Source: Acidobacteria bacterium Ga0074141
GTDB taxonomy: Bacteria > Acidobacteriota > Blastocatellia > Pyrinomonadales > Pyrinomonadaceae
Direction: 5' to 3'
NCBI GenBank assembly: GCA_001464665.1
Contig: LNDP01000023.1
Coordinates: 158,157-222,156 of the forward strand
Length of the DNA stretch: 64,000 bases
Shown here: one piece after another, positions 1 through 64,000 of the stretch
Layout of the letters: the number at the start of each line of letters is the position of its first letter
How positions within the stretch are numbered: the first letter of the stretch is position 1
Position numbers and translations under genes: made by a program
The notes under the pieces: model-generated
Database searches by the model: none
Seen by the model: only the letters and a program-made list of their open reading frames with translations
Told to the model about the DNA's origin: nothing

Positions 1-1
1 C

Positions 2-1354
2 GTTTGGGGCGACTTTGACAACGACGGCTTCGAGGATCTTCTCGTCTATAAATGGGGCCGCACCGAGCTTTTCAAGAACAACGGCGGCAAAAGTTTCACG
101 CGTGTCGAAGACACGGGTTTCCCCGCTTGGGCAAACATCAACACCGCCATTTGGCTCGATTTTGACCGCGACGGCGTTCTCGATCTTTTTCTCGGTGGTT
201 ACTTTCACGAGGACCTCGATCTGTGGAATCTGCCGAACACGCTGATGATGCCCGAGAGCTTCGAATACGCTCGGAATGGCGGCCGGAAATATCTACTGCG
301 GGGTTTGGGGAATGGAAAATTCGAAGATGTAACGACAGCCGCCGGCATCGACACCAACCGCTGGGCACTCGCCGCCGGTTCGGCCGATTTTGACGGCAAC
401 GGTTTCCCCGACATCTTTATTGCAAATGATTACGCCGTTTCTGAGCTTTTCTTGAATCAGGATGGGAAGCGGTTTGTCGCGGCCGGCGAATCAAGCGGTG
501 TCGGTTTTTCGCCTAAAAGCGGAATGAACGCCTCGTTCGGCGATGTACTTAACGACGGCCGTTTGTCCATCTACGTCTCTAATATTTCCGAGGAAGGCAT
601 CTTGCTCCAGGGCAACAATCTCTGGGTTCCGCGAACGAATTCTTCCGAAGGGTTGAAATACGATAACCAAGCTCTCAACTTCGGGGTTGAACGCGGCGGT
701 TGGAGTTGGGCGGCTCAATTTGGCGACCTCAACAATGATGGGAACCAGGACCTTTTCCTAACGAACGGATATATTTCTGCTGATAAGGCCGCGAATTATT
801 GGTATGATTATTCAAAAGTCACGGTCGGGCACAATACGATCATCGGGGATGCCGCTAATTGGCCGTCAATGGAAGGCCGCAGCCTCGCCGGCTTTCAGCA
901 GAAGCGAGTTTGGTTAAATGATGGTGCTGGCCGCTTCAACGACGCTGCACTTGCTGTCGGCGTAAGCGAAACTTTCGATGGGCGTGCCGTCGCCTTTGCC
1001 GATCTTTGGAACCGCGGTGTCCTGGACGTTATCGTTGCAAATCAGAATGGCCCGGCACTAATTTACAAGAACAATCCGGCACCGGGCAAGAACTGGATCG
1101 CCTTTGAACTTGAAGGAAGTCTCAGCAACCGTTCGGCGATCGGGGCGAGCGTCACACTCTTCTGGGACGGAAAACGTCAGCGGCAGGAGATGACCGGCGG
1201 CATAGGTTTCTGTTCGCAAAATCAGCGGCGGTTGCATTTCGGGCTCGGAACTTCCGGCTCGGTCGAAAAGGCTGAGATCGTTTGGCCTTCCGGCAAAAAG
1301 ACAATAATTGAATCTCCCGGGGTAGGACAAATACACAAGATCAAGGAACAATGA
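2..1354 (+). CDS. CRTAC1 / ASPIC-UnbV family FG-GAP (VCBS) repeat protein, 5' end outside the window
   Basis: Frame 2 is open from base 2 (VWGDFDNDGFEDL...) and runs into the 245..1354 ORF. It has repeated DxDxDG FG-GAP motifs (DFDNDGFED, DFDRDGVLD, DFDGNGFPD, DLNNDGNQD). The C-terminus is UnbV/ASPIC-like: NRSAIGA...GGIGFCSQN..RLHFGLG. Confidence 0.85.
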   Translation, partial: VWGDFDNDGFEDLLVYKWGRTELFKNNGGKSFTRVEDTGFPAWANINTAIWLDFDRDGVLDLFLGGYFHEDLDLWNLPNTLMMPESFEYARNGGRKYLLRGLGNGKFEDVTTAAGIDTNRWALAAGSADFDGNGFPDIFIANDYAVSELFLNQDGKRFVAAGESSGVGFSPKSGMNASFGDVLNDGRLSIYVSNISEEGILLQGNNLWVPRTNSSEGLKYDNQALNFGVERGGWSWAAQFGDLNNDGNQDLFLTNGYISADKAANYWYDYSKVTVGHNTIIGDAANWPSMEGRSLAGFQQKRVWLNDGAGRFNDAALAVGVSETFDGRAVAFADLWNRGVLDVIVANQNGPALIYKNNPAPGKNWIAFELEGSLSNRSAIGASVTLFWDGKRQRQEMTGGIGFCSQNQRRLHFGLGTSGSVEKAEIVWPSGKKTIIESPGVGQIHKIKEQ

Positions 1355-2214
1355 GCACAACCGTATCTGCAATAAATCCCGCTTCGTTCGGCGGCGACGC
1401 TGTCCCAATGAAAATGTGGGGCATCGATTCTCGCTTTATCGCTCCGATACTCATTACTCTGATCCTCCTCGTCGGCCAGCTTTCGTTCGGTATTCTCGAA
1501 AGTTACCCTCAGACGCTGACGGCCATCGGCGTTTGCATCCTGGCCGAGATCATCCTCTCATATGCGGTCGTCGGCAAGTTCCCTCACCTTGCGAGTGCTT
1601 ATATTTCGGGCATCAGTGCCGGCATCCTAATTCGCTCGCCGGAGTTTTGGCCGTTCGCCCTCTGTGCCGCGGTTGCGATCTGTTCAAAGTACGTGCTCCG
1701 CCTCGAGGGCCGCCACCTATGGAACCCGACCAATTTTGCGGTCAGCTTTATGCTCTTTGCCGCGCCGTTTTCGGTGGCAAGCCTTTCCATTCAATGGGGA
1801 AACAACATCTACGCAATGATGGTGATCTGGCTGCTCGGCTCGATAATTGTCTATCGGCTCAAGCGTTTTCATATCACGGCCACCTACGTCGCCGCCTTCG
1901 TTGCGTTTGCATTTTTCAGAAGCGTTTGGACCGGCGATTCTTTCCTAGCCGAGGTCGCGCCGATCACCGGGCCGATGTATCAACTCTTTATCTTTTTCAT
2001 GATCACCGACCCGAAGACGACGATCCGGCATTCAAAGGCGGCGCAAATCATAGTCGTGCTTGCGATCGCGGGCGTTGAGGCGATATTGCGGCTTATGGAG
2101 AACGTCCACGCTCCGTATTACGCTCTTTTCCTCGTCGGCCCGATAGCTAATCTCATCGATATTTACTGGCTTTCGAAGAAGAAAACGGGTTCAGAGCTTG
2201 CGACTACTGCGTAA
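1351..2214 (+). CDS. polytopic membrane protein, NqrB/RnfD-like
   Basis: 287-aa ORF whose start overlaps the upstream stop (ATGA). It has 7-8 hydrophobic segments. FFMITDPKTT resembles the conserved FxATDP(V)T motif of NqrB/RnfD-type subunits. No other Nqr/Rnf genes are in the window. Confidence 0.55.
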   Translation: MSTTVSAINPASFGGDAVPMKMWGIDSRFIAPILITLILLVGQLSFGILESYPQTLTAIGVCILAEIILSYAVVGKFPHLASAYISGISAGILIRSPEFWPFALCAAVAICSKYVLRLEGRHLWNPTNFAVSFMLFAAPFSVASLSIQWGNNIYAMMVIWLLGSIIVYRLKRFHITATYVAAFVAFAFFRSVWTGDSFLAEVAPITGPMYQLFIFFMITDPKTTIRHSKAAQIIVVLAIAGVEAILRLMENVHAPYYALFLVGPIANLIDIYWLSKKKTGSELATTA

Positions 2215-2317
2215 ATACGGAAGGAAATGGTAGTGCAACATTTCTGCGTTTCATGTTGCATCTGTGCAATTTTTATAGTATCCTTCCCTTCCAAATTTAG
2301 TTCGCAAGGAGATATTT

Positions 2318-2845
2318 ATGAGCACAAGTACTGCACAAAGTTCGAATAATGTAGCATCGGCCTTTATCGCTGAGCTGCAGCATGAAGCCGCAACCACCCG
2401 CCAATGCCTGGAGCGCATCCCGGCCGAGAAATTTGACTGGAAGCCGCATGAAAAATCGATGACCTTCGGCCGGCTGGCCTCGCACATCGCCGAAATGTTC
2501 GGCTGGACACCCGCCACGCTTACCCAACCCGAACTCGATTTCGCCAAGTTCGATTACACTCCGTTTGACCCGAAAACGACCGAAGAGCTGGTCGAGTTTC
2601 TCGATAAGAATGTGAACGAGGCGATCGAAACGCTTCGCAACACACCGGACGACGTTTTCCTCGAAAACTGGACGATGCGCAATGGCGAAACGGTCTATTT
2701 CACGATGCCAAAGATCGGCGTAATGCGCTCGTTCGTCGGCAACCACATCGTCCATCACCGCGGCCAGCTTTCGGTCTATCTGCGGCTCAACGACATCGCC
2801 GTCCCCGCGATCTACGGCCCATCGGCCGACGAAGGGCAGATGTAG
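2318..2845 (+). CDS. DinB/YfiT superfamily protein
   Basis: AAGGAG lies 6 nt upstream of the ATG. GNHIVHHRGQLSVYLR is the histidine-rich helix typical of the DinB_2 family. Size is 175 aa. Confidence 0.8.
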   Translation: MSTSTAQSSNNVASAFIAELQHEAATTRQCLERIPAEKFDWKPHEKSMTFGRLASHIAEMFGWTPATLTQPELDFAKFDYTPFDPKTTEELVEFLDKNVNEAIETLRNTPDDVFLENWTMRNGETVYFTMPKIGVMRSFVGNHIVHHRGQLSVYLRLNDIAVPAIYGPSADEGQM

Positions 2846-2884
2846 GTAAAATGTGAAAAGGGCGAGAAGTTCAAAGGTGAAAAA

Positions 2885-2914
2885 GGTGGGCGCGAGCGGC
2901 CCGCCTTTTTATTT
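2885..2914 (+). terminator. rho-independent terminator after the DinB-family gene
   Basis: GGTGGGC-gcgagcg-GCCCGCC stem (one G-U pair) followed by TTTTTATTTT. Confidence 0.7.
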
Positions 2915-2955
2915 TCCGCCCGAAATGCGAATATTTTATTTCTGCCTAGGAATCG

Positions 2956-3906
2956 ATGTCCGTATTGGAAAACATAGATAAGCTCTTTGCCGGCGAACCG
3001 CGGTCGGTTGCCCGGGCGATCACTTTGGCCGAGTCCGGCGGGCCGAAGGCGGCTGAGCTGATGCGCTCGATCTTTCCACGTACCGGACGAGCAACCGTTA
3101 TCGGCATTACCGGGTCGCCGGGAGCGGGAAAATCGTCTTTGGTTGATAAGCTAGCTCTTTTTTACAAGAACGAGGGGCTTCGCGTCGGGATCGTCTGCAT
3201 TGATCCATCAAGCCCGTTTTCGGGCGGTGCGATCTTGGGCGACCGCATTCGGATGTCCACGCTCGGCATGGATAAAAATGTCTTTATCCGCTCGATGGCG
3301 ACCCGCGGAAATCTCGGCGGCCTTTCGCGTTCGACCGTAGATGCGGTGGCGATCCTTGATGCAGCGGGTTACGACAAGGTCATCGTCGAAACGGTCGGCG
3401 TCGGGCAGGACGAGGTCGAGATAGTGAAAACGGCCGATGTTTCGGTCGTCGTTCTCGTGCCGGGAATGGGCGACGACATACAGGCGATCAAGGCCGGGAT
3501 AATGGAGATCGGCGACGTTTTCGTCATCAACAAAGCCGACCGCGAAGGCGTGCTGCGGACGCAAAAGGAGCTCGAATCTCTCCTATCGCTCGCACATCGC
3601 CCCGATATGTGGAATCCGCCGATCGTCCCGACCGTCGCGACGGAATCCAAAGGCATCGAAGACCTCGCCGCCGCCATCGAAAGATATGCGAAATACACGG
3701 CTATGGCCGACGGCGAGGCCATCGCGGATCGCAAACACGCGATCGCCCGCTGGCGTTTGCTGGAGCTTTTACGTGAGCGGCTGCTTGCCGATCTGCTTGA
3801 AAAGAATGGGGCCGAAAAGGCCCTCGAAAAGCTCTCTGCGAATGTTGCGGCGAAACAGATCGATCCGTATTCCGCTGTCGAGGAATTGATGAGCCGAGAC
3901 CATTGA
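2956..3906 (+). CDS. meaB: methylmalonyl-CoA mutase-associated G3E GTPase MeaB (ArgK)
   Basis: Walker A GITGSPGAGKSS, ETVGVGQ and NKAD motifs. Length is 316 aa. It is followed directly by the epimerase gene. Confidence 0.9.
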   Translation: MSVLENIDKLFAGEPRSVARAITLAESGGPKAAELMRSIFPRTGRATVIGITGSPGAGKSSLVDKLALFYKNEGLRVGIVCIDPSSPFSGGAILGDRIRMSTLGMDKNVFIRSMATRGNLGGLSRSTVDAVAILDAAGYDKVIVETVGVGQDEVEIVKTADVSVVVLVPGMGDDIQAIKAGIMEIGDVFVINKADREGVLRTQKELESLLSLAHRPDMWNPPIVPTVATESKGIEDLAAAIERYAKYTAMADGEAIADRKHAIARWRLLELLRERLLADLLEKNGAEKALEKLSANVAAKQIDPYSAVEELMSRDH

Positions 3907-3924
3907 GACCGGCAAAATAGCTGT

Positions 3925-4338
3925 ATGAAGATCAACCACTTAGGCATTGCGACAAAAGGCATTGATGAAGCTCTCAAGTTTTGGGAGGACGCCCTCGGGC
4001 TTGAGAATGTTCATACCGAGGTCGTCGAGGATCAGAAGGTGCGGGTTGCGATGCTGCCGATCGGCGAGACCCGCGTTGAATTGCTCGAGCCGACCGCCGA
4101 AGATTCGCCGATATCGAAGTTTCTTGAAAAACGCGGCGGCGGCATTCATCACATAGCCGTAGAGGTTGAAGATATCCGGGCGTCGCTCGCTCGGCTTAAG
4201 GCACAAGGCATGCAGCTTATTGACGAAGAGCCGCGTATCGGGGCGGAAGGATGCCTTGTTGCCTTTGTCCACCCAAAGGCCTCGGGCGGTGTTCTATTAG
4301 AACTCGTGCAAACCGATCAGGGGTCAACAACATCCTAG
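3925..4338 (+). CDS. mce: methylmalonyl-CoA epimerase (VOC/glyoxalase fold)
   Basis: MKINHLGIATKGIDEAL..., ETRVELLEP and GGGIHHIAVEV are typical epimerase signatures. Size is 137 aa and it is adjacent to meaB. Confidence 0.85.
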   Translation: MKINHLGIATKGIDEALKFWEDALGLENVHTEVVEDQKVRVAMLPIGETRVELLEPTAEDSPISKFLEKRGGGIHHIAVEVEDIRASLARLKAQGMQLIDEEPRIGAEGCLVAFVHPKASGGVLLELVQTDQGSTTS

Positions 4339-4417
4339 CTGTTTCAGTCCCGTTTTGGTATGATTACGGTTTGCCGTAAGCACATTTGGAATAATCTTTT
4401 TAGTGAGGAATTAGGAA

Positions 4418-5827
4418 TTGAGTAACTTAACAAAAGGTCTGATCTTGCTTCTCGTTGTACTTGGCATTGGTGCCGGGCTGGCCGTCTGGAAAAGCAAGGT
4501 CGGCGGCCACTCGAACGCCGGTTTTAATAAGATCACGCAGCAAGAGGTCGAACTTCTTGTGGCTGATCTGGCCGAGCAGAATCCGATGGCGATCAAACGC
4601 CTCGGCGAGGATGCTGAGCTTCGTAAGCAGCAGTTGAACAATCTCAAAGAATTGTTCGCATTTGCCTCTGAGGCGGAGCGGAGCGGAATGACCAATGACC
4701 CGAAATTCCGCAACGAGCTTCAGAACATCCGAACAGAGCTGACGGCAGTAAACTACGACCGCCACATCAACAAAGACAAGGGCCCGATGCCGCCTTTTGG
4801 ATTCATTGGCGAGGATCAGGTCAAGGCATTCTGGGGTGAAGGCGAACAGCCGGCCAAAGGCTTCTTTGAGAACGCAAAGGACACGATCGGACTCGGCAAA
4901 CGCGACAACGAAATGGCCTTTCAGCGTTTTCTTGATACAAAGATCACACTGCTGAAAGAAAGCAATCCGGCGATGAAAGACCGCGAGATCTCTGAAGAAG
5001 AGAAAACGCAGGCCCGGGAATTCTTTGCAAAGATCAACATATACAACGAAGAATTCGAGACCAAGATCGCCTCGGGCGAACTGCCGAAAGAGCTGAAAGA
5101 TAAGATCGACCTGCAGGTAAAGCTACAGCAAGCCCAATTCCTTGCCCGCGTTTACTCGGACAAGATGGCCAAAGAGATCGAAGTAACCGACGATGATGTC
5201 GCGGCCTACATTGCGGCGAATCCGGAATTTGATACCTCGGCTAAACGAGCCAAGGCTGATGAGATACTCGCTCGTGCTAAAGGCGGCGAAGACTTTGCCG
5301 CTCTTGCGAATGAATTTAGCGAAGATCCGGGCAACAACGCCGGTGAAAACGGCAATAAGCGTGGCGGCCTTTACGACAACGTCAGGCTCGGAATGATGGT
5401 AAAGCCCTTTGAGGAAGCCGCTCTTGCACTTGAACCGGGACAGGTCTCGCAGAATCTCGTGGAAACGGATTTTGGATACCACATCATCAAGCTCGAGAAA
5501 AAAGGCGAAGCCGATGGCCGCGAGGGCCAAAAGGAACAGACCTACGATGTGCGGCACATCCTTATATCGACCGGCTTCAAAGACCCGACCAACCCCATCG
5601 GCCGCGAGGAACCGATCAAGCAGTACGTTCGCCGGAAGCTCGAAGAAGAACGTGAGAAAAAGACGATGGAAGACCTCGTCGCCCGAAACAATGTTCAGGT
5701 GCCCGAGGACTTCAACGTCCCGCAGATCACGGACGAGCAAATACAGGAGATGATGAAACAGCAGCAACAGCAGCAGGTTATCAATACTCCCGGTGGGCAC
5801 TCGGAAGGCGATGGACACGACCATTAA
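4418..5827 (+). CDS. PpiC-type peptidyl-prolyl isomerase (SurA/PrsA-like), membrane anchored
   Basis: TTG start with GAGGAA upstream. It has an N-terminal TM helix, a parvulin core ...FEEAALALEPGQVS..VETDFGYHIIKLE, and a poly-Q/His-rich tail. Confidence 0.8.
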   Translation: MSNLTKGLILLLVVLGIGAGLAVWKSKVGGHSNAGFNKITQQEVELLVADLAEQNPMAIKRLGEDAELRKQQLNNLKELFAFASEAERSGMTNDPKFRNELQNIRTELTAVNYDRHINKDKGPMPPFGFIGEDQVKAFWGEGEQPAKGFFENAKDTIGLGKRDNEMAFQRFLDTKITLLKESNPAMKDREISEEEKTQAREFFAKINIYNEEFETKIASGELPKELKDKIDLQVKLQQAQFLARVYSDKMAKEIEVTDDDVAAYIAANPEFDTSAKRAKADEILARAKGGEDFAALANEFSEDPGNNAGENGNKRGGLYDNVRLGMMVKPFEEAALALEPGQVSQNLVETDFGYHIIKLEKKGEADGREGQKEQTYDVRHILISTGFKDPTNPIGREEPIKQYVRRKLEEEREKKTMEDLVARNNVQVPEDFNVPQITDEQIQEMMKQQQQQQVINTPGGHSEGDGHDH

Positions 5828-5841
5828 TTCCGAAAAGTTTG

Positions 5842-6753
5842 ATGGAGTTAGGTGATTACAGAATAGAAATAATTCCGGATACGGAATTTAGATTAGACGG
5901 AGGGGCGATGTTTGGAGTCGTCCCTCGCGTTTTGTGGGAACGCGTCTGCCCGCCGGATGAACTCAACCGGATCCGGCAGCAGATGAACTGCGTCTTCATC
6001 GACACCGGCACAGAAAAGGTCTTGATCGAGACCGGCATCGGCGAAAAATGGACCGAGAAGGAAACGAAGATCTACGGCATCTTCCGCGAGCGGCCCTTTG
6101 CCGCATCGTTGTTTGAGAAAACAGGTTGCACACCCGACGACATTACGATCGTCATCAACACACATCTCCACTTCGACCACGCCGGCGGAAATACGATTAG
6201 CAGTGGTCAGTTGCCGGTGGCCGGTGGCCAGTCAGAACCGCCTGCGTTAGCGGGCGGCCAGTTCGCCGAGACGCAGGCAACTCCCCAATTCCCGAATGCA
6301 CGTTACCTCGTTTCCAAACGCGAGCTCGAACACGCCGAATCCCCGCACGAGCGCGACCGTGCAAGCTATCTTCCCGAAAACTGGCGGCCGATGATCGAGA
6401 CCGGCCAGCTCGAACCGATGCCCGACGAATACGAACCAATTCCGGGCTTAAAGCTCCAAACCATTCGCGGCCACTCTGAAACAATGCAGACTTGGCGGCT
6501 CGACCGCGGCGGCAGAACAATATACGGCTTCGCCGACCTCATCCCGACCCGCCACCACCTCCCGCTGCCGTGGATAATGGGCTACGACCTCTACCCGACC
6601 GAAACGCTTGCGTTCAAGAAAGAAATATTGCCAAGGGCGGTCGAAGAAGGCTGGATGTGTCTTTTTTATCACGATTTCGAGCACCCGCTTTGCAGAATCG
6701 TTGAGGTCTGTGGAAAATTGTCCTCGGAGGTCATCCAAGAACAAGAAAAATGA
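5842..6753 (+). CDS. MBL-fold metallo-hydrolase carrying an in-frame repeat-derived insert
   Basis: HLHFDHAGGN metal motif, later RGHSETM and FYHDFEHP. The ATG at 5842 is preferred over the TTG at 5839. Codons from about 6196 to 6280 are the REP-like element. Confidence 0.8.
   Translation: MELGDYRIEIIPDTEFRLDGGAMFGVVPRVLWERVCPPDELNRIRQQMNCVFIDTGTEKVLIETGIGEKWTEKETKIYGIFRERPFAASLFEKTGCTPDDITIVINTHLHFDHAGGNTISSGQLPVAGGQSEPPALAGGQFAETQATPQFPNARYLVSKRELEHAESPHERDRASYLPENWRPMIETGQLEPMPDEYEPIPGLKLQTIRGHSETMQTWRLDRGGRTIYGFADLIPTRHHLPLPWIMGYDLYPTETLAFKKEILPRAVEEGWMCLFYHDFEHPLCRIVEVCGKLSSEVIQEQEK
6230..6265 (+). repeat. REP-like hairpin repeat, type A, intragenic copy
   Basis: AGTCAGAACCGCCTGCGTTAGCGGGCGGCCAGTTCG. 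It has an 8-bp stem CCGCCTGC/GCGGGCGG with one T-G pair and a GTTA loop. Confidence 0.85.
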
Positions 6754-7970
6754 TTACAAAGCGACAAGCGAGAGTTCGGTGGTTGGTTGTTGGTCTCATG
6801 TTCGTTTCCCTCTGGGCCTTACCCGTACACACGCAGTCCAGGGAAGATACAGCTCGCGGCCAGAAGCATTTTGATACAGGAAACGAGTTGATGGGTAAGG
6901 GTGATCTCCAAAGTGCGATTGCGTCTTATTCCGAAGCAATAGTGTTGCTACCTAAATCGTACCTGCCCTATATGAATCGTGCTATTGCTTACCTTTCATT
7001 GGGCAGGCTCAACGAGGCGGAAGCCGATGCGGTAAAATCGCTAAGTTTGTTTCAGCCGACAATGAAGGACTCCAATCTTCACTTGGCGACGATTTACCAA
7101 GTGAAAGGAACGTTAAAGCAGTATCGAAGAGAGTACACTGCAGCTCTCGAATTTTTCGATAAAGCCATAGAGACGGAACCAACAGCTGCGAAGTTTTACG
7201 ATAGTCAGGCAACAGCCCTGCGCATGCTCGGTCGGGAGAAGGACGCGATCGTCTCTTACAACAAAGCAATTGAGTTGGACAACAGGGAACCCCTTTTCTT
7301 CAACAACCGGGCCGCACTACATGCGCGTTTAGGCGATACCGTATCAGCGTTCGCAGATCTTGACGAAGCATTAAAATTGGATAAGAACGCGAGCAATGCT
7401 TATTACACAAGGGCTTCGATCCGAATGGCCTCGGAGGAATTTGACGAAGCTCTAAACGATCTTAATGAGGCGATCCGCATCGATCCGAGAAAGGCTATCT
7501 TTTTTCATGCTCGCGGAATATTGCACAATCGAAGAAAGCAGTATGATCTAGCAATCAAAGATCATACTCAGGCGATCAGCGTTGATGCGAATCTTGTAGT
7601 CGCTCATGCCGATCGGGCAATCGCCTATTCAGCCATGAAGAACCTTAGCTCCGCTATCGAGGACATGAGGTCGGCTATTCGGATTGACAATGGTTCTGCA
7701 GTTCTACGATACAATTTGGGCTATTTTCTGTATCAGGATCGTCAGTATTCTGAGGCACTCAAAGTTTTGACCGCGGCCATTTCTATTTCTCCAAAATGGG
7801 CTGCACCGTATGTGCTTCGGTCAAACTGCTATGTCGTTCTTAAGCGAAACGACGAAGCTCTTGCCGATAGGAAGATTGCAAAGGAATTGGGTTCTTCTGG
7901 ACGGCCGTCGAGCGATCGATATACGTTTTTCGAGGTCGAAGCACGGCCGCCGGATAACGAAGAAAATTAA
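6750..7970 (+). CDS. secreted TPR repeat protein
   Basis: ATGA overlap with the upstream gene and a signal-like N-terminus (LVVGLMFVSLWALPVHT). It has about 10 TPR units (A..Y..AI.LDP pattern). GC is visibly lower than in the neighbouring genes. Confidence 0.8.
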   Translation: MITKRQARVRWLVVGLMFVSLWALPVHTQSREDTARGQKHFDTGNELMGKGDLQSAIASYSEAIVLLPKSYLPYMNRAIAYLSLGRLNEAEADAVKSLSLFQPTMKDSNLHLATIYQVKGTLKQYRREYTAALEFFDKAIETEPTAAKFYDSQATALRMLGREKDAIVSYNKAIELDNREPLFFNNRAALHARLGDTVSAFADLDEALKLDKNASNAYYTRASIRMASEEFDEALNDLNEAIRIDPRKAIFFHARGILHNRRKQYDLAIKDHTQAISVDANLVVAHADRAIAYSAMKNLSSAIEDMRSAIRIDNGSAVLRYNLGYFLYQDRQYSEALKVLTAAISISPKWAAPYVLRSNCYVVLKRNDEALADRKIAKELGSSGRPSSDRYTFFEVEARPPDNEEN

Positions 7971-8839
7971 TGGAAACTATTACTATTGGAATAATCGGCG
8001 GCAGTGGTCTTTACCAGATGCCGGAGTTGGAAAACGTTCGGGAGCAGACGGTGGAGACGCCGTTCGGCTCGCCGTCGGATGCGTTCATTATTGGCGAACT
8101 GGATGGCGTGACGGTGGCGTTTTTGCCGCGGCATGCCCGCGGGCATAAGTTTACGCCGACGGAAGTGCCGTACCGAGCGAATATCTACGCGATGAAGCTG
8201 ATGGGCGTGGAATACATTCTCTCGGTGTCGGCGGTCGGCTCGCTTCAGGAGCAATATGCACCTACAGATATGGTGATCCCCGACCAGTTCTTTGACCGAA
8301 CGCGTGACCGGGCGAAGGAATCGACGTTCTTTGGCGAAGGCATCGTCGGCCATGTGACGTTCGCACATCCTGTCTGCAATGAGCTCGGCGACATTCTCGA
8401 GGCGGCGTGCAAGACGGTGGATGTAAAAGTGCATCGCGGCGGCACTTATTTGTGTATGGAAGGCCCGGCCTTTTCAACCAAGGCCGAATCGATGGTCTAT
8501 CGCCAGTGGGGCATGGACGTCATCGGCATGACCAACCTGCAGGAAGCAAAGCTTGCTCGCGAGGCCGAGATCGCCTACGCCACGCTCGCCCTCGTCACCG
8601 ACTACGATTGCTGGTACGAGGGCCACGACGACGTCACCATCGATATGGTCATTGCCTATCTGAACAAGAACGTCCGCAACGCCCAGCTTATCCTGAAAGA
8701 CGCCGTAAAACGCGTCGCTGCCAAAGAAACGCCGAACCAGTTCGCCGGAGCGACCAAGAACGCCATCTTCACCGCCCCCGACCACTGGCCCGCGGAAACA
8801 GCAAAGAAGCTGGAGGCGATCATCGGCAAGTACCGCTAA
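7970..8839 (+). CDS. mtnP: S-methyl-5'-thioadenosine phosphorylase
   Basis: IGIIGGSGLY, FLPRHGRGH-like FLPRHARGHKF, MEGPAFST and GMTNLQEAKLAREAEI are characteristic of the PNP/MTAP family. Confidence 0.9.
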   Translation: METITIGIIGGSGLYQMPELENVREQTVETPFGSPSDAFIIGELDGVTVAFLPRHARGHKFTPTEVPYRANIYAMKLMGVEYILSVSAVGSLQEQYAPTDMVIPDQFFDRTRDRAKESTFFGEGIVGHVTFAHPVCNELGDILEAACKTVDVKVHRGGTYLCMEGPAFSTKAESMVYRQWGMDVIGMTNLQEAKLAREAEIAYATLALVTDYDCWYEGHDDVTIDMVIAYLNKNVRNAQLILKDAVKRVAAKETPNQFAGATKNAIFTAPDHWPAETAKKLEAIIGKYR

Positions 8840-8855
8840 CTTTGGAGTCGTTACG

Positions 8856-9371
8856 ATGCTTCGAAATCAGTTCGCATTCTTGATACTGTGCTGGGCCGTT
8901 CTTGTGCTCACGTCAGGGGTCGCCGGCCAAGAATCAAACAGTCAAACCAACGAAACGAAGACGAAGACCCGGAACAATATTTATCATCACCTTGGCAGCG
9001 TCGAATTGCTGGATGGATTTCGAGGATTCGTGCGCGCAAAGTGGGTCGACGCGTGGGCCGGGACGATCGAATCATCAGATGGTGCGCTTACAATTGATTG
9101 GAGAGCGGGCCTGGTCGAAAAAGTTCAGAACTCGCGGCATAGCGACATCATTTCGTCCTACACCGAAGCCACGCCGATTCGAACCATCGTTTGGAGTAGG
9201 CTCCGTGACCGAGAGAAAGAAACGTTGGTCGCGACGATCGGGTGGTTGGAGTTTAGCGTTTCGTTGTCTGGGAGTAAGGATGAGGAGATATTCCGGGATA
9301 TCGTGCAGTCGTTCAGCAAAGAGCGTTGTATCACTTGTTCATCCTTTCGATTTATGTTGCCTAGAGAATAG
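8856..9371 (+). CDS. hypothetical secreted protein
   Basis: 171-aa ORF with a signal peptide (FAFLILCWAVLVLTSGVAGQ). I recognise no family. The alternative frame 8902..9426 is Arg/Cys-rich and looks non-coding. Confidence 0.55.
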   Translation: MLRNQFAFLILCWAVLVLTSGVAGQESNSQTNETKTKTRNNIYHHLGSVELLDGFRGFVRAKWVDAWAGTIESSDGALTIDWRAGLVEKVQNSRHSDIISSYTEATPIRTIVWSRLRDREKETLVATIGWLEFSVSLSGSKDEEIFRDIVQSFSKERCITCSSFRFMLPRE

Positions 9372-9433
9372 AAGCCTGCTCGAAGATTCCGTCACTGGAA
9401 ACCGTACGTGTGTAAATTGCATCTAAATTTCTT

Positions 9434-9889
9434 ATGCGTAAAAGGGTATTTATTTTTCTAATAGCGATCGCCGCATTAGGTGTGAGTGCGTCCGCACAGC
9501 GCAATGTTACACCTGCAATTGACCGTGACCCGCTGCTTGAGGCGGATGCTCTCCATAACCTTGATGTCGCCTGGCAGGCGTTTGGCCCGGCCCGCAAGGC
9601 TTATAAGCAGGTGCTCGGGCGGTTTGAAGAGACCTATGCCGCGTATCCTGAATTCTCTAAGATCGACGAGTTTCTCTACCTCGCCGGGATGAGCAGCTAT
9701 TACCTCTCAAAGAATGAAGGCAAGCAGAAGGTGAACCTTAAGATAGAACGCGAACGCGAAAAATACGACCCGCAGAAGCTTCGCGAAGATGCCGCTGCAT
9801 ACCTAGCGATGATGCTCGAGCGGAACCCTGAAAGTAAATATCGGGAAAACGCCGAGAAAGTGATCAAAGAGCTAAAGCCTGCTGAGTAA
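9434..9889 (+). CDS. hypothetical secreted helical (TPR/BamD-like) protein
   Basis: 151 aa with a signal peptide (FIFLIAIAALGVSASAQ). The composition is helical with a charged C-terminus. Only weak resemblance to BamD/YfiO-like lipoproteins. Confidence 0.55.
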   Translation: MRKRVFIFLIAIAALGVSASAQRNVTPAIDRDPLLEADALHNLDVAWQAFGPARKAYKQVLGRFEETYAAYPEFSKIDEFLYLAGMSSYYLSKNEGKQKVNLKIEREREKYDPQKLREDAAAYLAMMLERNPESKYRENAEKVIKELKPAE

Positions 9890-9910
9890 ATTAACGATCT
9901 TTGTTTCAAC

Positions 9911-9947
9911 GAACTGACCGCCCGCTAACGCAGGCGGTTCTGACTTT
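9911..9947 (-). repeat. REP-like hairpin repeat, type A
   Basis: GAACTGACCGCCCGCTAACGCAGGCGGTTCTGACTTT is the reverse complement of the 6230 copy. It lies between convergent genes. Confidence 0.85.
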
Positions 9948-9948
9948 C

Positions 9949-9975
9949 GAACTGGCCGCCCGCTAACGCAGGCGG
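9949..9975 (-). repeat. REP-like hairpin repeat, type A, truncated
   Basis: GAACTGGCCGCCCGCTAACGCAGGCGG. It is in tandem with the previous unit and lacks the TTCTGAC flank. Confidence 0.8.
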
Positions 9976-10013
9976 CATTCTTATTTTTCGGAGGCGCGAA
10001 AATTCGCCGCGGC

Positions 10014-10493
10014 TTAGATACCGTTGATAAATTTCTGCCCGCCGGCTAGGAAATCCTTAAGGTCATCATCAAGCCCGCTTCCGTGTGCCGAAGGCATCAA
10101 TGTTCCGACGATCCGTTCAAACTTGCTGCCAATCTCTGTCAGTGGCCGTGCGTAGATATTGGCGGGCGATGGGAGTTTACCGATAACGGTCCCAAAAGAC
10201 TGCAACAACTGCCCGTATGCCTTCGCTGCCATTTCCGGGTCTTTCGCGGTCTTCATATTGTTCAGCACCGTAAGGGCGACATAGGCTTTTTCCATGTCCT
10301 CATAGAAGACCGTGCATTCATTCAAGCTTTTGACACCCTTCGACGCAGCCTGGATCTTCTCTTTCACTCGGTTTGGCAACAGGTTGCAGATACCAAACTC
10401 ATAATTCTGGTATTTTTCGACCAATTGAGCCGCCTGATGCAATGTTTCTATCAAACTTGCTTTTGTAACTTTCTTGCTCCACCACCATGCCAT
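10014..10493 (-). CDS. hypothetical protein (orphan, bracketed by hairpin repeats)
   Basis: 159-aa ORF with a protein-like helical composition. The opposite-strand ORF 10083..10718 is Cys/Arg-rich and partly a translation of repeats. No recognisable motif. Confidence 0.5.
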   Translation of the reverse strand: MAWWWSKKVTKASLIETLHQAAQLVEKYQNYEFGICNLLPNRVKEKIQAASKGVKSLNECTVFYEDMEKAYVALTVLNNMKTAKDPEMAAKAYGQLLQSFGTVIGKLPSPANIYARPLTEIGSKFERIVGTLMPSAHGSGLDDDLKDFLAGGQKFINGI

Positions 10494-10602
10494 AACCTGC
10501 TTTCTCCTATTCCTTCTATAAATTTTGGGCGATTTGATTCCTTCCTACTAAATAATGCGGAGAAAGAAGAAAAAAGAGACAAAATTTATAAGAGTCGCAA
10601 AT

Positions 10603-10643
10603 GTCGGAACCCTCTGCGTAAGCGGAGGGTCAAATTGTTTACC
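10603..10643 (+). repeat. REP-like hairpin repeat, type B
   Basis: GTCGGAACCCTCTGCGTAAGCGGAGGGTCAAATTGTTTACC. It has the stem CCCTCTGC/GCGGAGGG and a GTAA loop. Confidence 0.85.
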
Positions 10644-10753
10644 AATTGCACGACCGATTGTTTAAGACAATGTGAACTCCACGCAACTGTCCGCTTAATC
10701 GCATGGGCATTGTCTTAATCCGTTACATATGGCCGGCGAGCCTGTGGGCTAAC

Positions 10754-10790
10754 AAACTGGCCGCCCGCTAACGCAGGCGGTTCTGACTTT
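10754..10790 (-). repeat. REP-like hairpin repeat, type A
   Basis: AAACTGGCCGCCCGCTAACGCAGGCGGTTCTGACTTT. Confidence 0.85.
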
Positions 10791-10799
10791 CGGGCTCGT

Positions 10800-10840
10800 G
10801 TCAGAACCCTCTGCGTAAGCGGAGGGTCAGTTCGTTTACC
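10800..10840 (+). repeat. REP-like hairpin repeat, type B
   Basis: GTCAGAACCCTCTGCGTAAGCGGAGGGTCAGTTCGTTTACC. It matches the 10603 copy at 37 of 41 positions. Confidence 0.85.
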
Positions 10841-10879
10841 AAGTGGCTGCCGGAAAACCCAAGCAGTTCTGCCTCCGGC

Positions 10880-10916
10880 GAACTGGCCGCCTGCTAACGC
10901 AGGCGGTTCTGACTTT
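10880..10916 (-). repeat. REP-like hairpin repeat, type A (perfect stem)
   Basis: GAACTGGCCGCCTGCTAACGCAGGCGGTTCTGACTTT. Here the stem CCGCCTGC/GCAGGCGG is fully Watson-Crick. Confidence 0.85.
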
Positions 10917-10995
10917 CTGGAATCGCAAAAAAGCTCCCTGCGGTGTAAAATCTGTAGCATTAAGTAGCCAGAGGCGAGCGAGTTGAGACTTCAGC

Positions 10996-11022
10996 TGGAT
11001 TCTGACTTCTGGCTTCTGAATT
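10996..11022 (-). repeat. possible degenerate flank remnants of the type A repeat
   Basis: GATTCTGACTTCTGGCTTCTGAATTCT resembles the GTTCTGACTTTCTGG flank seen at 10907..10920. No hairpin core is present. Confidence 0.3.
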
Positions 11023-11032
11023 CTAAAATCAT

Positions 11033-11968
11033 ATGTCACTAACAGTAGTTGGATCGGTCGCTTTTGACGCGCTTGAGACGCCGTTCGGCAAGCGCGATAA
11101 GGTTTTGGGCGGTGCGGCGACGCACTTTGGACTCTCGGCGAGCTTTTTCACTGAGGTGAATGCCGTCGGTGTGGTCGGCGGTGATTTCGGCGATGCCGAG
11201 TGGGACGTTTTCAAACGTCATCATATCAACACCGATGATATCGAGGTCGTGCCGGACGGCAAGACGTTCTTCTGGAGCGGCCGCTACGATTACGACATGA
11301 ACACGGCCCATACGCTCGACACGCAGCTCAACGTCTTTGAAACATTCGACCCAAAGCTTTCCGACAATTCGAAGGGCTCGAAACTGCTCTTCCTCGCCAA
11401 CATCCTTCCGATGCTGCAGAAAGGCGTTCGCGAGCAGTGTCCGGATGCGAAGTTCGTGGCAATGGACACGATGAACTTCTGGATCTCGTCGATGAAGGAC
11501 GCGGTGATAGAGACCATCAAGGTCGTTGACTGCATCATCATCAACGACGCCGAGGCTCGCCAACTTACCGACGAACCGAGCATCTACAAGGCTGCACGTA
11601 AGATCATGGATCTCGGCCTTCGTGCAGTCGTAATCAAACGCGGCGAATATGGAGCGACGCTTTTTACCAGGGACGGTTACTTTGCCGCTCCGGCCTACCC
11701 GCTCGAGAGTGTTTTTGACCCGACCGGTGCGGGCGATACGTTCGCCGGCGGTTTCATGGGCTATCTCGCCGCCCAGAATGAGATCACCGACGACGCAATG
11801 CGGCGGGCGATGATCTACGGCTCTGTAATGGCGTCGTTCAACGTTGAAAAGTTCGGTACCGAGCGGGTCGATGCTCTCGATTATCCTGAGATCAACCAGC
11901 GGTTTGCCGACTTTAAGCGAATGACACATTTCGACGACATTCCGTTCGAGCGGGCGACCGCCGCCTAA
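11033..11968 (+). CDS. PfkB-family carbohydrate/nucleoside kinase
   Basis: N-terminal GS.A.D di-Gly region and the C-terminal DPTGAGDTFAGGF anion-hole motif of the ribokinase/PfkB family. Confidence 0.85.
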   Translation: MSLTVVGSVAFDALETPFGKRDKVLGGAATHFGLSASFFTEVNAVGVVGGDFGDAEWDVFKRHHINTDDIEVVPDGKTFFWSGRYDYDMNTAHTLDTQLNVFETFDPKLSDNSKGSKLLFLANILPMLQKGVREQCPDAKFVAMDTMNFWISSMKDAVIETIKVVDCIIINDAEARQLTDEPSIYKAARKIMDLGLRAVVIKRGEYGATLFTRDGYFAAPAYPLESVFDPTGAGDTFAGGFMGYLAAQNEITDDAMRRAMIYGSVMASFNVEKFGTERVDALDYPEINQRFADFKRMTHFDDIPFERATAA

Positions 11969-11974
11969 TGCTGA

Positions 11975-12736
11975 ATGGCAAAGCAATTCGATAATTCGAT
12001 CACGACCTTTTCGCGCCCGGCCGGAAACACGACTCTGCTGATCGGCGGCAGCGTTATCGGCGTATTGCTGGCCGCGTCGATCGTTCTGTCGGTCATTTAC
12101 GCGATCTGGCCGCTGGCCATTCTTCTCGGCCTCGGACTCGTCGGGTTCGCGGCCTTCTTTTGGATCGCATTTGACCAATCACGAGTTCTCGCCGCCTGGC
12201 GTTCGGGCACTCGCGTTGATTGGGACTCGACCGGCCCTGAGATCCAGCGGCAGAGCCTCGGCATTGAGGTGACCGAACTCGCCGGAATTCTCGAGGTCGA
12301 ACCTGAGAGCATCAGCGACCTGCAATCGGCTTACATCGTCGCCGAAGATCTCGCACTTCGTCAGATGCAGCAGGAAGAGGGCATTCCGCTGCTCCGCCAC
12401 GTGAGCGTACACGGCGTGCCTTTTGATGCTGCGTTCGTCAGCGATAAGCGGCTCGTTTGCTGCGAGGTCGCGTTTCTCGTAACGCCGGAGCTTCGGCAGG
12501 ATCGTCGCGAGGCCATTATGCGAAAGGCCGGGCTCGTCCGGCGAGCACTCGAAACGCGAAACTCGCCGCTTGATGTCCGCTTGATGCTCGTACTTGTTAC
12601 GCAGCTAACTGCCGAGGACGAGCGGCACCTGCGAAGCACGATCGGAAGCGCCGCCTTTCGCGGAACCCCGGTCAATATTGAGGTAAGATTCGTCGATTTC
12701 GAGGCACTTCAGCGAATTTACGTAACGGAACAATGA
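11975..12736 (+). CDS. membrane-anchored protein of unknown function
   Basis: 253 aa with two N-terminal TM helices and a soluble C-terminal domain of about 170 aa. The stop overlaps the fabI start (ATGA). Confidence 0.6.
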   Translation: MAKQFDNSITTFSRPAGNTTLLIGGSVIGVLLAASIVLSVIYAIWPLAILLGLGLVGFAAFFWIAFDQSRVLAAWRSGTRVDWDSTGPEIQRQSLGIEVTELAGILEVEPESISDLQSAYIVAEDLALRQMQQEEGIPLLRHVSVHGVPFDAAFVSDKRLVCCEVAFLVTPELRQDRREAIMRKAGLVRRALETRNSPLDVRLMLVLVTQLTAEDERHLRSTIGSAAFRGTPVNIEVRFVDFEALQRIYVTEQ

Positions 12737-13500
12737 ACTTATTGGAAAACAAGGTCGGGTTGATTCTCGGCGTCGCAAACAAACGTTCGATCGCCTGGGC
12801 CTGTGCCGATGCCTGCAGCCGCAATGGCGCCCGGCAGGCGTTCTCATATCAGGGCGAGCGGCTTAAGGAAAATGTCGAAAAGCTCGCCGGCGATCTGCCG
12901 GATTCGCTCATCCTGCCGATGGATGTTACGAACCAAGCCGAGGTCGATGCGGCATTCGAGGCGATCGGAAGCAAATTCGGCAAGCTCGATTACATCATTC
13001 ACTCGATCGCATTCGCTCCTCGCGAGGCACTTGAGGGCGATTACGTCGCGACCACGCGGGACGCGTTTCGGACCGCTCTTGAGATCAGCGCCTTCTCGCT
13101 AAACCAGGTGGCATTTGCTGCCGCTCCACTGATGAAGGAAGGCGGCAGTATCGTAACGATGAGCTACTACGGCGCCGAAAAGGTCGTGCGAAATTACAAC
13201 GTAATGGGCGTCGCGAAGGCTGCCCTTGAAGCCTCGGTACGCTACCTCGCCGCCGATCTTGGCAGGCAAGGCATCCGAGTGAATGCCATCTCGGCCGGGC
13301 CACTAAACACGCTTTCCGCCCGCGGAGTTAAGAACATGGGCTCGATGCTTTCGTATGTCGCCGAAAAAGCTCCGTTGCAACGAAACGTAGAGGCAGCCGA
13401 GGTCGGCAACACGGCATTATTTTTGGTGAGCGACCTAGCATCCGGCATAACCGGCGAAACAATTTACGTTGATTGCGGATATAACATTATGGGACTTTAG
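12733..13500 (+). CDS. fabI: enoyl-[acyl-carrier-protein] reductase (NADH) FabI
   Basis: GVANKRSIAW, SYYGAEKVVRNYNVMGVAKAALE (Y-x6-K) and the GETIYVDCGYNIMG C-terminus. Confidence 0.92.
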   Translation: MNLLENKVGLILGVANKRSIAWACADACSRNGARQAFSYQGERLKENVEKLAGDLPDSLILPMDVTNQAEVDAAFEAIGSKFGKLDYIIHSIAFAPREALEGDYVATTRDAFRTALEISAFSLNQVAFAAAPLMKEGGSIVTMSYYGAEKVVRNYNVMGVAKAALEASVRYLAADLGRQGIRVNAISAGPLNTLSARGVKNMGSMLSYVAEKAPLQRNVEAAEVGNTALFLVSDLASGITGETIYVDCGYNIMGL

Positions 13501-13577
13501 GCAGTCGAGGAAGTCGTGGAAGTCTAGGCAGTCTGGGATGTCTGGAATGTCGGGGAGTCTTATTGGCTCAAGAAGTC
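13498..13577. repeat. left array of 9-nt units ending in GTC (complement of GACTTCCTA)
   Basis: The units are TAGGCAGTC GAGGAAGTC GTGGAAGTC TAGGCAGTC TGGGATGTC TGGAATGTC GGGGAGTC ... AAGAAGTC. The array starts at the fabI stop codon. Confidence 0.85.
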
Positions 13578-13614
13578 TTTGGTGCCTCGGTAGTGAACTT
13601 GATTTGTCATTCAC

Positions 13615-13714
13615 GACCTCCAAGACATCCTAGACTGACAAGACTTCCTAGACTAAAAAGGACTTCCTAGACTTCCTCGACATCCAAGACTTCTTAGACT
13701 TCCAAGACTGAATT
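13615..13714. repeat. right array of eleven 9-nt units GACWTCCWA
   Basis: The units are GACCTCCAA GACATCCTA GACTGACAA GACTTCCTA GACTAAAAAG GACTTCCTA GACTTCCTC GACATCCAA GACTTCTTA GACTTCCAA GACTGAATT. The array ends at the ATG of the LOG gene. Confidence 0.85.
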
Positions 13715-14521
13715 ATGGCTGAAACTGACGCTAACAAACCGACGAAGATCAAAGACCTGCACAAGCCGCCTGAGCCGGCAACGGTTGCTGAGGCAAAGAA
13801 GCGCGAGAAGGAGCCCGGCTATTGGCAGTTGACCGACGATGAGGTGCTGCTTCGCTCACCGGACCCGGAGGACAGTTACAAGACGTCAGATTCGTGGCGT
13901 GTCTTTCGCATTCTTGGCGAATTTGTTGATGGATTTGACAATCTTTCGACGATAACACGCGGCGTCTCGATCTTTGGTTCCGCCCGTACCCCAGAGGACG
14001 ACCCGATGTACATCGCTGCCCGCGAGACGGCGAAACTGCTCGCCGAACGGGGCTTTGAGATAATTACCGGCGGCGGGCCCGGCATAATGGAAGCCGGCAA
14101 TCGCGGAGCTTTTGAAGCCGGCGGAGTGTCTGTTGGCTGCAATATCGAACTCCCGTTCGAGCAATCAGGCAATCCGTACCAGACGAAATCGCTTTCCTTC
14201 AAGTACTTCATGGTCCGAAAGACGATGTTCATCAAGTATAGCAATGCCTATATGATCTTCCCGGGCGGTTTCGGCACATTGGATGAATTGTTCGAAGCGC
14301 TGACGCTGATACAGACGCGAAAGATCCGCAACTTCCCGGTCGTGCTTTTCGGGTCGCAGTATTGGCAGGGAATGCTTCAGTGGATCACTTCGATGATGCT
14401 TAATGAGCGGAACATCAGCCCCGAGGATCTAAACCTGATCTACCTCACTGATTCACCCCAGGACGCCGTCGATTTTATCGTCAAAACCTGCGGCGATGTT
14501 GAAAAGAAGCACAAGCTATAA
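13715..14521 (+). CDS. LOG family (TIGR00730) nucleotide phosphoribohydrolase
   Basis: GGGPGIMEA and PGGFGTLDELFE signature motifs. No Shine-Dalgarno is visible, and the repeat array abuts the ATG. Confidence 0.88.
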   Translation: MAETDANKPTKIKDLHKPPEPATVAEAKKREKEPGYWQLTDDEVLLRSPDPEDSYKTSDSWRVFRILGEFVDGFDNLSTITRGVSIFGSARTPEDDPMYIAARETAKLLAERGFEIITGGGPGIMEAGNRGAFEAGGVSVGCNIELPFEQSGNPYQTKSLSFKYFMVRKTMFIKYSNAYMIFPGGFGTLDELFEALTLIQTRKIRNFPVVLFGSQYWQGMLQWITSMMLNERNISPEDLNLIYLTDSPQDAVDFIVKTCGDVEKKHKL

Positions 14522-14875
14522 GCCGACCGAATCCTTCACCCAGCTAAGATATCCAGCCGATACGTAGCTCGCCGGAACAGCGACGATCTCCGGCTCGTCG
14601 TAGCTGTGGTTTGCTTTCAAATACGCCTCTACAGCAGTGAACTTCTCCGCCATTGTCTTTATCACCAGAAGATGTTCCCCATCCACGTGCAACTCGCCTT
14701 TCCAGCGATAGACCGACGTCATTCGCGGCAGAAGCTGAACGCAGGCGGCAATATTGCCCTCAACAAGGCCTTTGGCAAGACGCATCCCCTCGTCCTCATC
14801 TGAAACCGTTGTCATCACAACTATCATGAGGCTGATTATATCTGATTCCATTCCGGGCCGTGTTCTGCCTTTCAA
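14516..14875 (-). CDS. cutA: divalent-cation tolerance protein CutA
   Basis: AACVQLLPRMTSVYRWKGE...HSYDEPEI is a CutA1 signature. Size is 119 aa. It is convergent with the LOG gene and overlaps it by 6 nt. Confidence 0.85.
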   Translation of the reverse strand: MKGRTRPGMESDIISLMIVVMTTVSDEDEGMRLAKGLVEGNIAACVQLLPRMTSVYRWKGELHVDGEHLLVIKTMAEKFTAVEAYLKANHSYDEPEIVAVPASYVSAGYLSWVKDSVGL

Positions 14876-14881
14876 GCCACG

Positions 14882-14912
14882 AAAAAAGGCCGCCCGGAGT
14901 TCCCGAGCGGCC
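14882..14912 (-). terminator. rho-independent terminator of gyrA
   Basis: On the minus strand there is a GGGCCGCTCGGG...CCGGGCGGCC stem followed by TTTTTT (the A-run 14882..14887 on plus). Confidence 0.7.
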
Positions 14913-14935
14913 CGTCTTTTATTAACGACGAAGAA

Positions 14936-17473
14936 CTATTCTTCGTCCTCTTCCGCAGCCAGGAGTGTCGCGGATGTGACGCAGTCGCCGTCGTCGCAGC
15001 GGATAAGCATCACGCCCTGAGCCGAGCGGCCCGTTTCGCGGATCTTATCCACCCCAAGCCTGATCAGCTTTGCCTGCTGCGTGATTATCATTATCTCGGA
15101 GTCATCCTCGACCGGAAACGCCGAGATGACCTTGCCGGTCTTTTCGGTCGTTTTCATATTGATGACGCCGATGCCGCCACGCTTCGTCAGCCGATAGTTT
15201 GCGACCTGCGTTTGCTTTCCGAATCCGTTCTCCGAAACCGAAAGGATCTTTTGATCACCTTCGGGAGAAACGGCGCAAACCGAAACAACATAGTCGCCGT
15301 CGCGAAGGTTAACACCGCGTACGCCGCGGGCCACGCGACCCATCGGCCGGACGTCCGTTTCATTAAAACGAACCGCCATTCCGTTGTGCGTCGCGATGAA
15401 GATCTGCTGTTTTCCATCCGTCCGGATGACATTGAGCAGTTCATCGCCTTCGTCGATATTGATGGCGTTAATGCCCGTGACCCGAATGTTCTGATAATCC
15501 GAAAGCAATGTCTTTTTGATCACACCGTTTCGCGTCACCATCGTCAGGTAAACTTCCTCGGTAAAATCGCGAACCGGCATCACCGCGACAAGCTTTCGCT
15601 CCATCGAGATCTGAACAAGGTTGACGACCGCCTTTCCGCGAGCCGCCGCTGCCGCCTCGGGGATCTCGTGGACCTTGATCTTATAGACCTGGCCGTCCTC
15701 GGTGAAGATCATCAGGTAGTCGTGGGTCGAGGCCGTAAAAATGTGCTCAACGAAATCTTCGTTCTTCGCCGTCGCACCGAGCCTTCCCTTTCCTCCGCGG
15801 CCCTGCCGTGTGTAGGTCGAGACCGCCGTCCGCTTGATGTAGCCGGCCTTTGTCACCGTTATGGCAACCTCTTCGTCGGGTATCAGATCCTCGATCTTGA
15901 ACTCAACGCCAGCATCAACGATCTGCGTCCGCCTAGCGTCACCGAACAGCCTCCTGACCTCGAGCAGTTCATCGATGATCACCTGCTTGAGCACGCTGTC
16001 GTTCTCAAGGATATTCTCGAGTTCAGCGATCAGTTTGATTATCGACTCGTATTCGTCAAGGATCTTCTGCCGTTCAAGGGCTGAAAGCCTGCGAAGCTGC
16101 AGGTCAAGGATCGCCTGTGCCTGAATATCGGTAAACGCAAGACCGTTGATGATCTTCCGGAGTTCTTTCTTGAACTCCTCTTCACCTTTGCCGCCCGCGA
16201 TACCTCGCCATTTCTTGACCTCTTCAAGCGTCTCAAAATTGGCGGTCATCCACTTCTTGGCCTCATCGACCGACCGCGAATTGCGGATCAGCGGAATGAT
16301 GTAGTCAAGAGCGTCGATCGCCTTATTGAGGCCTTCCAAAATATGCGCCCGGGCCTGTGCCTTGCGAAGTTCGAACTGCGTGCGTCGCGTTACCACCTCG
16401 CGGCGGAAGGCGACGAAGCACTCGAGCATCTCCTTGAGAGTAAGTACCTTCGGCTGCCCGTCGACGATCGCAATACTAATGATGCCGAACGAGGACTGGA
16501 GCGGTGTCAGCTTATAAAGCTTGTTTAGGATCACCTGCGGGATCGCATCGCGTTTCAGCTCGATAACGATCCGCATTCCTTCGCGGTTCGATTCGTCCCG
16601 GACCTCAGAGGCTCCCTCGAGCCTTTTCTCGTTCATCAGCTCGGCGATCTTTTCAATAAGCCTCGCTTTGTTGACCTGATACGGTATCTCCGTGATAACG
16701 ATCGCGTCGCGTTCACCGCGGCCGATCTGATCGATCGCCGCCTTGGCACGCATCTGAATAACGCCGCGGCCCTCGCGATAAGCCTTGTGGATCTCCTCGC
16801 GGCCGTAGATAAACCCGGCGGTCGGAAAGTCGGGGCCGGGAACGATCTTGATAAGCTCGTCAACCGTCACTGTCGGATTTTTGATGACCGTGATCGTAGC
16901 ATCGAGAATCTCGGTGAGGTTGTGCGGCGGGATCTTCGTGGCCATACCGACCGCAATTCCCTCCGATCCATTCACCAGCAAAAGCGGTATCTTTGTCGGC
17001 AGAACTGACGGCTCGGAGAGCGTATCGTCGTAATTCGGGTGAAAATCGACCGTTTCCTTTTCGATATCGGCAAGCACATCGTCGCTCAGCTTTTGGAGCC
17101 GGACCTCGGTGTAACGCATTGCCGCCGGGTTGTCGCCGTCGATCGAGCCAAAATTGCCCTGGCCATCGACGAGCGGATAACGCATCGAGAAGTCCTGGGC
17201 CATTCGGACGATCGAGTCGTAGATCGCCGAGTCGCCGTGCGGGTGATATTTACCCATCACGTCACCAACGGCACGTGCGGATTTCCTGTATTGCTTGCTG
17301 GACGTGTTGCCGGCCTCGTACATTCCGTAAAGAATGCGGCGGTGAACCGGTTTAAGGCCATCGCGGACGTCCGGGAGAGCACGTCCGATGATGACGGACA
17401 TTGCATAATCGAGATACGACCGGCGCATCTCATCGTCAATATTTATTTGTTCGCGTTCGAGTAATGAGTCCAT
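14936..17473 (-). CDS. gyrA: DNA gyrase subunit A
   Basis: [16 protein letters not shown], the QRDR segment [13 protein letters not shown], a C-terminal beta-pinwheel with repeated GIGVI/GVRGV motifs, and an acidic tail. Confidence 0.97.
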
Positions 17474-17686
17474 TTGATAGGGTTCAGGCGATTATTTTGC
17501 TAAACATTACAAAACAATGTAAAAAGTGCTGGATTTTTTCACTGCTTGATGCTATCTTTGATTTTACAGGCGGGGAGCCTGAATCGCAATCCACGCCCCG
17601 TCCCATCTCCGGCCCGTCCCGACCTGCGAACACTCCTTGGTTCACGTCCTTCTTTCCCGGAGACCACTGCCTGAAAAACCGTAAAG

Positions 17687-18457
17687 ATGTCACAAGTCGA
17701 AGTTGAAAAGGACCAACGCAGGATCCAGCGCTATTCGCTCGCCCTTCCGGCCCGTGTCGAGGTCAAGGTCGATGAGAAATTTACCTGGAACGAGGTCACG
17801 CGTATCGAGGATGTTTCGGCGTTCGGTGCGGGGTTTACGCTTACCCGGCCGGTGAAGCGGGGCCGTTTGCTTTCGATGAGCGCACCCTTGCCCCGGCAGC
17901 TCCGGTGTTTTGATTTTCTTGAACCTCAATACAGGGTTTGGGCTCTTGTTCGTCGGTGCATTCCGCTCGGGCACAACCCTGTTGCACAGAAGTACGGTGT
18001 AGGTGTTGCGTTCATCGGGAAAACACCGCCCTCGAGTTATCTCGAAAACCCTTCAAAACTTTATGAGATAAGCTCACGCGAGGATGGAGGCCTTTGGATG
18101 CTTACCGACGCCGCTTCAAATCCAGATGAGAACGATCTGCCGTCGTACTTGCGAAGGCACACACGCTTCTCTATACCTGAGTCGCTTCTCCTCGAAGTCC
18201 TTGACGAGAACGGCGATGTCGTGGCCAGCGAAGTGACCGTAACTGAGAATGTCAGCCTTGGTGGAGCCGCAGTTTTCACGTCTTTCAAAGCTGAGACAGG
18301 TTCATTCCTGCGGGTAACGAGCGACCGACATAATATCACCATCATCGCTATCGTCCGTGGCCGTCGTTTGGGCCCCGATGGCGTGGTTAGGCTCCATATC
18401 GAATTTGTCGACCGAATGTTTCCGCTAGAGGGCATTGAGGCCGAAGCCGCCTTCTAA
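17687..18457 (+). CDS. tandem PilZ-domain protein (predicted c-di-GMP binding)
   Basis: There are two RxxxR + (D/N)xSxxG pairs: RRIQR...DVSAFGAG and RRHTR...NVSLGGAA. Confidence 0.75.
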   Translation: MSQVEVEKDQRRIQRYSLALPARVEVKVDEKFTWNEVTRIEDVSAFGAGFTLTRPVKRGRLLSMSAPLPRQLRCFDFLEPQYRVWALVRRCIPLGHNPVAQKYGVGVAFIGKTPPSSYLENPSKLYEISSREDGGLWMLTDAASNPDENDLPSYLRRHTRFSIPESLLLEVLDENGDVVASEVTVTENVSLGGAAVFTSFKAETGSFLRVTSDRHNITIIAIVRGRRLGPDGVVRLHIEFVDRMFPLEGIEAEAAF

Positions 18458-18478
18458 ATTCAGCATTACCGCTATTAA

Positions 18479-19273
18479 ATGTATCCCCTTATGTCCGGAG
18501 GTAAAATGTCCGCAACCCAAACTGAACCCATCGTAGAGATCATTTCTGAAGATATCATCGACGATTCTCAGCCCACCGTCCTGAACGCCGTTGTTAAGAG
18601 TAAATCGAAAGACAGCGAGAGTTGGAAAGAGGTCGCCGATGTTGTTAGTTATTCGCCGACCGGTGCGGGGTTCTATATGGCAAGGCAAGTTAGTCCCGGC
18701 CAGTTGATCTCACTAATGCTGCCGCTTCCAGCGGAGATGCGTTGTTATGACCATGACAAAGAGTTTTATAGGGTCTGGGGCGTCGTTCAGTTCTGCCAAA
18801 AGCAAAACGGCGATGATTACGAGTTGTACCACATCGGGGTCGCCTTCACCGGAAAGAATGCTCCGCCGTCTTACAATGAAGATCCGGAGCGACATTTCCG
18901 AATTTGCGGAATGAATACCGACGGACTTTGGAAGATAGAGCCGGCAAAGGCCGCGTTCAAGATCCGCCGTGACGTTCGATTTTGGCAGTCGATCGAATGC
19001 TATGTTGCCCTTGTTGATAAAGAGAAGAAGTCGCTGAGCGGAGCCAAGTCCGTCACCGAAAACGTCAGCAAGAGCGGTGCAGCTGTCTTTTCAACACTCG
19101 ATGTGAACGTCGGCGACCGCGTCAAACTCATTTGCGAACCGCACGACTACTCAGGACTCGCAATAGTCTGTAACCGCCAAAACGCAAAGGACGGCCGCAT
19201 GCGGCTTCACCTGAACTTTGTTGACGCAAAGTTTCCGGTCGAGAACCTGAAACTCGTCGAAGCAAAGAACTAG
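18479..19273 (+). CDS. tandem PilZ-domain protein, paralog of 17687..18457
   Basis: The C-terminal domain has RRDVR...NVSKSGAA. The N-terminal domain is degenerate (no RxxxR, only SYSPTGAG). It shares blocks with its neighbour: YRVWxxVxxC, VAFxGKxxPPSY, DGLWxxxxA. Confidence 0.7.
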   Translation: MYPLMSGGKMSATQTEPIVEIISEDIIDDSQPTVLNAVVKSKSKDSESWKEVADVVSYSPTGAGFYMARQVSPGQLISLMLPLPAEMRCYDHDKEFYRVWGVVQFCQKQNGDDYELYHIGVAFTGKNAPPSYNEDPERHFRICGMNTDGLWKIEPAKAAFKIRRDVRFWQSIECYVALVDKEKKSLSGAKSVTENVSKSGAAVFSTLDVNVGDRVKLICEPHDYSGLAIVCNRQNAKDGRMRLHLNFVDAKFPVENLKLVEAKN

Positions 19274-19293
19274 AAAAAAGTAAGACTTGGGGG

Positions 19294-20901
19294 CTACGGC
19301 TGACGCTGCAAATTCGCATTTGCGGCCAATCGCCGGGCCTCTCTTATTTTCTGGATCTCTTCTCGCGTCAACGGACGGAAGTTGGCGTCCGGAATTTGGG
19401 GCGGCATCGGAGGCCGCCGTGGCCGAAGCCTTGGGTCATTCGGGCTCATCCGGCGAAACTCGAACGAATTGGCATCCAGCAGGCGATTGCCAATATAAAC
19501 TTTGTCGCCTTCGATCACGATCCTTTCGTTCTCAAGATTCTCCAATGTTTCAAGCGTAATATTACTTTCGGGCTGTTGCTGATCGCGTTCAGCAACGGCA
19601 GCCCTCGGCGTGCGTTCTGTTTGCTTCCTCACCTCTGCCGAGTTCCCCGCCGAGCCGACCGATCCAGCTCCGGTTTCGTTCTGGTTCGAAGCGGCCGTAG
19701 TCGTGACGTTGGCTGTCAGCGGCAAGGCTGCCTGCCCCGGTTCTGATACTGGAACCTCGGGCACCGCAAACTCCGAATACGAAATAACCCCGGCAACTAC
19801 AAGGCCCGCCATCAAAAGTGCCCCCAAACCACCGGCCGCATAAACGAACCGCCGCTTCCCCGTCGGAGCTTCGGTGCCGGAACCTATAGTTTCCGGGATC
19901 GTCCGCATCTTTGTAAGCTGACTGGCGTTTTCGGGCATAAGTGCCGTCAAGGCCTCGGTGCTGGCGGCGACATTCGCCGTATTTTCCGGCAGCAGCCGAG
20001 TACGTTCGGCATTTATCGCCTTGTTGCTCTTTCCCGCTGCGGCGGTCTTACGAGCCGCGTCAAACTCTGCAAAGTTCTCATGCGTTGCCAGCATCTCGCG
20101 CATTTGCCGGGCGCTCTGCGGACGGAGGTCTGCGTTCAGGTCCATCGTCATCGATAGAACCGCAGAAAGCCCGGGCGGGACACTGGGGTTTAGTTGGCTC
20201 GCGGGCTCAAGTGGGTCCGGCCGTTCCGAAAGGACCGACATTGCTCGGGTAAGCGCATCCTCGGGCGGGACCTCGGTCAAGAGGTGATAAAGCGTTGCGG
20301 CCAGCGAATAGAGATCGCTTCGCGGGTCCGTTCCGGTTCCCTGGATCTGCTCGAGCGAAGCGTAGTTGCGTGAATATCCAAAGATGCTTTTGGTCGTCGA
20401 TTTTCCGCCCATCTCGCTCGGATTCCCTTTTGCGAGCCCAAAGTCGAGCAAAATGATCTGGCCTTTTGGCGTAACCTTTAGGTTCTGTGGCTTTATGTCG
20501 CGATGAATGACCGGGCTTTCCTGATTATGCAGAAACTCAAGAGCATCGAGCAGTTGCTCTGCCCACTTGAGCACCTGATCGACCTCGAATGGCTTTTTCT
20601 GATCCTCGAGAATGCAGCACAGGTCCTCGCCGGGAATGAATTCCATCACGATGAATTGGCCGTCATCTTCGACAAAATGGTCACTCACACGCGGAAGTGC
20701 CGGATGCTTTAGGCTGTTCAGCAGGCGAGCTTCTCGCTCGATCGCACGGCGGTAATTGTCGTCCATGCAGAGCGTTTGCTTGATCGCCACCGTACTTCCA
20801 AAGCGTTCATCGACGGCAACAAAAACGGCGCCCATACCGCCCTGGCCGATCTGTTTTTCGACCCGGTATCGACCCTGCAAGAACTTTCCTTTCTCGATCA
20901 T
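19294..20901 (-). CDS. transmembrane Ser/Thr protein kinase
   Basis: GQGGMGAVF...VAIK, HRDIKPQNL and DFGLA Hanks motifs. A single TM (LGALLMAGLVVAGVI) is followed by an extracytoplasmic region of about 180 aa. Confidence 0.9.
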   Translation of the reverse strand: MIEKGKFLQGRYRVEKQIGQGGMGAVFVAVDERFGSTVAIKQTLCMDDNYRRAIEREARLLNSLKHPALPRVSDHFVEDDGQFIVMEFIPGEDLCCILEDQKKPFEVDQVLKWAEQLLDALEFLHNQESPVIHRDIKPQNLKVTPKGQIILLDFGLAKGNPSEMGGKSTTKSIFGYSRNYASLEQIQGTGTDPRSDLYSLAATLYHLLTEVPPEDALTRAMSVLSERPDPLEPASQLNPSVPPGLSAVLSMTMDLNADLRPQSARQMREMLATHENFAEFDAARKTAAAGKSNKAINAERTRLLPENTANVAASTEALTALMPENASQLTKMRTIPETIGSGTEAPTGKRRFVYAAGGLGALLMAGLVVAGVISYSEFAVPEVPVSEPGQAALPLTANVTTTAASNQNETGAGSVGSAGNSAEVRKQTERTPRAAVAERDQQQPESNITLETLENLENERIVIEGDKVYIGNRLLDANSFEFRRMSPNDPRLRPRRPPMPPQIPDANFRPLTREEIQKIREARRLAANANLQRQP

Positions 20902-21000
20902 CTGCTAACCCCAAAAACGAACCGAACGGCAGTTTACTATGCACTCGTCTTTTTTTCTATACGCGAAAGAGCCGCCATTGTTCTGCCAATGCCCGCACTG

Positions 21001-21882
21001 CTACTGCGAAAACCAATCCGCCGTCATATCGCACCAGAGGGCAAGCCCCTGCCAGCGGCCGTACTTTTTGTAATGTTGCTCGATCTTCCTGTCGGTCGGC
21101 GGTCGGTTCCGATTATGCTTTTCCCCGTATCGGGCCCGTAGCCACGAATCGAGAGCAAGACCATCGTATCGCCCCAACAGTTTTAAGAGATGCTCGGCCG
21201 CGTATGTCCCGATGCCCTTAACTTTCAAAAGCTCCTTTTTCAATTCCGGAGTCGGCAGATCGGACAAAAGCCACGATTCAGGGTCGATCTTTCCCGAAGC
21301 GACGCCCTCGGCGATCTCAGCCATGTAATCAGAACGGTAGCCGGCCCTGATCTCCGAGCGAAAAAAGTCCGGGCCTTTCGCAGCCATCGCTTCGGCGGTG
21401 GGAAAAGCTCGAAAACCTGCCCCGCAGGCGTCGCCAAGACTTTCGGTCAGATTCGAAACCATGTTACGTGTCAGCGACCACGAACAATTCGTCGTGCACA
21501 GCGTCTTTATAAGGTCTTCAAAGACGGTGGCCGACCGAAGCAACCGTCCGGCTCCTAGGTTCGCCGTCCACGCAAGCCCCGAGTCGCTCGAAGCCAATGC
21601 ATAGAACTCATCAAACGCCTCATCGAGCCTGAGCATCCGCCGCACAGTGCCGGTGACAGCAACTTTTTCGAGATCCTCAGGTGCAGTTATCCTCAGCCGT
21701 TCTTTTGACGAACTGATCGTTAACGTAGCCGCATTTTCTCCCGGGACGGCAAATGTGTAGCGAAGTTTCCGGTCGCCTTCGTCATACGAAAACGGCAGCA
21801 GATCGTACCAGCCGTGGCTGCGAACGGCATTCTCGAAGCTGAATCCCGCCGGCGTTTTCAGGTAAAAGCTCTTATTCACCAT
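21001..21882 (-). CDS. HhH-GPD DNA glycosylase (AlkA-like)
   Basis: Helix-hairpin-helix LLKVKGIGTYAAEHLL followed by the catalytic-Asp context LALDSW. The start is set at the internal ATG (MVNKSF...) because the upstream 55 codons overlap the divergent promoter region. Confidence 0.75.
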   Translation of the reverse strand: MVNKSFYLKTPAGFSFENAVRSHGWYDLLPFSYDEGDRKLRYTFAVPGENAATLTISSSKERLRITAPEDLEKVAVTGTVRRMLRLDEAFDEFYALASSDSGLAWTANLGAGRLLRSATVFEDLIKTLCTTNCSWSLTRNMVSNLTESLGDACGAGFRAFPTAEAMAAKGPDFFRSEIRAGYRSDYMAEIAEGVASGKIDPESWLLSDLPTPELKKELLKVKGIGTYAAEHLLKLLGRYDGLALDSWLRARYGEKHNRNRPPTDRKIEQHYKKYGRWQGLALWCDMTADWFSQ

Positions 21883-22139
21883 TGCAATCGTATGCTCGGT
21901 TACAGAAAAAACAAATCGCAAATCTTCGTCCAAATCGCTTGCCCCCGCGTCTAACCCTTCGACTGACAAGCAGATCGTTGAGAAAATTTTGCGGAGAGAG
22001 CAAGCATTCGTTGTTTCTATCAATGAGAGAGTGTAAAATCTTCCCACCCCAAAAAGACTCTACCGCAGAGTCAGTCAGATCAACTCAGGGTTCTTTATCA
22101 ACAACAAAGATTTCTTTCTTCAAGAAAGGAGGTCGTATT

Positions 22140-24347
22140 ATGATTCGTCCCGCGTCCGGGCGTCGTCGCTCTATATCTATTGCAGCAGCTGTACTTATCG
22201 GCTTGTTTGCTTCGGTCATCAGCTTTGGTCAGGTCGACCCGAACCCGAACTCTCCGGTTCCGGTGCTGTTAAGTCAGGAAGACTCGACCCGTGCATTAGC
22301 CGATTATGCCGAGGAACGCAGAGGCGGCAGACGCCAGCCGTTTGCTGAGACGGCATTCCCGCTGAATGCAAAAATTAACCTGTACGTTACCAACATCGAG
22401 CTGATGGAAGGCGAAGGTGCCAATGCGTTTCGCGTTTATCTTGAGGACTCGCAAAAGCGGCAGTATCGCGTGCCGGTGGTTGATCTTCAGCCCTCGGAAG
22501 ATCAGAAAGGCGTCTATCGCGTGACGGTTTACCTCCGCGATGAGCTTGGTTTTTGGGAACAGCCTGCCGCCGATGGCGACGTGCTCGTCCGGCTTACTTG
22601 GCGGGGGCTTTCGAGCAACCGCGTTCGGTTAGGACTCGGAAAGACCGGCGGCGATATAAAAGACGATCCCGGCTCACAGCCGATGCCGCTCTCGCGGGCT
22701 GCTTCGTTCATGACCGGTGCTGAGCCGCCGACATCTGAATACGTCGGCTATCGCTGGTCCGGCGACCGGATGCGTTTCCTTCAGCAGGCGACCTTTGGTG
22801 CTAACCGTTCGCTTGATGACCGCATTCGCCGCATCGGCCTGCGGACTTATCTTGCCGAGCAATTCGAAGCACCGTATCCGTCGCTCGCGAACCCTTACCC
22901 GAACGTTCCGCTCAAACACATCGACAGCAATAACACTCTCGGCTGCGGTTCGTTTCCGGACGGAACCGCTGAACGTCGGATCTGTTTCCGCGACCACTAT
23001 AACCAATATTTGCTCCAGAATTGGTTCTTTAAGGAGGCTTTCTACGGCGAGCCGCAGCTTCGCCATCGCGTTTCATGGGCACTTGGGCAGATCTGGGTTG
23101 TCTCCGGCGTCGATACACAGCAGTCGAGCTGGATGATCGCGTACCACAAGGTGCTATCGCAGCATGCCTTCGGTAATTATCGCGACCTGATGCGCGATAT
23201 GACGCTGAACCCGGCCATGGGCAATTACCTCGACATGGTCCGGAGCACGAGGAACAACCCGAACGAGAATTACCCGCGGGAGATCCTTCAGCTTTTCGGT
23301 GTCGGCCTCTTTATGCTGAATCCGGACGGCACCGTAATGCTCGATAACAATGGCGAGCCCATTCCGACCTATAGCCAAACGACGGTCGACAACTTTACGA
23401 AGGTGATGACGGGCTGGACCTTCTGCAATGTCGGTTGCCCGAATTCAGCCCCGAGCATCGTCAACTATAAGGATCCGATGATCCTTAACCAGAACAACCA
23501 CGACATTACGGCGAAGACGCTGCTCGCGTATCCGAATGCCGTCAATCAGAACATTGCGGCCGGGCTTAACGGAAACACCGAGCTCGAACTCGCACTCGAC
23601 AACATCTTCTATCACCCGAACGTCGGACCGTTCGTCAGCAAGCTCTTGATCCAGCATCTGGTAACGAGCGACCCGACACCGGCCTACGTCGGGCGCGTTG
23701 CGGCCGTTTTCAATAACAATGGCTTCGGCGTTCGCGGCGACCTGAAGGCAACGGTCAAGGCAATTCTTCTTGATCCGGAAGCACGCGGCGACGTAAAGAC
23801 CGACCCGAACTTCGGCAAGCTCCGCGAGCCGGTTCAGCTTGTCACGAACGTGCTTAAGGCGTTTGACGTCAAGTCCGCCAACCTGACACAGCAGTCCGAC
23901 GGCGTCGTGAACGCACTCACGAACCCGCTCGGTCAGAACGTCTTTTATTCGCCAACCGTGTTCAATTATTACCCACCTGACTACACAATTCCGGGAACGG
24001 CTTTGATCGGGCCCGAGTTCGGGATAATGACCACCGGTACCGCGATCGGAAGGCTCAATTTCGCCAATACGATGGTCTATAACCGCATCAATGGCGGCAC
24101 GGAAAATATCCCGCTCGGCACGTCGCTTGACCTGACCGAGATGGAAGCTCTCGCCGCGGCGGACCCGACCGGCAACCTGCTGCTCGATGAGCTCAACAAG
24201 CGGTTGCTCCATTACACAATGTCGCCGCAGATGCGGGCGACAATACTTCCGGCCGTGACGGCGGTCTCAGCGGCAACTCCTCGAGCACGTGCACAGGCAG
24301 CAATCTATTTGGTCGCGACCTCGTCGCAATTCCAGGTACAGAGGTGA
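22140..24347 (+). CDS. DUF1800 family protein with N-terminal extension
   Basis: The ATG at 22140 is preceded by AAGGAGG and followed by a signal peptide (AAAVLIGLFASVISFG). NPAMGNYLDMVRS and related blocks are typical of DUF1800. Confidence 0.8.
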   Translation: MIRPASGRRRSISIAAAVLIGLFASVISFGQVDPNPNSPVPVLLSQEDSTRALADYAEERRGGRRQPFAETAFPLNAKINLYVTNIELMEGEGANAFRVYLEDSQKRQYRVPVVDLQPSEDQKGVYRVTVYLRDELGFWEQPAADGDVLVRLTWRGLSSNRVRLGLGKTGGDIKDDPGSQPMPLSRAASFMTGAEPPTSEYVGYRWSGDRMRFLQQATFGANRSLDDRIRRIGLRTYLAEQFEAPYPSLANPYPNVPLKHIDSNNTLGCGSFPDGTAERRICFRDHYNQYLLQNWFFKEAFYGEPQLRHRVSWALGQIWVVSGVDTQQSSWMIAYHKVLSQHAFGNYRDLMRDMTLNPAMGNYLDMVRSTRNNPNENYPREILQLFGVGLFMLNPDGTVMLDNNGEPIPTYSQTTVDNFTKVMTGWTFCNVGCPNSAPSIVNYKDPMILNQNNHDITAKTLLAYPNAVNQNIAAGLNGNTELELALDNIFYHPNVGPFVSKLLIQHLVTSDPTPAYVGRVAAVFNNNGFGVRGDLKATVKAILLDPEARGDVKTDPNFGKLREPVQLVTNVLKAFDVKSANLTQQSDGVVNALTNPLGQNVFYSPTVFNYYPPDYTIPGTALIGPEFGIMTTGTAIGRLNFANTMVYNRINGGTENIPLGTSLDLTEMEALAAADPTGNLLLDELNKRLLHYTMSPQMRATILPAVTAVSAATPRARAQAAIYLVATSSQFQVQR

Positions 24348-25837
24348 TAAAGATGAACGAATCAAGACGCGAATTCCTGAAAAAATCTACTTGTGCCTTG
24401 AGCATGACGGCCCTCGCGACCCAGATGCACCACATGGGCATGATGAGTACCCTTGCCCAGAAGATGGACGAAAAGGAGCAGCCCGCACAGGGCGGCGAGA
24501 GCTACAAGGCTATCGTCCTGCTATATATGTCCGGCGGAAACGACGGCAACAACATGGTCATTCCGGTGCATAACGACGCCTCGGTCAGCAACTATGCCGC
24601 TTACGCAGCGACCCGGCAGACACAGGGCCTCGCAATTCCGCAGGGCGACCTTCTGCCGATAAGCGTTCCGCGGATCGGCGGGCTGACCTACGGGCTTCAC
24701 CCGGCTCTCGGCGCGGTGACCGGCGGAATCAACAACGGCATCCACGAGCTCTGGGCACAGCAGAAAATGGCGATGGTGACCAACGTCGGGACGCTCGTTG
24801 CCCCGATGACCAAAGCACAGTACCAGAACAACTCTGTGCCGAAGCCCTATCAGCTCTTCTCGCACTCCGACCAGGTGGCTCAGAGCCAGACGAGCATTTC
24901 GAGCACGCAGGCATTTACCGGCTGGGGCGGACGCATCGCCGACCGGATGAACCAGCCGAACAACCCGAACGGCCTCATCCCGATGATCACCTCGATCGCC
25001 GGTGCTCAGCTCTTCACTGCCGGCCAGACGACGCTGCCGATGGCCATCGCCGATGCGAACACATCGCTTGCCAATGTGCTCAACCCCGCGGGTTTTAACA
25101 CCACCGCGGCCTCGGTCGCACGCCGCAACGCGATGAACCAGCTTCGCACCATCGACCTTGACAACAACTACCTCGCCGCGGCGAGCCACGTTACCGACCT
25201 TGCGATGGAGGCGAACAACGCTCTGCAGACCTTCCAGGAAGTGACCGTCGCATTTCCGAACACAGGAATCGGCCGCCAGCTTCGCCAGATCGCCCGGCTG
25301 ATCAAAAAGCGAACCGACCTCAACGTCAACCGTCAAGTCTTTTACTGCCAGATCGGCGGGTTTGATACGCACAACAACCAGGTCGCGACGCACACTAACC
25401 TGCTCTCGCAGTTCAGCCAGGCCGCACGTGCGTTCTATGACGAGATGGGCGTCCAGGGCGTCTCGAACGACGTAACTCTCTTTACTCTGACGGACTTTAA
25501 CCGAACGATGAACCCGGCCGGCTCCGGTGCAACGGTCGGCAGCGACCACGCCTGGGGCAACCATATGTTCGTGATGGGCGGCTCGGTCGCGGGCGGCGAC
25601 TTCTACGGAATGAACACGACCAACGGAACGCCGTTCCCGACGCTCGTTATCGGCACCGCCGGCCCGGACGACACGACCAGCGGAACCGGTGCCCGCGGCC
25701 GCTGGATTCCGACCACCTCGGTCGAGCAATACTGCGCGACCCTAGCCCGCTGGTTCGGCCTGCCGGAGAACGAACTCGGCTCCGTCTTCCCGAACATCGG
25801 CACCTTCCCGCAAACCGACCTCGGCTTTATGATCTAA
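24344..25837 (+). CDS. DUF1501 family (sulfatase/phosphatase-fold) protein with Tat signal
   Basis: Twin-arginine SRREFLKKS, GGFDTHNNQ and SDHAWGNH blocks. The GTG start overlaps the DUF1800 stop. The ATG at 24353 is an alternative start. Confidence 0.85.
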   Translation: MIKMNESRREFLKKSTCALSMTALATQMHHMGMMSTLAQKMDEKEQPAQGGESYKAIVLLYMSGGNDGNNMVIPVHNDASVSNYAAYAATRQTQGLAIPQGDLLPISVPRIGGLTYGLHPALGAVTGGINNGIHELWAQQKMAMVTNVGTLVAPMTKAQYQNNSVPKPYQLFSHSDQVAQSQTSISSTQAFTGWGGRIADRMNQPNNPNGLIPMITSIAGAQLFTAGQTTLPMAIADANTSLANVLNPAGFNTTAASVARRNAMNQLRTIDLDNNYLAAASHVTDLAMEANNALQTFQEVTVAFPNTGIGRQLRQIARLIKKRTDLNVNRQVFYCQIGGFDTHNNQVATHTNLLSQFSQAARAFYDEMGVQGVSNDVTLFTLTDFNRTMNPAGSGATVGSDHAWGNHMFVMGGSVAGGDFYGMNTTNGTPFPTLVIGTAGPDDTTSGTGARGRWIPTTSVEQYCATLARWFGLPENELGSVFPNIGTFPQTDLGFMI

Positions 25838-25880
25838 AACATCTGCGGAATCATCGCGGCCCAACCCGAATAAAAAGACG

Positions 25881-25910
25881 GCGTGACCGACCCTCGGCCA
25901 CGCTGTTTTT
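25881..25910 (+). terminator. terminator after the DUF1501 gene
   Basis: GCGTG-A-CCGA ccc TCGG-C-CACGC followed by TGTTTTT. Confidence 0.6.
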
Positions 25911-25956
25911 ACTTGCATTAGTGTCCAATCTCCTTCGTCCACTATCCACTAATCTC

Positions 25957-25986
25957 TTGACACGCCTGCTACACTTCTCCTAAGAA
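25957..25986 (+). promoter_or_regulatory. candidate promoter of the ankyrin gene
   Basis: TTGACA (25957..25962), an 18-nt spacer, then TAAGAA. Confidence 0.3.
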
Positions 25987-26029
25987 ACCAACCACCACTT
26001 AACAATGTGCATCTGTGAAGTTCAGAGCC

Positions 26030-26983
26030 ATGCAGTTTAAAACTTTTATCAATTCGATAGACAACGAGATGAGAGAAAGAACTCGGAGGACACTCAGCGG
26101 TTTCTCGTTTTCTAATGGAGCATTTGTTCTGCTTCTTTTTTTTGTCTCGTTGACACCCGTAGCTGGTCAAAATTACGACCCAGAATATCAAGAGATCTTA
26201 AAGCGCTTTCCCACTCGGCTTTTACGGGGAATTCACTTTGGCAGTGCTCCCCATGTAGTCAGCCGAATCCTGAGGGGATGCGAACTACAACATCAAAACC
26301 CAAAATCACGAGAGCTACTACTGCGTAGCGCGATTTCACAAGGAGACCTGAACTGCGTGAAACTTCTAGTTGAGTCCGGCGTGCCGATTTCCGGCGAAGT
26401 TCGCGGGTGGAAAGGATCTTCGCCAATCGTTATCGCAGCAACCTCGAACCAAGCCGACATTTCTCGGTACCTATTGCGGGTTGGTGTAAGCCCAAACAGC
26501 GAGGATGCAGAAACGGCCTTATATGTCGCGAGTGCTTTGGGACATCTGCAAGTTGCCGAGGCACTACTTGACGGTCGTGTAAATCCTAATTCTGCTTCAG
26601 TTGATGGATACACTCCTCTCATGATCGCCGCGGGCGCGTCCAAAATTGAAGCCCTGTCGTTATTACTTCGCCGGGGCGCGAATACAAATACCCGAACAGT
26701 CAGGGGCGAAACCGCTCTTATGCTTTCGTCTGATTGCACAGAGACCGTTCAATTGCTGATTAGTTATAAATCCGATCTGGAAAAAGCAGATGCTGAGGGC
26801 AAGACTGCTCTCCATTACGCGGTTTCAAATGCACAACCGGCAAAGCTCCGCCTACTGCTCGAAGCGGGCATAAAACGCGATACCAAAACCAAGGACGGCA
26901 GATCCGCAACCGATCTCGCAGCGACCATCGAGGACAAAGAAAAACGCCGCGAGATTCTCGCCATTTTAGAAGCGGGAAAATAA
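26030..26983 (+). CDS. secreted ankyrin-repeat protein
   Basis: Hydrophobic N-terminus (FVLLLFFVSLTPVAG) and at least 6 ankyrin units (G.TPLMIAA..G....V.LLL..GA). The start is uncertain: GTG 26015, ATG 26030 or ATG 26069. Confidence 0.8.
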   Translation: MQFKTFINSIDNEMRERTRRTLSGFSFSNGAFVLLLFFVSLTPVAGQNYDPEYQEILKRFPTRLLRGIHFGSAPHVVSRILRGCELQHQNPKSRELLLRSAISQGDLNCVKLLVESGVPISGEVRGWKGSSPIVIAATSNQADISRYLLRVGVSPNSEDAETALYVASALGHLQVAEALLDGRVNPNSASVDGYTPLMIAAGASKIEALSLLLRRGANTNTRTVRGETALMLSSDCTETVQLLISYKSDLEKADAEGKTALHYAVSNAQPAKLRLLLEAGIKRDTKTKDGRSATDLAATIEDKEKRREILAILEAGK

Positions 26984-27023
26984 TCGCTTCTCCTGGGTTC
27001 GCATCGATCAACCTGGAGTCTTT

Positions 27024-27482
27024 ATGAGCACACGAAAATACAAACCTTGGCCCGACCTGTTGGCTGCTGTCGTTTCGCTCTCGATCATTCAGTTCCTCAT
27101 GGTCTATGGACGATTCGATGGAGTCGTTGACTATTCCATGATTTTTCGGGATTGGATAGTCGGCGTCTCAGTGTTTTTTGGATTGATCTTGATTTCTTCG
27201 CAGTCCAAGATGGCCACTCGCCCGTTATTGTCAGCCGCTTTCATCGCCTTCTTAGGCTCTTTCATCTGGGTGAGCTACAAAGGCCTCCAAAATTACGCTA
27301 CAGATGGTCACGTAGACTCATCGGACCTCTCGATCTTTCTCGAACGGCATTTGCTGATATTCCTTTGGGTATCTTCAATCCTCGTGCCCATTTTGGGCAT
27401 TCTTGTTTTCTCTTTGATAGGCCTGTTTCGTTATGGGGCAAACAAGTTATGCCCGAGCAAAAAGTTGCATGGATTAGAATAG
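27024..27482 (+). CDS. small integral membrane protein
   Basis: 152 aa with four hydrophobic segments and low GC. No recognisable family. Confidence 0.55.
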   Translation: MSTRKYKPWPDLLAAVVSLSIIQFLMVYGRFDGVVDYSMIFRDWIVGVSVFFGLILISSQSKMATRPLLSAAFIAFLGSFIWVSYKGLQNYATDGHVDSSDLSIFLERHLLIFLWVSSILVPILGILVFSLIGLFRYGANKLCPSKKLHGLE

Positions 27483-27484
27483 TC

Positions 27485-27991
27485 ATGAACAAGATAATCG
27501 TATCGTTTGTCGCAATCATCTTTTTCATTCCCGGCATCGCCGCACAGATCGCAGATTCGGGAACGAAGCGGTTCATACTTGATCCTGTCGAAATCGAAAA
27601 CGAATGGGATGGTAAGTATTTTTCCATACGAACGGTATATGTCCTCGTTAATGAGGAAGACTTTAGTTCAAACACGGCAACGAGCTTGGTAAAAGAAATT
27701 TCAATGAAGTTTCCAAAGCCCAAGAAACTTTCTATATATATTTTTTCAGAGAAGTCGCGGCGCGAAAGCTATAAGGAATACAGAAATCCGGGGATCAGCA
27801 TAGCCTTCCCAGACACCCCGGACGGGCGAAGGGCTCACGAATACCACGATGAATCCCGACGTCCAAAACCGGTTGGCCACTTTGCTCATTACTTTCGTGA
27901 CGAAGGTGGGTTCGAAGTCCTTCACATAACCGAGAAGAGCGGTGACGACTACCTGATTCCGGTGGACCTAACGCCGCACCCCAATAGCTGA
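27485..27991 (+). CDS. hypothetical secreted protein
   Basis: The ATG at 27485 gives the signal peptide MNKIIVSFVAIIFFIPGIAAQ and starts 2 nt after the upstream stop. The longer 27152 ORF overlaps the previous gene out of frame and is rejected. Confidence 0.55.
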   Translation: MNKIIVSFVAIIFFIPGIAAQIADSGTKRFILDPVEIENEWDGKYFSIRTVYVLVNEEDFSSNTATSLVKEISMKFPKPKKLSIYIFSEKSRRESYKEYRNPGISIAFPDTPDGRRAHEYHDESRRPKPVGHFAHYFRDEGGFEVLHITEKSGDDYLIPVDLTPHPNS

Positions 27992-28053
27992 AGTGCCGTC
28001 CCGGCCGCGAGGGTCTTCTTTTTTTGGTGGGTTCCGTTTATAATTCGGGAAGA

Positions 28054-28614
28054 ATGCTGCCGAGGGTAAAACACTATCCGATCTCCGTTGAGCTTTATCA
28101 CATAATGGCGGAACGCGGTACGTTCGCGCCCGATGATCGGGTCGAGCTGATCGACGGAGAGATCATTGAGATGTCACCAATTGGAAGCCGCCACGTTAGG
28201 TGCGTAAATTTTTTGTCGGAGTTCTTGAACCGAGGTTTCTCCGATCGTTTTATAGTGAGCGTTCAGAACCCGATCGTCGTTACAGATGACAGCGAGCCGC
28301 AACCCGACATTGCGTTGCTTGAACGCCGTGCAGACCTGTATATCGATGAACTGCCGACCGGCAAAGATGTGGCCTTGGTCATTGAGGTGAGCGATTCAAC
28401 CATCGCCTTTGACCGTTCAAGAAAGCTGCCGAAATATGCTGAAGCCGGCATTCCTGAAACGTGGCTGATCGACCTTGAATCGGAACACGTCGAGGTCCAT
28501 TTCTCGCCGAAGGAAACGGCTTACGGCATCGTCAAGATCTTTCTCCGCGGCGAAACTGCCGTCTCCGAAACCCTGCCCGCCCTCAACCTTCCAGTCAGCG
28601 ATATTCTTGGTTAA
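28054..28614 (+). CDS. Uma2 (DUF820) family PD-(D/E)XK endonuclease
   Basis: YELIDGEI-like VELIDGEIIEMSP, PDIALL and LVIEVSDST...KLPKYAEAGIPETWLIDL match the Uma2 family pattern. The ATG at 28054 gives the usual length of about 186 aa. Confidence 0.75.
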   Translation: MLPRVKHYPISVELYHIMAERGTFAPDDRVELIDGEIIEMSPIGSRHVRCVNFLSEFLNRGFSDRFIVSVQNPIVVTDDSEPQPDIALLERRADLYIDELPTGKDVALVIEVSDSTIAFDRSRKLPKYAEAGIPETWLIDLESEHVEVHFSPKETAYGIVKIFLRGETAVSETLPALNLPVSDILG

Positions 28615-29588
28615 CCGCCGACAGACCATTTATCCCACGCGGCTTTTGCGATGCGGGCAATGACCGCGTCGCGGGTCTTTTCGTCCCCCCGCGAATCGCC
28701 GACAAACACTGCGATGATGATGTGACGGTTGTGCGGTGTCGTGATGATGCCGACGTCGTTGGTGGCGGCCGTTACGCCGTCAACCGTGCCTGAAGTTCCT
28801 GTCTTGTGAGCGACCAGGGTGCCCGCCGGCAAAAGCCCCTTCAGGCGATTGGGGCCGGTCGGGGTTTTGTACATAAACGCTAGCAACAGCAGTTCTTTTT
28901 CTCGTTTGTTGAAGTCGGGCCTTGAAGGCCCATTCTGTTTCCAGAGCGAGTCGAGAAGCTGAACCGCGGCTTTCGGCGTCGCCCAGTTTTCGTATTGCCG
29001 CTCGTTGTTGTTCGAAAACTCCTTGTGAGTGTAGCGGACCTTCATCGCCTCAACGCCAAGCGAATCTATATAGCTCTGGACGCCTTCCGCTCCGCCCGCG
29101 ACCCGCTGAAGCACATCCGACGCCGTGCCGTCGCTCACGCTCACCGCAAGCTCGATGAGTTCTTCGACCGTGGCTTCGCCGCCGTTTGGGTTCCTGTCGC
29201 GAAATGGTGAATGCATCCGCGAAGGGACAAGCTCGTCCTTGCCGACATTGATCTTTGCGTTGCGTTCCAGTTCCCCGGCAACGACCTTTTGCATGACCGC
29301 CATCGAGATCGGCACTTTGACGACGCTCTGCATCGCGAACCGCTCGTCCGCATTGAACTCTGCCGATTCGCCCGTTTCGACGACGCGGGCATATACGCCA
29401 ACTCGCCCCTGCGAATCCTTCACAATCTCCGCAAACGCACGCTCGAGTTCGGCATCGCGGGTGACCGCCGGAGTTGGTGTTGGCGTACTTTCGGCCGACG
29501 AAGTAGCCGTACTCGCCGCACGCTCCGCGGAGCACGAAACGAACAGCAAAAAGCCGATCGCGATCGAGGCAAAACTAAGTCTTTTCAT
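28611..29588 (-). CDS. class A beta-lactamase-like serine hydrolase lipoprotein
   Basis: Lipobox LLFVSC, SxxK (SVVK), an SDN-like SDG and KTG (HKTGTSG). Confidence 0.8.
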   Translation of the reverse strand: MKRLSFASIAIGFLLFVSCSAERAASTATSSAESTPTPTPAVTRDAELERAFAEIVKDSQGRVGVYARVVETGESAEFNADERFAMQSVVKVPISMAVMQKVVAGELERNAKINVGKDELVPSRMHSPFRDRNPNGGEATVEELIELAVSVSDGTASDVLQRVAGGAEGVQSYIDSLGVEAMKVRYTHKEFSNNNERQYENWATPKAAVQLLDSLWKQNGPSRPDFNKREKELLLLAFMYKTPTGPNRLKGLLPAGTLVAHKTGTSGTVDGVTAATNDVGIITTPHNRHIIIAVFVGDSRGDEKTRDAVIARIAKAAWDKWSVGG

Positions 29589-29591
29589 TGT

Positions 29592-30608
29592 CTAAACGAG
29601 GGTGCCTAAAATATTGGCGTCAAAAGAGTACAGCTCGTGATGCGTGGCAACTATCATCTCGCCCTTCGCCGTAAAACAAAGCCCGACCGGGGCGTGGGCC
29701 GATGCGATCCATTCGACCTCTTTCGCCGGCGAAACGCGGAAAATGCCCTGCCGTCCCTGGTAGTTCGCGGCCAGATAGATGTTGCCGTCGCGGTCAAACG
29801 CAAGCCCCTGCGGCCGGCCAAAAGCCCGGAGGAAAGTTTCGACCGTGCCATCCCTATCGATGGCGTAAATGGCGTCGCGGCTCGCAAGCCCCGGCGACGT
29901 CACGTAAAGCCGCTCGTCCGGCCCAAACGCCAGATGAAACGCCGCAACCGAGGGCTCGACCTGAGCAAAATGCTCCGGTATTCCGCCGATCTCACACCTA
30001 TAGATCGTACCCGAGCGGTCGCCGACGTAGAGCATTCCTTCCTTATCAAACGCGATTCCGGTCGCGATGCCCATCCCGGTCGTGATCCGCGTTGCCTCCA
30101 AGTCACTATCGATCACGTAAAGCTCGCCAAGTGCTCGGTTCGTTACGTAGAGTTTGCCGTCCGGCCCAAAGGCGAGCCCGCTCGGGTTCATCACCTGAAC
30201 CGGCAGCTCGTCTAAATATCCGTCGGGCTCAACGCGATAGAGCGTATTCACGAGCTGCATTCCGCGGCTGCCCGACCGCATGGCGTAGATTGCTCCGGTC
30301 GCCGGGTCGACCGCCGGAGAGCTGACGTTGTGAAGCCCTTCGGTGAGATGGTTTGCAAAGCCATGCCGAAAAGGCGGTGTGATATCAATGCCCGACTCGA
30401 CCACGCATTCCGGCTCGCCGGAAAAGGCCTCCGGCAATCGGACAATGATCCGCTTCGGCCCCGCCGCCTTTATAACGGCTTCAGCCCCGCCGATCGTCAC
30501 CCGCAGGCTTCGCGGCTCGATCGAAAGGCCGGCCGTGAAAATATGGACGTATCCATCGCCGGCGGCAAAATTTGGTTCTATTTTCTCGATTCGCGGGCCA
30601 AAGGTCAT
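29592..30608 (-). CDS. IPT/TIG domain plus NHL/SMP-30-like beta-propeller protein
   Basis: N-terminal IPT-like PRIEKIEP...VTIGG. It then has repeated NHL-type blades (GLAF.PDG.LYV.., GIAFDKEGMLYVGD, GLAFDRDGNIYLA). No signal peptide is visible. Confidence 0.65.
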   Translation of the reverse strand: MTFGPRIEKIEPNFAAGDGYVHIFTAGLSIEPRSLRVTIGGAEAVIKAAGPKRIIVRLPEAFSGEPECVVESGIDITPPFRHGFANHLTEGLHNVSSPAVDPATGAIYAMRSGSRGMQLVNTLYRVEPDGYLDELPVQVMNPSGLAFGPDGKLYVTNRALGELYVIDSDLEATRITTGMGIATGIAFDKEGMLYVGDRSGTIYRCEIGGIPEHFAQVEPSVAAFHLAFGPDERLYVTSPGLASRDAIYAIDRDGTVETFLRAFGRPQGLAFDRDGNIYLAANYQGRQGIFRVSPAKEVEWIASAHAPVGLCFTAKGEMIVATHHELYSFDANILGTLV

Positions 30609-30867
30609 AGTTTCAAGCCAATTCTACGACGATGGCAGCAAAGTGTCGAACAGTCGCGGGATATACAAGGAAAATACGGCAAAAAAGCATTGACCTCGGC
30701 CGCCCAAACAGTTTAAACTGTGTTTAGCCGTCGTATGTTGTAAATGCAGCGGCTCACTCCTGTCCACGATCCCGGCAACGATCCGCCGGTTCACACAGTT
30801 AGTCACTTTGGAAATGCGGCCGGATACGGCTGATCTTGCAGCAAGCCTGCCATTTTCCGCAGTAAAT

Positions 30868-32019
30868 ATGCTCAACAGAATTGACGATCTCCTTCGGATG
30901 GCGATGAGCTTCGGTGCTTCCGACCTGCATTTGCGGGCCGGTGCGGTGCCGGTCATTCGCGTCAATGGCGAACTCAGATTACTTGGCGGGTCGAACAAGC
31001 TGACGCAAGAAGAGACGCTCGAAATGGCGTTTTCGATGATGTCGAACCGCCAAAAGCAGCACTTCAAGGACGTTTTCGAGGTCGATATCGGCTACGGCGT
31101 AAAGGGTCTCGGACGATTTCGCGTCAACATTTTCCAGCAGCGGAACTCGATCGGCATCGTCGCCCGCGTGATTTCCGACAAGATCTCGAACTTTTCCGAG
31201 CTCGGCTTGCCGCCGATCCTGAACAAGGTCTCGGAAGAGATGCGCGGCCTGATTCTCGTCACCGGCACGACCGGTTCGGGTAAATCGACAACCCTCGCTG
31301 CGATCGTCGATCATATCAATGAGGTCCGAAATTGCCACATCGTCACGATCGAAGACCCGATCGAATTTCTCCACAAGGACAAGAAATCCTACATCACGCA
31401 ACGCGAGGTCGATGTCGATACGCGCAGCTTTGCCGAAGCCCTCCGCGGCAGCCTTCGGCAAGACCCGGACGTTATCCTCGTCGGTGAAATGCGTGACCTT
31501 GAAACCATCGAAACTGCTCTCGTAGCCGCAGAAACAGGCCATCTCGTGCTCTCGACGCTGCATACGCTCGATGCACAAGAGACGTTGACGCGAATAATCT
31601 CGGCATTTCCGCCGTTTCAGCAAAAATCGATCCGCATCCAGCTTGCCGGGCTTCTGAAGTCGGTAATTTCGCAGCGTTTGATGAAGACAACCGAGGGCAA
31701 CGCCCGTATTCCGGCGGTCGAGGTGCTTATTTCGACGCCGCTCATTCGCGACTACATTCTGCATGAGGAAAAGACCGTTTCGATCCGGGATGCGATAGCC
31801 GCTGGCACGTCGCAATACGGTATGCAGACCTTCGACCAATCGCTTTTTTACCTTTATTCTTCGGGGCTTATCACGCTCGAAGAGGCACTTCGCGGCTCGA
31901 CCAATCCGGACGAGTTTCGACTCAGGCTCGCCGGCATCCAGAATACGACCGCCATGGCGAAAGAATCGATGGAGAAGGCAAGCGGCGTCGGAACCATTCA
32001 AGACCTTATCATCCGGTAA
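30868..32019 (+). CDS. pilT: type IV pilus retraction ATPase PilT
   Basis: ASDLHL, Walker A GTTGSGKSTT, Walker B ILVGEMRD and His-box TGHLVLSTLHT. The internal ATG gives 383 aa. Confidence 0.92.
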   Translation: MLNRIDDLLRMAMSFGASDLHLRAGAVPVIRVNGELRLLGGSNKLTQEETLEMAFSMMSNRQKQHFKDVFEVDIGYGVKGLGRFRVNIFQQRNSIGIVARVISDKISNFSELGLPPILNKVSEEMRGLILVTGTTGSGKSTTLAAIVDHINEVRNCHIVTIEDPIEFLHKDKKSYITQREVDVDTRSFAEALRGSLRQDPDVILVGEMRDLETIETALVAAETGHLVLSTLHTLDAQETLTRIISAFPPFQQKSIRIQLAGLLKSVISQRLMKTTEGNARIPAVEVLISTPLIRDYILHEEKTVSIRDAIAAGTSQYGMQTFDQSLFYLYSSGLITLEEALRGSTNPDEFRLRLAGIQNTTAMAKESMEKASGVGTIQDLIIR

Positions 32020-32038
32020 CGACTACGCCCGCTATTTC

Positions 32039-32074
32039 ACGAAATGGCCGGACCCGCCGGCCATTTCGTATTTT
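32039..32074 (+). terminator. rho-independent terminator of pilT
   Basis: Perfect 13-bp stem ACGAAATGGCCGG / CCGGCCATTTCGT with loop ACCCG, followed by ATTTT. Confidence 0.85.
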
Positions 32075-32144
32075 CACGTCGGCGTCCCAACGCTGATTCA
32101 TAGCCGGAAGTGCCGATTTTTTAACACTTTTCGGGTTCTAAACC

Positions 32145-32174
32145 TTGACACCTAGGACTACCCGCGTGTAAATT
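32145..32174 (+). promoter_or_regulatory. candidate sigma70-type promoter of rpsA
   Basis: TTGACA (32145..32150), an 18-nt spacer, then TAAATT (32169..32174). It would give a leader of about 200 nt. Confidence 0.45.
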
Positions 32175-32379
32175 TTAGTTTTACCTGAACACGCCTGCTC
32201 TCCGCTTGTTCGAAGCTCTGATGGAACAACAAATGGGCAGGCTTGGAACAGAGCCTACGCTCTTACGGTATCTCATAAGATCAAGGTTCGTTATCCGCCC
32301 TGCCCTAGCCGCTGGCAAAGTCGGATTCAGGTAAAGAATTGCGGCAATCAATATTTACAGGAACGTTTAAACACACTTA

Positions 32380-34539
32380 ATGGCAACTGAGGTTAACAAA
32401 GCAGCGGAAGAAACCGAGAACGGCACCGCCGCGGCAAAAGAAGTAGCAGAAACGGCAAAAGCTGAAGCGGCAATTGAGGCCGCTGATGAGGCGTTGGGCT
32501 CGAATGACATCGACTTTGGCGCGATACTTGAGCAGTTTGAGCAGGACCAGGTGACGTACCACTCCGGCGACATCGTCGAAGGAAAGGTCGTCGGTGTCTC
32601 CGACCATGGCGTGCTCGTCGATTTCGGCTACAAAAGCGAAGGGATCATCCCGGGTGATGAATTTCCTGATGGCCCAGACTCCGTAAAGGTCGGCGACGTT
32701 CTCGAAGTGATGATCAGGAACATCTCGACCGGAGATGCTCCGCCGCTGCTTTCCCGCGACGATGCAGCTAACAGAAAGATTTGGGCCGATATTGAGGAAG
32801 CTTATAAGAATGAGCAGCCGATAGTCGGCAAGATCGTCAGCAAGACCAAGGGCGGGCTCAATGTCGACCTCGGTGGTGTTGAGGCATTTCTCCCGGGCTC
32901 GCAGATCGATTCGCGTCCGGTAGGTAATCTCGACGCATATATTGGCCAGGACATCGAAGCTCAGATAATCAAGTTCAGCCGCAAGCGGAACAACATCGTT
33001 CTCTCGCGAAAGGTGATTACTGACCAGGTCATCAATGAACAGAAGGCAGAAACCCTCGCTGTGATCGAGGTCGGCCACGTCATCGAAGGAACGGTCAAGA
33101 ACCTTACCGAATATGGTGCGTTTGTCGATATCGGCGGCATCGATGGGCTTCTCCACGTAACAGATATGTCGTGGGGAAGGATCCAGAACCCCGGCGAGAT
33201 GTTCAAGCCCGGCGATAATATTCAGGTAAAGGTGATCAAGCTCGACCGCGAGAAAGAAAAGATCTCGCTCGGTTATAAACAGCTTCATCCTGACCCCTGG
33301 TCAACTGTCGTCGAGTTCTACCCGGTCAACACAAAGCTTACGGGCAAGGTATCGTCGGTTGCGGATTACGGCATTTTTGTCGAACTGCAGCCTGGAGTCG
33401 AAGGACTTGTCCACGTCTCCGAGATCTCATGGTCAAAGCGTCCGGGCAGCCCCAAAAAGCTTCACCGCCGCGGCGACGAGGTCGAAGTTCAGGTTCTCGG
33501 TGTCGACACCGACGAACGCCGCATCAGTCTCGGCATGAAGCAGATGCAGGACAACCCTTGGGACTCCGTCGCTGCCCGCTTCCCGGTCGGCACAAAGATC
33601 CGCGGCAAGGTTCGCAATCTTACGGACTTCGGTGCCTTTGTTGAGGTCGAAGACGGCATCGATGGGCTCGTTCACATCTCGGACATCACCTGGGGCCGCA
33701 AGCTTCAGCACCCGAAAGAACTTCTGAAGAAGGACCAGGAAGTCGATGCGATAGTGACGAACATCGACATTGCCGGGCAGCGTCTCTCGCTCTCGATGAA
33801 GGACCTCACACCGAGTTCATGGGAGTCGTTCATCGCAACGCACAAACCGGGCGATACGATTCGCGGTAAGGTTTCGCGGTTCACCAATTTCGGTGTTTTT
33901 GTCGAACTCGGCGATGGGCTCGAAGGGCTTTGCCACATCTCGGAACTTTCCGACGAGCGTGTCGAAAAAGCCGAGGACGTTGTTCAACTCGGCCAGGAGA
34001 TGGACTTTAAGATCCTCCGCATCGAGAACGAAGAGCAGAAGATCGGCCTATCGCATCGTTCGGTCGGCAAGGACGACGAACCGATCGTTGATACCCGCCA
34101 GTACACAAGCGTCGCGAAGGGCGGGATGGCTTCGCTCGGCGAACTGGCGAATCTGAAGTTTGGCTCGGCCGCTCAGCAGCCGGCTGAGGAAAAGAAAGCC
34201 GATAAGAAAGCAGATAAAAAGGCCGAGCCTGCAGCAGAAGAAAAGGTTGAACAGCCCGCTCCTGAGCCTTCAGCAGAAGAAGCAGCTGAAGAGCCGGTGG
34301 CTGAAACAGCAGAAACGGTAGAAGCTCCGGCCGAAGAGGTTTCTGAAACGCAAACCGAAGAAGCGACCTCTGAAGTAAAGGCTGACGAGGAAGTTGCCGA
34401 AGCGACCGCCGCCGAAGAAACGGCCGAGGTTGCGGAAGCGGCCGCTGAAGAAACCGTAGAACCGGCGACCGAAGCCGAAACTCCCATCGAAGCCGAATCA
34501 TCGGGCGACGACGAAGCAGCAGACGAAAAGACTGCCTAG
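32380..34539 (+). CDS. rpsA: 30S ribosomal protein S1 with long acidic C-terminal tail
   Basis: Six S1 (OB) repeats (G.V..V...G.FVD..G..GL.H.S). The last roughly 150 aa are Ala/Glu/Lys/Thr low-complexity sequence. Confidence 0.95.
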   Translation: MATEVNKAAEETENGTAAAKEVAETAKAEAAIEAADEALGSNDIDFGAILEQFEQDQVTYHSGDIVEGKVVGVSDHGVLVDFGYKSEGIIPGDEFPDGPDSVKVGDVLEVMIRNISTGDAPPLLSRDDAANRKIWADIEEAYKNEQPIVGKIVSKTKGGLNVDLGGVEAFLPGSQIDSRPVGNLDAYIGQDIEAQIIKFSRKRNNIVLSRKVITDQVINEQKAETLAVIEVGHVIEGTVKNLTEYGAFVDIGGIDGLLHVTDMSWGRIQNPGEMFKPGDNIQVKVIKLDREKEKISLGYKQLHPDPWSTVVEFYPVNTKLTGKVSSVADYGIFVELQPGVEGLVHVSEISWSKRPGSPKKLHRRGDEVEVQVLGVDTDERRISLGMKQMQDNPWDSVAARFPVGTKIRGKVRNLTDFGAFVEVEDGIDGLVHISDITWGRKLQHPKELLKKDQEVDAIVTNIDIAGQRLSLSMKDLTPSSWESFIATHKPGDTIRGKVSRFTNFGVFVELGDGLEGLCHISELSDERVEKAEDVVQLGQEMDFKILRIENEEQKIGLSHRSVGKDDEPIVDTRQYTSVAKGGMASLGELANLKFGSAAQQPAEEKKADKKADKKAEPAAEEKVEQPAPEPSAEEAAEEPVAETAETVEAPAEEVSETQTEEATSEVKADEEVAEATAAEETAEVAEAAAEETVEPATEAETPIEAESSGDDEAADEKTA

Positions 34540-34575
34540 TTCCGTTCGCTTTCAAACAGTACGGGAGACTTTGCA

Positions 34576-34851
34576 ATGACAAAAGCAGACCTTGTCGAGC
34601 GTGTCGCGGTTGAAGCGGAACTCACGAAAAAAGATGCGGAGCAGCTGGTAGAGATAGTACTTGACAGCATCATCCACTCACTGAACGAGGGTGAGAAGAT
34701 CGAGCTTCGCGGATTTGGGAGTTTCCGTATTCGCGAACGCAATTCGCGAAAGGGCCGAAACCCGAAGACCGGAGCGGCAGTTGATATCCCGGCAAAACGG
34801 GTAGCCTATTTCAAACCCGGTAAAGAACTCAAGGAACTGATCAACACCTGA
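34576..34851 (+). CDS. HU/IHF family DNA-binding protein (IHF-beta-like position)
   Basis: MTKADLVERVA..., RGFGSFRIRER..R.GRNPKTG. It sits directly downstream of rpsA, as ihfB does in E. coli. Confidence 0.9.
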   Translation: MTKADLVERVAVEAELTKKDAEQLVEIVLDSIIHSLNEGEKIELRGFGSFRIRERNSRKGRNPKTGAAVDIPAKRVAYFKPGKELKELINT

Positions 34852-34873
34852 TCGCTTCGCTAAGAACAAAGTT

Positions 34874-34912
34874 AAATGGGCTGAGGGTAACTTACCTTCA
34901 GCCCATTTTCTT
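34874..34912. terminator. bidirectional terminator between the HU/IHF gene and the pgpH-like gene
   Basis: AAATGGGCTGAGGGTAA c TTACCTTCAGCCCATTT long stem with T-runs on both strands. Confidence 0.85.
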
Positions 34913-34934
34913 TATTCTCGATCTGCTCTACGGT

Positions 34935-37400
34935 TCAAGCTGATGAACCGTCTGCCTTATTTTCCGCGCGGTCTGGTTTATGCGAGCGGTCGATCGCTTC
35001 GTCCTCGATCTCGCCGCCCGGCGAGACGGGAATGTCATCAGGATCCATATATCTCACCCCGCGTTCTTCGCTATCAAGGTCTTCCGGCGTTATTTTATAT
35101 TGCCCCGATTGCGGCGGCGTGTAGCCCGGATAATCGATTCGCGAATGATAGATCGCGACGAGCGAACGGATCATCGCTTCCCTGATCTGCGTCAGTTCAC
35201 GGAGCGTTAGGTCACATTCGTCGAGTTGGTCGTCGCTGACGATGGCGTCAATGATCTTCGTTACGATAAAGCGTATATTTTCCGGTGTCGGCTCGGCCAG
35301 CGAACGGGCAGCCGCCTCGCAGCTATCGGCGATCATCATTATCGCCGCCTCACGAAATTGCGGCTTCGGCCCCGGATAGCGAAAATCGTTTTCGCTTATC
35401 TCACTTTCATCGCGAGCCTCGGCCTGTGCTTTCTTGAGAAAATAATGGAGCGTCCGCGTTCCGTGGTGCTGCGGAATAAAGTCAATGATCCGCTGCGGCA
35501 GGCCCATTTCCTTCGCAAGCTTAACGCCGTAGGTCACGTGGCTAATGATGATCTTCGCGCTCTGGGCCGGTTTCAGCCGGTCGTGCGGGTTCTTACCGAG
35601 CTGGTTTTCGACAAAGTGTTCCGGCGCCGCTGATTTCCCGATGTCGTGATAAAGGGCACCGATCCGCGAGAGAAGGGCGTTTCCACCGACAACGCGGCAG
35701 GCCTCTTCGGCGAGCTGGCCGACAGCGTGCGAGTGTTGGTTCGTGCCCGGAGCACGCAGGGCCAACTGGCCGAGTGCCGGGAGGTCGGCGTTTGAAAGCT
35801 CGAGCAGCTTTACGTCCGTCAGAATACCGAAGACGTTCTCGAAAACCGGGAGCAGAACCGCCGTAAAGGCCGCGGTCAGCACTCCGCTAGCGAGCCCGCA
35901 GGCGATCGAGAGCACGATCGTATTTAGGATAAGTGGCTGCTGCGTGAAAGCGATCAGGGCGACCGCAACTCCGGCACTCGCCGCACCGACCATCGCACCG
36001 GCGAGCGTGACAGTTTGCCGGCTGCGGTATCGGCCGATGCCGTAGGTCGCGACCGAAGAAGCGATGATCGCATAGACCGTAAACTCAAATCCGCGGGGTG
36101 CCAGAAAGCCGGCAAGCACCGCCGAGAAAAGACCGGTGAACAGGGCCGTTCTCCGATCGGCAAGCAGCGTCATAACAAGGCTGCCGAAGGCGAAGGGGAT
36201 CGCAAACGCCCAGATGCTCGGGTCGTTCATCGGCGGCCTGATGTTCTGTGTTGCCGTGAACTCGGCAAGCCGGAAGAACATCGCCATCAGGAGCACTTGC
36301 GTAAGGGTTAGCGAGCCAAAAAGTGCGAACGTCTTGAACTGCGAAAGGGCAAGCCGCGGCACGATCCCGCGGTGCTCGATGAACTTCCAGGCGATCCAAT
36401 AAAGCGCCGAAATAAGCAGAAGCAAGCCAAAGAAGCGGTTCCAAATGCGAGTGTTCACGTAGTAATTCTCGACCGCCGAGATCTGCGTAAGCACGGCCGG
36501 AGAGATCGTCTCGCCTTGCGTAACGACCCGGTCGCCGCGTTTGAGCGAGACCGCAACAGGCGCGACGCCTTCGGCCACGGCCTGCTTTGCGGCTTCGGTC
36601 GCGGAGCTATCGTAAACAACACTCGGCTGCAAGAGCGGAGCGGTCGCCGCGTAGAATGCTTCGCGTTCCTCTTCGGACAGGCTGCGGATCTCACCGATTC
36701 CCTCTTTCAGCCTGGCTCGCGCATCTGATAGAGATGTCATCGTCGTCATTGGCCGCGACGCCTGCCGCATCTCGGTCGGCCGCTGGCGGTCAACGATAAT
36801 TATCTCACCCTGAAGAAACTGCCGGTCCTGGTCGCCGAAAATATCGCCGCCCGAATTCTCACGCAGCAGCCGCGTTACCGCCTCGATCTCGTTCGCACTG
36901 AACCGCCGACTAGCAAAAATATTCCCGAGTTCGGCTCCGCCCGGCCCGCTCCAGGCAACGCTTGCCGGAGCGGCGTTGGCATTTGCATTTGCGCGGTTCG
37001 CCGGCGGTGCCGCGGCTACTTTCGTTTGCAAGTCCTCCCAGGCGGAGCGAAAGCTCTGCACAGCTTCATCGGCACGCCGGGGCTCATAGACAAAGATCGG
37101 GCGTTCCGCATCGCGGGCAACCTGCTTGATCCGCTCGGTCTCGGCCTCATCTACAAAATAGATGTCAGCGGGCGAAATTATCGTATCGCGAGAGACGTCG
37201 CCCGCCTTATAGCCGGATCCGCCGATCGGGCGCGAAAAAGGATTCTCGATCAGCAGGGTCGTTGCGAACGCGAGTATGGCAAAGCCGATCCAAAACCGCT
37301 GAGCGGACGAGAGTTTCTCAAGGCGGGCGCGCATCTCGTCCCCCGCCTTTGTCAGGTAGCGGCCAACGGGAGATCGCAGGTCCTCCATCTTTTGCTTCAT
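34935..37400 (-). CDS. pgpH: 7TM-HD membrane phosphohydrolase (PgpH-like, HDIG domain)
   Basis: It has an extracytoplasmic N-domain, a 7TM block and HD-domain motifs HSHAVG and LYHDIGK. The start is set at ATG 37400 (MKQKMEDL), just downstream of the hflX stop. Confidence 0.85.
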   Translation of the reverse strand: MKQKMEDLRSPVGRYLTKAGDEMRARLEKLSSAQRFWIGFAILAFATTLLIENPFSRPIGGSGYKAGDVSRDTIISPADIYFVDEAETERIKQVARDAERPIFVYEPRRADEAVQSFRSAWEDLQTKVAAAPPANRANANANAAPASVAWSGPGGAELGNIFASRRFSANEIEAVTRLLRENSGGDIFGDQDRQFLQGEIIIVDRQRPTEMRQASRPMTTMTSLSDARARLKEGIGEIRSLSEEEREAFYAATAPLLQPSVVYDSSATEAAKQAVAEGVAPVAVSLKRGDRVVTQGETISPAVLTQISAVENYYVNTRIWNRFFGLLLLISALYWIAWKFIEHRGIVPRLALSQFKTFALFGSLTLTQVLLMAMFFRLAEFTATQNIRPPMNDPSIWAFAIPFAFGSLVMTLLADRRTALFTGLFSAVLAGFLAPRGFEFTVYAIIASSVATYGIGRYRSRQTVTLAGAMVGAASAGVAVALIAFTQQPLILNTIVLSIACGLASGVLTAAFTAVLLPVFENVFGILTDVKLLELSNADLPALGQLALRAPGTNQHSHAVGQLAEEACRVVGGNALLSRIGALYHDIGKSAAPEHFVENQLGKNPHDRLKPAQSAKIIISHVTYGVKLAKEMGLPQRIIDFIPQHHGTRTLHYFLKKAQAEARDESEISENDFRYPGPKPQFREAAIMMIADSCEAAARSLAEPTPENIRFIVTKIIDAIVSDDQLDECDLTLRELTQIREAMIRSLVAIYHSRIDYPGYTPPQSGQYKITPEDLDSEERGVRYMDPDDIPVSPGGEIEDEAIDRSHKPDRAENKADGSSA

Positions 37401-37416
37401 AGTTCCGCCCCGATTT

Positions 37417-39183
37417 TTAGACCGAATGCGTTGCCGCGAGTTCCGAGGAGCCGATCGCCATTCCGATCTTCGAGAGCATCTCGCCGAGCCCTTCACCGCG
37501 AATAGCTGAAATTGCCACGCAATCGCGGTTGCTGTCAAGCGTTACTTGCCGGCGAAGCTCGTCGAGAGCCTCCGGAGAAGCGGCATCGGCCTTGTTCAGC
37601 ACAACGATTTCGCGAAGTTCATGATAGCCCAGTTCACCGATGATCTTTTCAACCGAAGCGATCTGCTGAAGCGCCCGCGGGTTTGCCGCATCGACCACAT
37701 GAAGCAGCAGATCGCTTTCCTGTATTTCTTCGAGCGTAGCACGGAATGCGGCGACCAGGTCTTTCGGAAGATCGCGGATGAACCCGACCGTATCGTTAAT
37801 GATCACTTCCCGCTCTTCGGGCAGCCGCAGCCGTCGCGAGGTCGGGTCGAGTGTCGCAAACATCTTTCGCTCGGCATAAACTTCGGAGCGGGTCAGTATA
37901 TTGAGTAGCGTCGACTTCCCTGCGTTCGTATAGCCGATCAGCGAGATGACCGGAAGATCGCGCTGAACGCGGGCCTTTCGCCGCTCCTGCCGCTGACGGG
38001 CGAGCCCTTCGACCTGCTTCTCTAACTGAGAGATGCGGTCGCGGACGCGCCGGCGGTCGGTTTCGAGCTTTGTTTCACCCGGGCCGCGGCCGCCGATGCC
38101 GCCGGCAAGCCGCGAGAAAGCCGAGTCCTGCCCGGCGATCAGCCGCGGAAGCATATATCGAAGCTGGGCGAGTTCGACCTGCAGCTTACCTTCCCGCGAT
38201 TGAGCCCGCTGGGCAAAGATGTCAAGAATAAGCTGCGGGCGATCGATGACCTTCAGGTCCGTCACCTTCGAGATCTCGCGGACCTGTGCCGGCGAGAGCT
38301 CCTGATCGAAGACGATCAGGTCAGCCCCGAGCTGCATCGAGCGGATCAGCAATTCCTGTAGCTTACCGCGGCCAAGCACGGTCTTTGGGTCGACCTGCGG
38401 ACGCCGCTGAATTATTGTGTCGACGACCATCACATCCGCCGAAAGTGCCAGCTCGCGAAGCTCGGCCATCGATTCCTCGGCGTCCATCGCCGCTCCGGTC
38501 GAGATGCCGACAAGGATCGCCCGTTCGCGAGCCCCCTGGCCGCTCCGTGCAGTTTTGCGAACGCGAACCATCTCGCTCTCAAGCGACGTGATGAGCTCGG
38601 TAAAATCAGTATCGAGATTTGCCGGTATCGCCGGCGAAAGAAGTGCGAAAGGCTCGGCGTCGCCGTTGCTTGCGATCGCCTCTGCATTTCCGGGCAAAAG
38701 ATGAGCGGCGTGGACAAGTCCCGGAAGGCCGGTGTTGCGATCGACCTGAATTATCGCCATCAGGTCGAGCCTGAGCAACGCAAGGTCAGTAAGATCGTCC
38801 TGCGTCAGCTTTTCATTCTGCAGATGCGTATGAACGCACCGAAGGCCACGGAAGCGGCCCGAACCCGCACGCGAACGGCCGAAGTCGGGCATCTCGATGC
38901 TCTTCGCATCGCCAACCATTACATATTCGACCTGGCCCTTGCGGTTGATCAGCACACCGATCTGCCTTCCGGTCTCGTTCGAGATCTCAGACATCTGACG
39001 CGCCAATTCATTTGAGATGATTGTATTCTGCGGCACCCGCCGCGACACGAGCTTTTCGATCCGCTTGAGCTGATTGTGCTTGAGCCCCTTTACGAAGCCA
39101 TTGACAGTACTGATATCACTACCTCCGAAGATTCCATTATAGCAGATTCGCCCCGTGCCATTCCGACCGAAGGGTTGCCGCAA
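37417..39183 (-). CDS. hflX: GTPase HflX (long N-terminal form)
   Basis: HflX N-domain (ELxxLAxSAxVxVV), G1 GYTNAGKST, G3 DTVGF and G4 NKAD. The only canonical start upstream of the conserved N-terminus is the TTG at 39183, so the start is uncertain. Confidence 0.88.
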   Translation of the reverse strand: MRQPFGRNGTGRICYNGIFGGSDISTVNGFVKGLKHNQLKRIEKLVSRRVPQNTIISNELARQMSEISNETGRQIGVLINRKGQVEYVMVGDAKSIEMPDFGRSRAGSGRFRGLRCVHTHLQNEKLTQDDLTDLALLRLDLMAIIQVDRNTGLPGLVHAAHLLPGNAEAIASNGDAEPFALLSPAIPANLDTDFTELITSLESEMVRVRKTARSGQGARERAILVGISTGAAMDAEESMAELRELALSADVMVVDTIIQRRPQVDPKTVLGRGKLQELLIRSMQLGADLIVFDQELSPAQVREISKVTDLKVIDRPQLILDIFAQRAQSREGKLQVELAQLRYMLPRLIAGQDSAFSRLAGGIGGRGPGETKLETDRRRVRDRISQLEKQVEGLARQRQERRKARVQRDLPVISLIGYTNAGKSTLLNILTRSEVYAERKMFATLDPTSRRLRLPEEREVIINDTVGFIRDLPKDLVAAFRATLEEIQESDLLLHVVDAANPRALQQIASVEKIIGELGYHELREIVVLNKADAASPEALDELRRQVTLDSNRDCVAISAIRGEGLGEMLSKIGMAIGSSELAATHSV

Positions 39184-39236
39184 CCCGTTTGATAAGCAGT
39201 ATTGAATTCGCCATAATCACCTTTTACACACACACA

Positions 39237-40676
39237 ATGTTCAGCAACTTATCACCTAACGCAAGTTACAGCCTCACACTTCGCGTAAAGATCCACAACA
39301 AACCCGGAAAGCTCGGCGAGGTCACTACCGCCATCGGCAAAACCGGCGGCGACATCGAGGGCATCGACATCGCAAGCGTCGGCCGCGATTTCCTGATCCG
39401 CGACATCACAGTCAACGCCTCAAGCGAGAACCACGATAAAGAGATCATCGAATGTCTGAAAGACATAGATGGGGTCGAGGTCATCCACGTCAGCGACCGA
39501 ACGTTCCTGATGCACCTCGGCGGAAAGATCGAGGTGGTCTCCAAAGCTCCGCTGAAAACTCGTTCCGATCTTTCGATGGCATACACGCCCGGCGTCGCCC
39601 GCGTTTGTCAGGCCATCCATAAGGACCCGGAGAAGGTCTTTAATCTCACGATAAAGAAGAATACCGTTGCGGTCATCTCGGATGGAACTGCGGTGCTCGG
39701 GCTCGGCGACATCGGCCCGGCGGCCGCGATGCCTGTGATGGAGGGCAAGGCACAGCTCTTTAAAGAATTCGGCGGTGTCGATGCATTTCCCATTTGTCTC
39801 AACACCAAAGACCCGCATGAGATCGTCCAGACCATCAAGAATATCGCCGTTGCGTTCGGCGGCATCAATCTCGAGGACATATCCGCACCTCGATGCTTTG
39901 AGATAGAGGAGCGGCTGAAAGAAGAGCTCGACATCCCCGTCTTTCACGACGATCAGCACGGGACCGCGGTCGTCGTGCTTGCCGCTTTGATCAATGCGTT
40001 GAAGATCGTCGGCAAGCGGATGGAAGATATAAAGGTCGTCGTCAATGGCATCGGAGCGGCCGGCGTCGCGTGTTCGAAGATCGTAATGGCCGCCGGCGTG
40101 AAGAACATCATCGGCTGCGACACCGTCGGATCGATCTATGACGGGCGAAAGGAACACATGAACTGGGTAAAGGACTGGTATGCCCGGAACACGAATCCCA
40201 ACAAAGAAACCGGATCGGTACACGATGTGATCGCCGGAGCCGACGTATTCTTCGGCCTTTCCGCTCCCGGGACGATCACGGTCGACGACCTCAAGAAGAT
40301 GAACACCGACCCGATCGTCTTCGCGATGGCGAACCCTGTGCCGGAGATCATGCCGGAAGAGGCCGAGGGACACGTTGCCGTTATGGCGACCGGGCGTTCT
40401 GATTATCCGAACCAGATCAACAACGTGCTCTGCTTTCCCGGAATCTTCCGCGGAGCTCTCAACTGCCGGGCATCGCGAATCAATGAACAAATGAAACTGG
40501 CCGCTGCCAATGCGATCGCAGGAATTATCGGCGACGACGAACTCCATCCCGATTACATCATTCCGTCCGTATTTGACCGACGCGTCGGTGAGGCTGTTGC
40601 GGCCGAGGTCGAAGAGGCGGCATACGCCTCAGGAGTCGCCCGCCGAAGCCGTTCGACGTCCGAAACGGAGTTCTGA
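39237..40676 (+). CDS. NAD(P)-dependent malic enzyme with N-terminal ACT domain
   Basis: ACT-like N-terminus (LTLRVKIHNKPGKLGEV), then DLSMAYTPGVA, ISDGTAVLGLGDIG and FHDDQHGTAVV. The ATG at 39237 is preferred to the TTG at 39189. Confidence 0.9.
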   Translation: MFSNLSPNASYSLTLRVKIHNKPGKLGEVTTAIGKTGGDIEGIDIASVGRDFLIRDITVNASSENHDKEIIECLKDIDGVEVIHVSDRTFLMHLGGKIEVVSKAPLKTRSDLSMAYTPGVARVCQAIHKDPEKVFNLTIKKNTVAVISDGTAVLGLGDIGPAAAMPVMEGKAQLFKEFGGVDAFPICLNTKDPHEIVQTIKNIAVAFGGINLEDISAPRCFEIEERLKEELDIPVFHDDQHGTAVVVLAALINALKIVGKRMEDIKVVVNGIGAAGVACSKIVMAAGVKNIIGCDTVGSIYDGRKEHMNWVKDWYARNTNPNKETGSVHDVIAGADVFFGLSAPGTITVDDLKKMNTDPIVFAMANPVPEIMPEEAEGHVAVMATGRSDYPNQINNVLCFPGIFRGALNCRASRINEQMKLAAANAIAGIIGDDELHPDYIIPSVFDRRVGEAVAAEVEEAAYASGVARRSRSTSETEF

Positions 40677-40707
40677 TCCGGATACAAAACTATTACACCT
40701 TAAGTGC

Positions 40708-40740
40708 GGCCCCGAACTTACATCTCGGGGCCGTTTCTGT
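40708..40740 (+). terminator. terminator after the malic enzyme gene
   Basis: GGCCCCGA acttacatc TCGGGGCC followed by GTTTCTGTGT. Confidence 0.6.
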
Positions 40741-40787
40741 GTATAGTAGCGATTGAACGTTATGTTTCGGAGCAGTATTGCATCAAG

Positions 40788-41432
40788 ATGATCTCGGCTC
40801 GCTTAAAAGCACTTTCCGTTGATGAGGTGGCAAATTCGCTCACCCATGGCTTCGGGCTTTTGCTTAGCTTCGCGGGGTTTGTTTTTCTTCTCGCTCTTGC
40901 AGTAATTAAAGGCGACGGCTGGCACATCGCGAGTGCGGTGGTTTACGGCCTCTCGCTGGTTATTCTCTACGCCGCATCGACGCTCTACCATTCAGAGGTC
41001 GAACCCGGCCGCAAGCACCTGCTCCAACTCGTCGATCACTGCTGCATTTACCTCCTGATCGCAGGCAGCTACACTCCTTTTCTTTTGCTGCTGATGCGTA
41101 ACTCCTTCGGCTTCGGGCTGCTCGCCTTCGTTTGGGCATTCGCTCTCTTCGGCATCGCGATGAAGGTCATTTTCCGCGGTCGTTTCAATGCGGTCGGCGT
41201 TGTCTCGTACCTCGCGATGGGTTGGATCGGCGTCCTCGTCGTCCATCCGCTTTATTTGATCTTGGGCTGGGAGCCACTTGCTCTTGTGATAGCCGGCGGG
41301 GCCAGCTACACGCTCGGTGTCATCTTCTACGGCTGGCACAAATTACGCCACCACCACGCCATTTGGCACGGCTTTGTCCTTGGCGGCAGCGTTCTGCATT
41401 ACCTCGCCATTGTTATGTTTGTGTTCCGATAG
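40788..41432 (+). CDS. hemolysin III / PAQR family channel protein
   Basis: 7 TM segments, EVANSLTHG, STLYH and C-terminal HAIWHGFVLGGSVLHY motifs. The internal ATG gives 214 aa. Confidence 0.88.
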   Translation: MISARLKALSVDEVANSLTHGFGLLLSFAGFVFLLALAVIKGDGWHIASAVVYGLSLVILYAASTLYHSEVEPGRKHLLQLVDHCCIYLLIAGSYTPFLLLLMRNSFGFGLLAFVWAFALFGIAMKVIFRGRFNAVGVVSYLAMGWIGVLVVHPLYLILGWEPLALVIAGGASYTLGVIFYGWHKLRHHHAIWHGFVLGGSVLHYLAIVMFVFR

Positions 41433-41468
41433 TCTTTGCTCGATCCCCTGATCCGCATTTCTAACACT

Positions 41469-41497
41469 TTGTAAAGTTCTTATTTTTGGGCTACTAT
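41469..41497 (+). promoter_or_regulatory. candidate promoter of the CSLREA beta-helix gene
   Basis: TTGTAA, a 17-nt spacer, then TACTAT. Confidence 0.4.
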
Positions 41498-41620
41498 GCG
41501 GGTACTTTTGTATTACTCGTATCTGGCGGCCCTTTCTCTTTGGGCTATCTGTGCGGGATCCGCTCGGGCACCTCGCGTTCGCCTGGGCCGACCCTTGGCT
41601 TTTCATTTGGAGGACAAAAA

Positions 41621-43123
41621 ATGAGATCTATCAAGACGGGTTTTTCCGCTTTTCTTTTGCTCACATTCCTGAGCGTTTCCGCCTTAGCTGCAACATTTAC
41701 CGTCACGAAGACCGCTGATACAAACGACGGCACGTGTGACGCCGACTGCTCGCTCCGCGAAGCCGTGGCCGCCGCGAATGCGGCAGGTTCGGACGACTCG
41801 ATCGTCTTTTCGAGCCTTTTTGACTCACCACAGATCATTACACTTTCCGGTACCGAGATCGTTATCAACAATGCCGGTACTCTGACGATCACAGGACCGG
41901 GAGCGAACCTACTTACGGTCAGCGGCAACAACACGAGCCGCATTTTTCAGAATACGGTCGGGGCAGTAACGTCAATGAGCGGTATGACCTTGACCGGCGG
42001 TAACGGGGTCAGCACGTTCAACAACAATAGCGGCGGTGCGATACAGAATTCCGGGACCATGACCCTTACCGCGATGATAATCACTGGAAACACGACCTCC
42101 GGATCGGCCGGCGGGATAAGAAACAGCAGTACGGGCAGCCAGCTCACGATCAACGGCTGTATCATTTCAAATAATACTTCGACCGGTAGTTCAGCCGGCG
42201 GTATCCAAAACTTCAGCACCAGCACGTTGACAGTCAACAACACTACGTTTACAGGCAACCTGAGCGGCGGCGGCTCGGTCGGCGGCGGAGCGATGCAGGT
42301 CAATGGAACTGCGCGTATCACCAACTCGACCTTCTCCGGTAACACAAGCAATACAACCGGCGGCGGTGGTGCGATGAACATCAATGGTTCATCGATCGTA
42401 ATTACGAACGTAACGATCAGTGGAAATTCGGCTCCGAACAACGGTGGCGGTATCCACCGAGGCACGACGAATGCCAATTTCTTTATTCGCAATACGATTA
42501 TTGCGGGAAACAACGGCACTGCCGCCTCGCCGGACATTACGAATTCGACGGGCGGACTCCAATCGCAGGGCAACAACATCATCGGCAACGTCGGCACAAG
42601 CACCGGATGGGTCGCCTCTGATCTTCTAAATACTGCTCCTCTGCTTGGTGCACTGGCTGATAATGGCGGGTTCGGACAGACCTTCCTTCCGCAGGCAGGT
42701 TCACCTGCGATCGATGGCGGGCAAAATTGCGTTCGTGACCTTTCTTGCAAAGCCAACAATCCGCCGGCTGCGGTCACCGATGATCAACGCGGCGTTTCCA
42801 GAACAACAAATGGCAACGTTGATATCGGCTCGGTCGAAGTAGCAGCTGTCGCTCCGGTAAGTGTTAGCGGTCAGGTCCTTGTGGCCGAAGGCGTTGCACT
42901 TCCGCTTGCACTTGTCTCGATTACCGACGGCAACGAGACGCGTTACTTCATAACGAACAGCTTCGGATACTTCAATTTCGAAGGGCTGAGTGCCGGCACT
43001 GAATACACAATTACGGTAAGCAGCAAGGCCGCGAACTACCCGCCGCTTCTGGTGACACCGACAGATGACATCGACGGAATTATCTTCCTTCCGATTGTCG
43101 CTCTCCGAGCGGATAGCAAATAG
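41621..43123 (+). CDS. secreted CSLREA-domain parallel beta-helix protein with C-terminal CarboxypepD_reg-like module
   Basis: GGAGGA RBS and a signal peptide (FLLLTFLSVSALA). It has the DGTCDADCSLREAVAAAN motif and many GG..GGAI.N / N.TFSGN beta-helix rungs. The last roughly 95 aa contain SGQVL...TNSFGYFNFEGL..GTEYTITV. Confidence 0.75.
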   Translation: MRSIKTGFSAFLLLTFLSVSALAATFTVTKTADTNDGTCDADCSLREAVAAANAAGSDDSIVFSSLFDSPQIITLSGTEIVINNAGTLTITGPGANLLTVSGNNTSRIFQNTVGAVTSMSGMTLTGGNGVSTFNNNSGGAIQNSGTMTLTAMIITGNTTSGSAGGIRNSSTGSQLTINGCIISNNTSTGSSAGGIQNFSTSTLTVNNTTFTGNLSGGGSVGGGAMQVNGTARITNSTFSGNTSNTTGGGGAMNINGSSIVITNVTISGNSAPNNGGGIHRGTTNANFFIRNTIIAGNNGTAASPDITNSTGGLQSQGNNIIGNVGTSTGWVASDLLNTAPLLGALADNGGFGQTFLPQAGSPAIDGGQNCVRDLSCKANNPPAAVTDDQRGVSRTTNGNVDIGSVEVAAVAPVSVSGQVLVAEGVALPLALVSITDGNETRYFITNSFGYFNFEGLSAGTEYTITVSSKAANYPPLLVTPTDDIDGIIFLPIVALRADSK

Positions 43124-43150
43124 ACAAGAGTGAGGGCTCCCACCCGCTCT

Positions 43151-43831
43151 TCATTCGCAAAACTTATATCCCAACCCGTGAACGGTCTGTATATGTGCAG
43201 GCCGTTTCGGATTTTCCTCTAGCTTTTGCCGAAGCCAGGCGATGTGCACGTCCACGGTCCGGGTCGAGGGCATCGCGTCGTAACCCCAAACGTGGTCGAG
43301 CAGTTCATCCCGCGAATGTACGATGCCGCGGTTCTCCACCAAAAACCGAAGTAGTTTGAACTCCATTGCCGAAAGCTCGACTGGCTCGCCCGATCGCCGT
43401 ACCTCGGCACGGGCGAGGTCGATGGTCACGTTGCCAAACGCCGCCGCTCCGTTGATCTGCCCGCTAACGCTTCTCGACCGCCGCATCAATGCTTCGATCC
43501 GGGCCAGCAGTTCGGCGACCTCGAAAGGTTTCGTCAGGTAGTCGTCGGCCCCGAGCTTTAGCCCGAGCACTTTATCGATGGTCTCGCCCTTTGCCGTAAG
43601 CATCAGCACCGGTGTTTCAACACCGCGGCGGCGAAGGTCGCGGCAAACGTCGTAACCATTCTTTTTCGGGAGCATTATGTCGAGGATGATGAGGTCAAAG
43701 CTCTGCGAGGTCGCCAAGCGAAAACCCGCTTCACCATCCACCGCCGAGACGACCTCATAGCCTTCGGCCGTTAGGCGGTCCGTGAGGGTTAAGATCAATC
43801 CCTTTTCATCTTCGACGAGCAGAATCTTCAT
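43151..43831 (-). CDS. OmpR-family response regulator
   Basis: Receiver domain MKILLVEDE...DLIILDIMLP...KP and a winged-helix C-terminus (LTAMEFKLL..., IQTVHGLGYKF). Confidence 0.92.
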   Translation of the reverse strand: MKILLVEDEKGLILTLTDRLTAEGYEVVSAVDGEAGFRLATSQSFDLIILDIMLPKKNGYDVCRDLRRRGVETPVLMLTAKGETIDKVLGLKLGADDYLTKPFEVAELLARIEALMRRSRSVSGQINGAAAFGNVTIDLARAEVRRSGEPVELSAMEFKLLRFLVENRGIVHSRDELLDHVWGYDAMPSTRTVDVHIAWLRQKLEENPKRPAHIQTVHGLGYKFCE

Positions 43832-45672
43832 TGCTTCTCCGCGGCGGCCAGAAGCGAAATGGTGAACGTGCTGCCTTTTCCGGGCACGCTCTCGACCTCG
43901 ACCGAACCGCCGTGTGCCGCCACTATCTCCTTAACGAGCGACAGACCAAGACCGTTCCCGCTTATCTGTGAATCGACCACCTGCCGTGCACGAAAGAACG
44001 GCTCAAAGATCTTTTTGAGATCTTTTTCCGCGATGCCGATGCCGTGATCCTTCACCGAGATGGCAACCCGCCCGTTTCCGTTCACGGCAGCAACCTCGAT
44101 CCGCGGAGTGCCGTTCGAATACTTAACGGCATTGTTGATAAGGTTCTGGATAGCGAGGCTCAAAGCTGTACGATCAGCGTTGATCATCGGCAAGGCCGCG
44201 GCAACCTCGATCTCGATCTCAGCGGGCAACCCATCGATCGCTCCCCGGCATTCGGTCACGACATCTCTGACGATCTCGCCGACATCAGCCGGCACAAAAT
44301 TGTACCGCCGCTTGCCCGAACGGGCTCCGGCAAATTCGAGTATCTGCTCGACCATCCCGGTCAGCTTGCGGCCCTCGCCTTTTATCAATTCGCCATATCG
44401 GGCGACCTGGTCGTCACTCCGGGCAACGCCATCAGCAAGGTTTTCGCCTGCTGAATAAATGACCGCGAGCGGCGTCCGAAACTCGTGCGAAACGCTCGAG
44501 ACAAAGTCCACCTGCTTTTGGGCGAACGTCCGTGCCCGGTTGGCCGAGATCGTAATCGCAAGAATACTTCCGACAAGCAGCAAATAGATGCCGGCACCGA
44601 TCGCCAGGTTTTTTCGCTCCTCGCTGCGGATGTAATCACCGATCGAGCCCGAGGCGTGCGTGACGTTCAGCTTCCAGGGCTGCTCGTCCGCTGGAGTTGC
44701 GATCACCGCACTTCGCTGGCGGACACCATCGTTGCTTCGCATCTCGAAAGTAAAAGTGCTGTCGCGTTCACGTGCCGGCGAGGGCGAGGTCGTCATGGTC
44801 GAGCTCTCGATCCGCTGATCGACGATCACGTTTGCCGGTGCGGCCATTCGCCGAGGAAGGTCAAGCTCGCGATTCGCAAAAAAGATCATCGTGTTCGGGC
44901 GAAGGTCGTAAAGCCCAGCGGACGCATCCGTTTCGGCCGCCGGATCTACATTGCCGAAGATCGGCGAGCCATTCTTGTCGGCGATTGCAACGCGATAATC
45001 GCCCGACGGAAAATGCTTTGCCGCAAGCTCGGGCAAGATCTTGCCGGTGATGACCGACCGCTCAAGCCGAACGACCATGTGGCCTTCATTCTTCGGCTCC
45101 TGCTCCGGCAATTCGACCGTCCGGCCAATGGCCGCGACGCGCGGTATCCGGTCAACAACGATCCGTTGTATCTGGCGCTCAAATGCGTGGACCGGCATCA
45201 CAAGCGTATCCAGGTCGTCGAGTATCGGCATCGGCCGCATCGCGGGCGAAGCGATTCGCTCCCGAATCCTTCCAAGCCGGTCGTCCGCCGCAAACTCTGT
45301 AAATTTCCCGGCTGATCCGTCATACCGTCGCGGCGGTGCCGACGCGTCAGCCGGCAAATAGATGATCTCGCGAACGAGTTCGGGATACGCCGTTTTCACC
45401 AGCCAGAACGCATAACGCTCGTTAAGCTCGGTCAGGTCGCCGCTTTTCAGAACCTCGGCGTTCAACTGAAAATTGAAATAGATCGACTGTATCTCGCGAT
45501 TAAAATCATCGGCAAAAGCCTTCGTGTCGGCCTCGGCCCGCCGCTGCATTCGCTCGCGTTCGGCCTCGCTCGCTTCGCGCATCCAGCGATACTGCAGCCC
45601 GAAAAAGAGCGTCAACACGGCGATCACTGCGGTCAGGATAAGATATGGCAGCCAGGTTCGTTTCATTCCCAT
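43828..45672 (-). CDS. sensor histidine kinase with large periplasmic domain
   Basis: Two TM helices flank a region of about 330 aa. It has the H-box SHEFRTPL, N-box NLINNAVKY, and G-boxes DHGIGI and GNGLGLSLV. It overlaps the regulator gene by 4 nt. Confidence 0.9.
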   Translation of the reverse strand: MGMKRTWLPYLILTAVIAVLTLFFGLQYRWMREASEAERERMQRRAEADTKAFADDFNREIQSIYFNFQLNAEVLKSGDLTELNERYAFWLVKTAYPELVREIIYLPADASAPPRRYDGSAGKFTEFAADDRLGRIRERIASPAMRPMPILDDLDTLVMPVHAFERQIQRIVVDRIPRVAAIGRTVELPEQEPKNEGHMVVRLERSVITGKILPELAAKHFPSGDYRVAIADKNGSPIFGNVDPAAETDASAGLYDLRPNTMIFFANRELDLPRRMAAPANVIVDQRIESSTMTTSPSPARERDSTFTFEMRSNDGVRQRSAVIATPADEQPWKLNVTHASGSIGDYIRSEERKNLAIGAGIYLLLVGSILAITISANRARTFAQKQVDFVSSVSHEFRTPLAVIYSAGENLADGVARSDDQVARYGELIKGEGRKLTGMVEQILEFAGARSGKRRYNFVPADVGEIVRDVVTECRGAIDGLPAEIEIEVAAALPMINADRTALSLAIQNLINNAVKYSNGTPRIEVAAVNGNGRVAISVKDHGIGIAEKDLKKIFEPFFRARQVVDSQISGNGLGLSLVKEIVAAHGGSVEVESVPGKGSTFTISLLAAAEKQ

Positions 45673-45929
45673 CGAACGCGGGATGTTGCACGATCTCGCG
45701 TTTTGAGTTCATTATGCAACTATGCGCGGAGGCCGGACAATACGTTTTCGGCAGATTTTACATCCTTTACAATTTCTTTGCGTTCTCTTAACCACTTGCC
45801 GCGGCTTCGGTGCGATTATCGGTTCTATCGTAGGCGGCGGTTGGCAATACTAGCTTGAGTCCTCCTGACCTGATGCTGAGAGAAGAAGCTGCCGCCTGCG
45901 AGCAAGATCAAAATAATTTGGAGGCACGA

Positions 45930-47069
45930 ATGAAACGATTCATAACAACGATCGCAGTCGCAACAATATTCTTCGCCGGACTCGGCGCAATTGCAGAAAA
46001 GGCCGGAGCCAGTTTCAAGTCCGACCAAAAGGCACTTGAGATCGTCGCCAAGGCGCGACAGGCGATCGGCGGCGATGCGGCCATCGCCCAGGTCCAGAGC
46101 ATGGTCATCGTCGGCCGCTCAACACACACCATCAAGATCGGCGATACGGAACGCACCGAGCAGGGCGAGACCGAGCTCGCACTGCAATTCCCCGATAAGC
46201 TCCAGAAGAGCGTAAAGATCGGTGACCCATCGGCCGCGGCCGGCGATGCTCATGTGATCAAGGAACGTGACGTCGTCGTCATCCGCAAGGGAGAAGGAGC
46301 CGAGTTTAAGGTCGATGGCGGCAACGGTGAATTTACGACGTCGGACGGAAAGAAGATCATTGTCCGCAGGGCTGAACCAGGAACGGGCGAGGTCGTCGGT
46401 CCGGACGGCAAGACATTCGTCTTCAAGAGAGGCGAAGCGGGCAATGCCGAATTCACGACCGAAGACGGCAAGAAGGTGATCGTTCGTGCTGTGCCGCAAG
46501 GCGAATTCGAGTGGAAAGCCCGCGAAGGCGCGGAGAATCATGTAATGCATCGTGCCGGCGGCGTTCGTCACAATGAACTTCTCCGCATCGGCCTGATGCT
46601 TCTCGCGACGGCTCCGCTGGGCATCGATGTTTCATATACCTTCGAGGGCGAAGGCAACGTTGACGGAACGCACGTGAACATCGTCGCGGCGTCGTTTGCC
46701 GGCTCGGTCTATCGAATGCACATCGACAAATTCACGAATCTCCCGGTTGCCATCGGATACACCGGCGGCCCAATGCCGCACGTGATCCGCTTGAACAAAG
46801 GCGAAGGTCCGGCTGACGCCAAAGACGTAGTCGTTTTTACCCGCAGAATGGAATCCGAGCCCGCCACTGCCGAAACGCTCGTCAAGCTCTCTGACTTCCG
46901 CTCGACCGGCAGCGTTCAGCTTCCCTATCGCTGGACCACGACCACCGGCGGACGCACGACGGAGGTTTTCGACGTCACTTCCTTTGAAGTAAACCCGGCC
47001 AACATCGCCGAACGCTTCAAGGACCAAAAGATGATCCTCCGAATGGCAAAACCCGCAGAGAAGAACTAG
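45930..47069 (+). CDS. hypothetical secreted protein with internal repeats
   Basis: GGAGG RBS and the signal peptide MKRFITTIAVATIFFAGLGAIA. It has an internal duplicated unit G.G(N)(A/G)EFTT(S/E)DGKK(I/V)IVR. It is divergent from the two-component operon. Confidence 0.6.
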   Translation: MKRFITTIAVATIFFAGLGAIAEKAGASFKSDQKALEIVAKARQAIGGDAAIAQVQSMVIVGRSTHTIKIGDTERTEQGETELALQFPDKLQKSVKIGDPSAAAGDAHVIKERDVVVIRKGEGAEFKVDGGNGEFTTSDGKKIIVRRAEPGTGEVVGPDGKTFVFKRGEAGNAEFTTEDGKKVIVRAVPQGEFEWKAREGAENHVMHRAGGVRHNELLRIGLMLLATAPLGIDVSYTFEGEGNVDGTHVNIVAASFAGSVYRMHIDKFTNLPVAIGYTGGPMPHVIRLNKGEGPADAKDVVVFTRRMESEPATAETLVKLSDFRSTGSVQLPYRWTTTTGGRTTEVFDVTSFEVNPANIAERFKDQKMILRMAKPAEKN

Positions 47070-47093
47070 TTGTTCGTCTCTGAAAGACAAAAG

Positions 47094-47123
47094 TCCCCGG
47101 CATCGCTAACGCCTTGCCGGGGA
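47094..47123. terminator. bidirectional terminator between 45930..47069 and recQ
   Basis: TCCCCGGCA tcgctaacgcct TGCCGGGGA flanked by AAAAG on one side and TTTTATT on the other. Confidence 0.8.
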
Positions 47124-47125
47124 TT

Positions 47126-49288
47126 TTATTCTTCCTTGATCAGGTCTTCCATCACCGCACGAATCTCGCCGTAGCTGAAATCATCGCCCAGGTATTCCTT
47201 GACCGGCGAGATCTGATTCTCGACCTTGAGCTCGATGAGTGCTTTTCGGATCGCCTCGATCTTCGCGGGCTCGACGATCTCATCGACCCTTACCCGCCCA
47301 TCGGCGATAAACCGGCACAAATGATTCTCGATCGTGCTCACCGCAAGTCCTCGCACCTTTGCTATCTCGGCGATCGATTTCCCCTCGCGAAACATATTGT
47401 AGGTCGTCGAAAAAGTGTCGCCCGCGGTCGGCTTTCGCTTCGCCTTCGCCGCCGAACGGACCGGCCCGCGTCGCTCGTCGATCTTTGACCCGAGCCCGTT
47501 CTTTTCAGAGTAGCTTTTGATCACCTCGAGAAATGCCGGGCAGTATTTATCGAGCTTGAACGCCCCGATTCCCGAGAGCTTTTGCATCTCGCTCATGTCC
47601 TGCGGAAGAAATGCCGCCATCTCGATCAGCGTTGCATCGGAAAAAATGACGTAAGGCGGAACGTCCTCGCCGTCTGCGAGCCGCATCCGAACGCGGCGGA
47701 GTTCCTCGAAAAGATCCTTTTCAAAATCCATCGCTTCGCCTGCCGTTCGGCGAAGATCGACTTGCGTCAGTTTGTGCAGATCCACCTTTCGCGAGCCAGC
47801 CAAAACCTCCATGCCCGCTTTGGTGACCGAGAGCGTTGGATATTGCCCCGAAGATTTGAGCAGGAATCTCTGCTCCGTCAGGTCCTTGAAATACGAAAAC
47901 CAATCGTCTTTCGAAATGTCGGCACCGACCCCGTAGGTTTTGAGGTTCATATGTTCGAGCCGCATTTTCTGCGACTTCGACCCGCGAAGCAGGTCGACCA
48001 AATAGCCTGTTCCGAAAACCTGCCCGGTCCTTACGGCAGCACTCAATGCTTTTTGCGCGATGATCGTCCCGTCAAACGTTTCGAACTCGGTATTGCAGTT
48101 GTCGCAGTTCCCGCAGTCACCTTCGAACGCCTCGGAAAAATACGCTAAAAGATACCGCCGCCGGCACGTCCGCAGCTCGCCAAACTCGGCCATTTGGTCA
48201 AGCTTTCTGAGCATCACTTCGCTCTGCGTCGCGTCGCCTTCGACCTCCGCGAATCCCTTCAGTTTCAGCACGTCCGCGATCGAATAAAACAGCAGCGCAT
48301 CGCTCGGAAGCCCGTCTCGCCCGGCTCTGCCGGTTTCCTGATAGTAGCTCTCGATATTTTTCGGCAGGTCCATATGGACAACAAACCGAACGTTCGATTT
48401 GTCGATGCCCATCCCGAACGCGATAGTCGCGACGACGATCTTAGCTTCGTCATTCAAAAACGCATTCTGGTTGTGCTCGCGGACGCTCCTTTCGAGCCCC
48501 GCGTGATACGGCAACGCGGCGTAGCCCTCGGCGCGAAGGTCCTCGGCAACCCGTTCGACCGACGCACGGCTAAGGCAATACACGATGCCGCTCTCGTCCT
48601 TTCGCGTCTGTAAAAATTCCAGCAGCCGGTAAAACGAATCACGCTTCGGCTCGACCGTGTATTTAATGTTCGGCCGGTTAAAGCTCGAGACAAACACATC
48701 CGCATCGGGGATCGAAAGATGGCGGAGAATGTCCTCCCGAACAAGGTCATCGGCGGTGGCCGTCAGGGCGATCAACGGCACGCCGGGAAACTCGCGTTTC
48801 AGCACCGAGAGCCGCTGATACTCCGGCCGAAAATCGTGCCCCCAGCTTGAGATGCAGTGTGCCTCGTCGATTGCGAAGAGCGAGACAGTTATCGTAGAGA
48901 GAAAATCGAGAAACCGGTCACCGCTCTGAAGCAAACGCTCGGGCGCGACATAGAGCAGTTTCAATTCGCCGGACCGGACAGCTCGAAAGACCTCTACCTG
49001 TTCGGCGGCGGTCTGCATCGAGTTCAGATACCCGGCATTGATGCCATAGCTCCGCAAGGCATCGACCTGATCTTTCATCAACGCGATCAGCGGCGATATG
49101 ACAAGCGTAAGCCCGTCAAAGATCATCGCCGGTATCTGATAACAGACGGACTTGCCGCCGCCCGTCGGCATCAGGAGCAGGCAATCGCGCCGCGCAAGCA
49201 CGGCCTCGATCGCCGGCTGCTGATGCATCCGAAAGTCGTTGTAGCCGAAACGGGTCTTCAGTATTTCTTGAGCTTGGGAAATGGTCAT
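47126..49288 (-). CDS. recQ: ATP-dependent DNA helicase RecQ
   Basis: TGGGKS, DEAHCISSWGHDFRP, the RQC zinc cluster CGNCDNC, HRDC, and a C-terminal HTH extension. Confidence 0.95.
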   Translation of the reverse strand: MTISQAQEILKTRFGYNDFRMHQQPAIEAVLARRDCLLLMPTGGGKSVCYQIPAMIFDGLTLVISPLIALMKDQVDALRSYGINAGYLNSMQTAAEQVEVFRAVRSGELKLLYVAPERLLQSGDRFLDFLSTITVSLFAIDEAHCISSWGHDFRPEYQRLSVLKREFPGVPLIALTATADDLVREDILRHLSIPDADVFVSSFNRPNIKYTVEPKRDSFYRLLEFLQTRKDESGIVYCLSRASVERVAEDLRAEGYAALPYHAGLERSVREHNQNAFLNDEAKIVVATIAFGMGIDKSNVRFVVHMDLPKNIESYYQETGRAGRDGLPSDALLFYSIADVLKLKGFAEVEGDATQSEVMLRKLDQMAEFGELRTCRRRYLLAYFSEAFEGDCGNCDNCNTEFETFDGTIIAQKALSAAVRTGQVFGTGYLVDLLRGSKSQKMRLEHMNLKTYGVGADISKDDWFSYFKDLTEQRFLLKSSGQYPTLSVTKAGMEVLAGSRKVDLHKLTQVDLRRTAGEAMDFEKDLFEELRRVRMRLADGEDVPPYVIFSDATLIEMAAFLPQDMSEMQKLSGIGAFKLDKYCPAFLEVIKSYSEKNGLGSKIDERRGPVRSAAKAKRKPTAGDTFSTTYNMFREGKSIAEIAKVRGLAVSTIENHLCRFIADGRVRVDEIVEPAKIEAIRKALIELKVENQISPVKEYLGDDFSYGEIRAVMEDLIKEE

Positions 49289-49315
49289 CGCTGAATCGGA
49301 GTTCGCGGATAAGCG

Positions 49316-50356
49316 TTATGAACCGGCCGCCTTCTGACCTTCGCGAAGTTTTGCTGCGATCGCCGGGATGATCTTTCGCGGTGCATCTATCGCGGCTTTG
49401 ATGTGGCGCTTGTTCGTGAAGTGCCCGGCCACGTAAATCCCCGGGACATTTGTTTCGTGGGTCTTCGGGTCATAGACGGGAACATCGCCGTATTTTCCGC
49501 GTTCGGTTTCGACGCCGAGCGACCGGAGCATCGTCAGGTCGGCATCCGAACCGATGAGCACGAAAACTACATCGTTCTCAAGCACGACGCGTTCGCCGGA
49601 TTCGCTTTCGAGTTCGACCTCGCTTTCGCGGATCTCGACCACCTTGCCCAGAAAAAAGAGGCTGAGGCAATGCTGTTTTAGCTCCTCTTCAAGCGGCTGC
49701 CTGACCCAATATTTAATGCAGCCCTGCTTCGGGTCGGTGTTTTCCCAATCGTCGCGAAAGATGGCGAGCGTCGTCTCGGCACCTTCCTGAGCCAGAAAAA
49801 GTGCAGCCTCGCCCGCCGAATTTCCGCCGCCGACGACCAGTGCCTTTTTCTTCACCCAGGGATAGGTCTCGCGAAAAAGATCGCGAACCTTTGACAGATC
49901 ATCCCCCGGCACACCCAGCCGCCGCGGATGATCCATCGCCCCGATCGCAAAAAGCACATTCCGAGCAGCATAGTCGCCCTTGTCCGTAACGACACAAAAG
50001 CTCCCCTCCTTACGAAGGAGGGGTGCCGACGCTTCGTCGGCGGGGTGGTTCTCTTCGCGTCGCACTTCCAGAACTGTCTCTTCGGTCCTCACGTCCAGCT
50101 CATTCTCCAAAACAAACCGCACGTAATACGAAAGCAACTCTTCCCGCGTCGGCTTCTCCCTCGCCGGTTTCAGGTCGCCCTCACCGAACTCAAGCTCATT
50201 CACCGTCGAAAAAACCGTCAGCCCGACCGGGTAATTATAGATCGTATTCCCGATCAGGCCCTTTTCGATGACAACGTAATCGAGCCCCGCCTGCTTCGCC
50301 TCAAACGCCGCCGAGATCCCCGCGGGCCCCGCCCCGATAATGATCAAATCGTACAT
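49316..50356 (-). CDS. FAD/NAD(P)-dependent disulfide oxidoreductase, YpdA-like, with in-frame palindromic insert
   Basis: DLIIIGAGPAGISAA dinucleotide fold, IYNYP..LTVFS (YpdA-like) and a second GGGNSAGEAA fold. An insert ...EENHPADEASAPLLRKEGS... is encoded by two perfect hairpins. Confidence 0.8.
   Translation of the reverse strand: MYDLIIIGAGPAGISAAFEAKQAGLDYVVIEKGLIGNTIYNYPVGLTVFSTVNELEFGEGDLKPAREKPTREELLSYYVRFVLENELDVRTEETVLEVRREENHPADEASAPLLRKEGSFCVVTDKGDYAARNVLFAIGAMDHPRRLGVPGDDLSKVRDLFRETYPWVKKKALVVGGGNSAGEAALFLAQEGAETTLAIFRDDWENTDPKQGCIKYWVRQPLEEELKQHCLSLFFLGKVVEIRESEVELESESGERVVLENDVVFVLIGSDADLTMLRSLGVETERGKYGDVPVYDPKTHETNVPGIYVAGHFTNKRHIKAAIDAPRKIIPAIAAKLREGQKAAGS
50003..50041 (-). 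repeat. intragenic double perfect hairpin (possibly related to type B repeat)
   Basis: The first hairpin is CCCCTCCTT-ACG-AAGGAGGGG (9 bp) and the second is GCCGACG-CTT-CGTCGGC (7 bp). On the sense strand the unit starts GAACC and has a CGTAAG centre like type B. Confidence 0.6.
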
Positions 50357-50388
50357 ATTGAGAACAGCTGTTAGTTAATAGCCGTTAG

Positions 50389-50676
50389 CTATAAGCTATC
50401 GTTCGAACCTGATTCAAGCGCTTTAAGATTTTCGGTGAATTTTTCGATCTGCAGCTTCGTGTTTTCCATGTTTCGCTTTGATTCCATGTACCTCTCCCAT
50501 TCGCTGGTCATGGTCAGTGCTTTCGTCACGTCCTCATCCAGCGCATGGGCTGCTGCCACCAGCAGATCGCTCAAAGCCTCATTCGCCTCCAGCAGCGACT
50601 GAATGATCGTATAAGCCAACTTCGCATTCGGTAGGTCGATATCAAGCTCACCTTTGTTCATCTGTGCAACATTCAC
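50389..50676 (-). CDS. small helical hypothetical protein
   Basis: 95-aa ORF with an acidic helical composition. No recognisable motif. Confidence 0.5.
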   Translation of the reverse strand: MNVAQMNKGELDIDLPNAKLAYTIIQSLLEANEALSDLLVAAAHALDEDVTKALTMTSEWERYMESKRNMENTKLQIEKFTENLKALESGSNDSL

Positions 50677-50727
50677 GTTTTTGTCCTATTTTCTTATTTT
50701 CTTCTTTCGTGGTTTATCTAAAGGGGC

Positions 50728-51123
50728 CTAGATCACAAGCTTCTTCCATTCCAGTCGCCCGTGGCTCCCGAAATTGAAGAGTAACCCGACTCGCTTGTGG
50801 CTTACTTTCAAGTAGTTTATCACTTGAGCCCAGTCGATCGGCGAAAGGCTGTTGACTGCCTTGATCTCAACAATGACCTCCTCAAAACAAAGGAAATCCG
50901 CCACATATTCTCTATCCAGCGGATAGCCCTTGTATTCGATCTGAAACCGAGCCTGCTCTCGAAAAGGTACCCCACGCATCCCAAGCTCGATGGATAAAGC
51001 CTTTTGATAAACCCCTTCCAGAAATCCCGGCCCGAGCTTGTAGTAGACCTCCATCGCGGCCCCGACAACCTGATATGTTTCCGCAGGGAAATATATTTTT
51101 TCGGGATCTTCGAATTCATGCAT
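50728..51123 (-). CDS. GxxExxY family protein (PD-(D/E)XK-like)
   Basis: GPGFLEGVYQKAL contains the eponymous G-x-x-E-x-x-Y. The motifs D...EVIVEIK and WAQVINYLK fit the family. Size is 131 aa. Confidence 0.8.
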   Translation of the reverse strand: MHEFEDPEKIYFPAETYQVVGAAMEVYYKLGPGFLEGVYQKALSIELGMRGVPFREQARFQIEYKGYPLDREYVADFLCFEEVIVEIKAVNSLSPIDWAQVINYLKVSHKRVGLLFNFGSHGRLEWKKLVI

Positions 51124-51223
51124 ATTCCTTAAGCTCCTCCATCCGCCGAAAGTAATTAACCACGAAATAGGAAAAAAAGAAAAATCAATTCAAATCGTGC
51201 ACTTCAAGCCCGATGAAAATATC

Positions 51224-52114
51224 CTACTCGATGAATGGCAATGTTTTTACTGTTGCATTGTGTTCCCCTATCTTCAGCTCCGTGCCTTCAGGAAGATGAT
51301 CGTATCGAACGAAGGCGAGTGCAATATGCTTTTCGAGCTGCGGCGAGTAGGTGGTCGAGGTGATCCGTCCCGCGTTTTTGCCGTCCGGAGATGTCAGGTC
51401 CGATCCGGTCGTAATCGCTCCGGGTTCTGACATGATCAGCCCGGTAAGCTGCTTCGCGACGTGGCCGCGGAAGTGAATTCGGGCGATGATCTCCTGCCCG
51501 ATGTAACAGCCTTTGTTGTATGAGATGAGGCCGTCGAGCCCGAGCTCGGGGACGATCGTCGTCTCGTCCATATCAACGCCATAGAGCGGAATACCGTTTT
51601 CTATGCGGAGCGTTTCATAGATCTCGTCCGAGATCGAGACGACCTCAAGCTGGCCAAGAGTCTCTAAAAACGCGTCTGCAAACTCGCTACCGACAAAACA
51701 TCCGACGCTTCTTCCGCCTTCGTATCGAACGCCACCTTCGCCAAGCTCGATCGGCGGGACGTAGCCAAAAAACTCGAAATAGCGAAACTGAGCCGTCAGG
51801 TCCTCGACAAAGAAATCACCCGCAAACGTGAACCGAAACAGATTCTGGTATACCTTTTCCCGCGTCGCCTCTTCGGTCTCGATCAGGAACCGCTCGCCCT
51901 GCCGAAGCACTCGGACGACCGCAAGCAGCCGCCCCTGCGCATTCGGAAACGCGGCCAGCATCTGCATCCCGTCGTCGAGCGTTTTCATGTCGTTGGTGAT
52001 CATCCCGTCAAGGAACGGAACCGCCTCTTTGCCCCAAACGGCGATCAGCCCGCGATCATGTTCGTAATACCCGGTTCCGCCCGTGCGGATGTGGTTGTAG
52101 ATATCTATATCCAT
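51224..52114 (-). CDS. ygfZ: folate-binding YgfZ-type protein (GcvT-like)
   Basis: NKGCYIGQEIIARI is the conserved K-G-C-Y-x-G-Q-E motif. Length is about 296 aa. Confidence 0.85.
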   Translation of the reverse strand: MDIDIYNHIRTGGTGYYEHDRGLIAVWGKEAVPFLDGMITNDMKTLDDGMQMLAAFPNAQGRLLAVVRVLRQGERFLIETEEATREKVYQNLFRFTFAGDFFVEDLTAQFRYFEFFGYVPPIELGEGGVRYEGGRSVGCFVGSEFADAFLETLGQLEVVSISDEIYETLRIENGIPLYGVDMDETTIVPELGLDGLISYNKGCYIGQEIIARIHFRGHVAKQLTGLIMSEPGAITTGSDLTSPDGKNAGRITSTTYSPQLEKHIALAFVRYDHLPEGTELKIGEHNATVKTLPFIE

Positions 52115-52123
52115 TTGATTCGA

Positions 52124-52714
52124 TTATATAAGTTCGCCGAGCCGTCCGAAATGCTCAAGCTGCAGACCTAACCCGCGTTGGGCGGCAATGACCTGCGGGC
52201 TCGGGTGATAAAGCGGAATAAGCACGCGGCCAAACCAATCAACGGGCCTTCCGGCATCGGCCGCAAGTTTGAGCGCGTGTGGCTCCAATACTTTGATCGC
52301 ATCAAGAGCAACATTCCCAAGCGTTGCAATCACCGGTGGATCGATCAATTCGACCGTCCGCCTGAGAAATGCGGAGCAATTCCTGATCTCGCCCCGCGTC
52401 GGCTTTCGGTTCGCGTCCGTCGCGGTCCGCGGGCTGCACATAACGGCGTTCGTGATAAATATTTCTTCCCGCGTCAGCCCGATCGAATCGAGCAGCTTCT
52501 GAAAGTTCTCGCCCGATTTGTCGCCGTAAAAAGGCCGCCGAGTTCGGTCGGCTCCCTGCCGCCCCGGTGCCTCGGCAACAAACATTACCCGCGGCCCGAG
52601 CGTGCCGTTCAATTCGCTCAGCACCGCTGCCTTGTCCGCAAGCTCCGGGCAAACGCGACACGCCGCCGCCTCACGGCAAAGCGATGCAAAGAGTTTTCGC
52701 TTGGACAATCCCAT
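52124..52714 (-). CDS. uracil-DNA glycosylase superfamily protein (family 4/5-like)
   Basis: Motif A FVAEAPG, motif B LYHPSPQ, and N-terminal Cys residues (CRVCPEL) compatible with a 4Fe-4S cluster. Confidence 0.8.
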
Positions 52715-52768
52715 ATCCGAATTTGATAGAATAGCTTTTTACGAAAAGTATCAGAAACCAAATAAACA

Positions 52769-53854
52769 ATGAGTCAAATTACCGAACAGCAAGTTTTGGA
52801 TTCGCTAAAGCAGATCATCGACCCCGATCTTAGAAAAGACATCGTAACGCTCGGCTTTATCCGTGATGTTGTGATCAACGGCGGCGAGGTCTCGTTCCGC
52901 GTCGTGCTGACTACGCCGGCCTGCCCGGTCAAAGAGCAGATGGAAACCGATGCACACACGATCGTCTCGGGGCTTGAGGGCGTAACCTCCGTTAAGGTAA
53001 CGATGGATGCCGAAGTTCCGCAGGGCCGCGGCATTGCAAACAACGTCGCAATTCCCGGCGTCAAGAACATCATTGCCATCTCGTCCGGCAAGGGCGGCGT
53101 CGGCAAATCGACCGTGGCCGTCAACCTTGCCGTCGCTCTCGCACAGAACGGCGCAAAGGTCGGCATCATGGACGCCGACGTTTACGGGCCGAATGTTCCG
53201 ATGATGCTCGGCACCGGTTACGACCAACCAGAGGTCGTCGGCGGCCAGCTCAAGCCCATCGAGGCCTATGGCGTAAAGATGATCTCGATGGCGGTGCTCG
53301 TTCCGCCTGATAAGCCGATGATCCTCCGCGGCCCGATGCTCCATGGCGTCGTGCGGCAGTTTTTGACGGACGTGAACTGGGGCGAGCTTGATTATCTGAT
53401 CGTCGATATGCCGCCGGGCACCGGTGATGTGCAGCTCTCGCTTGCCCAGCTCGTTCCGGTGCAAGGTGCGGTTCTCGTCACGACGCCGCAGGAGGTCTCG
53501 CTCTCTGACGTCCGCCGTGCCGTGAAGATGTTTGAGCAGGTCGCGGTTCCGGTGCTCGGCGTTATCGAAAATATGTCGTACTTCATTGCCCCTGATACCG
53601 GCACGAAATACGAGATCTTCGGCAAAGGCGGCGGCGAAAAGATCGCTGCCGAGTACGGCCTCAATTTCCTCGGGCAGATCCCGATCGGGCTCGAGGTCCG
53701 CGAGGGCGGCGATACCGGCCGCCCGGTCGTCGCCTCGGCACCCGATTCGCCGCAGGCCGCCGCCATCCGCAAGGTTGCCGAAGAGGTCGCCCGCTACGTC
53801 TCGATCGAAGCAATGAAACCGGAACTCAAGATCTTTTCACGCAGTAACGCATGA
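52769..53854 (+). CDS. apbC: Mrp/NBP35 family Fe-S cluster carrier ATPase ApbC
   Basis: N-terminal DUF59 ([14 protein letters not shown]), deviant Walker [11 protein letters not shown], and the DMPPGTGD motif. Confidence 0.92.
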
Positions 53855-54360
53855 TCCGTGAGGTCATAGAAAAGAAAGCCGCAAAGGCAATCGCCGAGTC
53901 GCGGTACGGCAAGACCAAAGCCGCCCGCTTCTCCGCCGCCATTCTCGATGAGGATCGGCTCGAAGCACCGGATTCGCTTGAGGATACGCTCCAAGACTCG
54001 CGATCGAAACGGCGAGTATTGATGATTTGTATCGGCGTCAATGTTGTTTCCTGGCTGTCGATCTTTCTGATCCCCAACGTGGTCTCAACGATTGCTATTG
54101 GGCTCGAACTTCTCTTGGCGAAAGGATCAGCATTGCTCCTCGCTCCCGCGTTCGGGTTCACGATGCTGGCATCGTTTTCGGTTCTCCGCTCATGGTTCCC
54201 GCCAGTTCCGAAAAGCAGCGATGATGGCGGAGTAATGTCGAGCTATGAGCAGGGTGTCGATTCCCTGCTCACCTGGAAACTTTGGGTTGCTTCGAGCGCA
54301 CTTGGCGGAATAAATGCCATCCTCCTCGCCGTCACCTTCGTCTGGTCAAATGGCGGATAG
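53851..54360 (+). CDS. hypothetical membrane protein
   Basis: 169 aa whose start overlaps the apbC stop (ATGA). It has 3-4 hydrophobic segments and no recognisable family. Confidence 0.55.
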   Translation: MIREVIEKKAAKAIAESRYGKTKAARFSAAILDEDRLEAPDSLEDTLQDSRSKRRVLMICIGVNVVSWLSIFLIPNVVSTIAIGLELLLAKGSALLLAPAFGFTMLASFSVLRSWFPPVPKSSDDGGVMSSYEQGVDSLLTWKLWVASSALGGINAILLAVTFVWSNGG

Positions 54361-54391
54361 CGGGCCTTGCCTCAAAGGGTGGTTGCAAAGC

Positions 54392-54420
54392 TTGTAAATT
54401 GAACAAGAAATGTTTAAGAT
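54392..54420 (+). promoter_or_regulatory. candidate promoter of erpA
   Basis: TTGTAA, a 17-nt spacer, then TAAGAT. Confidence 0.35.
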
Positions 54421-54478
54421 TACAATTAAGTAAGGATTCGCAGGGCGGGTCCTTTTCAACAAAAGGAGAAGAACACGA

Positions 54479-54835
54479 ATGTCAGCAGTAGCAGCACCAA
54501 ATATTGACTTAGGCGTAACTGAAGCAGCTTCGGTCGAGATCAAAAAGTTTTTGGCCGGCGAGGAAGATCTGCCGGAAACGGCCGGGCTTCGCGTACGCGT
54601 TGTGCCGGGCGGATGCTCCGGTTTTCAGTACAGTCTGAATATTGAAGAAGAATCGAAAGCCGGCGATTTCATCCTCGACAAATTTGGCATCAAGCTCTTT
54701 GTCGATATGTTCTCGGCCCAGTATTTGAATGGCGTCGTGGTCGACTACACATCGAACATGATGGGCTCGGGCTTCACCTTTGAGAACCCGAACGCCACCG
54801 GCGGCTGCGGCTGCGGAACGTCGTTCTCTGCCTAA
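54479..54835 (+). CDS. erpA: A-type Fe-S cluster insertion protein (ErpA/IscA/HesB family)
   Basis: GGCSGFQY and the C-terminal GCGCGTSF cysteine ligands. GGAGAAG RBS. Confidence 0.9.
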   Translation: MSAVAAPNIDLGVTEAASVEIKKFLAGEEDLPETAGLRVRVVPGGCSGFQYSLNIEEESKAGDFILDKFGIKLFVDMFSAQYLNGVVVDYTSNMMGSGFTFENPNATGGCGCGTSFSA

Positions 54836-54858
54836 TTGAAGTTACAGTTTTCACATAT

Positions 54859-54890
54859 AAGCCTCGGCATTTCGTCGGGGCTTTTCTTTG
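54859..54890 (+). terminator. terminator of erpA
   Basis: AAGCCTCG gcatttcgt CGGGGCTT followed by TTTCTTTG. This argues against the 54836..55123 ORF. Confidence 0.7.
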
Positions 54891-55126
54891 CTTTTGCCGG
54901 TGCTCTTGCAATCGAACTATGGAAAATGCTAGGGTATTGTTTGGCTAGCAACGTGGGACCCGCATTTCCTGCTTTCATGCCGGCCGTCAAAAGAAACAAG
55001 AAAAAAATTAGAACGCATTATTTGATCGTTATCGATCTTGATTCCACCTTCGCTTTGCGACCCCTTCTTGGCAACGAGCCATTTGCAACCGCGTTCTGCA
55101 AAAAAGATCATCAGGAGAAATAAGGT

Positions 55127-55813
55127 TTGAAGTTTAATTCATTGGTTCGTATAGCGTTGTCCGTTTTGTGTTTGGGTGTTTTTGCGTCGGCTACGGTTGT
55201 AGCCCAAGACCGCCCAAGGGTGGTAAAGCCGGTCTCGAGCCGGCCGATCAATCAACCGCCCGCCCCTCCGCAAACCCAGCCAGTAGTCACCCGCTCAACC
55301 TCACAACGCCCCGTACTTACCAGTGATGTAAATGTTGTCCCCGCAGTGCCGCTCGTGAAAAAGACCGGCGAATCGAGCCCGGTCAAGGCGATGAACAAGG
55401 CCGCCGCCCGCCGAACGGTCTATGGCGGTTCCGCATCCAGCCTCATCCTTCAAGGTATCAACAGCCGTCTTGGCATCCCGTATCGCTATGGCTCACAGGG
55501 TCCGTACACCTATGATTGCTCCGGATTCGTCTGGTCCGTCTTCCGCGACTCGGGCATCGAGTTCGAACGGACGAGTGCTCGTTCGCTTTGGGCGATGTCA
55601 ACTCCGGTGACCGGCGATGACCGCTACGTATTCGGCACTCTCGTGTTCCTGAACAAACTCGGCCACATCGGCATCGTTGCCGATGAGAACGGTTTCTACC
55701 ACGCCTCGCGCAGTAAAGGAATCACGTACTCGCCTTTCAAAGGGTATTGGGAAAAACGAATTGACGGTTTCCGCAGACTGGATCTGCCGGTCGCCGATAC
55801 TCTGGCCAAATAG
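55127..55813 (+). CDS. NlpC/P60 (C40) cell-wall peptidase
   Basis: TTG start, a signal peptide, a Pro/Gln-rich linker, the catalytic YDCSGFVWSVF, and GHIGIV (His). Confidence 0.85.
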   Translation: MKFNSLVRIALSVLCLGVFASATVVAQDRPRVVKPVSSRPINQPPAPPQTQPVVTRSTSQRPVLTSDVNVVPAVPLVKKTGESSPVKAMNKAAARRTVYGGSASSLILQGINSRLGIPYRYGSQGPYTYDCSGFVWSVFRDSGIEFERTSARSLWAMSTPVTGDDRYVFGTLVFLNKLGHIGIVADENGFYHASRSKGITYSPFKGYWEKRIDGFRRLDLPVADTLAK

Positions 55814-55888
55814 CCATCACGAACATAACTTTTCGAAAGCCGGGGAACTTTGCTTCTCCGGCTTTCCTGCTTTTGGGTAACGTACCCG

Positions 55889-56098
55889 TCAGGCAATAAA
55901 GCCCGGCCGGCTATTCGAATGGGTCGATTCGCCGAAGGCAGCCACATGCGCGATCGAGACGTTGAACGTCTTCCCGTCCTCGTCAGCTATCACAACGATC
56001 CCGTTGCCGACAGACTTTACCTTACCGCGTAGTGTCACGCCCGGTCCGATCACCAGATCGACCTCTTTTCCTTCCATTCCGGCTAAAAGCTCTTCCAT
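55889..56098 (-). CDS. small hypothetical protein (possible Sm/PRC-barrel-like fold)
   Basis: 69-aa ORF: GKEVDLVIGPGVTLRGKVKSVGNGIVVIADEDGKTFNVSIAHV. The pattern of short beta strands resembles small Sm-like proteins. This is weak evidence. Confidence 0.4.
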   Translation of the reverse strand: MEELLAGMEGKEVDLVIGPGVTLRGKVKSVGNGIVVIADEDGKTFNVSIAHVAAFGESTHSNSRPGFIA

Positions 56099-56259
56099 AA
56101 ATATAATTAGATAACAGAATATTTTGCCGTTTCATTCTATTCCCTTCTCCGTTTAACGCCAAGCCACCGCCGATCGAATGTGAATCTTGCACTTTAGTGT
56201 TCAGATTGACCGATTTTCGCTCATTTCGCGTCACAGTCGATCAATTTGAAAAATTAGTG

Positions 56260-56288
56260 TTGCGTTATGTTTGTCACCGTTGTAAATT
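56260..56288 (+). promoter_or_regulatory. candidate promoter of the S8 peptidase gene
   Basis: TTGCGT, a 17-nt spacer, then TAAATT. A perfect 7-bp hairpin ACTCACG gtt CGTGAGT (56297..56313) follows. Confidence 0.3.
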
Positions 56289-56383
56289 GTTAGCTGACTC
56301 ACGGTTCGTGAGTTGATCCTATCGCCCCTCTCAAAAAGGCCTCGCAGTACCCCATCTCAGTTTTAGGAGCTGATCAAACCAAA

Positions 56384-58249
56384 ATGAAAAGACTCTCTCT
56401 TGTCCTTGTCGTAGGCATAGCCGCCATGTCGGCTCTCCTGGTTCTCTCACCACAAACCTCGGGTAAGTCTGAAAAACTGATCAAGCACGAAAATTCCGTC
56501 CCCGGAAGGTATATTGTCGTATTTGATCCTGATTCGGTTCAGGGGTTTTCTACCGAAGCGGAAATGAGCGCCGTCTCGCACAATATCGCCGCCGAATATA
56601 ACGCGGCTGTCGATAAAGTGTGGGAAAGCGCCGTTCAGGGCTTCTCGGCCGAAATGTCCCCCAAAGATGCCGAGCGCCTCAGCCGCGACCCGCGCGTCAA
56701 GCTGGTCGAAGAGGATATGATCGCCTATGCCGGCAACGTGCAGGGCTCTGCTGACTGGGGGCTTGACCGTATTGACCAACGTGGACTACCGCTGAATGGC
56801 GCATTTACCTATTCCGAAACCGGACAGGGCGTAAATGTCTATGTGATCGATAGCGGCATCCGCCCGACCCACGTCGAATTTGGCGGGCGAGCGGCTGTTG
56901 CTTTTGACGCGGTCAACGACGGCCAGAACGGCATTGACTGCCACGGACACGGTACGCACGTCGCCGGAACGGTCGCAAGTTCGACCTACGGCGTCGCGAA
57001 GCAAGCAAACGTCTATGGCGTTCGCGTGCTTTCCTGCGGCGGCTCAGGACTCGTTTCAAACATCATTACCGGCGTCAACTGGGTTAAGAACAATCGCGTA
57101 AACCCGGCAGTCGTCAACATGAGCCTCTGGGTCAGTGCCGTTTCGACTACGCTTGACAGCGCGATCAACAGCTCGGTCGCCTCGGGCGTAACGCACGTTG
57201 TTGCCGCCGGCAATCGCAACCTTGACGCCTGTAACTATTCGCCTTCAAGCGCATCGTCGGCACTTGTTGTCGCCGCGACCGGCAGCGATGACGCGAAGGC
57301 TTCCTATTCGAACTGGGGGACGTGTGTCGATCTCTTCGCTCCAGGCTCCGGCATCACATCGCTCGGGCATTCGAGCGACACAGCAATTCGTGGCATGAGC
57401 GGCACATCGATGTCCTCGCCGATGGTCGCCGGTGCCGCAGCACTTTATCTTCAGGCAAATCCGACCGCAAGCCCGACGACCTTAAAGAATCGCATTCTTG
57501 CCGATTCGACATCCGGTGTTGTCAGCGGGCTCGACACCGTAACGCCAAACAAAATGCTTTACTCATGGCTTGGCGATTCGCAGCCGCCGACACCAGGTTC
57601 GGTCACGATAATCAAGCAGGTCCTTACGGCCACCGGCGGAACAGCATCCACCGATACCTTTACGTACTCTGCCAGCAACATCGGAGCGACCGCTTTCACG
57701 CTAGTTGATAACGACGCCCCACCCGAGGACCGGTACGTGGACGCAAACGTATTTGTCCAGAATGTTTCGAGCACGATAGCAGTTAGCGAAGATATTAAGC
57801 ACGGCTGGCAGCTCAACTCCATCAACTGTGTCGAAACCGCCGGCGGCGGGCTACCCAATCAGCAGAACACCACGACCGATCTCAATACAAAAACCGCTAA
57901 CATCATTGTCGAAGAGGGCGAAGCGGTCACCTGCACCTTCACAAGTAGCCAGATCGCTCCAACCTCGGCCGGTGCGACCGTCATGGGTCGTGTGTTGAAT
58001 GACGACGGTTCGGCTATATCATCCTCTCGCTTGACCCTGCTAAACCTTTCGACCGGTGAAGAGTGGTCGGCGTTGACCAACTCATTCGGCTACTTTGTAT
58101 TTGAGGGAATACCGGTTTCTGGCTTCTATGCTGTCTCGGTCAATGAAAGCAAGCGGCACGTTTTCGCCCCGGCGACCCGGACATTCTCGCTCGACGGCGA
58201 CATAAGCGGCCTCGACTTCGAGGCATCTCAGCGAACAGAATGGCCATGA
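56384..58249 (+). CDS. secreted S8 (proteinase K-like) serine peptidase with I9 propeptide and C-terminal CarboxypepD_reg-like module
   Basis: AGGAG RBS, a signal peptide and an I9-like propeptide (YIVVF...GFSAEMS). The catalytic triad is VYVIDSGI (Asp), HGTHVAGT (His) and GTSMSSPMVAG (Ser). A prealbumin-like middle domain (GWQLNSINC...VTCTFTS) is followed by GRVLNDDG...TNSFGYFVFEGI... Confidence 0.92.
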   Translation: MKRLSLVLVVGIAAMSALLVLSPQTSGKSEKLIKHENSVPGRYIVVFDPDSVQGFSTEAEMSAVSHNIAAEYNAAVDKVWESAVQGFSAEMSPKDAERLSRDPRVKLVEEDMIAYAGNVQGSADWGLDRIDQRGLPLNGAFTYSETGQGVNVYVIDSGIRPTHVEFGGRAAVAFDAVNDGQNGIDCHGHGTHVAGTVASSTYGVAKQANVYGVRVLSCGGSGLVSNIITGVNWVKNNRVNPAVVNMSLWVSAVSTTLDSAINSSVASGVTHVVAAGNRNLDACNYSPSSASSALVVAATGSDDAKASYSNWGTCVDLFAPGSGITSLGHSSDTAIRGMSGTSMSSPMVAGAAALYLQANPTASPTTLKNRILADSTSGVVSGLDTVTPNKMLYSWLGDSQPPTPGSVTIIKQVLTATGGTASTDTFTYSASNIGATAFTLVDNDAPPEDRYVDANVFVQNVSSTIAVSEDIKHGWQLNSINCVETAGGGLPNQQNTTTDLNTKTANIIVEEGEAVTCTFTSSQIAPTSAGATVMGRVLNDDGSAISSSRLTLLNLSTGEEWSALTNSFGYFVFEGIPVSGFYAVSVNESKRHVFAPATRTFSLDGDISGLDFEASQRTEWP

Positions 58250-58280
58250 TCGCCTTCTAACCGCAAAACAGTAATAAAAA

Positions 58281-58315
58281 AACGCCTCGGTTTCGGCCGG
58301 GGCGTTCTACATTTT
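58281..58315 (+). terminator. terminator of the S8 peptidase gene
   Basis: AACGCCTCGG tttcgg CCGGGGCGTT stem. The downstream T-run is weak (TCTACATTTT). Confidence 0.6.
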
Positions 58316-58773
58316 CGGCGTCTGATCTGCGTTTTTAGGCGTAAATGGGGCATCGGTCAGGATGGATCAAAATACGTCAATGTATTTTTTGGAAAATGTC
58401 TGGAATGGCACTATACTCAGGCAAACGGAATGATAAAAGACGTCCTCTAATGAACGCATTCGACGTCCGAGATATTGTGGGCAGGATTAACAGCGACCAC
58501 AACCGGGTTCGATTTCATGCATTAGCGGAGAGTTTATTTGAAAAGCTTTTAACACTTACCGAACTTGGGACTTTTGATTTTTCTGACATACTTAGAATAA
58601 TTTGTTAGGCCCAACGGTAATGACCTTTAATGCACAAGTTTAGCGGCTTTGATCGAGGGCTCGGCGGGGAAACCCCGTCTCCGATGTATCGGAGATCTCC
58701 CCCGTCGGTTCACCGAATGAGTCCAGTCTGGTTCTCCTTTAGGGAGACTGTCGGTTTAGGAGTAAAGAGAATT

Positions 58774-59589
58774 ATGCGTTTCCCCCATGGAACAATTTCA
58801 AAGGTAGCAGCAGCGTTCATGCTCTGCACACTCGTATTTGTCAATTTGACCGCTGCTCAGTTCAAGAGCTCGGATGAAGATTCAAAGATCACCAAGATCG
58901 AAACACGTGCCGAGGTAGCACCGACTCCAGATCCGCTGCCCGGAAATCCGACCTGTGCCAGCATTAATCCTGCGTGGGGCGAATACAAGCTCGACTTTGA
59001 ATTTCCAAATGGCTCATTTCCATTCACGGCTCAGGGTGTGGTTCCGAAAAGAACTTACGACGCCGGCGGAACCGGATTGGCTCCGAACCCGAATCTGTAC
59101 ATGAACGTGTCTTCGTCAGGAGCAACGATGACGCAGTGGTCGCTTAGCCCGATCAATCAGATCGATCGGCTTATCGTTTACGTGATCGTAAAGGGCGGCA
59201 ATAGTGCCAACGGCTATTCGTACCCCACAGGATCGATCGGTGATACGGGGTCATTCACAACTCAAGGAACTCGAAATGCTATCAGCCACCTTACGTTCTG
59301 CTTCGATGCCTTTAGCGGGCCGTCGTCGGCTCCGGTTTCGATCTCGGGCCGAGCTCTGACTTCCGATGGGTCTGGGATCGCCTATACCCGTATTGAGGTA
59401 ATGGACCTTTCGACCGGTGAGGTAGTATCAGCGGTGACGAACCATTTCGGCTATTACACCGTCCCGCAGCTCGAGGCCGAGGCGATCTATATGGTGACAG
59501 CGATGCATAAGCGACATACGTTTATCAATAATCAAAGGACCGTGACGGCTAGCGAGGATCTGGCCGGGGTAGACTTCGTCGCTCCGTAG
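58774..59589 (+). CDS. secreted protein of unknown family with C-terminal CarboxypepD_reg-like module (paralog 1)
   Basis: The ATG at 58774 follows AGGAG and gives a signal peptide (AAAFMLCTLVFVNLTAAQ). It has a novel N-domain of about 150 aa with 2 conserved Cys, then FSGPSSAPVSISGRALT...TNHFGYYTV...AGVDFVAP. Confidence 0.65.
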   Translation: MRFPHGTISKVAAAFMLCTLVFVNLTAAQFKSSDEDSKITKIETRAEVAPTPDPLPGNPTCASINPAWGEYKLDFEFPNGSFPFTAQGVVPKRTYDAGGTGLAPNPNLYMNVSSSGATMTQWSLSPINQIDRLIVYVIVKGGNSANGYSYPTGSIGDTGSFTTQGTRNAISHLTFCFDAFSGPSSAPVSISGRALTSDGSGIAYTRIEVMDLSTGEVVSAVTNHFGYYTVPQLEAEAIYMVTAMHKRHTFINNQRTVTASEDLAGVDFVAP

Positions 59590-59681
59590 TCATTCGAGTT
59601 TTGAAGCCAGTCGTGGCCCGGAATAAGACGCATAGAAGCTCTGATCGACGACAAATGTCGCTCGCGTAGGCTTGATATTTG

Positions 59682-59726
59682 TTGACATGTCTGAATTTAT
59701 CTGTTAAACATTCCATATTGTTTAAC
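59682..59726 (+). promoter_or_regulatory. candidate promoter plus palindromic operator of paralog 2
   Basis: TTGACA (59682..59687), a 17-nt spacer, then TAAACA. The perfect inverted repeat GTTAAACA-N8-TGTTTAAC (59703..59726) overlaps the -10. Confidence 0.4.
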
Positions 59727-59810
59727 ATATTGGCAGAGCCCCGGACCGGCCTTTCCGTCCGGTAATTTGGGTCCGAGTGCCCTTTTGCATTAAAGAGGAG
59801 TTAAGGAGTT

Positions 59811-60698
59811 ATGAGTTTCCCCAAGATAAGTTTCGCAAGAATTCAGTTATTCCGTTACTTGGCTTTTACCGTCTGCGTGGTAATGCTATCGCAGGCGTCT
59901 TTCGCACAGTTCGCTAGGCAAGCTCCGGTAGGAAAAACCTTGTTGACACGTGAAGATACTAAAGCACCGTTGGGCACCGATCAGATCGCCCCAACCCCGA
60001 TCCAGGTCACCTACGGCTACAGTGTTTGTAAGGAGATCTTTGATACTGGTGACCCGCGGTTTCCGCAGGTCTCAAATGAGGCAGAATTGATTATCAATTC
60101 GATCCCGCCCTTTCCGGCTCCGGCGTCGCTGATCACGGGGATCAATCCGATTCGACAGCACTTCCCGGGAAGTCTCGGCGACAATACGAACTTGTTTATC
60201 GCCTTCAACAATGTCGGCAACACATCGTTCACGGGTTGGGATCTGAGTTGGACATCACCAGCCAACGTCGACCGGCTCGTCTCGATCATAGCGATCCGAG
60301 CGAATCCTTCGGGACTTACGAATGTTTACTCGTACCCGAATTTGGCGGCAAGTGATACGGGCACGTTTACGGCTCCCGGCGGTGGAGTGATTGATCAGAT
60401 CAACATTTGCTTTGAGCCGTTCTCAGGGCCTTCGTCTGCTCCGGTTGCGATCTCGGGTCGTGCATTGACCGCGGAGGGTATGGGAATTTCCGGAACGAGA
60501 ATAACCGCAGTGAACATTTCGACTGGCGAATCCCACTCGGCCATCACCAATCCTTTCGGGTACTACTCGGTCGAAGGACTCGTTTCCGAAGCGATCTATA
60601 TGGTCACTGCAACTCACAAGCGTCACACGTTCCTCAATAATCAGAGAACGATCACCGTCAGTGAAGAAATTGCCGGTGTCGATTTCGTAGCTCCGTAG
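59811..60698 (+). CDS. secreted protein of unknown family with C-terminal CarboxypepD_reg-like module (paralog 2)
   Basis: AAGGAG RBS and a signal peptide (LAFTVCVVMLSQASFAQ). It is collinear with 58774..59589, and the two share the blocks DRLV, YSYP, DTGxFT, ICFE/FCFD and FSGPSSAPVxISGRALT, and end identically in AGVDFVAP. Confidence 0.65.
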   Translation: MSFPKISFARIQLFRYLAFTVCVVMLSQASFAQFARQAPVGKTLLTREDTKAPLGTDQIAPTPIQVTYGYSVCKEIFDTGDPRFPQVSNEAELIINSIPPFPAPASLITGINPIRQHFPGSLGDNTNLFIAFNNVGNTSFTGWDLSWTSPANVDRLVSIIAIRANPSGLTNVYSYPNLAASDTGTFTAPGGGVIDQINICFEPFSGPSSAPVAISGRALTAEGMGISGTRITAVNISTGESHSAITNPFGYYSVEGLVSEAIYMVTATHKRHTFLNNQRTITVSEEIAGVDFVAP

Positions 60699-60743
60699 AA
60701 AACAGCAGAAAAGAACTCCCATCGAAGATCTTATCTGGGGAGA

Positions 60744-60776
60744 AAAAAGGCGGCCCGCTTCCAAGCGGCCGCCTTT
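60744..60776. terminator. bidirectional terminator between paralog 2 and accC
   Basis: AAAAAAGGCGGCCCGC ttccaa GCGGCCGCCTTT. Confidence 0.8.
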
Positions 60777-60798
60777 CACGTTGTATCTTGTTCACAAT

Positions 60799-62286
60799 TT
60801 AGGAATCATTCGCTTGCCGCCAGCGGCTGATGCCGGTTTGACTAGCGGCGGGTTTGGGTACGGTGTTTGTCGATGCGTAAGACAGAGCGGCGGCAAGTGC
60901 GGCAAGGTCGCTCTCGGCCTGATCCGGTTCGGGCTTTTTGCGTCGTTCATTGAAGCGGCCGATGAAGCCTGTATCGAGATCTCCGCTGATGAACTCCTCG
61001 TCCTCCATCACCTCGCGAAAGAACGGCAGCGTCGTCTTAATACCTGCCACCTCATATTCCCGCAGGGCACGCCGCATCCGGTCGATCGCCTCTCTGCGGT
61101 CGCGGCCGAAGGCACAAAACTTCGAGATCATCGGGTCATAGTGGATCGAGACCTCGCCGCCCTCATAAACTCCGCCGTCATCGCGGATGCCCGGCCCGCT
61201 CGGCACCCGCAGCCGCTTTATCACACCTGGCGAGGGCATAAAGTTCGTCTCCGGGTCTTCGGCATAGATGCGGCACTCAATCGCGTGCCCGCGAAGCTGG
61301 ACGTCCTCCTGCCCGATCGAGAGCGGATACCCTGCCGCAACCCGTATCTGCTCGCGGACGAGGTCTATGCCCGTTACAAGCTCCGTTACGGGGTGCTCTA
61401 CTTGGAGCCGCGTGTTCATCTCAAGGAAATAGAACGAACGGTCAACGTCCGAGACCAGAAACTCGACCGTCCCGGCCCCGACGTAGTTGACCGCCCGGGC
61501 GACCATCACGGCACATTCGCCCATTTGCTGTCTCAGCTCGGCCGAATTGATCGGCGACGGAGCTTCCTCGATGACCTTCTGGTGCCGCCGCTGTATCGAG
61601 CACTCGCGTTCGCCGAGGTAGATATGATTGCCGTGCGTGTCCGAAAAGACCTGTATCTCGATGTGCCGAGGCCGGACGACCGCTTTCTCTACAAAGACCG
61701 ACTCATCGCCAAAGCTGGCCATCGCCTCGCTCCGGGCCGCGTCAAGCGCCGAGCCAAGCTCGACTTCGTCCGCGACCAACCGCATTCCCTTTCCGCCGCC
61801 GCCGGCCGAGGCCTTGAGCATTACGGGAAAGCCGATCGCCTTTGCTATCTCTATCGCCCGTTCGTGGCTTGCGACCGGCTCATTCGTCCCCGGCACGACC
61901 GGAACTCCGGCCTCGGTCGCAATTATCCGGGCAAAGATCTTGCCGCCCATCGCCTCCATCGCCTCCGGCGGCGGCCCGATGTATGTCAGCCCGGCGGTAG
62001 TCACCTGCCTTACGAACGCGGCATTTTCCGACAGAAACCCGTAGCCGGGATGGATCGCTTCGGCGCCCGAACGTCGGGCCGCATCAATGATCTTGTCGCC
62101 GCGAAGATAGCTCTCCGCCGAGGCCGCCGGGCCGATGTGATACGCCTCGTCCGCCATCCGTACGTGGAGTGCGTCGCGGTCCGGCTCGGAATACACCGCG
62201 ACCGTGCCGATTCCCATCTCTCGGCAGGCACGCATCACCCGGCAGGCGATCTCTCCGCGGTTTGCGATCAGGATCTTTTTGAACAT
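60799..62286 (-). CDS. accC: biotin carboxylase (acetyl-CoA carboxylase subunit AccC type)
   Basis: MFKKILIANRGEIA, an ATP-grasp GGGGKGMR, and EMNTRLQVEHPVTE. It has a C-terminal extension of about 45 aa. The internal ATG is used as the start. Confidence 0.92.
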   Translation of the reverse strand: MFKKILIANRGEIACRVMRACREMGIGTVAVYSEPDRDALHVRMADEAYHIGPAASAESYLRGDKIIDAARRSGAEAIHPGYGFLSENAAFVRQVTTAGLTYIGPPPEAMEAMGGKIFARIIATEAGVPVVPGTNEPVASHERAIEIAKAIGFPVMLKASAGGGGKGMRLVADEVELGSALDAARSEAMASFGDESVFVEKAVVRPRHIEIQVFSDTHGNHIYLGERECSIQRRHQKVIEEAPSPINSAELRQQMGECAVMVARAVNYVGAGTVEFLVSDVDRSFYFLEMNTRLQVEHPVTELVTGIDLVREQIRVAAGYPLSIGQEDVQLRGHAIECRIYAEDPETNFMPSPGVIKRLRVPSGPGIRDDGGVYEGGEVSIHYDPMISKFCAFGRDRREAIDRMRRALREYEVAGIKTTLPFFREVMEDEEFISGDLDTGFIGRFNERRKKPEPDQAESDLAALAAALSYASTNTVPKPAASQTGISRWRQANDS

Positions 62287-62404
62287 ATAAAGTGCGTCAG
62301 TCCTAGCGTTGACCCGTCTTATCCTCTTTTGCATAGCCCCAGGATCATACTAATCTCAAGGCCATATATTCGATGAGAACCCCGCTCGGAAACGAGAAAT
62401 GCTG

Positions 62405-63565
62405 CTATCCGAGTTCGATCTCAGTCGTGATGAATGAGCGTAACTCCCGATAGTCGATGTCGTCTGGCTTCATCTCGATCGCGGCGTCAATGTCGTTTAA
62501 GGCCGCCATAAAATCCGGGACAGTACATAAAACGCGGGCTCTTTCGTAATAGGCCTCAGGCTCGCCATCATCCAACTCGATCGACCTACCGAGGTCGTTC
62601 AATGCTTCCTGATATTTCTCTAATTCGATCCGGCACTGGGCACGGTAAAGGTATACTTCGGCATTCGTCGTAACGCGTTCTAGGTAGCTTGAATAATCGA
62701 GCTCCGCTAATTCGTAATTCTCAAAGTTATGGTGAACACAACCTCTGTTCAAATAGCTGGAGTAATGTTCGGAATCCATTGAAATCGCTCGGTCAAATTC
62801 AACAAGAGCTTCTGGGAACCTATTGAGTTGATAGAAACAGTGTCCGCGAATGTCGTGAAAGGCCGCATCGGCTTCATCGATTCGAAGGGCTTTTTCAATT
62901 AGTTCTAAAGCTTCCTCGGGCTTCTCATCCTCAATGAGCCCGCATGCTTGAGCGTGCAACTCCTCCGTGTATTCCAATTCCGGGTTCGTTTCGAACTTGC
63001 CGAATTTCCGAGATTCCTCGGGTTTGAGAAACTCCGGTAGTGTCTCCCAGTCGTCAGCGAGTAGCGACTCGGGACCATATTTCACGACAAGTTCGGTCAG
63101 CTCGGAAAAAAGATTCGCACTCGCTGGAACAACTATTCCCTTTGACGACAGTCTCAGAAGCAACACATCCGTTAAACAAAAAACAATAGACGTGATCTTC
63201 TCCTGTTCCAGCCCGACCGAGTCGAGCGTCTTTAGTCTTAGGTACAGTTTTCTTCTTACAGCTCGATGTCTAAAGAGCTCACGTATGAAGCTTATCGCCT
63301 GCCTATGATCCGCGGATTCAAGATATACCTCGGCCGCCCATGCTCGCAGGCCCTCAACCGTTCGCCCTAAGAGCCGACTTGTGCTCCGGTTATCGATCCA
63401 TTTAGAGGGCTCGTTGGCATCCTTTCGTTCCTTTGCCTCCAACGCTGGCTTAATGTCTTTCGCATAGTGCCAAAGAACGCTGTTCCTGAATTTTTCAAGT
63501 TCAGAATCATCCATATCTGTCCTCGCCCACTCGGACTCAAGAAAAGCACGCTCCGATCCGGACAT
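62405..63565 (-). CDS. TPR repeat protein with unknown N-terminal domain
   Basis: 386 aa. The C-terminal half has 4-5 TPR units (A...F..AI..D......Y..RG). The N-terminal roughly 200 aa is unrecognised. Low GC. Confidence 0.7.
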   Translation of the reverse strand: MSGSERAFLESEWARTDMDDSELEKFRNSVLWHYAKDIKPALEAKERKDANEPSKWIDNRSTSRLLGRTVEGLRAWAAEVYLESADHRQAISFIRELFRHRAVRRKLYLRLKTLDSVGLEQEKITSIVFCLTDVLLLRLSSKGIVVPASANLFSELTELVVKYGPESLLADDWETLPEFLKPEESRKFGKFETNPELEYTEELHAQACGLIEDEKPEEALELIEKALRIDEADAAFHDIRGHCFYQLNRFPEALVEFDRAISMDSEHYSSYLNRGCVHHNFENYELAELDYSSYLERVTTNAEVYLYRAQCRIELEKYQEALNDLGRSIELDDGEPEAYYERARVLCTVPDFMAALNDIDAAIEMKPDDIDYRELRSFITTEIELG

Positions 63566-63846
63566 TAATCGAGCATCGAATTTCCCTGATTTCTTGGGTC
63601 GTAGCGGACGCCGATCTTGGCACCGGGGGCATATTTAAGCGGGTCGGCCTGTTGTTCTTCTGTAAGGAGTTCGGACGATTCAAAATCCACGCCGTTTAGC
63701 GTGTACATGTAGATAACGACCTCCCCGGCCGCGGTCTGCTCGCTGTCGAGTATTCGCCCATCGGTGATCCGGCCGTGCTCGCTCAGGAAGCGGCGCCGTT
63801 CTGCCTCAAGGTCTGTCTTCTTTTTCTTCTTAAGAAATCCGAACAT
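63565..63846 (-). CDS. small hypothetical protein (DUF3592-like beta domain without TM)
   Basis: 93 aa. The pattern G.I........V.Y.Y..NG..F.......G..I.VRYDP resembles DUF3592. The stop shares 1 nt with the start of the TPR gene. Confidence 0.5.
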   Translation of the reverse strand: MFGFLKKKKKTDLEAERRRFLSEHGRITDGRILDSEQTAAGEVVIYMYTLNGVDFESSELLTEEQQADPLKYAPGAKIGVRYDPRNQGNSMLD

Positions 63847-63852
63847 TATTCC

Positions 63853-64000
63853 CTAATCTACGATCAGCGGAGGCTTGCCCCACCTTGCTCTGATCTTATT
63901 TATCGCCGCGAGCACGGCCGGGCGTTTGATTATTCTTGCCTCGAGCGGCCGCTTGCCCGGAATATCGAGCATTATCAGCCCAAGCAAGATCGTCAGAACT
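63853..64000 (-). CDS. C-terminal fragment of a protein continuing beyond the window (PGPGW-like?)
   Basis: The minus-strand frame is open from the window edge to the TAG at 63853..63855. It reads VLTILLGLIMLDIPGKRPLEARIIKRPAVLAAINKIRARWGKPPLIVD. It is not in the ORF track because its start lies outside the window. Confidence 0.4.
   Translation of the reverse strand, partial: VLTILLGLIMLDIPGKRPLEARIIKRPAVLAAINKIRARWGKPPLIVD

Follow-up and report, generated by a model that had tools for sequence, protein, structure and literature searches.

A short palindromic repeat read in frame within an expanded loop beside the metal site of an MBL-fold hydrolase in soil Acidobacteriota

A gene for an MBL-fold metallo-hydrolase in Acidobacteria bacterium Ga0074141 contains, shortly behind its metal-binding motif, a segment that is very probably a tolerated in-frame copy of a short, non-autonomous, dispersed palindromic repeat of the REP type, held in a loop of a working enzyme. 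We call this repeat REP-A. It lies at 6231..6265 (+ strand) of the window, by which we mean the whole stretch of 64,000 nucleotides that was analysed, and it is translated as SEPPALAGGQF. We characterised it from its copies in the window, a consensus of metagenome copies, the pairing of its stem, and predicted folds. We propose that REP-A and a short run of GGCCAGT-type heptamers entered the loop behind the HxHxDH motif. The added DNA would be a multiple of three, would have no stop codon in the frame used, and would encode the Ser/Pro/Ala/Gly-rich peptide SEPPALAGGQ; the insert would then be translated as a disordered surface loop while the enzyme remains under strong purifying selection. The same process may run clade-wide in REP-rich Pyrinomonadaceae, with about half of the REP-A copies lying in frame within genes, mostly in loops or domain linkers. 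Selection would retain almost only the two frames that give flexible, benign peptides, and expanded loops would gain, lose, and swap repeats of several families, which would make them hypervariable between orthologs. The SEPPALAGGQ peptide is presumably made, and the insert probably has a near-neutral effect on the enzyme.

The host gene (5842..6753, + strand; 303 amino acids) has the features of an MBL-fold metallo-hydrolase. It matches Pfam PF00753 (Lactamase_B), it carries the HxHxDH motif as HLHFDH (residues 108-113; 6163..6180, + strand), which ends 12 nt upstream of the expanded loop, and it has the downstream His, Asp, and His ligands. The closest solved structure found by sequence search is 3esh from S. 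aureus, and AiiA-type lactonases also match. The best Foldseek matches of the protein's model are 3esh (TM 0.73-0.80), PoOPH, and MPH. In an alignment of 44 orthologs, H108, H110, D112, H113, H211, D232, and H277 are invariant, and the whole protein is highly conserved except for the stretch from HAGGN to PQFPNARY. Outside the loop, comparing the window's gene with four orthologs (loci L001, L002, L084, and L003) gave a dN/dS of about 0.08 at a dS of about 1. Judged from its sequence, the host gene is intact and under strong purifying selection.

The expanded loop, TISSGQLPVAGGQSEPPALAGGQFAETQATPQ (32 amino acids; 6193..6288, + strand), was delimited by comparison with ortholog loops, the gap against 3esh, and the predicted confidence of the model. 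In a survey of 80 species-representative genomes, the equivalent loop has 12-13 residues (T.LD..G.AVPA) at 37 Pyrinomonadaceae loci, 11 residues in the outgroup wherever it is readable (7 of 26 outgroup loci), and 12-54 residues at the 17 loci nearest to the window; in this survey, loops of 17-54 residues are confined to the window's subclade. Among the best 120 of thousands of protein matches, which are 66-100% identical to the query, its length ranges from 12 to 69 amino acids (median 27). In the window's subclade, a loop of 17-69 residues is made from translated repeats of several families. The structure 3esh aligns only with residues 1-122 and 150-281 of our protein; the 27 query residues in between stand against three in 3esh, so about 24 residues are extra. 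Against the closest short-loop orthologs (12 amino acids), the excess is 20 residues, or 60 nt. The first-pass annotation had estimated an insert of about 80 nt. The extra DNA is real, and its size is refined to these two values or, between sister loci, to a unit of 30 nt (see below). The AlphaFold model is only moderate overall (mean pLDDT of 69), with pLDDT below 50 at residues 113-143. The segment next to the metal site is thus predicted to be disordered, and it is absent outside the subclade, where the loop has 12 amino acids. These were the two comparisons that had been suggested, and both came out as an insertion would have it. Given the short-loop relatives, the gap in 3esh, the low pLDDT, and the dN/dS of about 0.08, we conclude that the extra segment is an insertion in a surface loop of a working enzyme.

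The 60 extra nucleotides have two parts, a heptamer run and the palindromic element. The run (6205..6232, + strand) reads GGTCAGT TGCCGGT GGCCGGT GGCCAGT and encodes GQLPVAGGQ. Within it, TRF reports a perfect tandem repeat at 6213-6229 (period 7, 2.4 copies). Its last unit is part of a direct repeat with the tail region of REP-A, GGTGGCCAGT (6223-6232) standing against GGCGGCCAGT (6253-6262). A flank motif had been noted three times around the palindrome (6205..6212, 6226..6233, and 6256..6263); it does occur at these positions, as part of the short heptamer run. The window holds tandem heptanucleotide arrays at 6205-6232, 10986-11030, and 13497-13712. Such arrays resemble STRR heptamer repeats, which are described as cyanobacterial and as intergenic tandem arrays, whereas here heptamer runs are also read in frame within a gene. 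Blocks resembling the heptamer peptide (SEQLSVNSYQ, SGQSSVDNCQ, and others) are present in the loops of L003, L008, and L014. Across 2 Mb of loci, the heptamer block upstream of the palindrome has no convincing dispersed copies. The repeat proper is 27-36 nt, and the remaining extra DNA is the heptamer run.

REP-A itself consists of a head, GTCA (6231-6234), an 8-bp stem, CCGCCTGC (6238-6245), a loop, GTTA (6246-6249), the returning stem, GCGGGCGG (6250-6257), and an optional tail, CCAGTTCG (6258-6265). In the hydrolase gene it is translated as ...SSGQLPVAGGQSEPPALAGGQFAETQA..., after HLHFDHAGGNT and with the frame kept. To obtain a consensus, we took the first 80 loci, where 82 of the 87 metagenome copies have full 30-nt flanks, and aligned these 82. 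Conservation begins abruptly with the GTCA head (sometimes GTCG) and continues through GAACC-GCCTGC-GTYA-GCGGGC-GG, for a total of 27 nt. This 27-nt core is GTCAGAACCGCCTGCGTYAGCGGGCGG, and the tail follows it in somewhat less than half of the copies. Every pair of the 8-bp stem is intact in 13 of 13 copies (all 104 cells), with two compensatory pairs and a conserved U.G pair. Because of the U.G pair, the hairpin is perfect on one strand only, which in the hydrolase gene is the sense strand of the mRNA. The RNA fold of the whole loop was not significantly more stable than shuffled sequences (z = -1.5), and in this RNA the support is limited to the 8-bp stem itself.

Most of the copies in the window are intergenic. 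The 36-nt core at 6230-6265 (+) matches 9910-9945 (-), 10753-10788 (-), and 10879-10914 (-) with one mismatch each, and no such matches are expected in shuffled sequence, so the intergenic recurrence described in the first-pass annotation is confirmed. A head-less copy at 9948-9975 (-) is identical at 28 of 28 positions, and a variant subfamily, GAACCCTCTGCGTAAGCGGAGGG, has two copies, at 10607-10629 (+) and 10804-10826 (+). These are the six further copies that had been reported: three full, one truncated, and two of the variant subfamily. We found no others elsewhere in the 64 kb, which gives seven copies in the window, one of them intragenic, inside the 5842..6753 (+) ORF and directly past HLHFDHAGGNT, as had also been stated. 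The full copy at 9910-9945 and the head-less copy form an intergenic tandem pair (9908..9987, - strand). The first variant copy (10602..10648, + strand) has compensatory stem changes (CCCTCTGC GTAA GCGGAGGG). The REP-A copy at 10753-10788 (-) and a variant REP at 10799-10845 (+) make up an inverted doublet (10751..10845) that can form one long REPIN-like hairpin (DNA fold of -27.2 kcal/mol, z = -4.9). The last intergenic copy (10876..10918, - strand) has a U-A pair instead of the U.G pair. As a separate observation, the tandem pair sits just downstream of the stop codon of a minus-strand ORF (10014..10493). An 81-aa ORF at 10715..10960 (-), which contains KSEPPALAGGQF twice, was treated as an artefact of translating intergenic repeats.

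These copies bear on the idea that the segment is ancestral protein sequence with a coincidental likeness to the repeats, or that the ORF is a pseudogene broken by a repeat. Close orthologs do carry the segment too, and nothing else speaks for this idea. We consider it refuted, and give it next to no credence: the 36-nt core matches dispersed copies with at most one mismatch where none is expected by chance, more than 100 copies lie in unrelated contexts, short-loop orthologs and outgroups exist, and the frame and the catalytic residues are intact, with a dN/dS of 0.08. The situation that the first-pass annotation had named as fatal to its reading, an ancestral segment in orthologs with no likeness to intergenic DNA, is not what we found, as there are short-loop orthologs, and the same DNA recurs between genes and in unrelated genes.

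The REP-A family is found widely in soil metagenomes. When metagenome contigs were scanned with the exact 23-nt core, at least 133 copies turned up, in at least 119 stretches that come from many organisms. Among the matches listed, 105 copies were assessable (at least 200 nt from a contig end), and 52 of these lie in frames that stay open over 60 codons or more to either side, compared with 65% of random positions on the same contigs. As metagenome assemblies break at intergenic clusters of repeats, this intragenic share may be too high. Two frames account for 47 of the 52 intragenic copies: 35 are read as SEPPA[SL]AGG, 12 in antisense as PPA[ND]AGGSD, and just five otherwise. Four to five of the six REP-A frames are free of stops, and the frame bias is significant for both sense (p = 3e-8) and antisense copies (p = 0.006). 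Intragenic copies are in sense rather than antisense orientation by 38 to 14, and the GTCA loop variant, which codes for serine, is enriched in genes, while the GTTA variant is enriched among intergenic copies (Fisher p = 9e-4). The six hosts identified with Pfam are ordinary enzymes. Two of them are an FAD monooxygenase and a Rieske oxygenase; in the other four (phosphoglucomutase, CoaBC, GH92, and xanthine dehydrogenase), the repeat has a matched domain on either side. Inverted doublets of REP-A also occur in L130 and L152.

Orthologs of the hydrolase differ in whether they carry the repeat. L001 and L081 are sisters, with 95% nucleotide identity outside the loop, and their loops differ only by TCAGAACCGCCTGCGTTAGCAGGTGGTCAG, a segment of exactly 30 nt that is absent from L081 and corresponds to 6232-6261 in the window. 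This difference is either a precise loss or an empty site. Since the heptamer-plus-repeat junction is the same in the window, L001, and L002, it is simpler to read the difference as a loss in L081. In L001, the segment is bounded by a 10-nt direct repeat, GGTGGTCAGT, which overlaps the element's own stem and tail. With such direct repeats at its flanks, the 30-nt indel could be due to replication slippage instead of excision or insertion. A very recent insertion, which the first-pass annotation had offered as an alternative, does not agree with the heptamer-plus-repeat architecture being common to orthologs at a dS of about 1.

The repeat is better conserved than the gene around it. Between the window and L001 or L002, 33 and 35 of its 36 nucleotides are identical (92-97%), while the genes are 79-80% identical; at third codon positions, 9 of 12 and 12 of 12 match, where the background is about 60%. 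More divergence would be expected of an old neutral passenger. This disfavours a purely neutral, anciently inherited passenger, and it leaves selection on the hairpin, renewal from other copies, or recent recurrent insertions.

Under the first of these, the hairpin or its peptide would have been recruited and kept by selection, either as a structure in the mRNA, slowing ribosomes or making the transcript more stable, or as a flexible lid at the metal site. This would account for the conservation of the repeat's nucleotides, synonymous sites included, and for ortholog substitutions that preserve stem pairing via G.U pairs or compensatory changes. It would also fit the U.G version of the stem being on the sense strand, the preference of intragenic copies for that orientation, and the position of the loop, which begins five residues past the metal ligand H113 (as does the element itself, H113 being the last histidine of HLHFDH). 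Nevertheless, we think that recruitment is unlikely. Loop content is wholly different among orthologs of 70-88% identity, including non-hairpin heptamer runs and other repeat families; L081 does without the element at 95% gene identity; and decayed copies are found in P0004 (KPEPIASAGDRF), P0007 (SESPELGGDQF), and P0018 (SEPSVSPDGQF). REP-A is also present in many unrelated genes. As for a role as intrinsic terminator, no T-run or U-tract follows the stem and a terminator scan did not list this site, so we rejected it. Of the two halves of the earlier suggestion, a tolerated loop insertion that had been exapted into protein, we thus retain the first and not the second: what the loop contains is radically different from one ortholog to the next, and the repeat is absent from a sister that is 95% identical.

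Alternatively, repeated insertion at one spot, or gene conversion from other copies in the genome, may have renewed the window's copy or brought it in again, so that the loop would be an active hotspot of insertion where repeats draw in further repeats. This would explain why the repeat is more alike between orthologs than the flanking gene is. The loop of L082 holds two tandem A-type copies and one inverted one, all in frame, and two of its copies agree in a compensatory variant of the stem, which hints at another subfamily as their source. In L084, L082, and L083, the repeat comes directly after TIL, at a different junction and without the heptamer block, and the loop of L083 holds a nested or composite element that is found again in L196. 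The different junction, and the variant common to the L082 copies, suggest that the repeat was gained more than once. Repeats also cluster in intergenic DNA, and different REPs have been described at nearly the same site of recB in two Xanthomonas species (PMC3733652). On the other hand, common descent is the simplest explanation for the identical heptamer-plus-repeat junction in the window, L001, and L002, and neither a target motif nor a transposase is known for REP-A. Expansion also tracks the repeat load of the genome, and a filter for permissive sites may suffice by itself. Weighing these points, we take renewal to be a serious possibility, although the balance is somewhat against it.

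The repeat load differs strongly among relatives. With up to four mismatches allowed, there are five REP-A-like copies in the 64-kb window, or about 8 per 100 kb, leaving the two variant-subfamily copies uncounted. The corresponding densities are 1.6 per 100 kb at loci with expanded loops, 0.2 at loci with 12-aa loops, and 0 in the outgroup. Because REP-A density is about ten-fold lower in genomes with 12-residue loops, we conclude that loop expansion follows the genome's repeat load. We had considered "nucleation" as a necessary cause of the clade-specific expansion, but it is unnecessary, as the clade with expanded loops has a much higher density of repeats in the first place.

REP-A is one of several sources of loop sequence. 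The loop of L054, SPPYEGGVDAASADGVV, matches at the DNA level 49998-50025 of the window and sites in L121, L137, and L161, and for the 162-nt loop of L006 there are matches elsewhere in L006 itself. Heptamer runs are present in the loops of L003, L007, L009-L011, L014, and L015. For the loops of L003, L005, L007, L008, L011, L015, and L016, there were no convincing dispersed copies in 2 Mb of loci, so what points to their origin from repeats is either their tandem structure or the peptide turning up again in a second gene. Overall, the loop peptides of 97 of the 120 orthologs can be sorted into about eight types that recur. Types C and D were hardly found at the DNA level in the sequence examined; type-D-like and ECG.R heptamer peptides do recur in the loop of a second enzyme, the YpdA-like reductase described next, while type C does not.

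That enzyme is a YpdA/Bdr-like FAD reductase (49316..50356, - strand; Pfam PF13738), and it holds a second in-frame repeat, a double hairpin that we call REP-B (49998..50055, - strand) and that is read as ENHPADEASAPLLRKEGS. Its DNA matches the hydrolase loop of L054 at 28 of 28 nucleotides. In the alignment with PDB 7a7b, there is a gap of 14 amino acids at the position of REP-B. Among the 120 closest YpdA-like orthologs, this loop, a hairpin, is hypervariable, and it contains REP-B in either orientation, the A-type element, type-D-like peptides, or heptamer-derived peptides. There is also a broader reading, which we offer tentatively and consider rather less than probable. In REP-rich Pyrinomonadaceae, several families of palindromic repeats may regularly inhabit coding DNA, and particular surface loops and linkers of conserved housekeeping enzymes may serve as gene-internal landing pads in which several REP families insert, duplicate, exchange or homogenise, and vanish, which would make the loops hypervariable. 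Such loops would be the gene-internal counterpart of intergenic REP clusters. The repeats may even have been shaped for life in genes, with their mostly stop-free frames, flexible peptides, and enriched serine-coding loop; if so, they would provide a steady supply of new loop sequence beside active sites.

From its distribution only, we infer that REP-A is mobile, presumably via single-stranded hairpins and by a RAYT or an IS200-like tyrosine transposase. We found no repeat-flanked transposase gene (RAYT or Y1/HUH) in the window or in the metagenome loci that we examined. One candidate, an apparent transposase gene between inverted repeats in L113, was rejected because it is a mirror-image (palindromic) assembly of the end of a GspF-like gene and not a REPtron. 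Searching the window against Rfam 15 gave nothing at the gathering thresholds. In the region 5800-11100, matches at chance level (E up to 1) were discarded (mir-127 with 24.6 bits against a threshold of 60, and CRISPR-DR33 with 21.8 against 39).

So far, in-frame selfish palindromes have been regarded chiefly as an oddity of Rickettsia and of some further genomes. Here, they occur at scale in a free-living and globally abundant group of soil bacteria, with thousands of metagenomic orthologs to compare. This amounts to a natural experiment on where proteins tolerate insertions, which reading frames of a repeat persist, and how fast inserts are gained and lost. There is also a practical warning: such repeats yield spurious hypothetical ORFs, inflate the apparent diversity of loops in protein families, and may mislead alignments and structure predictions.

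How does REP-A relate to known elements? It is a short, G+C-rich stem-loop palindrome (8-bp stem, 4-nt loop), and it forms inverted doublets with a longer hairpin (10751-10845), as REPs and REPINs do. It departs from REPs in its location, with 52 of 105 copies in long open frames instead of extragenic DNA, and in its end, which is GTCA, or in a minority GTCG, and not GTAG or CGTC; only the GTCG head would suit the degenerate GTMG form (PMC3733652). The GTAG/CGTC REPs (Di Nocera et al. 2013) are stem-loops of 20-40 nt that are rich in G+C; their tetranucleotide head is conserved, G.T pairs are frequent, subfamilies show compensatory changes in the stem, and dimers are formed (PMC3733652). Most are intergenic, but some lie in frame in known genes of Opitutus terrae, Thauera, Xanthomonas, and others, where grouped copies encode 20-30 amino acids (PMC3733652). 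REP-A is like them in size, G+C-rich stem-loop, G.T pairs, compensatory subfamilies, dimers, and in-frame copies. It differs by its GTCA/GTCG head, by belonging to a family that is not listed in PMC3733652, and by having about 50% of its assessable copies within genes; also, the reading-frame bias is quantified here for REP-A, unlike for those repeats (PMC3733652). REPINs, the short hairpins of the REPIN-RAYT system (Bertels and Rainey 2011), share with REP-A the clustering, the inverted doublets with a long hairpin, and vertical persistence within a clade (PMC3116915). However, they are described as extragenic and go with a RAYT, and we found no RAYT beside REP-A in the sequence examined. REP-A is also not a MITE, as these have 70-300 bp, terminal inverted repeats, and target-site duplications, compared with its 27-36 nt.

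In behaviour, REP-A resembles the RPEs of Rickettsia (Ogata et al. 2000). According to the passages on them in PMC10969869 and PMC3733652, RPEs are selfish palindromic repeats of about 100-150 bp that lie in frame in many unrelated functional genes; nearly half of them are in ORFs, and their peptides are compatible with the host's fold. By this account, both are in-frame palindromes in unrelated genes that still work, with about half of the copies intragenic. Their sequences are unrelated, so REP-A, with its 27-36 nt, fits neither the RPE sequence families nor the RPE length, and the hosts are free-living soil Acidobacteriota instead of reduced intracellular alphaproteobacteria. The serial colonisation of one loop by several families, which we see here, is not reported for RPEs in those passages. 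The small mobile ERIC sequences of enterobacteria also lie within genes on occasion and add new peptide segments there (Delihas 2007, as cited in PMC10969869). In that respect they are like REP-A, but as summarised there such elements are longer and MITE-like, have terminal inverted repeats, and are only sporadically intragenic, unlike REP-A. A literature search, which was not exhaustive, returned no paper that describes REP-A, its peptides, or intragenic repeats in Acidobacteriota. Overall, in-frame palindromes in functional genes are already established, and REP-A works like an RPE but is none. It stands out by the scale on which it occurs within genes, by the strong filter on its reading frame, and by the serial colonisation of loops by several repeat families.

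In some host proteins, the A-type repeat (the REP-like palindrome that lies in frame in the MBL-fold hydrolase gene) is read in both the sense and the antisense orientation, with the two copies a few residues apart. This is the case at the compared loci L135 (CoaBC), L152, L097/L121, and L138; for example, the linker between CoaC and CoaB reads SEPPASAGG...PAAYAAGSD. In such a protein, the entire inverted doublet is translated in frame.

Heptamer-type tandem arrays also occur both between genes and within them. In the window, short tandem units of the GGAAGTC, GGCAGTC, and TTCTGAC types form intergenic arrays at 13497-13560, 13620-13712, and 10986-11030, and the two arrays near 13.5-13.7 kb form a long inverted repeat. 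In-frame heptamer runs similar to these arrays are found in the MBL loop (the expanded loop after the HxHxDH motif) of the orthologous loci L003, L007, L009-L011, L014, and L015.

Positions 9890-11032 of the window form a variable intergenic island, with a gene for a YfiO-like protein on one side and one for a PfkB kinase on the other. It contains a 159-aa ORF (10014..10493, minus strand) with a lower GC content (0.40-0.49) and no Pfam match, and six REP copies flank this ORF on both sides. At locus L084, two small ORFs that differ from the window's occupy the corresponding syntenic gap. The island also includes an 81-aa ORF (10715-10960, minus strand) that reads KSEPPALAGGQF twice and is a mere translation of the intergenic REP copies; in annotations, such repeats will give rise to spurious hypothetical proteins. 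Repeats of this kind may also seed assembly artefacts: metagenome contig L113 contains a mirror-image (palindromic) assembly at 1600-2520, centred at about 2070, with one REP on either side of the symmetry point.

Other repeats in the window are direct. Three to four copies within coding sequence at 33135-33944 (families D3 and D6; spacing of 258-261 nt) look like ordinary repeated protein domains, and those at 58044-60698 (families D2 and D4; spacing of 1109-1361 nt, 67-76% identity) are probably tandem paralogous genes.

The double hairpin at 49998-50055 is the second palindromic repeat of the window that is read in frame; it is translated as ENHPADEASAPLLRKEGS within a YpdA/Bdr-like FAD reductase (ORF 49316..50356, minus strand). 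Orthologs of both host genes, the hydrolase and the reductase (P0004 and P0163), lie on a 6.99-Mb contig and carry the name "Leptolyngbya sp. 7M" in their source; given their 79-84% identity to these Pyrinomonadaceae proteins, this record may be mislabelled or contaminated. Across the 120 closest reductase orthologs, the repeat site is a hypervariable loop, occupied by several repeat-derived peptides, and PDB 7a7b has a 14-aa gap there.

Follow-up and report, generated by a model that had tools for sequence, protein, structure and literature searches.

The repetitive spacer between fabI and the LOG-family gene in the stretch of DNA analysed here (64 kb in length, hereafter the window) is probably an ORF-less copy belonging to a family of intervening-sequence-like hairpin cassettes that is typical of the Pyrinomonadaceae (Acidobacteriota). 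The repetitive spacer is real and not an artefact, and its two inverted arrays of 9-nt units very likely belong with the arrays that flank PF05635 genes in related genomes. The main point that goes beyond an earlier note on this DNA is that arrays of this kind are the arms flanking a cassette with a PF05635 four-helix-bundle gene.

A full cassette has three parts. The first is a 5' tandem NNGGAAGTC array that starts at the stop codon of the upstream host gene; the second is a gene of 118-126 codons for a four-helix-bundle protein (PF05635, Avd-related), in the orientation of the host operon; and the third is an inverted GACTTCCNN array that runs from the stop codon of that gene (often from its TAG), or from a point shortly after it, to 4-9 nt before the next start codon. 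The window copy has the same arm units in the same order (NNGGAAGTC on the 5' side, GACTTCCNN on the 3' side) and fills the junction between two co-oriented genes from stop to start (from the TAG at 13498 to 13714), with no PF05635 ORF between the arms (13560-13614).

Anatomy of the fabI-LOG spacer

The features of the region, all on the plus strand, are as follows:

12733..13500, + strand: fabI (enoyl-ACP reductase), the upstream operon gene; ORF, Pfam PF13561, E 3.7e-89
13498..13559, + strand: left (5') arm, seven tandem units of the form NNGGNNGTC, consensus TAGGAAGTC
13560..13614, + strand: centre or loop, 55 nt, non-repetitive except for one degenerate unit, CAAGAAGTC, at 13569-13577
13615..13660, + strand: right (3') arm, inner block, five units GACNNCCNN; inverted repeat of 47 nt, 79%
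13661..13714, + strand: right (3') arm, outer block, six units, mirroring the left arm for a second time
13715..14521, + strand: LOG-family gene (TIGR00730 / Lysine_decarbox), the downstream operon gene; Pfam PF03641, E 4.7e-33

The layout described in the earlier note, two inverted 9-nt arrays that together reach from the fabI TAG to the LOG ATG, was borne out, with seven units, a 55-nt centre and 11 units. The stop codon of fabI (TAG, 13498-13500) supplies the first three bases of the first left-arm unit, and the left arm then reads TAGGCAGTC GAGGAAGTC GTGGAAGTC TAGGCAGTC TGGGATGTC TGGAATGTC GGGGAGTC (13498-13559), each unit being 9 nt long except for the last, which has 8 nt. The right arm comprises 11 units of the form GACNNCCNN (13615-13714), which read GACCTCCAA GACATCCTA GACTGACAA GACTTCCTA GACTAAAAAG GACTTCCTA GACTTCCTC GACATCCAA GACTTCTTA GACTTCCAA GACTGAATT, with the LOG ATG directly after them at 13715. 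This start codon is conserved in relatives, and the terminal unit GACTGAATT is also present in two of them (L132 and L134). The number of right-arm units agrees with the earlier description, but the arm consists of two blocks (13615-13660 and 13661-13714, with a direct-repeat spacing of 46), each of which mirrors the left arm. In the inner block, which includes one unit of 10 nt, the variant units appear in mirrored order relative to the left arm (GATGTC/GACATC, GCAGTC/GACTGA).

Tandem Repeats Finder (TRF) assigned a period of 9 to both arms, with 5.7 copies at 13498-13547 and 10.4 copies at 13615-13709. A periodicity scan for periods of 4-15 identified the fabI-LOG spacer as the only such periodic tract in the 64 kb. 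The 62-aa minus-strand ORF, previously taken as the sole one over this spacer, is joined by a 54-aa ORF on the plus strand with a TTG start, and both are spurious. The earlier statement that a 9-nt period is not a plausible coding repeat did not hold, as 9 nt corresponds to three codons and the same arrays stand in frame inside ORFs of relatives.

Folding of the spacer

The long imperfect hairpin expected from the two arms is well supported. Its arms of 47 nt have 79% complementarity, with alternative registers also available, and the predicted RNA fold of 13490-13730 has an energy of -93.8 kcal/mol on the plus strand (z -5.2) and -86.7 kcal/mol on the minus strand (z -6.0). When this region was compared with shuffled sequences, as the earlier note had proposed, none of 200 shuffles folded as well, with z values of about -5 to -7 overall. 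Either right-arm block can serve as the partner, with the left arm and the inner block alone folding at -66.4 kcal/mol and the left arm and the outer block alone at -71.3 kcal/mol. Scans for known RNA and transcription signals did not place any in the spacer. A search of Rfam at E ≤ 1 over 12500-15000 returned no match there, its sole and weak hit being the sRNA RcsR1, downstream of LOG (E 0.11; 22.7 bits, where the gathering score is 60). Promoters and terminators were also scanned for, with none found in the spacer and no LOG promoter within the stem or downstream of it.

If selection acted on the sense RNA, G-U pairs should favour the sense fold over the antisense fold. Across 45 orthologous spacers, the sense strand folded better in 20 and the antisense strand in 25, with a mean difference of 0.06 kcal/mol. 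This equal stability gives no sign of selection specifically on the sense RNA, and a process at the DNA level that makes or keeps the palindrome accounts equally well for the strand symmetry.

The same spacer in related genomes

Relatives of the LOG protein are annotated as Pyrinomonadaceae, Acidobacteria or Chloracidobacterium, which points to a Blastocatellia/Pyrinomonadaceae-like acidobacterium as the source of the window. The gene order pfkB-hyp-fabI-LOG-cutA is conserved in relatives. The search for the array in relatives that the earlier note had called for gave a divided answer: the same array was found in the fabI-LOG spacer of several, whereas the first three relatives had no 9-nt array, yet the spacer of each carried a different inverted repeat. 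Scanning metagenomes with the LOG protein yielded 80 loci, from which the spacer between the fabI stop and the LOG start was extracted. The following spacer types were distinguished:

9-nt GGAAGTC/GACTTCC arrays: window, L132-134, L145, L023, L036, L159, L169
9-nt GAGTC.../GACTCGATA arrays: L164, L161
8-nt CAGAGTT/AACTCTG arrays: L150, L163, L139
8-nt CGGATTT/AAATCC arrays: L151, L137, L148
7-nt GATTTTG/CAAAATC arrays: L157, L190, L198
7-nt GCGGAAT/ATTCCGC arrays: L142, L146, L168, L173, L178, L194
Long non-tandem palindromes: L141, L144, L152, L160, L162; and L011, L138, L172
Little or no spacer, mostly overlapping TAATG or TGATG: L165, L166, L176, L177, L189, L200

Among 40 distinct orthologous spacers of at least 40 nt, 32 had z below -3 (median z -6.3), and most of these hairpins consist of inverted tandem units. 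The fold is therefore kept while the sequence of the units, and even their period, turns over, and this turnover of unit number and unit sequence is fast. In all classed tandem-array spacers the arm order is constant, with G-rich units on the 5' side and C-rich units on the 3' side, and in the relatives the tandem arrays end 4-9 nt before the LOG ATG, those last nucleotides being A/T-rich. Spacers of the GGAAGTC type measure 214, 208, 161, 160, 115, 98, 96, 93 and 82 nt across related species. Compared with its nearest array-bearing relatives, the window is 80-85% identical in the coding DNA on either side of the spacer, whereas in the spacer itself the identity is only about 55%, with large gaps. 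When the window is aligned with L132, one arm has a gap of 26 nt and the other a gap of 28 nt, so that the two are roughly matched.

One role that had been considered for the tract was that of a hypervariable minisatellite. The occurrence of the same array type with differing unit numbers between species is in keeping with this, while the proposed variability over short times was not seen. Seven contigs (from six sequencing runs) with an identical LOG protein were 100% identical through the array; the same seven match the window along their whole 4-21 kb (six at 100%, one at 99.98%), which indicates a single clone and makes them uninformative on variability in unit number. Differences in unit number were thus found only between species and not among these seven one-clone contigs, which constitute a weak test. 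On a rough LOG tree, array types are patchy, with full, gene-less and other spacer types interleaved, so that gains and losses cannot be ordered.

PF05635 genes between inverted arrays

A scan of species-representative genomes for the array pattern matched several Pyrinomonadaceae. Two of the matches, L023 and L036, are gene-less fabI-LOG spacers, and the spacers of this array type in L132-134, L145, L159 and L169 have no gene either. At another locus (L057), two arms, one of 9 and the other of 14 units, are separated by about 500 nt that contain an ORF of 126 codons, which was identified as a PF05635 "23S rRNA intervening-sequence protein" with an E value of 9e-34. A homologous gene of 121 codons stands between the same arms in the 506-nt fabI-LOG spacer of L156, so that full and gene-less versions occur in one and the same spacer. 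The homologues of the L156 protein number in the hundreds and most are on contigs of less than 2 kb, which is what breakage of assemblies at the flanking repeats would produce. Array-flanked copies were found at three chromosomal sites:

fabI to PF05635 gene to LOG: L156, L211, L214/L215, L225/L226
DUF1844 to PF05635 gene to MBL-fold gene: L057, L212/L213
Peptidase M14 to PF05635 gene to 161-aa gene: L216-218, L219-221, L222-224

Inverted arrays flank the PF05635 gene in 9/9 distinct copies, four of which are in the fabI-LOG spacer. In every one of the nine, the upstream spacer holds a run of NNGGAAGT(C/T) units from the host stop codon, the downstream spacer holds a (G/A)ACTTCCNN run that begins at or shortly after the stop codon of the gene, in many cases sharing its TAG, and extends almost to the next ATG, and the PF05635 gene is co-oriented with its neighbours. 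A second PF05635 subfamily (34-38% identity) lies between hyp and fabI in L159 and L312-314, with a 7-nt GGTAGTC array on its upstream side and a 7-nt GACTAC(C/T) array on its downstream side. Subfamily A therefore goes with GGAAGTC units and the second subfamily with GGTAGTC units; the link between array type and gene is constant, and the array unit tracks the gene subfamily. Within the fabI-LOG site, the PF05635 proteins are 72-85% identical, against 65-77% to those of the other two sites, which amounts to loose clustering. The purine-rich 5' units (GGAAG, AAGGAG) are located where the small gene needs a ribosome-binding site.

The window spacer shares with these loci the arms of subfamily A, the arm order, the codon-to-codon placement and the genomic site, and it lacks the gene; it is on this basis that we read it as an ORF-less copy. 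No PF05635 gene was found within the 64-kb window and no ORF between the arms. Remnants of the gene were sought in the gene-less loops, where blastn returned only a 9/9 match (E 0.78), and tblastn gave at best 20.4 bits across all gene-less spacers and 18.9 bits in the window, against up to 23.9 bits in shuffled sequences. With neither an ORF nor a significant remnant, the window copy is classed as an ORF-less relative rather than a full member, and its descent from a full cassette is putative. The gene may instead have entered pre-existing hairpins. It also counts against the cassette reading that the gene is present at only one of the eight Pyrinomonadaceae-type loci found via the array pattern.

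Many matches to the pattern outside the Acidobacteria are a different thing, being coding repeats such as the DILDFLDFL motifs of Planctomycetota. A link to phages was rejected, as 85 matches in viral contigs included none with the inverted layout or with a PF05635 gene.

Proposed origin and processing of the element

Under the cassette explanation, the element would be transcribed together with fabI and LOG, and its arms would pair into an imperfect duplex with about 70 predicted base pairs. RNase III may then cut this duplex, as it does in rRNA intervening sequences, separating the two cistrons and discarding the loop; in full copies, the same cut could release the mRNA of the small gene. 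Cutting of the stem by RNase III is proposed by analogy and, taken alone, we hold it with clearly less confidence than the explanation as a whole. The arrays would change by slippage of units, with the change mirrored in the opposite arm. The element may be largely selfish or neutral, tolerated because it is placed exactly between a stop and a start codon. The fixed arm order, in turn, might reflect the ability of the purine-rich 5' units to supply the ribosome-binding site of the small gene.

Comparison with known systems

Of the systems that have been studied, the 23S rRNA intervening sequence (IVS), known from Coxiella burnetii and Leptospira (PMC4990558), comes closest. In Coxiella, the terminal inverted repeats of the IVS form a 28-bp stem whose loop contains the S23p (PF05635) ORF, tandem heptamers (GACAGAT) that vary in number between strains stand just before the ORF, and the sequence is excised by RNase III within the stem (PMC4990558). 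The cassettes resemble it in having an inverted-repeat stem, a PF05635 ORF in the loop and short tandem repeats that adjoin the ORF in variable number (between strains, in the case of Coxiella). ORF-less and decaying versions of the rRNA IVS also exist, and they are regarded as selfish elements. Like an rRNA IVS, the window element has a stable stem formed by terminal inverted repeats. However, IVSs reside in helix 9, 25 or 45 of the 23S rRNA, whereas the window element occupies a spacer between protein genes; its arms consist wholly of tandem 9-nt units, its stem is much longer, it has no ORF, and RNase III cleavage is here putative, by analogy. An rRNA IVS proper was ruled out, as the element lies between fabI and LOG and no rRNA match was found at 12500-15000.

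The short tandemly repeated repetitive (STRR) sequences of cyanobacteria have a 7-bp unit and fold into hairpins within operon spacers, that of hupS-hupL being one example; their function is unknown, and roles in transcript stability or translational coupling have been proposed (PMC2670836). The window spacer shares with them short, hairpin-forming tandem units in an operon spacer, with a unit sequence that varies by locus, and one cyanobacterial locus (L076) has the same inverted layout. It differs in that STRRs have a unit of 7 bp and occur in filamentous cyanobacteria, whereas the window is from an acidobacterium and its tract, although intergenic and hairpin-forming, has a period of 9 nt instead of a heptanucleotide unit (7, 8 or 9 nt in relatives). 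We found no report in the literature that links STRRs to PF05635 genes.

REP, BIME and REPIN sequences and hairpin MITEs, such as the Correia elements of Neisseria, are likewise intergenic, palindromic and co-transcribed, and can form RNA hairpins. Correia hairpins are substrates of RNase III. REPs, however, are single conserved imperfect palindromes of 20-40 bp that occur in high copy and are associated with RAYT transposases, and MITEs have defined terminal repeats and target duplications, whereas the arms in the window are tandem arrays of variable number, with one copy of the element in 64 kb. Nor is a transposase associated with the cassette, the associated gene being that of a four-helix-bundle protein. 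Our searches of the literature turned up neither arrays of this kind in Acidobacteria nor PF05635 cassettes at sites other than rRNA.

A broader and rather doubtful proposal is that array-flanked PF05635 cassettes constitute a distinct class of small mobile or self-maintaining element. A pentameric four-helix-bundle protein would recognise its own 7-9-nt arrays, as DNA or RNA, and in this way help the cassette to spread, persist or be processed. The intervening sequences of rRNA, like the STRR-type hairpins, would then be relics or special cases of one system, and the window would hold a non-autonomous copy served in trans.

Alternative explanations

An alternative that we regard as unlikely is that the spacer is a self-generated palindromic minisatellite, the acidobacterial counterpart of the cyanobacterial STRR hairpins, in which a small hairpin between the cistrons enlarged in place by replication slippage and by template-switch correction between the arms, with the gene merely lodging in hairpin loops. 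Such an origin would suit the many unrelated inverted units, with periods of 7, 8 and 9 nt, in the orthologous spacers, as well as the similar arrays in other spacers, the lack of strand bias in the fold and the loops without a gene remnant. The STRR hairpins offer a precedent, and the cyanobacterial locus L076 has the same layout. It is harder to reconcile with the GGAAGTC-type unit on both sides of all nine subfamily-A genes at three unrelated sites, and with the different unit that accompanies a different gene subfamily, as such co-variation is hard to obtain from independent origin in place.

The regular 9-nt spacing, the constant GTC/GAC core and the co-variation of unit type with gene subfamily could also be those of a cooperative protein-binding array, in DNA or RNA, for instance for the pentameric four-helix-bundle protein that full cassettes elsewhere in the genome would encode, or for another regulator of LOG. 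Avd binds nucleic acid. The family PF05635 has been noted as Avd-like in work on diversity-generating retroelements (PMC10053308). We nevertheless judge such a role improbable, given that the units in the same spacer are completely different between lineages, that close relatives with the same LOG gene have no array and that the 64-kb window holds no PF05635 gene.

We give equally little weight to the idea that the spacer is a translational occluder or coupling device for LOG, in which the 3' arm would hold the initiation region in a paired state until the stem is opened at its base by ribosomes reaching the end of fabI. The stem does extend from the fabI stop codon to the LOG start codon, with the same codon-to-codon fit in relatives; the overlapping TAATG or TGATG junctions of some relatives imply direct coupling, and translational coupling has been proposed for STRR hairpins (PMC2670836). 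However, this fit is equally expected from insertion of a cassette into a formerly overlapping junction, and the last 4-9 nt before the ATG in relatives are A/T-rich and outside the array. The version put forward in the earlier note, based on Shine-Dalgarno-like and anti-Shine-Dalgarno-like arms, is weakened further by two results. A GGAG-like motif precedes only about 5 of the 19 genes in the window; with Shine-Dalgarno motifs this rare, the missing one before LOG is ordinary and uninformative. In addition, the sense strand is no more stable than the antisense strand (20 against 25 spacers).

That the spacer acts as an intrinsic terminator, or as a hairpin that stabilises the 3' end of the fabI transcript, is very improbable. 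A strong hairpin does stand directly 3' of fabI, and TTTT(T) follows the stem in a few relatives (L036, L169, L161, L164, L150), but in the window GAATTATG comes after the stem in place of a U run, and the stem greatly exceeds the length of terminator stems. The scan for such signals gave neither a terminator in the spacer nor a LOG promoter within the stem or downstream of it. A replication origin or DnaA-box array, suggested by the nearby gyrA, was set aside, as close relatives have no such array and the unit is by eye unlike the consensus of the DnaA box.

Implications

The cassette reading brings two old puzzles together in one element, namely where rRNA intervening sequences with their S23p/PF05635 proteins come from and what they do, and what the tandem-repeat hairpins of operon spacers are. 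The element combines a PF05635 gene framed by inverted arrays, a unit type that tracks the gene subfamily, a position at conserved operon junctions and many gene-less derivatives. If confirmed, it would provide a testable model in which recognition of the arrays by the protein, processing by RNase III and an effect on the expression of the flanking genes come together, and annotators could treat such spacers as elements in their own right, rather than as the regulatory region of a neighbouring gene. The frequent breaks at these genes in metagenome assemblies of this abundant soil family would be accounted for as well.

Arrays and related repeats beyond the fabI-LOG spacer

The fabI-LOG spacer is not the only junction of the host operon at which a PF05635 gene was found. 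A second subfamily of these genes, sharing 34-38% identity with the first, occupies the hyp-fabI junction at two other loci (L159, 704-1060, and L312, 501-857), where it is flanked by arrays of a 7-nt unit, GGTAGTC / GACTAC. In the window, the hyp-fabI junction is a 4-nt overlap (12733-12736) without a cassette.

Inverted repeats of other kinds were also observed in relatives. At L057, a locus that carries a full GGAAGTC cassette, a gene-less inverted array lies 600 nt from that cassette (2592-2770) and fills the divergent spacer beside mazG; its 9-nt unit is other than the GGAAGTC type (GAGTCTATC / GACTCGATA), and an array of this unit type also takes up the fabI-LOG spacer of L164, a further locus. 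L159 additionally contains an inverted repeat of 25 nt (TCCCCTCCTGGACAGGAGGGGTGGC), perfect or nearly so, present as three pairs in succession (3926-4499) with approximately 130-135 nt between the arms.

Upstream of pfkB in the window, a REP/BIME-like cluster (10739-10913) separates this gene from an ORF on the minus strand (10014-10493). It comprises three copies of a palindromic unit of 35-49 nt in alternating orientation, with the core CCGCC[CT]GCTAACGCAGGCGGTTCTGAC, and a related unit is present in L178/L179 (1045-1154). The cluster is followed by a CT-rich tract with a 7-nt period (10985-11030; CTGGATT CTGACTT CTGGCTT CTGAATT), which ends 9 nt ahead of the pfkB ATG, includes two GACTTC motifs and may be a single, decayed array arm. 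Several Pyrinomonadaceae contigs (L145, L149, L153 and L178) also share a conserved palindrome of REP-like type, GCCCGCACGTAAGTAAGGGCTC with variants, located 3' of genes; it is a dispersed repeat family in its own right.

Distribution and persistence of the arrays

Tandem arrays of the GGAAGTC/GACTTCC type, or similar to it, were also observed outside coding sequence in genomes of Bryobacterales, Hydrogenedentota, Planctomycetota and Microcoleaceae (loci L041, L029, L016, L069 and L076). They form inverted pairs at L041 and are nested within other inverted arrays at L076; no PF05635 gene was found near the arrays within the 8-kb pieces for these five loci.

Short-read assemblies of the Pyrinomonadaceae-type family evidently break at the arrays, since the PF05635 homologues among the matches listed (the best 120 of 795 and the best 120 of 7,673) are mostly on contigs shorter than 2 kb, and the L087 contig terminates within an array (7598-7697).

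Arrays of the fabI-LOG type were also observed in frame within protein genes (L024, 119-1447; L073, 3596-5095, minus strand): a HisRS-like ORF includes both array arms in its reading frame (..EESLGSLGSLDSGTSETSQTSSTSKTELADL..), and a 499-aa ORF includes one (..ETSQTSQTSQTSQTSQTSETS..). The 9-nt period therefore permits the arrays to persist in coding sequence.

Follow-up and report, generated by a model that had tools for sequence, protein, structure and literature searches.

An S8 protease and two neighboring small proteins of an acidobacterium are probably ordinary carriers of a generic C-terminal tail of exported proteins

The S8 protease gene and the two small paralogous genes of a soil acidobacterium examined here (termed ParA and ParB) probably encode ordinary exported proteins, three of a large class that ends in a generic C-terminal tail, and not a dedicated protease system, because the tail is a general-purpose module found on very many unrelated exported proteins. 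On this account, the locus would encode three independently exported proteins that are neighbors using one lineage-wide tail, rather than a protease with its substrates. The window, that is, the whole stretch of DNA analyzed, is 64 kb long. The original prediction from its sequence had proposed a locus-specific secreted or surface system, with the shared C-terminal module acting either as a common targeting or anchoring signal or as the mark of a protease and its substrate or partner set.

The three open reading frames were confirmed on the plus strand at 56384..58249 (S8, 621 aa), 58774..59589 (ParA, 271 aa, the frame being open from 58630), and 59811..60698 (ParB, 295 aa, with the architecture of ParA). 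Each gene has, as predicted, its own ribosome-binding site (GGAG-type, 3–15 nt before the start codon), an N-terminal signal-peptide-like segment, and an upstream gap, which measures 285 nt for S8, 524 nt for ParA, and 221 nt for ParB. The 285-nt gap is counted from a minus-strand gene of 69 aa with a weak DUF6897 match (55889..56098), which lies between S8 and a plus-strand gene for a secreted NlpC/P60 peptidoglycan hydrolase (55127..55813; Pfam, 62 bits), which belongs to the conserved block on its upstream side; the 69-aa gene is present in every syntenic locus. Terminator-like hairpins lie at both ends: one on the plus strand 3' of the NlpC/P60 gene (55835..55866) and a bidirectional one (A-run, stem, and T-run; about 60743..60776) where the ParB and accC genes converge. 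A further GC-rich terminator-like hairpin on the plus strand follows the S8 gene (58281..58306), which suggests that S8 is a transcription unit of its own. The GC content is 0.58 in the S8 gene and 0.51–0.54 in the paralogs, so the statement that the region is lower in GC than its neighbors holds against accC (0.60–0.65) but not against the erpA region (0.50–0.51). The block is syntenic in relatives and so is not a foreign island.

The domains of the S8 protein had been assigned correctly, as judged by Pfam. A signal-peptide-like N-terminus (MKRLSLVLVVGIAAMSALLVLSPQTSG; residues 1 to about 27) is followed by an Inhibitor_I9 propeptide at residues 42–113 (PF05922, 37.9 bits against a cutoff of 21.2), a Peptidase_S8 catalytic domain at about 120–396 (PF00082, 127 bits against a cutoff of 21.8), a prealbumin-like SpaA_4 domain at 411–521 (38.4 bits), and the CarboxypepD_reg tail at about 527–621 (34.4 bits). 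The Asp-His-Ser triad and the oxyanion Asn are present in the motifs VIDSG (D156), HGTHVAG (H189), GTSMSSP (S342), and AAGN (N277), and the nearest solved structures are those of a keratinase (5wsl, 8e-100) and aqualysin-1 (4dzt, 2e-97). On these sequence grounds, S8 is classified as a pre-pro subtilase of the proteinase K/aqualysin type. It would be an extracellular protease made as a pre-pro-enzyme, with a Sec signal peptide, the I9 domain as an intramolecular chaperone, and the catalytic domain, and its C-terminal extension consists of two domains, SpaA_4 and CarboxypepD_reg.

The expectation that all three genes end in one CarboxypepD_reg-like (PF13620) module was borne out. Over about 90 aa, the tails of S8, ParA, and ParB share 33 invariant alignment columns; the S8 tail is 40–42% identical to those of ParA and ParB, which are 70% identical to each other. 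The S8 and ParB (32.9 bits) tails score above the PF13620 gathering cutoff of 32.3 bits, and the ParA tail falls just under it (31.1 bits). In S8, the module (57962..58249, plus strand) starts with '...PTSAGATVMGRV' and contains 'TNSFGYFVF' and '...GLDFEASQRTEWP'. The AlphaFold (AF2) model of the tail has seven strands with a pLDDT of 95.9, the transthyretin-like seven-stranded beta-sandwich of PF13620, and it matches transthyretin/CnaB-type sandwiches in Foldseek, including carboxypeptidase N (2nsm), the carboxypeptidase D TTL (3mn8, 5aq0), CnaB2, and SdrD B (TM 0.6–0.83), as well as the teneurin TTR, SlaB, and the SusC NTE (9hfj). No T9SS CTD appeared among the top 50 PDB fold matches.

Between the S8 protein and its orthologue at locus L004, identity is 91% in the I9 domain, 92% in the catalytic domain, and 84% in SpaA_4 but only 42% in the tail; the S8 tail has been swapped between close relatives. 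The tails of ParA and ParB within a genome are 66–73% identical, whereas their heads are 27–34% identical; the tails are homogenized within the genome. At another locus (L013), a protein with a different head but the same SpaA_4 and tail takes the place of ParB, and the S8 tail is 45% identical to that of an unrelated protein (P0019), compared with the 40–42% to its neighbors' tails. The tail is an exchangeable module.

The distribution of the tail was analyzed in metagenome genes sampled randomly via the motif TNPFGYYxF; the census therefore describes one subtype and not PF13620 in general. It comprised 122 tail-bearing ORFs in 112 loci, each with one copy, and among the 120 ORFs closed by a stop codon, 101 end 0–5 aa past the module and 113 within 15 aa. 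The 66 complete carriers contain 57 Pfam families, including beta-propellers, beta-helix, S8, Endonuclease_NS, GSDH, cadherin-like, cohesin, Big, and DUF11 domains, and PF13620 itself was detected in 57 of them. Signal-peptide-like N-termini, called with a crude home-made predictor, were found in 51/66 carriers versus 62/204 control ORFs. The tail usually ends with '[DN]F[VIT]A-x-P-stop', a PTAA-like motif stands 38–39 aa before the TN motif in 54/113 tails, and the overall signature is [PTAA/PSSA]-x-V-S-I-S-G-R-V ... T-N-x-F-G-Y-Y-x-F ... [DN]-F-V-A-x-P-COOH. A search of the 64-kb window with an HMM built from the three modules also detected a fourth carrier on the plus strand (41621..43123; 36 bits, E = 2.5e-10), which has a signal peptide, a CSLREA N-terminal motif (TIGR04214, 37.7 bits), a beta-helix/choice-of-anchor Q region (NF041518, 60 bits), and the CarboxypepD_reg tail. 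No recurrent partner gene was found beside tail-bearing genes, the most frequent neighbors (mreB/mreC or a common regulator) reaching no more than 7/112 loci, and the neighbors at these 112 loci revealed no cognate machinery for recognizing or sorting the tail. From this census, the tail is best described as a generic single-copy, almost always C-terminal module on many unrelated exported proteins of Blastocatellia-type Acidobacteriota.

ParA consists of a signal peptide, a head at residues ~49–182 with a conserved Cys pair, a 'GPSSAP' linker, and the tail ending with 'VDFVAP'; in ParB, the head spans ~60–206 and the tail ~205–295. Full-length identity between the two proteins is 42% (E = 2e-62). 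The AF2 model of the ParA head is all-beta, with 10 strands and a pLDDT of 91. Both proteins would be small exported proteins in which a disulfide-containing beta-sandwich head is joined directly to the CarboxypepD_reg tail. The head could not be assigned in the original prediction, and we also obtained no Pfam or NCBIfam match for either head and no PDB or BFVD fold match for the ParA model. A profile search with the ParA head (58918..59319, plus strand) as the query collected 157 representatives at E ≤ 1e-3. The head is an undescribed family that is widespread, across many phyla, at the N-terminus of surface proteins; outside the phylum of the block, long surface or adhesin-like proteins carry it at their N-terminal tip. 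It is paired with C-terminal ends that differ by lineage, namely, a T9SS CTD, a hydrophobic tail (P0120), long repeat stalks, or the CarboxypepD_reg tail. The last of these is present as one terminal copy in 102/102 of the head-domain proteins that carry it, 87 of which end ≤5 aa past it. Por_Secre_tail ends the head-domain proteins of Bacteroidota and Rhodothermota (3/104 in the census), as in P0156 (PF18962, 29.5 bits; TIGR04183, 46 bits) and L039 (29.4 bits). A conserved domain whose C-terminal end differs by lineage resembles the choice-of-anchor families of NCBI, such as NF041518, to which the fourth carrier itself belongs, although the head, unlike those families, is without a match in NCBIfam or Pfam.

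The same tail could also be a purely structural or binding beta-sandwich, acting on a polysaccharide, another matrix component, or the stability of its passenger, with no sorting role; its terminal position would then reflect the ease of adding a module at the 3' end by recombination. Its fold is like that of stalk and binding domains (CnaB2, SdrD B, carboxypeptidase N/D TTL, teneurin TTR, and SlaB), C-terminal extensions of other subtilases have been credited with stability or substrate binding (PMC3158780), and the result that no machinery was found near tail genes fits this explanation as well. However, binding and stalk domains are usually tandem and variable in position, whereas the tail is present in one copy in 122 plus 102 carriers, about 94–99% of which end within 15 aa of the stop, and both the end motif and the PTAA motif before the domain are conserved. 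We consider a purely structural tail unlikely.

It is much less probable that the cluster is a protease with its substrates or partners, in which S8 processes or activates ParA and ParB, or the reverse, and the shared tail brings them together. All relatives recovered indeed retain the order NlpC/P60–DUF6897–S8–paralog(s), down to 45% ParB and 57–60% S8 identity, as do loci L045, L077, L208, and L228, and the homogenized ParA and ParB tails would fit such a unit. However, the S8–paralog order is kept only within one syntenic block of Pyrinomonadaceae/Blastocatellia, and since the entire neighborhood is syntenic in relatives (erpA ... accC, greA, and pfk), the linkage is explained by descent. 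Within the block, there are one or two paralogs, the small genes are not always the same ones, and a protein with another head can stand in for ParB. The head family at large is scattered without S8 linkage, an outcome that the original prediction had named as refuting it: an S8 gene lies near head-domain genes in 2/100 genome loci, both orthologous to the block, and is absent nearby from the other 98. Only 3/122 tail-bearing metagenome genes encode S8, the S8 gene has its own terminator, and its tail is not specifically similar to those of the paralogs. These results go against both the partner set and the locus-specific system proposed originally, with S8 linkage confined to one vertically inherited block; a local functional link of S8, ParA, and ParB is possible, given that the order is kept to about 57–60% S8 identity. 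The most improbable explanation is that the cluster assembles transthyretin-like PF13620 proteins into an extracellular matrix or functional amyloid and that the subtilase processes them: PF13620 is in the transthyretin clan and this was hypothesized for an Armatimonadetes cluster in which a subtilase accompanies a CsgG-like transporter and a protein that has PF13620 in four copies (PMC4737851), but no CsgG-like gene was found in or beside the locus or in syntenic relatives, PF13620 is present as a single copy at the very end of each protein with no repeats, and the tail is carried by enzymes of many kinds.

If the three proteins are ordinary carriers of a general tail, the tail most likely serves one post-Sec step common to all carriers, which would either keep them at the cell envelope or matrix or assist their passage through, or release from, the outer membrane. 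In the second case, the tail would resemble the C-terminal pro-sequence of aqualysin, which secretion requires and which is later cut off (PMC3158780); the tail, however, is common to many non-protease proteins. The tail also works like the T9SS CTDs (TIGR04183/PF18962) in being a beta-sandwich of about 80–90 aa that occurs once, at the very C-terminal end of proteins exported by Sec, with very diverse passengers (proteases, nucleases, adhesins, and beta-propellers), and the T9SS CTD of the Bacteroidota and Rhodothermota head homologues sits where the tail sits in ParA and ParB. These are likenesses of behavior and not of family membership: the tail has a TTR/CnaB fold and an acidobacterial host, whereas TIGR04183 is reported to be exclusive to the FCB superphylum (PMC4737851), and PF18962 and TIGR04183 gave no match at E ≤ 1 in S8, ParA, or ParB in searches that do detect the domain in P0156 and L039. 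PF13620 is also N-terminal in Oar-type TonB-dependent transporters, and Oar is required to secrete the S8 protease PopC in Myxococcus (PMC6434023). The tail has the same Pfam family and fold but ends soluble exported proteins and has conserved edges, in contrast to Oar/SusC, where the domain is N-terminal in an outer-membrane transporter. In the 64-kb window, no Oar-like gene was found in which PF13620 is detectable; speculatively, Oar-type outer-membrane transporters, with the same fold at their periplasmic N-terminus, are candidate recognizers of the tail.

In summary, the idea of a common targeting or anchoring tail stands in part. It is compatible with the results and strengthened by a terminal, single-copy, exchangeable module that occurs with 57 families and signal peptides and takes the position of a T9SS CTD, and it is weakened by the ordinary TTR/CnaB fold and the machinery not found. 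The tail may represent a domain for sorting or attachment that has not been described before. We tentatively suggest, as a possible but doubtful reading, that this subtype, marked by the PTAA/PSSA linker, 'SGRV', 'TNPFGYYxF', and the end '[DN]FVAxP-COOH', is an unrecognized C-terminal sorting or surface-attachment domain of Blastocatellia-type Acidobacteriota and that the head is a new pan-phylum N-terminal 'tip' domain of surface proteins whose fold is absent from the PDB. If this is true, the tail would do in these bacteria what T9SS CTDs, PEP-CTERM, or LPXTG do in others.

The three plus-strand open reading frames of the original prediction are present: the subtilase gene S8 (56384..58249, 621 aa) and, directly downstream, those of two small secreted paralogs, ParA (58774..59589, 271 aa; frame open from 58630) and ParB (59811..60698, 295 aa), whose full-length identity is 42%. 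Each has its own GGAG-type ribosome-binding site and a signal-peptide-like N-terminus, and the long upstream regions that had been noted measure 285, 524, and 221 nt for S8, ParA, and ParB, respectively. Terminator-like hairpins were also found at both ends as claimed, at 55835-55866 (3' of the NlpC/P60 gene) and, as a bidirectional hairpin between ParB and accC, at ~60743-60776; another lies at 58281-58306, 3' of S8. The GC content (S8, 0.58; paralogs, 0.51-0.54), expected to be below that of the neighbors, is lower than in accC (0.60-0.65) but not than in erpA (~0.50). A foreign-island origin of the locus was ruled out by its synteny in relatives and by the GC profile. A search for regulatory RNAs in the long intergenic regions yielded only sub-threshold noise in Rfam (E >= 0.7). 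Within the 524 nt that precede ParA lies an 87-aa ORF (58345..58608, plus strand), and the ParA frame has an in-frame 5' extension (58630..58773); both are probably non-coding, since neither is conserved in relatives, where the intergenic gaps vary from 194 to 530 nt. On the minus strand, a 69-aa gene (55889..56098) without a signal peptide and with a weak match to DUF6897 (19.8 bits, below the cutoff) sits between NlpC/P60 and S8 in every syntenic locus.

Pfam assigns Inhibitor_I9, Peptidase_S8, SpaA_4, and CarboxypepD_reg domains to S8, in agreement with the proposed I9 propeptide and prealbumin-like middle domain. The catalytic domain belongs to the proteinase-K-family subtilases, with intact Asp, His, Asn, and Ser motifs, and the closest solved relatives of S8 are a keratinase (5wsl, 8e-100) and aqualysin-1 (4dzt, 2e-97). 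CarboxypepD_reg is the sole Pfam domain of ParA (31.1 bits, just below the cutoff of 32.3) and ParB (32.9 bits), and an NCBIfam search of the three proteins gave nothing extra above cutoffs. An alignment with 33 invariant columns bears out a common C-terminal module of the CarboxypepD_reg (PF13620) type on all three, hereafter the tail (~90 aa). The AlphaFold model of the tail (pLDDT 95.9, seven strands) matched transthyretin/CnaB-type sandwiches with TM values of 0.6-0.83, including the S-layer protein SlaB, CnaB2, SdrD B domains, the teneurin TTR domain, the TTL domains of carboxypeptidases N and D, and the SusC N-terminal extension; no T9SS CTD was among its top 50 fold matches. Together with the sequence matches, the modeled fold identifies the tail as a bona fide CarboxypepD_reg domain and not a T9SS CTD.

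An HMM of the three modules detected a fourth carrier in the window, a secreted CSLREA/choice-of-anchor Q beta-helix protein (41621..43123, plus strand), so tail carriers in the window number four, and their passengers are of three unrelated architectures. Directly downstream of this gene, on the opposite strand, lie a response regulator, which looks OmpR-type from its sequence, and a histidine kinase (43151..45672). Further unrelated carriers are P0019, P0020, and a 569-aa protein in locus L029. A protein search with the tail profile returned only 39 short fragments and was of no use as a census; the tail was sampled by scanning metagenome contigs for the motif TNPFGYYxF (at least 120 matches), and the module was verified by HMM in 112 of the metagenome loci listed. 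Among the matches listed, each of 122 carrier ORFs has exactly one tail, and the 120 stop-closed carriers end 0-5 residues after the module in 101 cases and 6-15 residues after it in 12, with only 2 running more than 40 residues past it. The carriers in these matches range from ~150 to 2224 aa, and the 66 complete ones cover 57 different Pfam families, among them DUF5122, NHL, lactonase, and YNCE beta-propellers, Beta_helix, P_proprotein, S8 with I9, Big_3_5, Big_9, Cadherin_5, Cohesin, DUF11, FG-GAP, GSDH, Endonuclease_NS, and Laminin_G_3. The ParA/ParB N-domain (the head) is the passenger on only 2 of the listed carriers and an S8 protease on 3. A crude predictor found a signal-peptide-like N-terminus in 51/66 listed carriers, compared with 62/204 control ORFs.

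The edges of the tail module are sharp. Among the matches listed, 54/113 show a PTAA-like motif (PTAA, PSAA, PTSA, PSSA) 38-39 residues ahead of the TN motif, 39-44 residues separate motif and stop in 92/111, and the usual ending is [DN]F[VIT]A-x-P-stop. S8 (PTSA ... LDFEASQRTEWP-stop) matches this pattern, as do ParA and ParB (PSSA ... VDFVAP-stop). Among head proteins that carry the tail, all 102 likewise have a single copy; no more than 5 residues separate it from the C-terminus in 87 of them, and never more than 21. The head loci that carry a tail in the genome sample, among the matches listed, are all six from Acidobacteriota: two from Pyrinomonadaceae, one each from Aridibacter and Blastocatellia, and two from unclassified 'Acidobacteria'; no tail was found in the listed head loci of Bryobacteraceae, Thermoanaerobaculia, or Holophagales.

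The tail is also exchangeable. Between S8 of the window and its counterpart in the related locus L004 (4799-6658), the identity is 91% for the signal peptide and I9, 92% for the catalytic domain, and 84% for SpaA_4, and falls to 42% for the tail (57962..58249), which means that the tail was replaced in one lineage; the corresponding values against L013 are 96, 97, 90, and 83%. These sequence comparisons indicate a putative tail replacement by recombination between close relatives. Compared with every other tail, its own orthologues included, the S8 tail is 35-46% identical (the separate L013 comparison giving 83%). The heads of ParA and ParB are 27-34% identical, and their tails (59314..59589 and 60423..60698) are 66-73% identical within a genome (the window, L004, and L007), above the 55-59% of orthologous tails at the distance of L007. 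This indicates that the paralog tails were homogenized by gene conversion, in what looks like concerted evolution. Genome-specific endings are common to the two tails, 'VAP' in the window and 'VTAW'/'VSAW' in L007.

S8, ParA, and ParB are exported proteins with a lineage-wide, single-copy, strictly terminal, and exchangeable tail, and no recognized C-terminal sorting signal was detected on any of them. We infer that the tail may act at a stage shared by every carrier, which would be either holding the protein on the envelope or matrix or aiding its export, because its positional rules are like those of known C-terminal sorting domains and unlike those of stalk or binding repeats. [quoted passage not shown] The commonness of the fold, the lack of a recurrent neighbor, and the motif-based sampling call for caution. 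No gene recurred beside tail genes as candidate machinery, each top neighbor cluster (mreB, mreC, a sulfate-activation enzyme, and a Trans_reg_C/CsgG-like/TPR regulator) occurring in at most 7/112 loci among the matches listed. The last of these is a 792-aa protein whose CsgG-like segment scores 27 bits (cutoff 20.8); present at L243:6189-8564 and in six more metagenome loci, it is the commonest non-housekeeping neighbor at 7/112 listed loci, a frequency that may just mirror the abundance of its paralog family. The literature searched held no description of, or experimental data on, a C-terminal PF13620 sorting tail or this cluster. The Oar transporter, in which PF13620 is N-terminal and on which secretion of the S8 protease PopC depends (PMC6434023), and an Armatimonadetes cluster, hypothesized to make amyloid, that combines a subtilase and CsgG with a protein bearing four PF13620 copies (PMC4737851), offer only analogies. 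A common targeting or anchoring tail, as originally predicted, is the best-supported, if unproven, reading, not as a property of this locus but as one of a large Blastocatellia protein class.

The other original reading, a protease with its partners, was not supported, since linkage to S8 is confined to one syntenic block. A ParB protein search gave only 20 clusters, and the named ones were all from Acidobacteria or Pyrinomonadaceae MAGs. Every recovered context has the order erpA-like gene, NlpC/P60, 69-aa minus-strand gene, S8, paralog(s), and convergent accC, followed by DUF3592, a CDP-alcohol phosphatidyltransferase, greA, and pfk. The S8-plus-paralog arrangement is also found in four further loci (L045, L077, L208, and L228), and the linkage persists at identities as low as 45% for ParB and 57-60% for S8; as the entire neighborhood is syntenic, descent accounts for it. 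The paralog slot holds one gene in L014 and two in the window, L004, and L007. In L012 and L013, it holds ParA and a 481-aa secreted protein (L013:4427-5872) that occupies the ParB position without the ParA/ParB head, having a different, unrecognized head of ~260 aa on a SpaA_4 and CarboxypepD_reg tail. Moreover, the S8 tail is no closer to the tails of its neighbors (40-42%) than to that of the unrelated P0019 (45%). The suggested test of co-occurrence between the head family and S8 showed none beyond orthologues of the present locus, which were the only 2 of 100 HMM-verified head loci with S8 nearby among the matches listed; this argues against the head being a protease partner.

The head had been called unassignable, and no Pfam or NCBIfam model covered this domain in any head protein checked. 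The suggested structure prediction, run on A2, a 14-sequence alignment spanning the region from the signal peptide to the 'GPSSAP' linker, gave a confident all-beta AlphaFold model (pLDDT 91, pTM 0.88) without a significant match in the PDB (best E 0.27, TM < 0.3) or BFVD (best E 0.047, TM 0.29). That the head is a diverged SpaA_4, the paralogs being a partial duplication of the protease tail, was rejected (hhalign probability 1.2%). An exhaustive head profile search of 1.84 billion cluster representatives recovered 157 proteins at E <= 1e-3, of which 63 reached E <= 1e-10, with the signature C..LN...F.H......K.D...P.G.F...L.GG.P...V...W.s...i.AVIVKGG..ANVY.Y.P...D.GL..P....ISH..FC. The head is nearly always N-terminal and is followed directly by the tail in 74 proteins and by SpaA_4 and the tail in 28; elsewhere it follows an extra Ig-like domain, stands alone, forms tandems of two to four copies (P0081, P0090, P0115, and P0134), or is the tip of repeat proteins of 700-2800 aa. 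Species-representative genomes were scanned with the degenerate DNA motif IVKGGx[NDTA]AN[VA]Y (at least 120 matches), and the 100 loci verified by HMM among the matches listed come from Chloroflexota, Actinomycetota, Bacteroidota, Acidobacteriota, Gemmatimonadota, KSB1, Saccharibacteria, and two archaea. Its partners are stalk repeats of surface proteins (SpaA, SdrD_B, DUF11, DUF7507, PKD, Ig_7, and SprB), joined in Bacteroidota and Rhodothermota by the T9SS sorting domain (P0156 and L039; 3/104). From these architectures and the scarcity of S8 near the listed head loci, the head is an undescribed 'tip' domain of surface proteins and not a protease partner. Four head proteins (P0101, P0112, P0148, and P0156) have long repeat stalks and a C-terminal region with a 'TQGYWKTHS' motif that no Pfam model matches. 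Another, P0120 (257 aa), has repeated 'PPSVESV' units, a hydrophobic C-terminal segment, and basic residues, an end that looks like a membrane or sortase-type anchor and is recognized by no model.

In summary, the locus itself is ordinary and brings to light a terminal tail subtype and a pan-phylum head domain, both of them unannotated. The head deserves a family definition, given that it has no Pfam or NCBIfam model and no structural relative in the PDB; its members number at least 157 cluster representatives and span Chloroflexota, Actinomycetota, Bacteroidota, Acidobacteriota, and other groups. Acidobacteriota are among the most abundant soil bacteria, and to our knowledge their protein export and display are poorly understood. 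If the tail is an ordinary binding domain, the locus would simply be an extracellular protease beside two small surface proteins with no assigned function. Should the tail instead be a tag for attachment or export, it would provide a one-line sequence rule by which to predict, from genomes, the proteins that Blastocatellia secrete or place on the surface, and a handle for finding the machinery that recognizes it.
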